Shown piece by piece: positions 1 to 24,362 of a stretch of DNA of 24,362 nucleotides. The translations under genes were made by a program, and so were the position numbers. Positions within the stretch are counted from its first letter, which is position 1; each line of letters starts with the position of its first letter. The DNA is taken from assembly GCA_048941265.1 (NCBI GenBank), contig JBHLNT010000056.1, positions 1 to 24,362 on the forward strand, written 5' to 3'. The notes beneath the pieces are model-generated. The model did no database searches and had not been told where the DNA came from. It worked only from the letters and a program-made list of their open reading frames with translations. Origin of the DNA: Promethearchaeota archaeon (GTDB lineage: Archaea; Asgardarchaeota; Lokiarchaeia; Sigyniarchaeales; SOKP01).

Positions 1-1607
1 CCATGAAAGCATAAACCATCTCGAGCTCCAAAGAATTCGACTCCCCTCGAGAAGGCGACCATTGCTATACCTGCATAGTTTGCTCCTCCTCGATATTTAC
101 CATGACCTGCATTATTTGGCTTGATTTTTCTAGCTAAATAGGGAATTCCACCTTGAAATAGCTCCCATGTCTCCACATCGCCAAGATCTGATTCGGGGTT
201 CCACATGGCATAGCCCCAATCTAATCCATCTTTTACGGCACTAGCTCCTAAGCCCTGACCGCTGATCTCAAAGGTTGATAGAGACCATCTCTGACCCTCA
301 AGAGGTCCTGAGGAATAGATTCCTCCACCTTGAATCGCATCTCCGGTAAAACCATAGCCAGGGACAATTTCTTCTCTATATCCGCGGGAAAATAAGCCAT
401 AAGATATGCATTTCATCATTCCCGTGTAGGCAGGAATCAAGTTCCCCCAGGGAGCCTGATAGGAGAGATAAGGATCACCTGGATTAGACCATGTTCCGGC
501 AGGGTACTCTTTTTCTACAGCAAAATATGCTCCATCATTAACTTTATCACCATATATTAAAATTTGGGTCAAAAGGACCCATTGTCCTCCTTCCATGGCA
601 CCTTTAGCACAGTTCATGCAATTTGGTCCGGGACCACTTGCTCCCTCAAATGAAAGAGAGAATATGCCATTTTCTTTTACAATAATTTCTAAAGGCTCGT
701 TAGAGATCTTATCGATTTTTGCTGTAGGTTGCCACGCTTCATTTTTCATACCTACATCCATAAAGGATGCAGCTCTATATCTTCCAGGTACGAGGCGTTC
801 TTTTACTCTTTCAATAAGGATTCTTCTGCCTTCTTCTATTGCTTCCCTTACAAATCGTTTATAGTAATCGATACCCTCACGTTGAATAAAATCATGAACC
901 GCATCTCTAATCATCAAATTTCCTGCTAATCTACATTTTTCGTCCAATTCCCAATACATAGGAGTTCTTACTGATCTTCTAGCATTTATTAAGTGGTCTT
1001 TCCATATTTTATCATTAGAACCTATCTTGCGACATGTATAATAAACGCCATCGTCAAATCGTTGAACAGCAGATATCAAGTCATGTCCGGGTGTTATACC
1101 ACCAGTATCAATCTGATGGGTCACACCACCAGCCCAGCCTATTAGCTCATCTTCCCAGAATAGTGGGATAAGAGTTTGCACATCTGTCGTGTGGACATTA
1201 CCACATTCAGGATCATTGTTCAGGAAAATATCACCAGGATTAATTCCTACGTCCTCTTCATAATTTTCCCGTATCATGAATTTAATTCCTTCGCTCATGG
1301 TATGAATATGAACTAATATACCAGTCGAAACCACTATAGAGTCTCCTTCAGGTGTATATAACCCAAAACAAAGTTCACCAATTTCTTTAACTATTGGTGA
1401 AGCTGCAACGTGTAATGCAGTTTCTCTTGCAGATACGATTGCACCTCTTAAACTTGCATAGCAGCGTTCATAATTAAATGGATCTTGCTCTTTTAAGCTA
1501 AGTTTGTCTAATCCGTAATAGTAATTTGTTTCTTCAAAAAGTTTTTCACTTTCTTCTAACATTTGCACTAGAGGCTTTCCATTCCATCCTATTGGATTTT
1601 TCGACAT
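1..1607 (-). CDS. acxB: Acetone carboxylase alpha subunit-like protein (hydantoinase B/oxoprolinase family), 3' end truncated by window edge
   Basis: Not in the ORF track because there is no stop in the window. Manual translation from ATG at 1607: MSKNPIGWNGKPLVQMLEESEKLFEETNYYYGLDKLSLKEQDPFNYERCYASLRGAIVSARETALHVAASPIVKEIGELCFGLYTPEGDSIVVSTGILVHIHTM...NNDPECGNVHTTDVQTLIPLFWEDELIGWAGGVTHQIDTGG. This matches AcxB motifs as I recall them (ARETA..IAASPIV..GELCF, GNVHxxD, GVTHxIDTG). Starts 3 nt after the acxA stop, with an SD overlapping the acxA end. Confidence 0.88.
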   Translation of the reverse strand, partial: MSKNPIGWNGKPLVQMLEESEKLFEETNYYYGLDKLSLKEQDPFNYERCYASLRGAIVSARETALHVAASPIVKEIGELCFGLYTPEGDSIVVSTGILVHIHTMSEGIKFMIRENYEEDVGINPGDIFLNNDPECGNVHTTDVQTLIPLFWEDELIGWAGGVTHQIDTGGITPGHDLISAVQRFDDGVYYTCRKIGSNDKIWKDHLINARRSVRTPMYWELDEKCRLAGNLMIRDAVHDFIQREGIDYYKRFVREAIEEGRRILIERVKERLVPGRYRAASFMDVGMKNEAWQPTAKIDKISNEPLEIIVKENGIFSLSFEGASGPGPNCMNCAKGAMEGGQWVLLTQILIYGDKVNDGAYFAVEKEYPAGTWSNPGDPYLSYQAPWGNLIPAYTGMMKCISYGLFSRGYREEIVPGYGFTGDAIQGGGIYSSGPLEGQRWSLSTFEISGQGLGASAVKDGLDWGYAMWNPESDLGDVETWELFQGGIPYLARKIKPNNAGHGKYRGGANYAGIAMVAFSRGVEFFGARDGLCFH

Positions 1608-1610
1608 TAA

Positions 1611-3767
1611 TTACACCTCCATATGGAAAATTCTATGTTTATCAAGTTTAACCCGATATCCCGGTGGAACTACCAGAGTAGTTGCTGGAGCTTCAATAAC
1701 CGCTGGACCATCTACAATATTTCCTGCTTTTAATAAACTCATCTCCCAGAGCGAAGCATCATGCCAGCCTTTTCCCCAGAATAGTTCTCTGTTCCCTTTT
1801 GAAGCTTCATCATCTGGCTTTTTACCACTTAGCTCTTGTTCTGGTAATTTAGGTTTTGGAACTGGCACTATCCCAGTCCCTATTGTCTTAGTTATGTGAT
1901 AACCAAGTTCCGGACTTGTTGTTCCTCTGCGGAATATCTCCTCAAAAAGTTTGTTGTATCTTCTAGTGATTTCTATCAAATCTTCAGAAACATAACGATC
2001 TTTTTCCGTAGAATATTGACTCGTTAATTCCTCTGCAGGCGATTCTACTTCTAAGTCGTCAAACATACCAAAATACTGCATGCGGAGTGAAGGTCTGAAT
2101 TCCATTTCTCTAACATCCCTTCCCTCTTTTTCAAACTCTTTGGAAATTTCAATTTTTAAATCTGTCCACGTGGAACTCATCATTGATGCTACAAATCCAT
2201 CCATCCCTCCATCAGGGGGCATTACTAAATCAACTGATTTTTCATGTCTATATGAATGATCTGCACATGCACAACCGAAAGCAGAGAAAGCCGGTGCCCA
2301 CTCAGGGATTAGTATATTCTGAAAATTCAATTCTCGAGCGTAACCGGCTACATGAAGGGGACCTCCTCCTCCAAAAGAAATTAAAGTATAATTTTCTGGT
2401 CTAAATCCAAGACCTTGAATCATTCCATTGAGATGGTTTTTCATATTAATTTCTATTAAGTCAAGGGCTCCTCTGGCAGTGCTATAAGGATCTGATTTTA
2501 AGGGATCCGCTAATTGTTCTTCGATATATTTAAAAGCTCGTTCTTTATTCAATTTAATTTTTCCTCCAAGAAAGTAATCTGGATTAAGGTATCCCAGAAT
2601 TATACTACAATCAGTCATAGTGACTGTTTCTACTCCAGATTGTTCATTACATACTCCAATCTTGTACCCAGCACTTTCAGGACCAAATTCCAATCTATCA
2701 GAAATATTGTTATATCGGACATACATTCCAGTACCAGCACCTATAGAATCTAAAGCTATCATTGGAATATTTAATATAAAGTTTCCCAGAGAGCTTTCCC
2801 ATTTTGCTGGAACATATCTTTCCATCACGAGACCAACGTCGAAACTTGTGCCGCCTACATCAGAAGATACTAAATTTTTGATTCCATATTTTTCTGCTAT
2901 AAATTGTGTACCAATCATACCACCAATCGGACCTGAGACCATAGTAGGTATAAGAGTTTTATGATAAGGAGAAATTGTCCCACCATATGTAGTTAAAATT
3001 CTGAGGGGAGCAGGAACACCTTTTTCTTTTAATCGTTCAGCAATTTCAATTAATTGTTTCCTCGAAGGTTCCGCGGCATATTGTTCTATAATGATAGCGT
3101 TAAGTCGTGGTGTTTCACCTCTTACTGGATTATGCTCACTTGATAAAATAACAGGAATTTCTCTGCCCATATCCTGCATAACTTCTTTTGCAATTCTTTC
3201 TACCTGCATTTCATGGCTCGAATTCATATACGAACAGAGCAAACAGACGCAGATACTTTCTACGCCTTTACCAAGCAATTCTCTCACAGCCTTTCTTACA
3301 TCTTCTTTATAAAGCGGAATTAGTTCTTCTCCCCAGAAATTAATTCTGCCTCTTACTCCCTTAATTTGCTTTCTTGGGATAAGTGGTTCAGGATGTTCAT
3401 GCTCTCTAGCATGTAACCTGCCTCCATAATCTAGCCAAATCCAGCATTGAAGAGCTCTTCCTAATCTTAAAAGATCTTCGAATCCAGCATTTACAATGAC
3501 CCCTATATTGCTATTTCCCTCTCTTTCTAAAAGACGATTTAACATAGCTGTACCGGAATAAACCAATGCTTCAACAGATTCACCTGAATCGGCTAATGTA
3601 ATCCCTCTATATTGTAGAGAATCGGCAATTGAATTGAGTATTCCCTCAGATTCATTTTCTGGAGTAGTTTGTGCTTTTCCTACAGTAAATTTACCCGTCT
3701 CATCTATTATAAAACTATCAGTCATTGTTCCGCCAGTATCTAATGCGATAGATTTTATTTTAACCAT
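1611..3767 (-). CDS. acxA: Acetone carboxylase beta subunit-like protein (hydantoinase A/oxoprolinase family, ATP-binding)
   Basis: 718 aa; DTGGTMTD, VGKAQTTP, YSGTAMLNR, SGPIGG, DVGGTSFDV, GPESAG, FGGGGPLH and FSAFG motifs of hydantoinase A. VYSGTAMLNR is typical of AcxA. Directly upstream of an AcxB-like gene. Confidence 0.88.
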   Translation of the reverse strand: MVKIKSIALDTGGTMTDSFIIDETGKFTVGKAQTTPENESEGILNSIADSLQYRGITLADSGESVEALVYSGTAMLNRLLEREGNSNIGVIVNAGFEDLLRLGRALQCWIWLDYGGRLHAREHEHPEPLIPRKQIKGVRGRINFWGEELIPLYKEDVRKAVRELLGKGVESICVCLLCSYMNSSHEMQVERIAKEVMQDMGREIPVILSSEHNPVRGETPRLNAIIIEQYAAEPSRKQLIEIAERLKEKGVPAPLRILTTYGGTISPYHKTLIPTMVSGPIGGMIGTQFIAEKYGIKNLVSSDVGGTSFDVGLVMERYVPAKWESSLGNFILNIPMIALDSIGAGTGMYVRYNNISDRLEFGPESAGYKIGVCNEQSGVETVTMTDCSIILGYLNPDYFLGGKIKLNKERAFKYIEEQLADPLKSDPYSTARGALDLIEINMKNHLNGMIQGLGFRPENYTLISFGGGGPLHVAGYARELNFQNILIPEWAPAFSAFGCACADHSYRHEKSVDLVMPPDGGMDGFVASMMSSTWTDLKIEISKEFEKEGRDVREMEFRPSLRMQYFGMFDDLEVESPAEELTSQYSTEKDRYVSEDLIEITRRYNKLFEEIFRRGTTSPELGYHITKTIGTGIVPVPKPKLPEQELSGKKPDDEASKGNRELFWGKGWHDASLWEMSLLKAGNIVDGPAVIEAPATTLVVPPGYRVKLDKHRIFHMEV
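1614..1620 (-). promoter_or_regulatory. Shine-Dalgarno site (GGAGGTG) for acxB inside the last codons of acxA
   Basis: Minus strand reads ATG GAG GTG TAA TTA ATG; GGAGGTG lies 6 nt before the acxB ATG, implying translational coupling. Confidence 0.7.
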
Positions 3768-3940
3768 TATTTTTCCCTTTATTTTGTAATTTTAGATAAA
3801 ATTTAGTGCGATTTTAAAACAAATTATATAATTATTCTATTTTTTTTCCATTCTATTAAATCTTTATATCTACAAAATTTTGATTTGTTAATTGATTTTT
3901 CTTTAAAATCACAAAACTTCAATATAAATAGAATAGTCAA

Positions 3941-4230
3941 CTGTCGAAGAATCAGATCTTTGATATTAAAGGTCTTGATAGCTTTAAAATCCCTAAAATA
4001 AGCGGTCCGAAAAATTTGAATCTATATCCTAATTTTTATTTCAAATTTAAAGAATAGATTATTTTAAAAATTTAAAGTATTTAGATCAGCATCCTCATAA
4101 AAAAATTGTGAGACTTAAGGTCTTAAAAATCTTAATAATTTAAAGACTTTAAATATATCTTACAACAAGATAATTGTAATAAAATGTCTTGAAAATCTTT
4201 CCAACTAAAAAACTTACAAGAATTAGTATT
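3941..4230 (+). pseudogene. Decayed leucine-rich-repeat gene fragment, paralog of 5942..6661
   Basis: 3941-3979 matches 6092-6130 at 36/39 nt (LSKNQIFDIKGLD vs LSQNEIFDIKGLD). It is joined in frame to 3983-4015, which matches 6440-6472 at 29/33 nt (FKIPKISGPKN vs FKVPKIKGPKN). Further frameshifted LRR remnants follow: ISNLK (~4038), FKNLKYLD, GLKNLNNLKTLNISYNKIIVIKCLENLSN*. Has stops and frameshifts and no start. Confidence 0.8.
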
Positions 4231-4234
4231 TATA

Positions 4235-5665
4235 TTATTTTATACCTGCAATCCTTTTTGCCCTTTCCTTGTATTCCTTGAGCCGTTCTATAGACTCTCC
4301 GTAGATAACCATTCTTTGAGCCTGGAGTGAACCCTCGGCATGGAGCGCTAGAACCTCCACATCTGAGGTTAACTCGATTCTTAATGCTTGTACTATTTTC
4401 AATCTATCCTCTGTAGTTATTCCTTTTTTTCCACCCAGATACTTGTCAATGTAGTTTTTTAATTCTGGAATTTGATAATCTTTATATGTTGGAGCTGTTG
4501 TGAATATACCTCCACAGAGGTCTTCTATATCTTTTACAAAGCTGTGATAATTTTCAGCAAAGTGATATTTTGCTAAGTTACTAATAATGGGATTAGGTAT
4601 GGCTATTCCCCCGCGTATTACAGGGTCTGTGCATGAAGCCCTTGCCAAGGAACTCAATGTTTCTAAGTAAATTATCATATTTGTAATTTTTTCTCTGACA
4701 TGTGAGATTTTGTCTATTCCGTTGTATTCAGCTATGGCTACAGCTAATCCTAATAATATTTCGGTCATGGCTATTCTATAGCAAGAGGCAGTGTGTCTAT
4801 GAGAGTATGAAAAGTTATATGCCATGGCACCTGCATATTGCCATTCACCACAGAGAAAAACTTTTTCCCAAGGTACGAAGACATCATCGAATATTATCAT
4901 TGACTCGGTATGGGATCTTATGGGCATATCAATTGGAAATTCCAGCGGGCTTTGGTTATATCTAAAAGGGCGGCATATTTGTTTTAATCCATTAGTGTTC
5001 GCAGGAACAGCGAAAGCTAAGGCATAGTCCTTATCACTCTCTGTCATAGCTCTGCAAGGCAGGATTAGAATTTCATCACAGTAAGCGGCTGAAGTTATAT
5101 GTATCTTCGCTCCTCTAACTATTATTCCTTTGTCGTTTTTATTAATTAAACGGACATAGAAATCCGGATGTGATTGATCAGGTGAAGATGGGTGGAGGCT
5201 TCGATCTCCTTTAACATCGGTCATTGCGCAAGCTACGCTCAAATCATTTTTTCTGACATAGTTATAGTATTCTTTAATTCTCTCAATGTATTCCTTTTTT
5301 CTCATTAACTCGTTTGTAATCATTACCGCATTTAAGCTGTCACCAGCTACATCCTTGGTAAATGGTATTATACCATCGCCAAGTCTAGTTGCAGTTATTA
5401 TTAACTCGTGTCTTTTTAGCAATTCTTCAGCATTTTTAGGTAGATAATAGTGTCTGCTTATCAGTTCACCCGTTTCCGGATGTTTTGCCACAGCAAGATC
5501 TCGGTACTTTGGATCCTCAGCCATTTTATAATCTATTGCAGCTGTTTCAACACCTACTTTTAGCATGGGATGTGTGGTTATATCCTCAACTTTTTCTCCA
5601 ACAATCCAGACCTCTCGGTTATCTCTTAGACCTTTTATATATTCTTCTACGGTTCTTAGACCCAT
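4235..5665 (-). CDS. 4-hydroxybutyryl-CoA dehydratase / 4-hydroxyphenylacetate 3-hydroxylase (HpaB) family flavoprotein
   Basis: 476 aa; LRTVEEYIKGLRD N-terminus, AMTDVKGDRS, IVRGAKIHIT, FDDVFVPWEKVF and HAEGSLQAQR (cf. AbfD HGAGSPQAQR). Lacks the AbfD CxxxC, so the exact reaction is uncertain. Confidence 0.85.
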   Translation of the reverse strand: MGLRTVEEYIKGLRDNREVWIVGEKVEDITTHPMLKVGVETAAIDYKMAEDPKYRDLAVAKHPETGELISRHYYLPKNAEELLKRHELIITATRLGDGIIPFTKDVAGDSLNAVMITNELMRKKEYIERIKEYYNYVRKNDLSVACAMTDVKGDRSLHPSSPDQSHPDFYVRLINKNDKGIIVRGAKIHITSAAYCDEILILPCRAMTESDKDYALAFAVPANTNGLKQICRPFRYNQSPLEFPIDMPIRSHTESMIIFDDVFVPWEKVFLCGEWQYAGAMAYNFSYSHRHTASCYRIAMTEILLGLAVAIAEYNGIDKISHVREKITNMIIYLETLSSLARASCTDPVIRGGIAIPNPIISNLAKYHFAENYHSFVKDIEDLCGGIFTTAPTYKDYQIPELKNYIDKYLGGKKGITTEDRLKIVQALRIELTSDVEVLALHAEGSLQAQRMVIYGESIERLKEYKERAKRIAGIK

Positions 5666-5941
5666 TTTAATCTTCCTTTCAAATTTTTAAAGATCTCTTA
5701 TAAGATTAGGTAATTTTTCAACCGATTATTGCTAAATTTTTTTATTGGTTAATAAAGTTTTTTCTTTTATTATATAGGTATAGTTTTAATGGAAACTTCT
5801 TACAAAAAAAAAAGCTTTTAGAAGCAAAGGTTTTTATGCGAGATTTTTTGTTTCGTGTTCTAAATTAAAACATTATCGTAACATAAACAGACCAGAATCA
5901 ATAGTTTTAAATAGCTAAAAATATAATTCAATAGTTATAAA

Positions 5942-6661
5942 ATGGAATTGAAAGATATAAAAGACTATGTGGTATATGGAGGAAGAAAGTTCCCTGTCGT
6001 AAACGGTGTTTTAGATCTATGGTTAAAATCTATTGAAGAAATTACAGAAATAAAAGGGCTTGATAAAATTTTGGGTTTAAAAAGCTTAGAGCTGTCGCAG
6101 AATGAGATTTTTGATATTAAAGGTCTTGATAACCTTATTAATCTTGAGAACTTAGATCTTTCTCATAATTATATAGTAAAAATAGAGGGGCTTGATAAGC
6201 TTCAAAATCTTAGAACTATTGACTTGCATTCTAATAAAATCCTTACTATCGAGGGATTAGAAAATCTTACCAATTTAGAATATTTGAATTTGTGTTATAA
6301 TGAAATTATTGAAATTAAAGGGCTTGAAAATCTTGTTAATTTAAAAATATTAATCCTTTCAGGTAATCACCTCACAGAAATTACTGGATTGGAAACATTA
6401 AAAAATTTATCAGAGCTCCACCTTCACGATTGCCCCCTTTTTAAAGTACCTAAAATAAAAGGTCCGAAAAATCTAAAAGTGCTTGGACTTAATAGGACAA
6501 GAATTTCGAATTTAAAATCTCTTACAAATGCAAGGAACTATACAATAAAGATAAAAGATACCCCAATTGCAAAAGAAATTATTAAAAATTTTGGAGGAAT
6601 TATTGGCGATGATGGAACACTTCATAATTTATCTGATGTTTTGAAAAAATGCAATATTTGA
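5942..6661 (+). CDS. Leucine-rich repeat protein (SDS22-like 22-aa repeats)
   Basis: About 6-7 tandem LxxLxLxxNxIxxIxGLxxLxN repeats, e.g. LENLDLSHNYIVKIEGLDKLQN and LEYLNLCYNEIIEIKGLENLVN. Confidence 0.93.
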   Translation: MELKDIKDYVVYGGRKFPVVNGVLDLWLKSIEEITEIKGLDKILGLKSLELSQNEIFDIKGLDNLINLENLDLSHNYIVKIEGLDKLQNLRTIDLHSNKILTIEGLENLTNLEYLNLCYNEIIEIKGLENLVNLKILILSGNHLTEITGLETLKNLSELHLHDCPLFKVPKIKGPKNLKVLGLNRTRISNLKSLTNARNYTIKIKDTPIAKEIIKNFGGIIGDDGTLHNLSDVLKKCNI

Positions 6662-6851
6662 CTGAAAAAATCTTTTGAAATCAAAAAGAGGCTTGCCTTT
6701 TTATGTTACATTTCTTCAGATCATTTTAATATCTTTTTCCTTAAACTTATTAATAATTTGTTTTATTAGATGATTAGTAAAAATTTTCATCAAAAATATT
6801 CGAGAAGATAAAAAAATTCTAAAATAAAGGGTTAAGATATATCGTTCGTTT

Positions 6852-7445
6852 ATGAAGAACAATAATAGTACAAATGAGATAAAACCGCAGTACATTATTA
6901 AGCTGTGCGTATTAGGTCAAGGTGGGGTGGGCAAAACTTGTATATGTAGAAGGCTTTGCTACAATACTTTTGATGCAAATACCCAATTGACTATTGGTGT
7001 TGATTTTTATACTTATGATCTACCGATTTTAGTTGGCGGGCAGGAAAAATTCATTAGGCTCTCTTTATGGGATTTTGGAGGACAAGAACAATTCAGAAAA
7101 TTCTTTCTTTATTACCTTAGTGGTGCAAACGGTATTATGTTGGTTTTTAGTTTAGTAAATATTCAAACTTTACTTATGCTGGATTGGTGGTACGATAAGC
7201 TTGTTCAACATAATCACCAAAACACACCGAGATTTATAATTGGCACTAAGAGTGATTTAATAAATACTCCAGATGCAAGCACTCTTATAGATGATTTAGT
7301 CATTGATCGTTTTCTTAAAAGACATGATGAAAAAAGCTTTATTAAGACATCTTCAAAAGCTAATCATAACATTGAGTATAGTTTTAAAGAATTGGTAAGA
7401 AAAGTACTAGATTATTATCATTTTCAATATGATAAGATTATATAG
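6852..7445 (+). CDS. Small GTPase, Rab/Roc-like (Ras superfamily)
   Basis: G1 GQGGVGKT, G2/RabF1 TIGVDF, G3 LWDFGGQEQF, G4 TKSD, G5 TSSK; 197 aa; no C-terminal Cys prenylation motif. Confidence 0.93.
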   Translation: MKNNNSTNEIKPQYIIKLCVLGQGGVGKTCICRRLCYNTFDANTQLTIGVDFYTYDLPILVGGQEKFIRLSLWDFGGQEQFRKFFLYYLSGANGIMLVFSLVNIQTLLMLDWWYDKLVQHNHQNTPRFIIGTKSDLINTPDASTLIDDLVIDRFLKRHDEKSFIKTSSKANHNIEYSFKELVRKVLDYYHFQYDKII

Positions 7446-7672
7446 TTAAATAAATTTCCCTGTTTATTTAATGGGAAAACTTTATAGGAGTAAACTTAAA
7501 TCCAACAAATAATCATTTTTAATCCTTTATATGGGAGTTCTTTTAGAATGATTTATATCATTTTTTAAATTTCATAATATTGATAAACCATTATAAAGAT
7601 TATTTAAAATAAATAAAATATATTAATTGTTATAAAAAAATCTCAATTAAAGCCGTTAATGGTCTTTAGGAT

Positions 7673-8608
7673 TTGGAAGAAAATTATTGTATTTTCACTT
7701 TAAAAGGATTTGATGCTCGCATAAATTCAATGGCAATATCTCCTGATGGTATTTATATTGTCATTGGTCTATCTGACAGTACAATAAGAATATGGCAATT
7801 TGGTACAGGAAAAACAATCCGTAAGCTTGAAGAGCATAGGGATGAAATCACATCTGTGGTTATTACTCCCCAAGGTAAGTATATAGCAAGTGGTTCAAAA
7901 GACCGTATCATATGGATCTGGGATTTATTAACAGCCTTACCATTAAGACAAATAGAAGCTCATAGTAAAAAGATTGTTTCTTTAGCAATATCTCCAGATG
8001 GAAAATATCTCGCAAGTGCTGCAAGCGATCAAACTGTGAAGCTTTGGGAGTTAAAAACAGGTGATCTTATCACTACATTTGAAGGATATGAGGAAAAGGT
8101 TCGAGTAATTACTTTCTCTCCCGATGGACAATATATCTTGACGGGATCAGGTAAAATGCTTGGTGCCGATTGTAGCGTTAGAATTTATTCTCTTGATGGT
8201 AGTGCTACCCTTATAAAAAAAATAACATGGCAAGAAGAGCCAATCTATTCAATGTCAATGTCTCCTGATGGAAAATTAATTATTTGTGGTTTAGCATATT
8301 TTCTACCTAAAGAAAATTGTAAAATAAACATTATAGATTTCGAAACTGAGATAATCATTGGAATACTTGAGGGCCATAAAGGTTCAGTAGATTCAATTGC
8401 TTTCTCTCCCGATGGCAAATATATGATTAGTGCTTCTCTTGATAAAACTTTAAAAGTGTGGGAGGTAAATACATGGAATCTTATTGAAACACTTCAAGGT
8501 CATGAAGATGCCATAAGATCGGTTTTATTCTCTCCTGATGGTAAATATATATTCAGTGGATCATGGGATAAAACTTTAAAAATTTGGAATTTTCATGATA
8601 TAATTTAA
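7673..8608 (+). CDS. WD40 repeat protein, single 7-bladed beta-propeller (TTG start)
   Basis: Seven repeats of the type GHxxxVxSVAFSPDGKYxxSGSxDKTLKIW cover the whole 311 aa. Confidence 0.93.
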   Translation: MEENYCIFTLKGFDARINSMAISPDGIYIVIGLSDSTIRIWQFGTGKTIRKLEEHRDEITSVVITPQGKYIASGSKDRIIWIWDLLTALPLRQIEAHSKKIVSLAISPDGKYLASAASDQTVKLWELKTGDLITTFEGYEEKVRVITFSPDGQYILTGSGKMLGADCSVRIYSLDGSATLIKKITWQEEPIYSMSMSPDGKLIICGLAYFLPKENCKINIIDFETEIIIGILEGHKGSVDSIAFSPDGKYMISASLDKTLKVWEVNTWNLIETLQGHEDAIRSVLFSPDGKYIFSGSWDKTLKIWNFHDII

Positions 8609-8646
8609 CAACATTAAAAAACCAACATTTGACGCGCTTTTTTCTA

Positions 8647-9333
8647 TTATTTTATTAAATCCTCAAATTCACGATCAGATAGGAATCCTTTTTGTTGCAT
8701 TATACTTTTAATTTCATCAACAAGGTATCGAGTCGATTGTTGTTCTGAAATAGCAGCCTCCAATATCTTTATTTTATTTTTGAAATCATTATTTAGCTCT
8801 AATTTTGCTTCTAAATCACTGTTAATTTTTGTAATTTCTTGTTCTTTTTGTTCAATAATTTCTCTTAAATTTTCAATCTCTTTGTTTTTTTGCTCTATAT
8901 TAATTTTGAACCTTTCAATTTCTCTATTTTTTTGATTATTAATATTTTTTAGATTTTCTATCTGATTCTTCTTTTCGGTAAGATCTTTTACAGGTCCCTC
9001 CTTTAAAACTTCTATTTCATTGCTTTTTTCAGATAAATTTTGCTCAAATTTAGCTATATTATTTTTTAATAAGCTTATTTCCTTCTCTGCCCTTCTAAGT
9101 TGCTCTTTAGATTCCTTTAAATCTTTATCATTAAATGATAACTTATCAGTTAAATCTCGTAATGTATCCTCTTTTTTACTTAAATTTTCTCTCGTTTTTT
9201 CTAAATTTTTTTTATTTTGAGCTAATTCCAATTCTAAATCGTGAATTTTAGCTCTAAAATCTAACAAAATCTGCCCGTCTACCTTTATTTTCGTTTCAGG
9301 TTTAGATTCTATTTTAGACCAATCAATACTCAA
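8647..9333 (-). CDS. Coiled-coil protein, paralog 1 of a head-rod-tail family (TTG start)
   Basis: Head MSIDWSKIESKPETKIKVDGQILLDFRAKIHDLE; K/E/N/I/L heptad rod; tail IKSIMQQKGFLSDREFEDLIK. Homologous to three other genes in the window. Confidence 0.88.
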   Translation of the reverse strand: MSIDWSKIESKPETKIKVDGQILLDFRAKIHDLELELAQNKKNLEKTRENLSKKEDTLRDLTDKLSFNDKDLKESKEQLRRAEKEISLLKNNIAKFEQNLSEKSNEIEVLKEGPVKDLTEKKNQIENLKNINNQKNREIERFKINIEQKNKEIENLREIIEQKEQEITKINSDLEAKLELNNDFKNKIKILEAAISEQQSTRYLVDEIKSIMQQKGFLSDREFEDLIK

Positions 9334-9432
9334 ATTTTTTCCACTTTTTTAATCTCGGACTTTTTAAAAAGCCATAATTATTGATAATGAGTATATCTAT
9401 TCCTAATTTTATAAATATTTCTTTAAATTTCT

Positions 9433-9452
9433 TAAAATTTCATGAAATTTTA
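9433..9452. repeat. Perfect 20-bp palindrome TAAAATTTCATGAAATTTTA
   Basis: Arms 9433-9442 and 9443-9452 are exact reverse complements; lies just upstream of the putative TATA box of paralog 1. Confidence 0.6.
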
Positions 9453-9531
9453 TAGTTCTTTAAAATTAGTGCCCAATTTAAATAGAAATATCTATGATTA
9501 ATAGAAAGGTTAAATTTAGAAAGCAAATTCA

Positions 9532-10398
9532 TTATAAAATTTGCTCTAATTCTTTATCAGTTACAAATCCTTTTAAATCCATTAATTCTTTAATTCTTCT
9601 AAAAACCTCACTTTCATTTTCGCGTGGTATTGGAAAATCTTTGACATTAGACATTTGACCATATAATTCATTAATGTTATTATTTAATTCTTCTATTTGA
9701 TCAATCTTTTTTTCGAGATCTTTCTCAAGTTTAGCAATTATGCTGTCCTTAGTTAAAATGGTGTGATCTAAATCCTTTTTATTAATTTCAATTTGTTTAT
9801 TCTTTAGTTCTAGCTCCTCTTTTTGTTTATCTAGGTCATTTTTAAAACGATTAACGTCTAAATTTCTTGTCTCTACAGCTTGTTCCAGCTCTTTCTTTAA
9901 TATTCCAATTTCTCTTTTGGTACTTTCTAAATCAGACCTAAGATATTCGATTTGGTTCTCTTTCCCTGAAGAGTTCTGATTGAATTGACTTTTGATTTTT
10001 TCAATTTCTTTAATAGCTTTTTCTAAATTAAATTTAACTCTCATTAATTCATTATCCTTGTTTACGATTTTTTGTTCCAGTTCTGAAATTCTGTCTAAAG
10101 ATATATCAGTTCTCTCTTTTTTTTCTGTAACTTTTGTCTCAGCCATACGTAATTTCTTTTTCAAATCTGAAATAATCTCATTCATATTTTTTTCAGAAGC
10201 TATGAACTTTCCGGTAAGTTGGTTAAAACTTTGCTCGGTGATTGTTAATTTTTCTTTTGCTTGTTCTATTTCTTTAGTTCTTTGAGATAAATCATGTTCT
10301 AAATCATAAATTTTAGTTCTTAAATCTAAAAGAAATTTTCCCTCCACTTTTTGCCTTCTATTAGGTTTTATAGTTGCTAATTCCCAATCTATTCTCAT
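9532..10398 (-). CDS. Coiled-coil protein, paralog 2 (ATG start)
   Basis: Head MRIDWELATIKPNRRQKVEGKFLLDLRTKIYDLE; tail IKELMDLKGFVTDKELEQIL; AGGAGA SD-like site upstream. Confidence 0.88.
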   Translation of the reverse strand: MRIDWELATIKPNRRQKVEGKFLLDLRTKIYDLEHDLSQRTKEIEQAKEKLTITEQSFNQLTGKFIASEKNMNEIISDLKKKLRMAETKVTEKKERTDISLDRISELEQKIVNKDNELMRVKFNLEKAIKEIEKIKSQFNQNSSGKENQIEYLRSDLESTKREIGILKKELEQAVETRNLDVNRFKNDLDKQKEELELKNKQIEINKKDLDHTILTKDSIIAKLEKDLEKKIDQIEELNNNINELYGQMSNVKDFPIPRENESEVFRRIKELMDLKGFVTDKELEQIL

Positions 10399-10606
10399 AC
10401 TTTTTTTATCTCCTTTAGGTATTCTCGATAAATTATTATTAATATGAACCCTTGTTATTAGGTTATCACATTAGTTTAATAAATATATCTGTTCTAATAT
10501 AATAGAAATTCTTACTTTCGTATAAAAATTTTACTTATAAATATCGTGTCTTAATATTTTTACACACAAAAAAGAAGTCTTACTCGATAAGTATAAAATA
10601 GTTTTT

Positions 10607-11389
10607 TTAGTAATTCAATTGTAATTGGTCTTTTTCTATTTTCTCTTTTAAATGTTCGAACTCTTTATCAGATATAAATCCTTTAAGATGCATCAGCTTA
10701 TCAATCTTTTTAATGAGTTTTGAAGATAATTGAATTTCATCAGAAATTTTTAACTCAAGCACTTTAAAATTATTAGTTATCTCATTTATTTGCTTTGTTT
10801 TAGCCTCAAATTCATTTTCAAGCTTTTGAATTTCTAAATCCTTTTTATGGATTAGATTTTCGTTAGTTTCAAGTTGCCTTTTGATTTTTTTTAAGATTTC
10901 ATTTGTTTTTTCTATTTCTAAATCTTTATTTAAAAGTTGTTGCAAAAAATCTTTCTTATCAATTTCCTTTTGTTTATTCATTTGTTCAATTATTTTTTTT
11001 AAATGAGCAATATCCTTATCCTTTTCTAAGAATTGAATTTCAAGCTTTTTAAGATTATTAATTTGTTTATTTCTCTGCTCTATATCTATTTTTAGAATTC
11101 CAATTTCTTTATCTCTGTTTAAAATCGTCTTTTCTAAAAACTTTATTTTATCATTTAATGCTTTATCTCGAATTTCAAACTCTTTATTTCTTTTTTCGAC
11201 CTTATTTAACCCGAATTCTACGTCTGTTGTAGCAGATATTATTCGATCATTCAAATCCTTGATCTCTTTTCTTTTTTGAGCAAGATTTTTCTCCAAATCA
11301 TTTATTTTAGCCCTTAAATCCAAAAGATCACTTCCTAATACTTTATGTTTTGATTTTGGGTTTGACTGGGCTTTAGACCAATCGATTAT
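10607..11389 (-). CDS. Coiled-coil protein, paralog 3; true start probably a non-canonical ATA (11389) or GTA (11392), ~260 aa
   Basis: The frame stays open upstream of the track's TTG (11323) and encodes the family head (V)IIDWSKAQSNPKSKHKVLGSDLLDLRAKINDLE, bounded by an in-frame TAA at 11393-11395. SD-like AGGTGG at 11396-11401. Tail IDKLMHLKGFISDKEFEHL. Confidence 0.8.
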   Translation of the reverse strand: MIDWSKAQSNPKSKHKVLGSDLLDLRAKINDLEKNLAQKRKEIKDLNDRIISATTDVEFGLNKVEKRNKEFEIRDKALNDKIKFLEKTILNRDKEIGILKIDIEQRNKQINNLKKLEIQFLEKDKDIAHLKKIIEQMNKQKEIDKKDFLQQLLNKDLEIEKTNEILKKIKRQLETNENLIHKKDLEIQKLENEFEAKTKQINEITNNFKVLELKISDEIQLSSKLIKKIDKLMHLKGFISDKEFEHLKEKIEKDQLQLNY

Positions 11390-11765
11390 TACTTACCACC
11401 TATATGACTAATAATTTGTTATTGTCCTTGTAATCTAATAAAGTTTATTCAAAAATTTCAAGTGATTGTTGATCCACAATTTATATTAGATTTTAAGATA
11501 TATATTAGTTTAAATTTTATCTTATATTATGACAACTTTTTCACTTTTTTGAAATATGGCTTTTTATTTTTTTATAAGACGGAGGAGGACCAGTTCTTAT
11601 TTCTTTACTGTCAATAAATGAAGCATCTTTAATTCCCCACTTTAAAAATATAAAAGAAGATATTTCAATAAGATTTTGATTCTTTTATCACTTAAATTTT
11701 AATTAAAAGTTTTTAACAGCCAAAATTTACATTTTATATTGGAGTGAGTTTTAATTAAAACTAAT

Positions 11766-13193
11766 ATGGAAGAAAAAGGACTAATATTTACAATCAGTGG
11801 AATCCGTGGAATTGTAGGAGAGAATTTGAATGCTGAAGTAGTAAGAAGGATTGCTTTAGCATATGGTTTATGGCTCAAAAGTGATGATAAAACAGTTATA
11901 GTTGGAAGAGACACTAGACCAAGCGGTCAAAACCTTAAAGCATCAATATTTGATGGATTGAATCATGCTAATTGTAAAATTATTAATTTGGGAGTTTGTC
12001 CCACGCCTATTATTATATATATGAAAAATAAGCTTCATGCTTCTGGCGGAATTATCATCTCAGGCTCACATAATCCTCCTGAATGGAATGGATTAAAATT
12101 ACTTTCTACAAAAACGTTCTTAAATAAGTTAGAAGTAGAAGAAATTTCCAAAATTCTGTCTAATAACCAATTAGATCATTATTTTAAAAGTGCTTCTTAT
12201 CAGCCAAAAGTGTCTAAAAACTTAACTGCATTTAATGAATATATTCAAGGGCTCAGAAGTATAATTAATTTTGAAAGAATAAGGAGCAATAATAGTTTAA
12301 AAGTTGGTCTTGATACTGGAGCAGGAGCCGGAAAAGTAGTTACTCCTAAAATCTTAGAGGAACTTGGATGTGAAGTTAAATTAATTAACAATAATTTCAG
12401 AAATAATAAGTTTCCCAGGGAAATAGAACCAATCGAAAGTAATTTAAAAGATTTAATCAAAAAAGTTTTAAAAGACGAGCTTGATGTCGGTTTTGCCCAC
12501 GATTGCGATGCTGATCGGATTGCAATTATCGGAGATGATGGAACTTGTTATCCAGAAGATATAGGATTGGCTATTATAGCTGATTATAGTTTTAAACAAT
12601 ATCATAAAGCCGGAAAGAATGCAATATTCGTGACAAATCTAGCTTCCTCCTTAATATTTAATGCTCTCGCAGAAAAATACAATGTGAAGGTTATTCGAAC
12701 TCCCGTGGGTGAAAGGTTTCTTGCTGAAAAAATGGAAAATTTACTTAAGGAAGAAGTTTCTTCAACTATAGTTTTTGGAGGAGAGGGATCTTGCGGAGGA
12801 ATAATGATTCCGCAATTTAATAATACAAGAGATGGGATTTTTGCTGCCGCTAAAATAATAGAGATTTTAGTAGAAAAAAATATAAAAATCTCAAAATTAG
12901 TTGCTAAACTCCCTAAGTTTTATACCTTTAGAGAATATATTAATGCTGAAGGTAAGAATCTGGAACAGTTGATAAATAAATTGAAAATTGATTTAATCTC
13001 AGATGGAGAAAATGTAAATCAGATTGATATGGATTTGAAGTTTGATCATGGAAGGGATTGGTTTGTGTTAATTCATCCTTCGAATACAGAACCAATTATA
13101 CGAGTCATTAGCGAGGCAAATAATGAAAAAAATGCAAAGGACAAATTAGCAATCACATCAGAGCGAGTAAAATCCATTCTGTCAAGAATATAA
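11766..13193 (+). CDS. Alpha-D-phosphohexomutase (phosphoglucosamine mutase / PMM-PGM family)
   Basis: SGIRG, GRDTR, catalytic SGSHNP, metal loop DCDADR, TPVGE, GGEGS, RDG and PSNTEPIIRV motifs. Confidence 0.92.
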   Translation: MEEKGLIFTISGIRGIVGENLNAEVVRRIALAYGLWLKSDDKTVIVGRDTRPSGQNLKASIFDGLNHANCKIINLGVCPTPIIIYMKNKLHASGGIIISGSHNPPEWNGLKLLSTKTFLNKLEVEEISKILSNNQLDHYFKSASYQPKVSKNLTAFNEYIQGLRSIINFERIRSNNSLKVGLDTGAGAGKVVTPKILEELGCEVKLINNNFRNNKFPREIEPIESNLKDLIKKVLKDELDVGFAHDCDADRIAIIGDDGTCYPEDIGLAIIADYSFKQYHKAGKNAIFVTNLASSLIFNALAEKYNVKVIRTPVGERFLAEKMENLLKEEVSSTIVFGGEGSCGGIMIPQFNNTRDGIFAAAKIIEILVEKNIKISKLVAKLPKFYTFREYINAEGKNLEQLINKLKIDLISDGENVNQIDMDLKFDHGRDWFVLIHPSNTEPIIRVISEANNEKNAKDKLAITSERVKSILSRI

Positions 13194-13217
13194 TAAGTAT
13201 ATTTATATAATAAGATT

Positions 13218-14234
13218 TTATAACATATCCAGTATGGGACTATTTTCTATTTTGTATTTAATTAAGGCTAAGGCACCTCTAAGGCCAATATCTTCTCTAT
13301 ATCTTGTTGCTTTCAACTTCGGAGGATGGTTTATAGTAAATATAATCGGATTCTTTTCAAATTGTTCAATTATAGGAGGTAATATTTGGTCTTTATCTTT
13401 CATCATCGCTCCACCAAAATATATTGCAGTGCAATCATAAAAGTTATTTACTAAGCCAATACCTACCTTCATATAAAAAATAAATTGATTAATCATTTTT
13501 TCAGAAAGCTCATCTCCTTCTCTGGCTGCTTGGAATACTTCTTTTGCTGTAATTTTTGAAGTATCATTATCTACTATTTTCATCAAGATATCACAATTTA
13601 AATCGCCTTTTTCAATTTCTTCTAATGTTCTCCTCATTACTCCTGTTCCTGAGCTAAATACCTCCCAACACCCATAGGCTCCGCAATTACACTGAAGGAT
13701 ACTCTTTGGTTCTACCAAGCCATGACCCACTTCAGCTGCATTTCCGTCTTTACCTATTAATAAATGCCCGTTCACTATTGCTCCCCCTCCAATTCCCGTT
13801 GAAACGGTAATATACACTAAATTCTCCTTCTCATCCTCGTTAGCCTCAAAATAATGGACACCTAATACTGCTGCATTACAGTCGTTAATCAAGTAAGTTG
13901 GAATATCTGGGAATTGATCTTGAATAGGTTGTTTTAGAGGTATTTCTCTGAATCCGAGATTGGCATTATTAAATACCTCACCGGTTTCCATATCTATGGG
14001 GCCAGCACAGGCTAATCCTATTCCTATGATTTGATCCTTAGTCAAGTTATTCTCCTTTAAAAATTCAGATATCAGTTTAGAGACTATATTACTAATCGAA
14101 AATTTATTTGCTTTTGGTGTAGTGACAACTTTTGTTTTGATATTTTCTTCTCTTAAATCTTGTTTAGAAATTGCCACGCGAATCCAAGTACCTCCAATAT
14201 CAACTCCAATAATATTTTTTTGATTTTGGTCCAT
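13218..14234 (-). CDS. ROK family sugar kinase (glucokinase/GlcNAc kinase-like)
   Basis: VDIGGT ATP motif, NDCNAA, VSTGIGGG, AEVGH and Zn motif CNCGAYGCWE; no N-terminal HTH, so a kinase rather than a repressor. Confidence 0.92.
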   Translation of the reverse strand: MDQNQKNIIGVDIGGTWIRVAISKQDLREENIKTKVVTTPKANKFSISNIVSKLISEFLKENNLTKDQIIGIGLACAGPIDMETGEVFNNANLGFREIPLKQPIQDQFPDIPTYLINDCNAAVLGVHYFEANEDEKENLVYITVSTGIGGGAIVNGHLLIGKDGNAAEVGHGLVEPKSILQCNCGAYGCWEVFSSGTGVMRRTLEEIEKGDLNCDILMKIVDNDTSKITAKEVFQAAREGDELSEKMINQFIFYMKVGIGLVNNFYDCTAIYFGGAMMKDKDQILPPIIEQFEKNPIIFTINHPPKLKATRYREDIGLRGALALIKYKIENSPILDML

Positions 14235-14283
14235 ATTATCCCCTTCGATTAAATTAACTCAATTTATCATTCAATTAAACTTT

Positions 14284-15030
14284 TTATACTAATAAAATAC
14301 GTAAGGGAGTATAAGTCGTCTCAGGTATATATGCCTCTCCATATTTAGAATTTATCTCATTCCCCCTTAAAGTAGCAGTATCTTCTGCCCAATCCATAAC
14401 ACGTTCTAATACTTCTTTTTGGGATGTGTAGACATGTTCAAATATCTCCTTTTTTGTGACCCAATATTTTTTGATATCCACTACCACAAAAACAGAACCT
14501 TCAATATATTGAAACTTGCATGAGGGTGACTCATAATAATACACTCCTAAAGGCGTCCAGCTCCTCTCATGACCGCCATAGGCTTTTCCAGTAGCACAAT
14601 GATAAATGGCCTCCCGTGTAATTAATGATAAATTTCGGTGAACACGATGAAAATCGGTAAGATGCGGCAATAGAATCACCTGTGGCTTGTGATCACGGAT
14701 TAAATTAGTTATTTTAGATATTTTTTTTCTGGTTATATCGATATCTGAATACCCTAGTTCAATAAATTCACATTCTAATACCTCAGAAACTCGCTTTAAT
14801 TCATTTTCTCTTTGTTCTATTATTGAATCTTTATGTTCCTTTATAGCATAACCCCCAAGACCTGTAGTTGCTACCACCACAATAATTTTACAACCTAATT
14901 TTTGGTACTTGAGAATAGTTCCTCCACATGAAATCAATTCATCATCGGGATGTCCTGCAAAGACCATCATTCTTTTAGGAACAACAATAGGTAGTTCATC
15001 TTCGCATATAAGATAGTGTTTTTCTGTCAT
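14284..15030 (-). CDS. PIG-L/LmbE family de-N-acetylase
   Basis: FAGHPDDELISCGGT, R..E motif (QRENE), HxxH (HRVH), YTSQ and RG..YGEAY; co-oriented 49 nt upstream of the ROK kinase. Confidence 0.88.
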   Translation of the reverse strand: MTEKHYLICEDELPIVVPKRMMVFAGHPDDELISCGGTILKYQKLGCKIIVVVATTGLGGYAIKEHKDSIIEQRENELKRVSEVLECEFIELGYSDIDITRKKISKITNLIRDHKPQVILLPHLTDFHRVHRNLSLITREAIYHCATGKAYGGHERSWTPLGVYYYESPSCKFQYIEGSVFVVVDIKKYWVTKKEIFEHVYTSQKEVLERVMDWAEDTATLRGNEINSKYGEAYIPETTYTPLRILLV

Positions 15031-15120
15031 CTAATATAGCATCCGTATTAAAATATTTAAAATTTTATCGAGTTCTTAAAATTCTTATTTTTTATTAAAT
15101 TTGACGTAAATTAAGAATTA

Positions 15121-15681
15121 TTATTTTCTTTTTATAAAAAGATAGAGATTCTCTTTTTTGTTTGATAATTCAAAAAGCCCTCCCTCTGTGATTTTTGAGA
15201 TAATTTCGTCTTCTTCCATATGATGGTCATCTAAAGCAAGAATTGAATCAGGTTGCAACACTCGGTGAAATTCTTTCAAGAGACTTTCTTTATCATCTAC
15301 ATTGTGAATAGTATCAAAACACAATATTACATCTATACTATTATCTCCTAATCCGGTATTGCAATCTGTCAAAATCGTCTCTATATTGGATAAACCTTTT
15401 TTCAATGTAGCTTTTTTTATTTTTTTAATAGCGAGAGGATTGATATCAGCAGCGTAGACTTTTCCAGAAGAACCCACTACTTCAGCTGCCGCTATTGCAA
15501 AGCTTCCAGGACCACAACCATAATCAAGTACTTTATTACCTTGTTTAATATTAGCTTTTTCAATCTTTATCATTGGCGACTTGAAAATATCGCGAATTTT
15601 AAAGAAAAACGACATGAATCTAAAATCTATATTTGATTGGGTTTTTTTGGGCTTTTTTGTACCCTTCTCTTGCGAATTCAT
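15121..15681 (-). CDS. Class I SAM-dependent methyltransferase
   Basis: VLDYGCGPG motif I, VYAADIN, DNSIDVILCFDTIH, EFHRVLQP. Confidence 0.9.
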   Translation of the reverse strand: MNSQEKGTKKPKKTQSNIDFRFMSFFFKIRDIFKSPMIKIEKANIKQGNKVLDYGCGPGSFAIAAAEVVGSSGKVYAADINPLAIKKIKKATLKKGLSNIETILTDCNTGLGDNSIDVILCFDTIHNVDDKESLLKEFHRVLQPDSILALDDHHMEEDEIISKITEGGLFELSNKKENLYLFIKRK

Positions 15682-16000
15682 ATATCTCTCACCAAAAATA
15701 TATTATAGTTCTCTATAATATGGAATTATTATTAATTTATATTGAAAATATTTTGCCCTACACATATTATTTTTTGATAAAAAACAAACAAGAATAAATT
15801 TAATATATTGCATACGTATAATTATAAAAGTTATTTCTTCAGGTAAAATAAATCCCATATATATAAATTTTTAGGAAATCAATTCAAGTATTTACCTAAT
15901 CAGATAGATCACGCTATTTGATTTTTTGGTCATGTTAATAATTCCATTGTGTTTTTAAACATTAAAATAAGAAAAAGTAAATAAAAGGAAAAAAATTCCC

Positions 16001-17038
16001 TTATTCAATTTCTTTCGGTTCTTCGCGGGGTAATCTTTCTTTCATATTTAAAAGAGGTCTGAATTTTTTATGAGGCTCCGTTTGATACCAGTAAGCTGTT
16101 GTAGACCAATCATCTGAACGCTGGTTGGCATGACCATGTTCAATCTTTACTTTTATATTTTTATGAAAATATATAGGATCTTCTATATGGTATCTGTAAT
16201 AAGTTATTTTTCCACTCCAATTTTTGCCTCCAGGTAAAGGTATTCCGAAATATGGTGAACAATAATACTCAGAAGGACACCAAGATGTGCAAAAATAGTC
16301 TTCGGTCCCAGTTCCATATAAGATGATTTCTCCATCGTCTATCTCAATGTAATCATCACCCTCTCCCGGCCAATTATGTTTAGGCGTCACCTTTAGATTG
16401 TGGATATCTACATGACAACCTACATAATGTCCCTCTCCTTCCGCTTCAAATAATAGATAATCGTTTTCATGTGTTGGATTTTTTCTATAGAATGGTTCTC
16501 GATTGCTACCCTTACAAGGATTTTCTCTATGCCATTTTACATGAAATCTGCCATAATCGTCATCTAACTCTTTATATTCTTCAAAATCAATATAATAATA
16601 CCAGACTATTTCGACTTCAGTTTCATTTTCAACTTCGATTTTCGCTCCTTTCGAAAAAGGCATTGGAAAAAAACAATTAAAACCTTTACCATCTTGGGGA
16701 CCCATTGAAAGTGGCAGACTCCAGTAATTAACTGCCTTTGCATGACCTACTCCAAAAAAATCACCGATCGGACATTCAACAGAAGGTTCTACCTCACCGT
16801 CCCACCACATTCGAATTACTGCTTTCCGCAAATAAAAAGGATCTGAGCATGCCAATGTCATCCAAATATGCCTAATTATACCAGCCTGATTGATATCGAA
16901 AATGACATGCTTTTGTTTGGATCTTATCAAATTAAAGTCTGCATTTGCTCCTGTTGGGTCATAGCTTGAAATTCTTTTCCTTTTTACATCTTTTCTAATT
17001 TTAGCAAGATTATTTAGTAAATTAAAACCTATACTCAT
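16001..17038 (-). CDS. Glycoside hydrolase family 172 (DUF2961) protein
   Basis: SSYDPTGANAD, IRHIWMT, WWDGEVEPSVECPIGDFFG, FPMPF, WPGEGDD, GTGTEDYF, YRYHIEDPIYF, IEHGHAN and AYWYQ motifs; no signal peptide. Confidence 0.88.
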   Translation of the reverse strand: MSIGFNLLNNLAKIRKDVKRKRISSYDPTGANADFNLIRSKQKHVIFDINQAGIIRHIWMTLACSDPFYLRKAVIRMWWDGEVEPSVECPIGDFFGVGHAKAVNYWSLPLSMGPQDGKGFNCFFPMPFSKGAKIEVENETEVEIVWYYYIDFEEYKELDDDYGRFHVKWHRENPCKGSNREPFYRKNPTHENDYLLFEAEGEGHYVGCHVDIHNLKVTPKHNWPGEGDDYIEIDDGEIILYGTGTEDYFCTSWCPSEYYCSPYFGIPLPGGKNWSGKITYYRYHIEDPIYFHKNIKVKIEHGHANQRSDDWSTTAYWYQTEPHKKFRPLLNMKERLPREEPKEIE

Positions 17039-17404
17039 AGTAATATTCCCCTAATTATTTTATTAAGTAAATTTTAGAACTAATTTAATTTTTTCATTGT
17101 AAGGTGATACTTTAAAAAATTAAAATTCTAAAAAAAAAATTTTAATTAAGGAATCTAAACAGCTATAATCTAAGTTCTTTAAGTTTTTGTTTATTAGGAA
17201 TATCCCGTACAAGATTGCTAAGCAATTTTTCTGTCATAGTGGTTAATTATAGATTTACGATATTAATTTTTATTATTTTTGAAAATTTAATAAATTAAGA
17301 GTTTTTGATTATAAGTTTTTAACAAAAACGTTGAAAAGTTGAGATTTAATCTAATATTAAGTTTAATCTGAAAAATAATAGAATAATGAGATTCTCTTTA
17401 ATAT

Positions 17405-17956
17405 TCAGAAGTTCACTTGCCCCAGTTTATTTTCTATTTTTTTCATTAACTGATAAAATTCTTTATCAGAAAGAAAACCCTTATGCAACATAATCTCCTC
17501 AATTCTCTTAATAAGTTTGGGAGCTGTAACAGATTTATTTAACTCATTATTAAGTCTTTCAATTTCATTTTTTAAGCTTTCTATTTCAGAAATTCTTTTT
17601 TCAAAATCATCTTCAAGTTTTTCAATAACCTTATTTCTGTTTAAAATAGTGCTTTCTAATTCAGAATTTTTGTCTTTAACTGCAATCAATTTACCCTCAA
17701 TTTCGGAAACTTGTATATTAGCCTTAGATAATTTAATTGTTAAATCTGATTTAGATAAGCTTAAAGTTCGAAGTGAATCTTCTAATCCTTTATTTGTCAT
17801 AGATGTCTTTTCTCTAACATCTAATATTTCCCTCTTTTTTGCAGCAAATTCCTTTTCTAAATAATTTATTTTTCCACGCAGATCTAACAAAAATCTTCCC
17901 ATAACTTTATATTTTTTATCAGGATTTTTTTCACATTTTGCCCAATTAACACTCAA
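17405..17956 (-). CDS. Coiled-coil protein, paralog 4 (TTG start, shortest rod)
   Basis: Head MSVNWAKCEKNPDKKYKVMGRFLLDLRGKINYLE; tail IEEIMLHKGFLSDKEFYQL; GAGGTGA SD at ~17963-17969. Confidence 0.88.
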   Translation of the reverse strand: MSVNWAKCEKNPDKKYKVMGRFLLDLRGKINYLEKEFAAKKREILDVREKTSMTNKGLEDSLRTLSLSKSDLTIKLSKANIQVSEIEGKLIAVKDKNSELESTILNRNKVIEKLEDDFEKRISEIESLKNEIERLNNELNKSVTAPKLIKRIEEIMLHKGFLSDKEFYQLMKKIENKLGQVNF

Positions 17957-18511
17957 ACCTTTTCACCTCATTAACCTCGAGAAATAAAACCCATTGAATT
18001 ATTAGATATATTGATGTCTTTTTTATAAATGTTTTTCAACTTGATATGGTTTGTTCACAATTTAAATTATTTATATCAATTTAGCTCTTAAAATAATATT
18101 AATAACCTTTTTGTTTAATTATTGTATGTATAAGCCAGGATATAGAGAGGAACATGGAGCAATCTTTATGTTAAAATTAAAGGTTGGATTATACTTTATT
18201 GTCAATATAAAAAAAAGAAAAATTGTCAAAAATTTTACCTATCAATATTAAATACCTGTTTTTTTATATACATCTTAGAAACCCACTTTAATATTAATAC
18301 TATATAGATGAAGAAAGATTTAGAATAAGTTAAAAACCATCTCCCAAATATAAAAATGAAATGTGATCAATTTTATTATGATAAATTGAACACAAATTAT
18401 TTTTTAGAGATTGATAATAAGAACGTGTGAAACACTATTTTATTAAGAATAACATTTTTACGAAGCGATTTCTTATTTATCCTAATCTTATAACTAACAA
18501 GAATAGAACTA

Positions 18512-18531
18512 CGTGAAACTCCACTTTCACG
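18512..18531. promoter_or_regulatory. Candidate transcription-factor operator, inverted repeat CGTGAAA-N6-TTTCACG
   Basis: Perfect 7-bp arms with a 6-bp spacer, ~185 bp upstream of the sugar symporter; a degenerate copy GTGAAA-N6-TTTATT lies at 18427-18444. Confidence 0.45.
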
Positions 18532-18715
18532 ATTATTCATATATATCTGAATATTATCTTAACCATTTCTATATATTATAAATATAAACTTATAACCTAA
18601 ACTTTCTCCATGAAAGAAATAGTCTTTTATACCGAAAGATATCTATAATTTTTTAAATTAACAAACCTAACTCTACTTATTAAAAATTTAAGAGATATAT
18701 AACAGGTAAAAAATT

Positions 18716-20098
18716 ATGAATGAAGAAAAAGGAACTCTTAAAACAAAACTGTTTTTTGCTTTAAACGGGTTTCCAGATCAGATGACATATCAAGTGTTTT
18801 CTTTTTTAGTCTTTACTTACTATTTTGCGGTCGTAGGCATTCCCATCTTTCAAATGTGGATTGTTTTTATCGTATGGGGGCTGTGGAATGCATTTAACGA
18901 TCCTCTGCTTGGAGCATTATCAGATCGTAAAAAATATGGCAAACTTGGAAAAAGAAGGTTCTTCATAACTATTGGACTCGTTCCGTTAGCATTAATGATG
19001 ATATTATTGTTTACAGTACCTTTGGATTTTAAATTATTTTATTTCGTCATCATTATCATGCTATTTGAATTTTTTTATACCCTTGTAGATGTTAACATTA
19101 AAGGTCTTTTTCCTGAACAGTGGCCAAATGAACAAGAAAGAGCGTCAGCAAATCTAATTCTAAGGGGATTAACTGTATTGGCAATATTACTCGCTATGGT
19201 TCTTCCTACCATAATAATCAGTCCCCTGGTTCCCCTGAAGACAAGCTCAGCTGCCGAAATTGCGAGGATTCCTACAATGTACGTAACAGCAGGAATCATT
19301 TTTGCCATAATTACTATAATTACTGGGGCTCTATTTATTATATATGGTATAAAAGAGCCAGAAGAACTCCCTGAAGAATTTGAGAGCCGTCCTTCTTTTT
19401 TTGGTTCCTTAAAATTATCCTTGAAAAATAAAACATTTGTAAAGCTAGTTATGTGTAATACTATGACATGGTATGTATTAAGTATGCTGACGACAATTTT
19501 TCCGCTCTATGCTATTTTCGTATTAGGAGCTGGAAGAGGCTCTCTTTTTATTGGAATATCTCTGATGTTAACGTTCATAGTTGCGGCATTAACCATGCCT
19601 ATTCATAGAAAAATAGGTCAGAAAATAGGGATGAGAAATGCTTTTATCTTATCACTAGTAATATGGATGATTACCTTAATTCCATTTGTTTTATTTGGAG
19701 AAGGTGACCTAATATTTGGTATGATAGCAACTGCTATTGTAGGATTCGGGATGGCAGGGACAATTTATTTTTTTGATATTTTAATGGGCGATATCGTTGA
19801 TGAAGATTATTTGGAACATGGAGTGAAGAGATCTGCTAGTTTTTACGGAACGAACGCCTTTATACATCGATTTTCTATAATTTTAGTTATGTCCACGATT
19901 GCCTTGGTATTTACAGGTACAGGCTGGGCGGGTTATGATCCAAATCCCGGAGTGGATGTTATAATTGGCTTAAAACTCCTATTATTCTTATTTCCATCTA
20001 TAGCACTTGTAATAGCGATTTTATTTCTAAGATCTTATGATTTACATGGAGAAAAATTAGCTAAAATGAGAGATCAATTACAACAAAAAAGAGTCTAA
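18716..20098 (+). CDS. MFS transporter, glycoside-pentoside-hexuronide (GPH/MelB-like) cation symporter
   Basis: WNAFNDPLLGALSDR..GKRR, ERASAN and DIVDED..GVKRSASFYG motifs; ~12 hydrophobic segments. Confidence 0.9.
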   Translation: MNEEKGTLKTKLFFALNGFPDQMTYQVFSFLVFTYYFAVVGIPIFQMWIVFIVWGLWNAFNDPLLGALSDRKKYGKLGKRRFFITIGLVPLALMMILLFTVPLDFKLFYFVIIIMLFEFFYTLVDVNIKGLFPEQWPNEQERASANLILRGLTVLAILLAMVLPTIIISPLVPLKTSSAAEIARIPTMYVTAGIIFAIITIITGALFIIYGIKEPEELPEEFESRPSFFGSLKLSLKNKTFVKLVMCNTMTWYVLSMLTTIFPLYAIFVLGAGRGSLFIGISLMLTFIVAALTMPIHRKIGQKIGMRNAFILSLVIWMITLIPFVLFGEGDLIFGMIATAIVGFGMAGTIYFFDILMGDIVDEDYLEHGVKRSASFYGTNAFIHRFSIILVMSTIALVFTGTGWAGYDPNPGVDVIIGLKLLLFLFPSIALVIAILFLRSYDLHGEKLAKMRDQLQQKRV

Positions 20099-20259
20099 TA
20101 TAATTTTTATTCTCTTTTATTTTATTTTTCTAACAGCCAAGTCAAACCTTAAACAAAATAAAATTTATTTTTTATTCTAAGTTTTTCAATTTAAAGATAA
20201 TCATGATTTTAGACTTAATTTAAATAGAGATTAAAATCTTATAATTTAGATTGATAAAT

Positions 20260-21804
20260 ATGAGTAAGAGAATGAACGTACTATTTATTATTACAGACCA
20301 GTATCGTGCTGATCATCTAGGCTGTTATGGGAATCTTATCGTAAAAACTCCTAACCTTGACAAATTAGCAAGTGAAAGTGTGAGATTTACTAATGCTTTT
20401 TGCACGAATCCTATGTGCATGCCTAATAGAGCTACTCTTCTTACGGGATTATATCCGAATGTTCATGGAGTAAGAAGTAATGGAATCAATTTACCTGCTA
20501 ATGTAGCTACCATTACTGAATCTCTTTCTAAAAGAGGTTATCATACTATATGTTTGGGTAAGCCACATTTCAATTTTTGGACACCCGCTTATAAATTGTT
20601 ACCAAAATCATCAGAATCTTTTGAGGCTTGGCTAGCGGATGAAGCTGGTGATAACCCTGTAAAAGATAAGTTGCCTATACCATATTATGGTTTCCAGGAA
20701 GTTGAATTGATTGCGGGACATGGTAATCTTTGCTTAGGACATTACCTTGATAACTGGTTAGAAGAAAAAGCTCCCGAACTTGCAAAAAGAGTGAAAGATT
20801 ATTTCCACGTAGATAATTTCTTTACATTATTTTGCGATAGTTTTATTCCAGAAGAGCTTTACAATACTAAATATGTTGAAGAACGCACAATTGCATTTTT
20901 AGAACGATATTCAAAGGGAAATTATGGGAAAAAACCATTTTTTTTACACTGCTCATTTCCAGATCCTCATCACCCAGTCTGTCCTCCTGGAAAATATCGT
21001 GATATGTATAATCCAGATGATATAGAACTTCCTAAAAGCTTTGATAATATTAAAAATCTCTATGATCATCCCTTCTTAGGTCCTCATCTAAAACAACCAG
21101 TTTTTAGAGGGGCGTTATTACGCGAATCAACTGAGGAAGAAGTCCGAAAGTTTACCGCCTTAAATTATGGTTCTGAAACTTGTATCGATCATAGTATAGG
21201 TCAAATCTTAGCCTCATTAGAAAAATTAGGATTAGCAGATAATACAATGATTGTTTTCACGAGCGATCATGGGGATTTTATGGGAGATCATGGAATGCTA
21301 TTAAAAGGTCCCGCTCCTTTTAATGGAGTATTACAGGTGCCCCTGATTTGGAAAGTTCCTGGAATCACTAAACCAGGAATATCAGATGCGTTGATAAGCA
21401 CAATTGATTTACCTAAAACAATCCTAAGCCTTTTAAATATTAAAGAAAGACACCAACCCCCCGATATGCAAGGCTATGACATGACTCCCATCCTAAAAGA
21501 ACCGGATAATCCTGCTAAACAAATAAGAGATAGTTGTTTAATAGTTCAAGATGAAGAAGTTGGCCCTAAAGGACCGCTCTATGCAAGACTGTGTCACTAT
21601 ATTACAAAAACTCATAAATTAACTGTTTATGAGGATATCAAGGATTATGGGGATCTTTTTGATCGAAAAAATGATCCTGATGAGTTAAATAACTTATGGT
21701 TTGATAAAAAATTCAAAGATTTAAGATATAAATTGATTGAGAGGCTGCTTCATGAAATTCTTAAAATTCAGAGTCGTTTTCCTATAAGACAGGCTGCTAC
21801 ATAA
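20260..21804 (+). CDS. Formylglycine-dependent (Cys-type) sulfatase family hydrolase, cytoplasmic
   Basis: NVLFIITDQYRAD, TPNLDKLA, CMPNRATLLTG (CxPxR), GKPH, PDPHHP and FTSDHGD..GDHG..LKG. ATG at 20260 is preferred over TTG 20251; no signal peptide. Confidence 0.92.
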   Translation: MSKRMNVLFIITDQYRADHLGCYGNLIVKTPNLDKLASESVRFTNAFCTNPMCMPNRATLLTGLYPNVHGVRSNGINLPANVATITESLSKRGYHTICLGKPHFNFWTPAYKLLPKSSESFEAWLADEAGDNPVKDKLPIPYYGFQEVELIAGHGNLCLGHYLDNWLEEKAPELAKRVKDYFHVDNFFTLFCDSFIPEELYNTKYVEERTIAFLERYSKGNYGKKPFFLHCSFPDPHHPVCPPGKYRDMYNPDDIELPKSFDNIKNLYDHPFLGPHLKQPVFRGALLRESTEEEVRKFTALNYGSETCIDHSIGQILASLEKLGLADNTMIVFTSDHGDFMGDHGMLLKGPAPFNGVLQVPLIWKVPGITKPGISDALISTIDLPKTILSLLNIKERHQPPDMQGYDMTPILKEPDNPAKQIRDSCLIVQDEEVGPKGPLYARLCHYITKTHKLTVYEDIKDYGDLFDRKNDPDELNNLWFDKKFKDLRYKLIERLLHEILKIQSRFPIRQAAT

Positions 21805-21879
21805 ATCTTTTCGGAAACTCTTTTAAACTGACATCATAAAGAAGAAAATAAAAAATAAAAAATTTGATGTTATTATTAA

Positions 21880-23205
21880 TTAAGATTTTAAAATTTTTTG
21901 ATGCTTAGCCATAGCTGTAATTTCTTTATCCACTGGTTCGGGTACAGATGAGAGTATTATAAAAATTGCTATGAATGCGAATAGGCTAATCATCATCCCC
22001 ACACCTAAAGCACGAGCAGAAATTAGAGGATGAGCAAGTCTTTCAGCAGTAGTGTTATATGGATTTAAACTATCAGAGATTAATCCGACAAAAAAACCTC
22101 CAAAACTTAATCCACGTGCGATAGAAAAAATGATTCCATTTGCAGAAGCCCTCAACTCTGTGTCATATAACTCTGAGCTCCAAACGCCAAATATTCCTAT
22201 CATCCCGAAACTAGCAGCTAACAATACGCAAGCTATCAAAATCATTACATGGTTAAAGATGAGGTAAAGAAATATTCCGAAAAAAATGCTACCTAACAAA
22301 CCTATCACGGAATCAATATAAAATGCCTTTTTTCTTCCAATAAAATCACTTAAAGCTCCAAAAATGAATAGTACCGATCCTCCCACCACCATTAGAACTA
22401 GCATAAAAAGTAATGCGCTATTGCCGGGATTTGCAGCACCTTGATAAGCAAATATATATTCTAAAAATACAGGAGCAAAATCTACTGCCATATGATAGGC
22501 AAGTTCGGTTAGCCAATACAGTATAGTCAAGAGAACAGTTATTTTTAGCCATTTTCCGCTAAATAATTCTTTAACCCTTATTTTTTGCTTAATTTCCTGT
22601 GACTTAGCTATTTCATCAAATTCTGTCCAAATCTCTGATTCCGGTAAAGCAAACCAAAAAAGAATGAGGAACGGCAAGGGGAATAAAGCAGTAAGAAAGC
22701 AATATTGCCATCCTAAAGGTGAAATTATTATAACTACTATGATGGCTGAGATATAACCAATAACAAATGAAGCACTCACTAGACCTCCAGCAGCACCTCG
22801 TTTCTTAGGTGTAAAATTTTCAGAAATAAGCGAGAAAGAAATGCCCCAGCTAACTCCTAAACCAGATATGAGTCTTAATACCATAAATAAAATAAATCCA
22901 TCAGGAGGAACAAAAGCTGTCAGCGCTGAAAAACTTGCATCCCAAGCTGTTGATAATATGAGAGCCTTTTTTCGTCCGAAACGGTCTCCAATTTCCCCAA
23001 ATAATATTGCGCCTGGAACAGTACAGACAAATTGGAGAGAAATAACTAAACCTATAGCGGCATCTCCTACTCCAAAATACTCTTTTAAATCATTAGCGAG
23101 AATTGAGATTAACACAAGTGAGTAACCATCATGCATCCAGGCGATTAAGGCTGCCATTATGATTACAACCGTAGTAAACTTTGTCCTTTCGTTGGATCCA
23201 GACAT
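21880..23205 (-). CDS. MFS transporter (sugar/organic acid type)
   Basis: MFS motif A twice (GEIGDRFGRKK, GALSDFIGRKK), SENFTPKKRG, SELYDTELRASA; ~12 TM segments. Confidence 0.9.
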   Translation of the reverse strand: MSGSNERTKFTTVVIIMAALIAWMHDGYSLVLISILANDLKEYFGVGDAAIGLVISLQFVCTVPGAILFGEIGDRFGRKKALILSTAWDASFSALTAFVPPDGFILFMVLRLISGLGVSWGISFSLISENFTPKKRGAAGGLVSASFVIGYISAIIVVIIISPLGWQYCFLTALFPLPFLILFWFALPESEIWTEFDEIAKSQEIKQKIRVKELFSGKWLKITVLLTILYWLTELAYHMAVDFAPVFLEYIFAYQGAANPGNSALLFMLVLMVVGGSVLFIFGALSDFIGRKKAFYIDSVIGLLGSIFFGIFLYLIFNHVMILIACVLLAASFGMIGIFGVWSSELYDTELRASANGIIFSIARGLSFGGFFVGLISDSLNPYNTTAERLAHPLISARALGVGMMISLFAFIAIFIILSSVPEPVDKEITAMAKHQKILKS

Positions 23206-23438
23206 GATTTACCAATATTTCTTTAAAAATATTCTGAATAAATAAATATTAAATTACTGAATATATAAAGATATTATCACTAGATTTTGAGCACCGTTTT
23301 AACAAATTAAATAACAGCCAGAGTTAACACCTAATTCCTATTTTTCATTTTTAAATTGTATCAAAATCTTATTAAATAATACCCTTTTTACATCTAATAA
23401 AAACAAATTTATGGGATTAAACACGGATCAATAATAGC

Positions 23439-24362
23439 TTGAAACAAAAAATAAGAAATTTGAAGCTTACTATCAATGAGGAAATAGATATAAAATGGAA
23501 TCTTTTAATAGCTTTAAGATTATATATCATCTTTTTCCTGCTTATATTTCCTTTACTCTTTTTTCTATTTCACTTAAAATATCTTTCTCCAACAGGGATA
23601 ATAATATTAGGTTTTTCTATTTATTTAATTTTAAAGTATGTAATTTTTGATTCAAGAAAAGGTCCAATTAGATTTCTTAAAGGTTTTTCGATAGTTTCTA
23701 TCTTAATAATCTTAAATTTTTTTATCAGTCTAATATTTCACATTATAATTGGAAATCTTATCTTTATCTTTTTTGAATCTTTCATATGTGTTGGTAGTTT
23801 GTTGTTTTTAATGGTTACAATTGTTTTTAGACCATTTAATCACTTAAGTTGTTGTTTAACTTCAAATAAAAAAAGGTTATTCAAAGGAAAATATTTCGGA
23901 GTTAAAAATAGAGTGTTTAAAAGAATATTTTTATTTTGGCTATTGATTTCAATATCATTAATTGCAATTCCTTACCCAGTTTACATTCAGGGTTATAATA
24001 ACTCCTATAAATCTTCACTAATAAATAATTCTCCAAATAGGGATATTGGGATATGGACTTATGGCCAAGCTCTTAATGAAGAAAATATTGGGGAACCAGA
24101 TTATATTCACGATCAAACCTTAGAAATGTTAGGAAAAAATGATATTTATTTTGTTTATGGAGTAAATATCGAAAAATTAGATAGTATGCTAATAAAAAAT
24201 ATTCTTAGATGTAGGGAACATGGGATTGAAGTCCATATCTCTGTAAATCCTTTGAAATTAAGCTATACAAATCTATGGACTTTTGAAAGTCTCAGAAATG
24301 ATATTGAAGATGTGCTTAATTATCTTGAATGCCATAATTTAACAGGGAACCCAATAACAACA
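23439..24362 (+). CDS. Hypothetical multi-pass membrane protein with a downstream soluble domain, truncated by window edge
   Basis: Not in the ORF track. Frame open for 308 codons from TTG 23439 to the end: MKQKIRNLKLTINEEIDIKWNLLIALRLYIIFFLLIFPLLFFLF... with about five hydrophobic segments, then ...NRDIGIWTYGQALNEENIGEPDYIHDQTLEMLGKNDIYFVYGVN...RCREHGIEVHISVNP. Start codon uncertain. Confidence 0.75.
   Translation, partial: MKQKIRNLKLTINEEIDIKWNLLIALRLYIIFFLLIFPLLFFLFHLKYLSPTGIIILGFSIYLILKYVIFDSRKGPIRFLKGFSIVSILIILNFFISLIFHIIIGNLIFIFFESFICVGSLLFLMVTIVFRPFNHLSCCLTSNKKRLFKGKYFGVKNRVFKRIFLFWLLISISLIAIPYPVYIQGYNNSYKSSLINNSPNRDIGIWTYGQALNEENIGEPDYIHDQTLEMLGKNDIYFVYGVNIEKLDSMLIKNILRCREHGIEVHISVNPLKLSYTNLWTFESLRNDIEDVLNYLECHNLTGNPITT

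Follow-up and report, generated by a model that had tools for sequence, protein, structure and literature searches.

The window, meaning the whole stretch of DNA analysed here (positions 1-24,362 of contig JBHLNT010000056.1, assembly GCA_048941265.1, from a Promethearchaeota archaeon: Lokiarchaeia; Sigyniarchaeales; SOKP01), codes for four proteins in which similar ends enclose dissimilar coiled-coil rods, and the question that it raises is what kind of proteins these are and what they might do. The Lokiarchaeia are among the nearest known archaeal relatives of eukaryotes, and their actin, profilin and gelsolin have already been studied. Long coiled-coil proteins acting as linkers or scaffolds have not turned up for the Lokiarchaeia in a search of the literature, supplements excepted.

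Four genes with common ends

The four genes are the following:

8647..9333, minus strand: cc1, 228 aa, TTG start; head-rod-tail; head profile 86.6 bits, tail profile 57.2 bits
9532..10398, minus strand: cc2, 288 aa, ATG start; head-rod-tail
10607..11389, minus strand: cc3, 260 aa, start inferred at ATA; head-rod-tail; head profile 86.1 bits
17405..17956, minus strand: cc4, 183 aa, TTG start with GAGGTGA upstream; head-rod-tail

A sequence-only reading of the window had proposed these four minus-strand open reading frames, joined by a common head and tail around coiled-coil rods and devoid of transmembrane segments. All four frames are present, at 228, 288, 260 and 183 aa, and the alignment of cc1-cc4 bears out the common ends: 29 columns are invariant, mostly in the head (W5, P12, K17, V18, G20, L23, L24, D25, R27, K29, I30, L33, E34) and the tail (M212, K215, G216, F217, D220, E222), at an overall identity of 30-40%. 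This likeness of head and tail is far above chance. The highest 19-residue Kyte-Doolittle mean is 0.40, in keeping with the lack of membrane segments. The count of four family members was too low, two more paralogs elsewhere in the genome making a total of six head-bearing copies.

The start of cc3 calls for comment. The protein reaches 260 aa only with a start at ATA (11389-11387), which has GGTGG 6 nt upstream and an in-frame stop two codons upstream; the earliest in-frame ATG, GTG or TTG is at 11323, and its use would cost the protein its head. The ATA start is assigned because the stretch from the upstream stop to the head has no ATG, GTG or TTG. ATT or ATA is the apparent start in about one-third of the family's genes; because of these starts, many members are truncated by standard gene callers, and public data accordingly under-annotate the family. 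Its relatives go by 'hypothetical protein' or, automatically, 'chromosome segregation ATPase', much as had been foreseen ('hypothetical' or SMC-like).

The head

The four heads occupy these segments:

9223..9333, minus strand: head of cc1, residues 1-37
10288..10398, minus strand: head of cc2, residues 1-37
11282..11389, minus strand: head of cc3, residues 1-36, with W at position 4, like its 'MIDW' relatives
17846..17956, minus strand: head of cc4, residues 1-37; in the AF2 model, helix 5-10, loop 11-19 and rod helix from 20

The conserved part of this N-terminal element in cc1-cc4 is 34 aa long. A head profile of 45 positions scores 86-90 bits (E 7e-25 to 9e-24 per genome) with each of the genome's six copies and finds just 181 matches at E<=0.001 among 1.84 billion representative proteins. 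Of the 150 best of these, 138 align from a point inside the first 23 residues; the remaining 12 are long proteins whose alignment covers just the coiled-coil stretch of the profile. Twelve head columns are invariant across the six paralogs of the genome, and W, P and G are invariant in 125 aligned heads, with I3, K17, L23, L24 and R27 conserved at >85%; the W is residue 5 in 86 of 128 proteins. Searches of Pfam, NCBIfam and PDB sequences yielded no relative of the head, which agrees with the initial impression that it belongs to no named family.

Conservation of the head is greatest from L23 to L37, the very beginning of the rod helix, and extends beyond the heptad core to the exposed positions L24, D25, R27, K29 and E34. 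K29 (g) and E34 (e', i+5) would make a classic ionic pair of a parallel dimer. These features could be accounted for by a head that is merely structural, a trigger site and N-cap that fixes the register of the rod and has no partner, all specificity residing in the C-terminal module: the K29-E34 and D25-K29 spacings would suit the salt bridges formed between and within helices in trigger sequences, and the gene neighbourhoods show no co-occurring partner gene. However, the invariant W5, P12 and K17-V18-x-G20 precede the rod helix, register-setting needs none of them, and the W keeps a fixed distance from the N-terminus; we regard a purely structural head as distinctly unlikely. As a counterpoint to any reading of these proteins as linkers, the head might nonetheless be such a partnerless folding nucleus.

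The N-terminal domain of DivIVA and GpsB consists of a short helix, a conserved loop with basic and hydrophobic residues, and then a parallel coiled coil. The head resembles it in its strictly N-terminal place and in its succession of short helix, loop (likewise with basic and hydrophobic residues) and coiled coil. Pfam DivIVA (PF05103) matches neither the whole proteins at E<=1 nor the isolated heads at E<=10, and the PDB sequence matches of the head at E<=10 include no DivIVA or GpsB chain.

The rod

The rods of cc1-cc4 run continuously in heptads, with 2-4 shifts of register, and probably form parallel two-stranded coiled coils, to judge from their sequences. In the AF2 model of cc4 (mean pLDDT 85.5), residues 20 to 159 form one helix. 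At about 140 to 240 helical residues, the rods are roughly 21-35 nm long. Their length is constant inside each orthogroup and unequal among paralogs. Orthologs of cc2 share 65-89% identity at 279-291 aa (281-291 aa in the 11 rows of the cc2 clade, SH-aLRT 99); P0019 equals cc4 in length (183 aa), as do members of seven further cc4-like clusters; and a triplet in another genus (271/272/195 aa) is kept across 2-3 genomes. Tandem paralogs of near-equal length are found in many genera (open frames of 247/249, 249/250 and 231/240 aa). The earlier suggestion of fixed ends around a variable rod in a real, unnamed family is supported, and its reading of the members as spacers, rulers or tethers fits lengths that are fixed per orthogroup and differ among paralogs.

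The tail

The four tails are located as follows:

8650..8724, minus strand: tail of cc1; helix, KGF turn, helix
9535..9606, minus strand: tail of cc2
10610..10717, minus strand: tail of cc3, the sole one of the four to match Pfam SHOCT
17408..17515, minus strand: tail of cc4; in the AF2 model, turn 160-163 and last helix 164-181

The conserved tail of cc1-cc4 comprises about 25 aa at the C-terminus. It resembles SHOCT (Eberhardt et al. 2013, PMC3581485) in its C-terminal place, in its size (about 25-28 aa for both) and in its two predicted helices around a Gly turn, with the pattern L..L...G-[hydrophobic]-[IVL]-[ST]-x-x-E-[FY] in register. An hhalign comparison of 16 tails with 7 SHOCT sequences aligns 22 columns in register at a probability of 29.7% (E 5.6e-4). 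The window tails nevertheless lie below the Pfam cut-off: only that of cc3 matches SHOCT (PF09851), at 16.3 bits (E 0.0081) against a gathering score of 27 bits, and the SHOCT model run over the whole genome recovers no tail at E<=0.01.

Distribution and exchangeable C-termini

The head profile finds matches in 40/40 and 3/3 sampled genomes of two related Lokiarchaeia families, in 0/157 genomes spread over 25 further families of the phylum and in 5/5 tested genomes that belong to other orders of the class; positive genomes have 1-6 matches in the two-family/phylum and other-order searches. The family is specific to the class Lokiarchaeia.

What follows the rod is not constant. The 73 distinct head genes at the loci examined divide, by C-terminus, into 31 with the tail, 28 with a zinc ribbon, 2 with a gelsolin-like end, 6 with ends of other kinds and 6 that are cut by contig ends. 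The most widespread member of the family ends in a zinc ribbon, and seven database proteins have the architecture head, rod, zinc ribbon and gelsolin. The C-termini profile of these gelsolin-ended relatives matches villin (7.2e-16), gelsolin (2.9e-14) and Lokiarchaeota 2DGel (4.4e-9); Pfam Gelsolin matches all seven (best E 5.5e-4); and the AF2 model of a genome-anchored example resembles Thorarchaeota ProGel (7c2f_B; E 1.3e-6, TM 0.74, rmsd 2.2 A over 83 columns). A TrmB_C-like domain (E 4.5e-4, short of the cut-off) and an unassigned helical domain occur among the other C-termini. Since the head is joined to zinc ribbons, gelsolin domains and other ends in place of the tail, it does not depend on the tail. 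What is new beyond the first observation is accordingly threefold: a head that is nearly always at the extreme N-terminus, rod lengths fixed by orthogroup, and an exchangeable C-terminus.

The gelsolin fusions come from other orders: Pfam finds no gelsolin domain in the four window proteins, and in the search of their own family the query matched just residues 1-174. A link to actin is therefore drawn from the domain fusions of remote relatives. None of the genome's actin (6) and gelsolin (7) matches lies on a paralog-bearing contig.

Known coiled-coil families and a possible polymer

Pfam and NCBIfam return only sub-threshold, generic coiled-coil matches to the window proteins. Filament (PF00038) scores 11.4-16.1 bits against a cut-off of 40, and Rod_CreS (PF19220) 15.7-17.8 bits with the window proteins and tail-bearing relatives, and at most 38 bits, with a zinc-ribbon relative, against a cut-off of 100; coiled-coil models match as well as these two by the dozen. 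Tropomyosin would be recognised by an unbroken heptad rod with actin-binding periods of about 39.5 residues. The rods have register breaks and self-similarity offsets that peak at 14, 28 and 32, an offset of 39 being strongest only in cc2 (0.16), and Tropomyosin (PF00261) matches only the cc2 ortholog P0007, at 14.8 bits against 38.6. An SMC or Rad50 identity, which would call for ABC-type ATPase heads and a hinge or zinc hook, is not borne out, with scores of 14-47 bits against cut-offs of 567-1087, confined to the rod, and no ATPase domain found by Pfam.

The sequence-only reading had also raised the possibility of an intermediate-filament or crescentin-like polymer held together by head-to-tail contacts. 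A self-assembling cytoskeletal polymer of this kind (or of the tropomyosin kind), in which dimers would be joined by overlap of head and tail and paralogs would co-polymerise, is consistent with two conserved, strictly terminal ends (the head starts at residue 1-5), with rods of several heptad segments parted by register shifts, with tandem paralogs of similar length in many genera and with the weak matches to crescentin and filament rods. Those matches, however, are far below cut-off and equalled by dozens of coiled-coil models; no tail is present in the 28 of 73 head genes with a zinc ribbon, nor in those with gelsolin, so that overlap of head and tail is not a general principle of the family; the tail profile has no match in one other-order genome that has five head matches; and the window paralogs differ by up to 105 residues, which is ill-suited to hetero-dimers in register. 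The polymer is so far unsupported and, in our estimate, unlikely. Conserved rod ends would be expected equally of a self-assembling polymer, which is a counterpoint to a linker.

Gene neighbourhood

No neighbouring gene is conserved across genera at the loci compared. Genes for LRR, Ras/Roc GTPase and WD40 proteins directly adjoin cc1-cc3 (5942-8608), and a 681-aa Ras-domain protein separates two family members in a genome of the same genus. Exposed residues that are conserved along the first heptads, such as those of the head, are typical of GTPase-binding coiled coils, and the genome has 87 Ras-family matches in 5.01 Mb. The proteins might thus be small-GTPase effectors or tethers of the golgin or Rab-effector type, the head and first heptads binding a GTP-loaded Ras/Roc/Arf-like protein that recruits the rod. 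Against this, a relative of the window GTPase is found within about 10 kb at 4 of 20 loci from other genomes; 87 copies would place at least one in about 29% of 20-kb stretches by chance alone; the adjacency is not conserved. The genome's two other paralog contigs (C306 and C50) have no Ras match, and the GTPase gene of the sister genome (Ras plus DUF4268) differs in architecture and is not an ortholog of the window GTPase. An effector role seems improbable.

In two genera a tandem pair adjoins an N6/N4 DNA methylase gene. Together with the zinc ribbon of the most widespread member, the automatic 'chromosome segregation ATPase' names and nucleic-acid binding as one of the hypotheses offered for SHOCT in PMC3581485, this might suggest coiled coils associated with nucleic acid or the chromosome (SMC-adaptor-like), the zinc ribbon or SHOCT-like tail binding DNA or RNA. 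But the methylase neighbour is limited to closely related genera, where the flanking genes are unrelated housekeeping genes; ATPase and known DNA-binding domains are lacking and SMC and Rad50 scores are far below their cut-offs; and the gelsolin ends point elsewhere. We hold this reading to be highly improbable.

Proposed modular linkers of fixed length

A constant head, a rod of fixed length and an exchangeable end make the job of a linker or spacer the most likely one, and relatives that end in an actin-binding gelsolin domain instead of the tail make linkers of the archaeal cytoskeleton possible. Our tentative proposal, to which we give somewhat less than an even chance, is that the members are modular rods acting as fixed-length linkers or spacers, with the actin cytoskeleton as their likeliest setting; a modular, probably dimeric linker of fixed length is a better fit than a dedicated filament. 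The head (short helix, loop P12...K17-V18-x-G20 and first heptads) would set the register of the dimer and also serve as a cap that docks to some partner or site shared by all members. The heptad rod, its length set per orthogroup, would offer different lengths through its paralogs, and the swappable C-terminal module (a SHOCT-like helix-turn-helix tail in the window, elsewhere a zinc ribbon, or a zinc ribbon and gelsolin) would choose a target to be held at a set distance from the dock of the head.

A more specific version of the linker proposal, which is speculative and on balance unlikely, is that these are Lokiarchaeia-specific actin linkers that arose independently of the eukaryotic tropomyosin, alpha-actinin and spectrin types, the head docking dimers at one site (the side of an actin filament, the membrane or the cell envelope), rods of about 21-35 nm providing the spacing and the ends choosing the second target. 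Actin-filled protrusions are seen in cultured Lokiarchaeia; if this version were true, the window's tandem paralogs would be a graded set of spacers that shapes them. Present in 43/43 other sampled genomes of two families, multi-copy, endowed with a new N-terminal domain and orthogroup-fixed rods, and fused to gelsolin in some lineages, the family is a definite candidate, and one that can be tested, for the 'structural wiring' still missing from the picture of the Asgard cytoskeleton.

Comparison with known systems

Crescentin and intermediate filaments share with the family the head-rod-tail plan, a long heptad rod with register breaks, several paralogs and the lack of an enzymatic domain; they differ in that the family has no significant match to their models, a distinct 34-aa head motif and an exchangeable C-terminus. 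Golgins, Rab effectors and cross-linkers of the alpha-actinin type are alike in combining a constant short end module with a rod spacer and varied modules at the other end, a comparison of architecture only, with no sequence relation and no GRIP, GRAB or calponin-homology domain. As with golgins and Rab effectors, the lineage is rich in small GTPases, but linkage to GTPases is not conserved in the family. The Asgard gelsolins differ from the window's four proteins, which are without any gelsolin domain, and it is the gelsolin ends of head-bearing relatives that match Asgard ProGel and 2DGel. Thorarchaeota 1DGelX, as described by Akil et al. 2020 (PMC7444086), and the gelsolin-ended relatives both join one gelsolin domain to a predicted coiled coil in Asgard archaea, in different order: 1DGelX begins with its gelsolin domain and continues with the coiled-coil 'domain X', whereas in the relatives head, rod and zinc ribbon lead to the gelsolin domain.

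A conserved head on a variable rod

The sequence-only reading of the window had singled out four minus-strand open reading frames, encoding proteins with a common head and tail around a poorly conserved coiled-coil rod, as a candidate filament or tether system. The frames are there, and so is the anatomy.

8647-9333, minus strand: cc1, head-rod-tail coiled-coil protein
9532-10398, minus strand: cc2, head-rod-tail coiled-coil protein
10607-11389, minus strand: cc3, head-rod-tail coiled-coil protein
17405-17956, minus strand: cc4, head-rod-tail coiled-coil protein

Their alignment has 29 invariant columns, clustered at both ends. In the head (~34 aa) these are W5, P12, K17, V18, G20, L23, L24, D25, R27, K29, I30, L33 and E34; the tail (~25 aa) has the pattern M..KGF..D.E in all four; the middle can be aligned only loosely, and overall identity is 30-40%. 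The expected absence of transmembrane segments is borne out by a maximal 19-residue Kyte-Doolittle mean of 0.40 across cc1-cc4, with no hydrophobic stretch. Pfam and NCBIfam yield only generic coiled-coil models for the four proteins, all sub-threshold (Fez1, HMMR_N, ATG16, Rod_CreS, SMC, Rad50), and the rods contain no DNA tandem repeats apart from low-complexity rows. The G+C content over the coiled-coil genes (window 9001-11000 and 17001-18000) is 0.24-0.25, whereas most genes for enzymes and transporters have 0.30-0.42; this is probably a reflection of the Lys/Glu/Asn/Ile-rich rods and not of foreign origin. A search for RNA sequencing runs over 8647-11450 listed none.

Across 125 aligned heads, W5, P12 and G20 are invariant, and I3, K17, V/I18, L23, L24, R27, K29, L33 and E34 are each at least 78% conserved; 86 of 128 proteins have the Trp as their fifth residue. 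The AlphaFold2 model of cc4, built on a 32-row family alignment, consists of a short helix (residues 5-10), a loop (11-19), a single helix (20-159), a turn at GFLS (160-163) and a final helix (164-181), with a mean pLDDT of 85.5 (74-79 in the head, 64-70 in the tail). This monomer model finds 0 PDB folds at E<=10, which is expected of one long helix. A simple heptad scan gives long unbroken registers with 2-4 shifts per protein. The exposed heptad positions L24, D25, R27, K29 and E34 are among the strongly conserved residues of the head. To judge from the sequence, the spacing of K29 and E34 may be the g-to-e' spacing of parallel dimers, and the proteins may likewise dimerise. A complex prediction with two copies each of head (1-62) and tail (128-183) scored 0.00 without controls, and counts neither way.

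Apparent starts at ATT and ATA

The estimate of ~260 aa for cc3 holds (260 aa) if the start is taken at ATA 11389-11387. The earliest in-frame ATG, GTG or TTG, at 11323, would cut away the head; the frame opens just two codons ahead of the IDW motif (stop, GTA, ATA, ATC, GAT, TGG), and GGTGG lies 6 nt upstream of the ATA. For these reasons the ATA is taken as the start of cc3. The codon four positions ahead of the head Trp was then tallied across the family.

Codon at the start position in 61 distinct head genes
ATG: 20/61
ATT: 18/61
TTG: 12/61
GTG: 5/61
ATA: 3/61
Other: 3/61

About a third of family genes thus have ATT or ATA at this position (21/61, plus cc3; examples are window 11387-11389 and locus L005:2011-2013), usually with GGTG(A) 5-10 nt upstream. 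Of the 61, 18 offer no ATG, GTG or TTG at all from the in-frame stop upstream up to the head; since the head is conserved, these genes appear to start at ATT or ATA. A crude and noisy control on whether such starts are peculiar to the family looked for GGTG with a start-like codon downstream in the same frame. Where this site is present and no canonical start comes earlier, ATT, ATA or ATC is found in 18 of 32 family genes and in 7 of 29 ORFs outside the family; the site is absent from 361 of the 419 non-family ORFs. Gene callers restricted to ATG, GTG and TTG truncate the ATT- and ATA-start members, and cc3 is thus called as 238 aa.

A family of the Lokiarchaeia

The window's own assembly (5.0 Mb in 361 contigs, 91% complete, 4.8% contamination) holds two head-bearing copies besides cc1-cc4.

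Contig C306: head, rod and tail, 233 aa counted from the inferred ATT start
Contig C50: head and rod, 281 aa, with a CPxC...CxxC zinc ribbon at the end

The frame of the C306 copy opens one codon upstream of its ATT, with no canonical start codon ahead of the head. A 45-position head profile built from these six heads matches, in a search of 201 genomes of the phylum, the window's genome, 40/40 other genomes of its family and 3/3 of a second family of the same order, with 1-6 head matches per genome, often as tandem pairs or triplets; it matches 0/157 genomes from 25 other families. In three further families of the same class, 5/5 genomes tested have matches, 2-5 each. Relatives are publicly named 'hypothetical protein'; the metagenome bins they come from are assigned to Promethearchaeota or Lokiarchaeota, a few carrying the submitters' labels Thor-, Odin- or Hermodarchaeota. 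On the match pattern and the names together, the family is assigned to the Asgard class Lokiarchaeia.

Among 1.84 billion representative proteins the profile has 181 matches at E<=0.001, 60 of them at E<=1e-10. Of the best 150, 138 have a match that begins no later than residue 23, mostly at residue 1-6; the remaining 12, proteins of 476-2149 aa repeatedly matching the coiled-coil half of the profile only, are read as noise. The head motif had not been recognised as any named family; the Pfam and NCBIfam copies searched hold no model of it, and it has no sequence relative in the PDB. Only nine PDB chains match, at E 0.078-7.8: in eight the match is confined to the coiled-coil part, and in the ninth, a homeobox protein (E 1.2), it covers profile positions 4-18. 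In the ESM Atlas the closest clusters consist of hypothetical proteins without a name, and the closest named ones are crescentin-like (0.88); these are leads only.

Exchangeable C-termini and fixed rods

The head is followed, beyond the rod, by one of several C-terminal modules.

C-terminal ends of 73 distinct head genes from the loci examined (a biased sample)
Tail: 31/73
Zinc ribbon: 28/73
Gelsolin-like: 2/73
Other: 6/73
Cut by contig ends: 6/73

The zinc-ribbon form is present in every group examined and is usually the top-scoring head copy of its genome. Seven database proteins continue from head and rod into a different zinc ribbon and then a C-terminal domain of ~90 aa, whose profile matches villin (7.2e-16), gelsolin (2.9e-14), Thorarchaeota 2DGel3 (2e-9) and Lokiarchaeota 2DGel (4.4e-9); Pfam Gelsolin matches 7/7 of these domains, near or under its cut-off (best E 5.5e-4). 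In the model of a genome-anchored 375-aa example, a helix (14-218) is followed by a beta zinc ribbon and then by a gelsolin fold, which matches Thorarchaeota ProGel (7c2f_B) with E 1.3e-6, TM 0.74 and an rmsd of 2.2 A over 83 columns. Profile matches, Pfam and modelled fold together identify the domain as gelsolin. Full-length matches to a head-rod-zinc ribbon-gelsolin protein come from two genomes only, both of other orders. Among the remaining ends are a helical domain of no known kind and a domain resembling TrmB_C (E 4.5e-4, under the cut-off). Two public relatives carry other domains after the head and a short rod: a peptidase-M10-like zinc-binding motif in P0036 (precomputed PF00413) and a solute-binding domain in P0031 (PF13416); their contigs are 1.0-1.7 kb long, and these may be assembly chimeras and not true fusions.

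The N-terminus also varies in places. A 206-aa paralog in a same-genus genome (L057:6292-6912, minus strand) has rod and tail behind a different N-terminus and is headless; public proteins P0030, P0032 and P0033 are near-identical to it, P0032 being from a bin labelled Thorarchaeota, and no such headless rod-tail copy was found in the window's genome. A 162-aa variant (L120:1123-1611, plus strand) has the head start M-S-I-D-W and the tail without the P...KV.G...LLDLR part.

The tail has an uncertain resemblance to SHOCT (PF09851), which matches one of the four window tails at 16.3 bits against a cut-off of 27; a genome-wide search with the SHOCT model does not pick up the family tails. When 16 tails are aligned by hhalign with seven SHOCT sequences of related genomes (probability 29.7%, E 5.6e-4), the Gly, Ser/Thr, Glu and Phe/Tyr positions are in register. 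Searched in four genomes from the window's family, the tail profile matches exclusively members of the protein family; in one genome of another order it matches nothing. Two tail-bearing relatives, P0007 and P0026, carry the precomputed Pfam label PF28422.1; this accession is absent from the Pfam copy searched, and no paper on it was found. It may be that a newer release of Pfam already has a model that overlaps these proteins.

Filament formation, one of the readings first proposed, is rather unlikely, and head-tail overlap cannot be the general principle of such a filament.

Rod length is a property of the orthogroup. In a quick tree (SH-aLRT support only, 22 of 55 inner branches unresolved) each window paralog with close relatives falls into an orthogroup of near-constant length: the cc2 clade spans 281-291 aa (11 rows, support 99), cc4 and its relative P0019 have 183 aa each (support 99), and seven additional cc4-like clusters have exactly 183 aa. 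The tree rows include no close ortholog of cc1 or cc3. Another genus has a tandem triplet, found in 2-3 genomes and with lengths of 271, 272 and 195 aa, whose members are monophyletic inside the genus (support 96); tandem arrays have therefore arisen more than once.

Gene context

The cc1-cc3 genes stand after three opposite-strand genes, and a phosphoglucomutase-family gene comes next.

5942-6661, plus strand: LRR protein gene
6852-7445, plus strand: Ras/Roc small GTPase gene
7673-8608, plus strand: WD40 propeller gene (6 repeat matches, Pfam)

LRR, Ras/Roc and WD40 are building blocks of ROCO-type signalling proteins, here in three unfused genes adjoining cc1-cc3. The metabolic flanks (window 3-5665 and 11766-23205) encode hydantoinase/oxoprolinase A and B, an HpaB-family hydroxylase, the phosphoglucomutase-family protein, a ROK kinase, a PIG-L deacetylase, a methyltransferase, a DUF2961 protein, two MFS transporters and a sulfatase, and cc4 lies amid sugar-related genes; at 23439-24362 an ORF of 308 aa runs off the end of the window, and Pfam matches nothing in it. 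A same-genus genome keeps the flanks around a different middle (hydantoinase A, family member, 681-aa Ras-plus-DUF4268 protein, headless tail-bearing member, GNAT, phosphoglucomutase, ROK kinase): the LRR-GTPase-WD40 set is not conserved, and the Ras-plus-DUF4268 protein takes its place.

In genera other than the window's, the neighbours are unrelated genes. Clustering of the ORFs of 20 loci from other genomes shows, in two genera, a tandem pair flanked by an N6/N4 DNA methylase gene on one side and a DUF72 gene on the other; a zinc-ribbon member is beside two hexapeptide-repeat proteins, and another genus' triplet comes after two unknown genes and one with an SCP2 domain. As no neighbour is common to the groups, context was not accepted as a pointer to function. 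A role as GTPase effector, which the gene beside cc1-cc3 brings to mind, is quite improbable: a relative of the window's GTPase occurs in 4 of the 20 loci (~5-20 kb), and the 87 Ras-family matches in 5.01 Mb would by themselves place at least one copy in ~29% of 20-kb stretches, so that linkage is not enriched and was rejected. None of the actin and gelsolin matches of the window's genome is on a contig carrying a paralog. With no conserved neighbour, no GTPase enrichment and no actin or gelsolin link, gene context names no partner.

A proposed modular linker, and its relation to known proteins

A strictly N-terminal constant head, a rod of fixed length and a swappable C-terminus make up the design of a modular linker or tether, which is the best reading of the family, if a tentative one. 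The head would be the register-setting and docking end, and the rod of orthogroup-fixed length and the interchangeable C-terminal binding module would complete the design. It is the members with a gelsolin domain that point to the actin cytoskeleton as the likeliest setting. Of the other readings, a purely structural head is unlikely, and a nucleic-acid-related role for the family is very improbable.

No paper on the family was found in the literature, and the orthologous-group tables in supplements to Asgard studies might already list it. The head-rod-zinc ribbon-gelsolin proteins do not share the published architecture of 1DGelX, whose gelsolin domain comes first and a C-terminal coiled-coil 'domain X' after (PMC7444086). 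The window's own genome encodes, on contig C175 (L089:1626-2816, plus strand), a 396-aa protein without the family head; its N-terminus matches gelsolin weakly (E 0.0078, under the cut-off) and a long, partly low-complexity extension follows, which is the domain order of 1DGelX. As coiled-coil rods with conserved ends these are proteins of a familiar kind; what is new is the head domain, the swapping of modules, gelsolin included, and the restriction to Lokiarchaeia.
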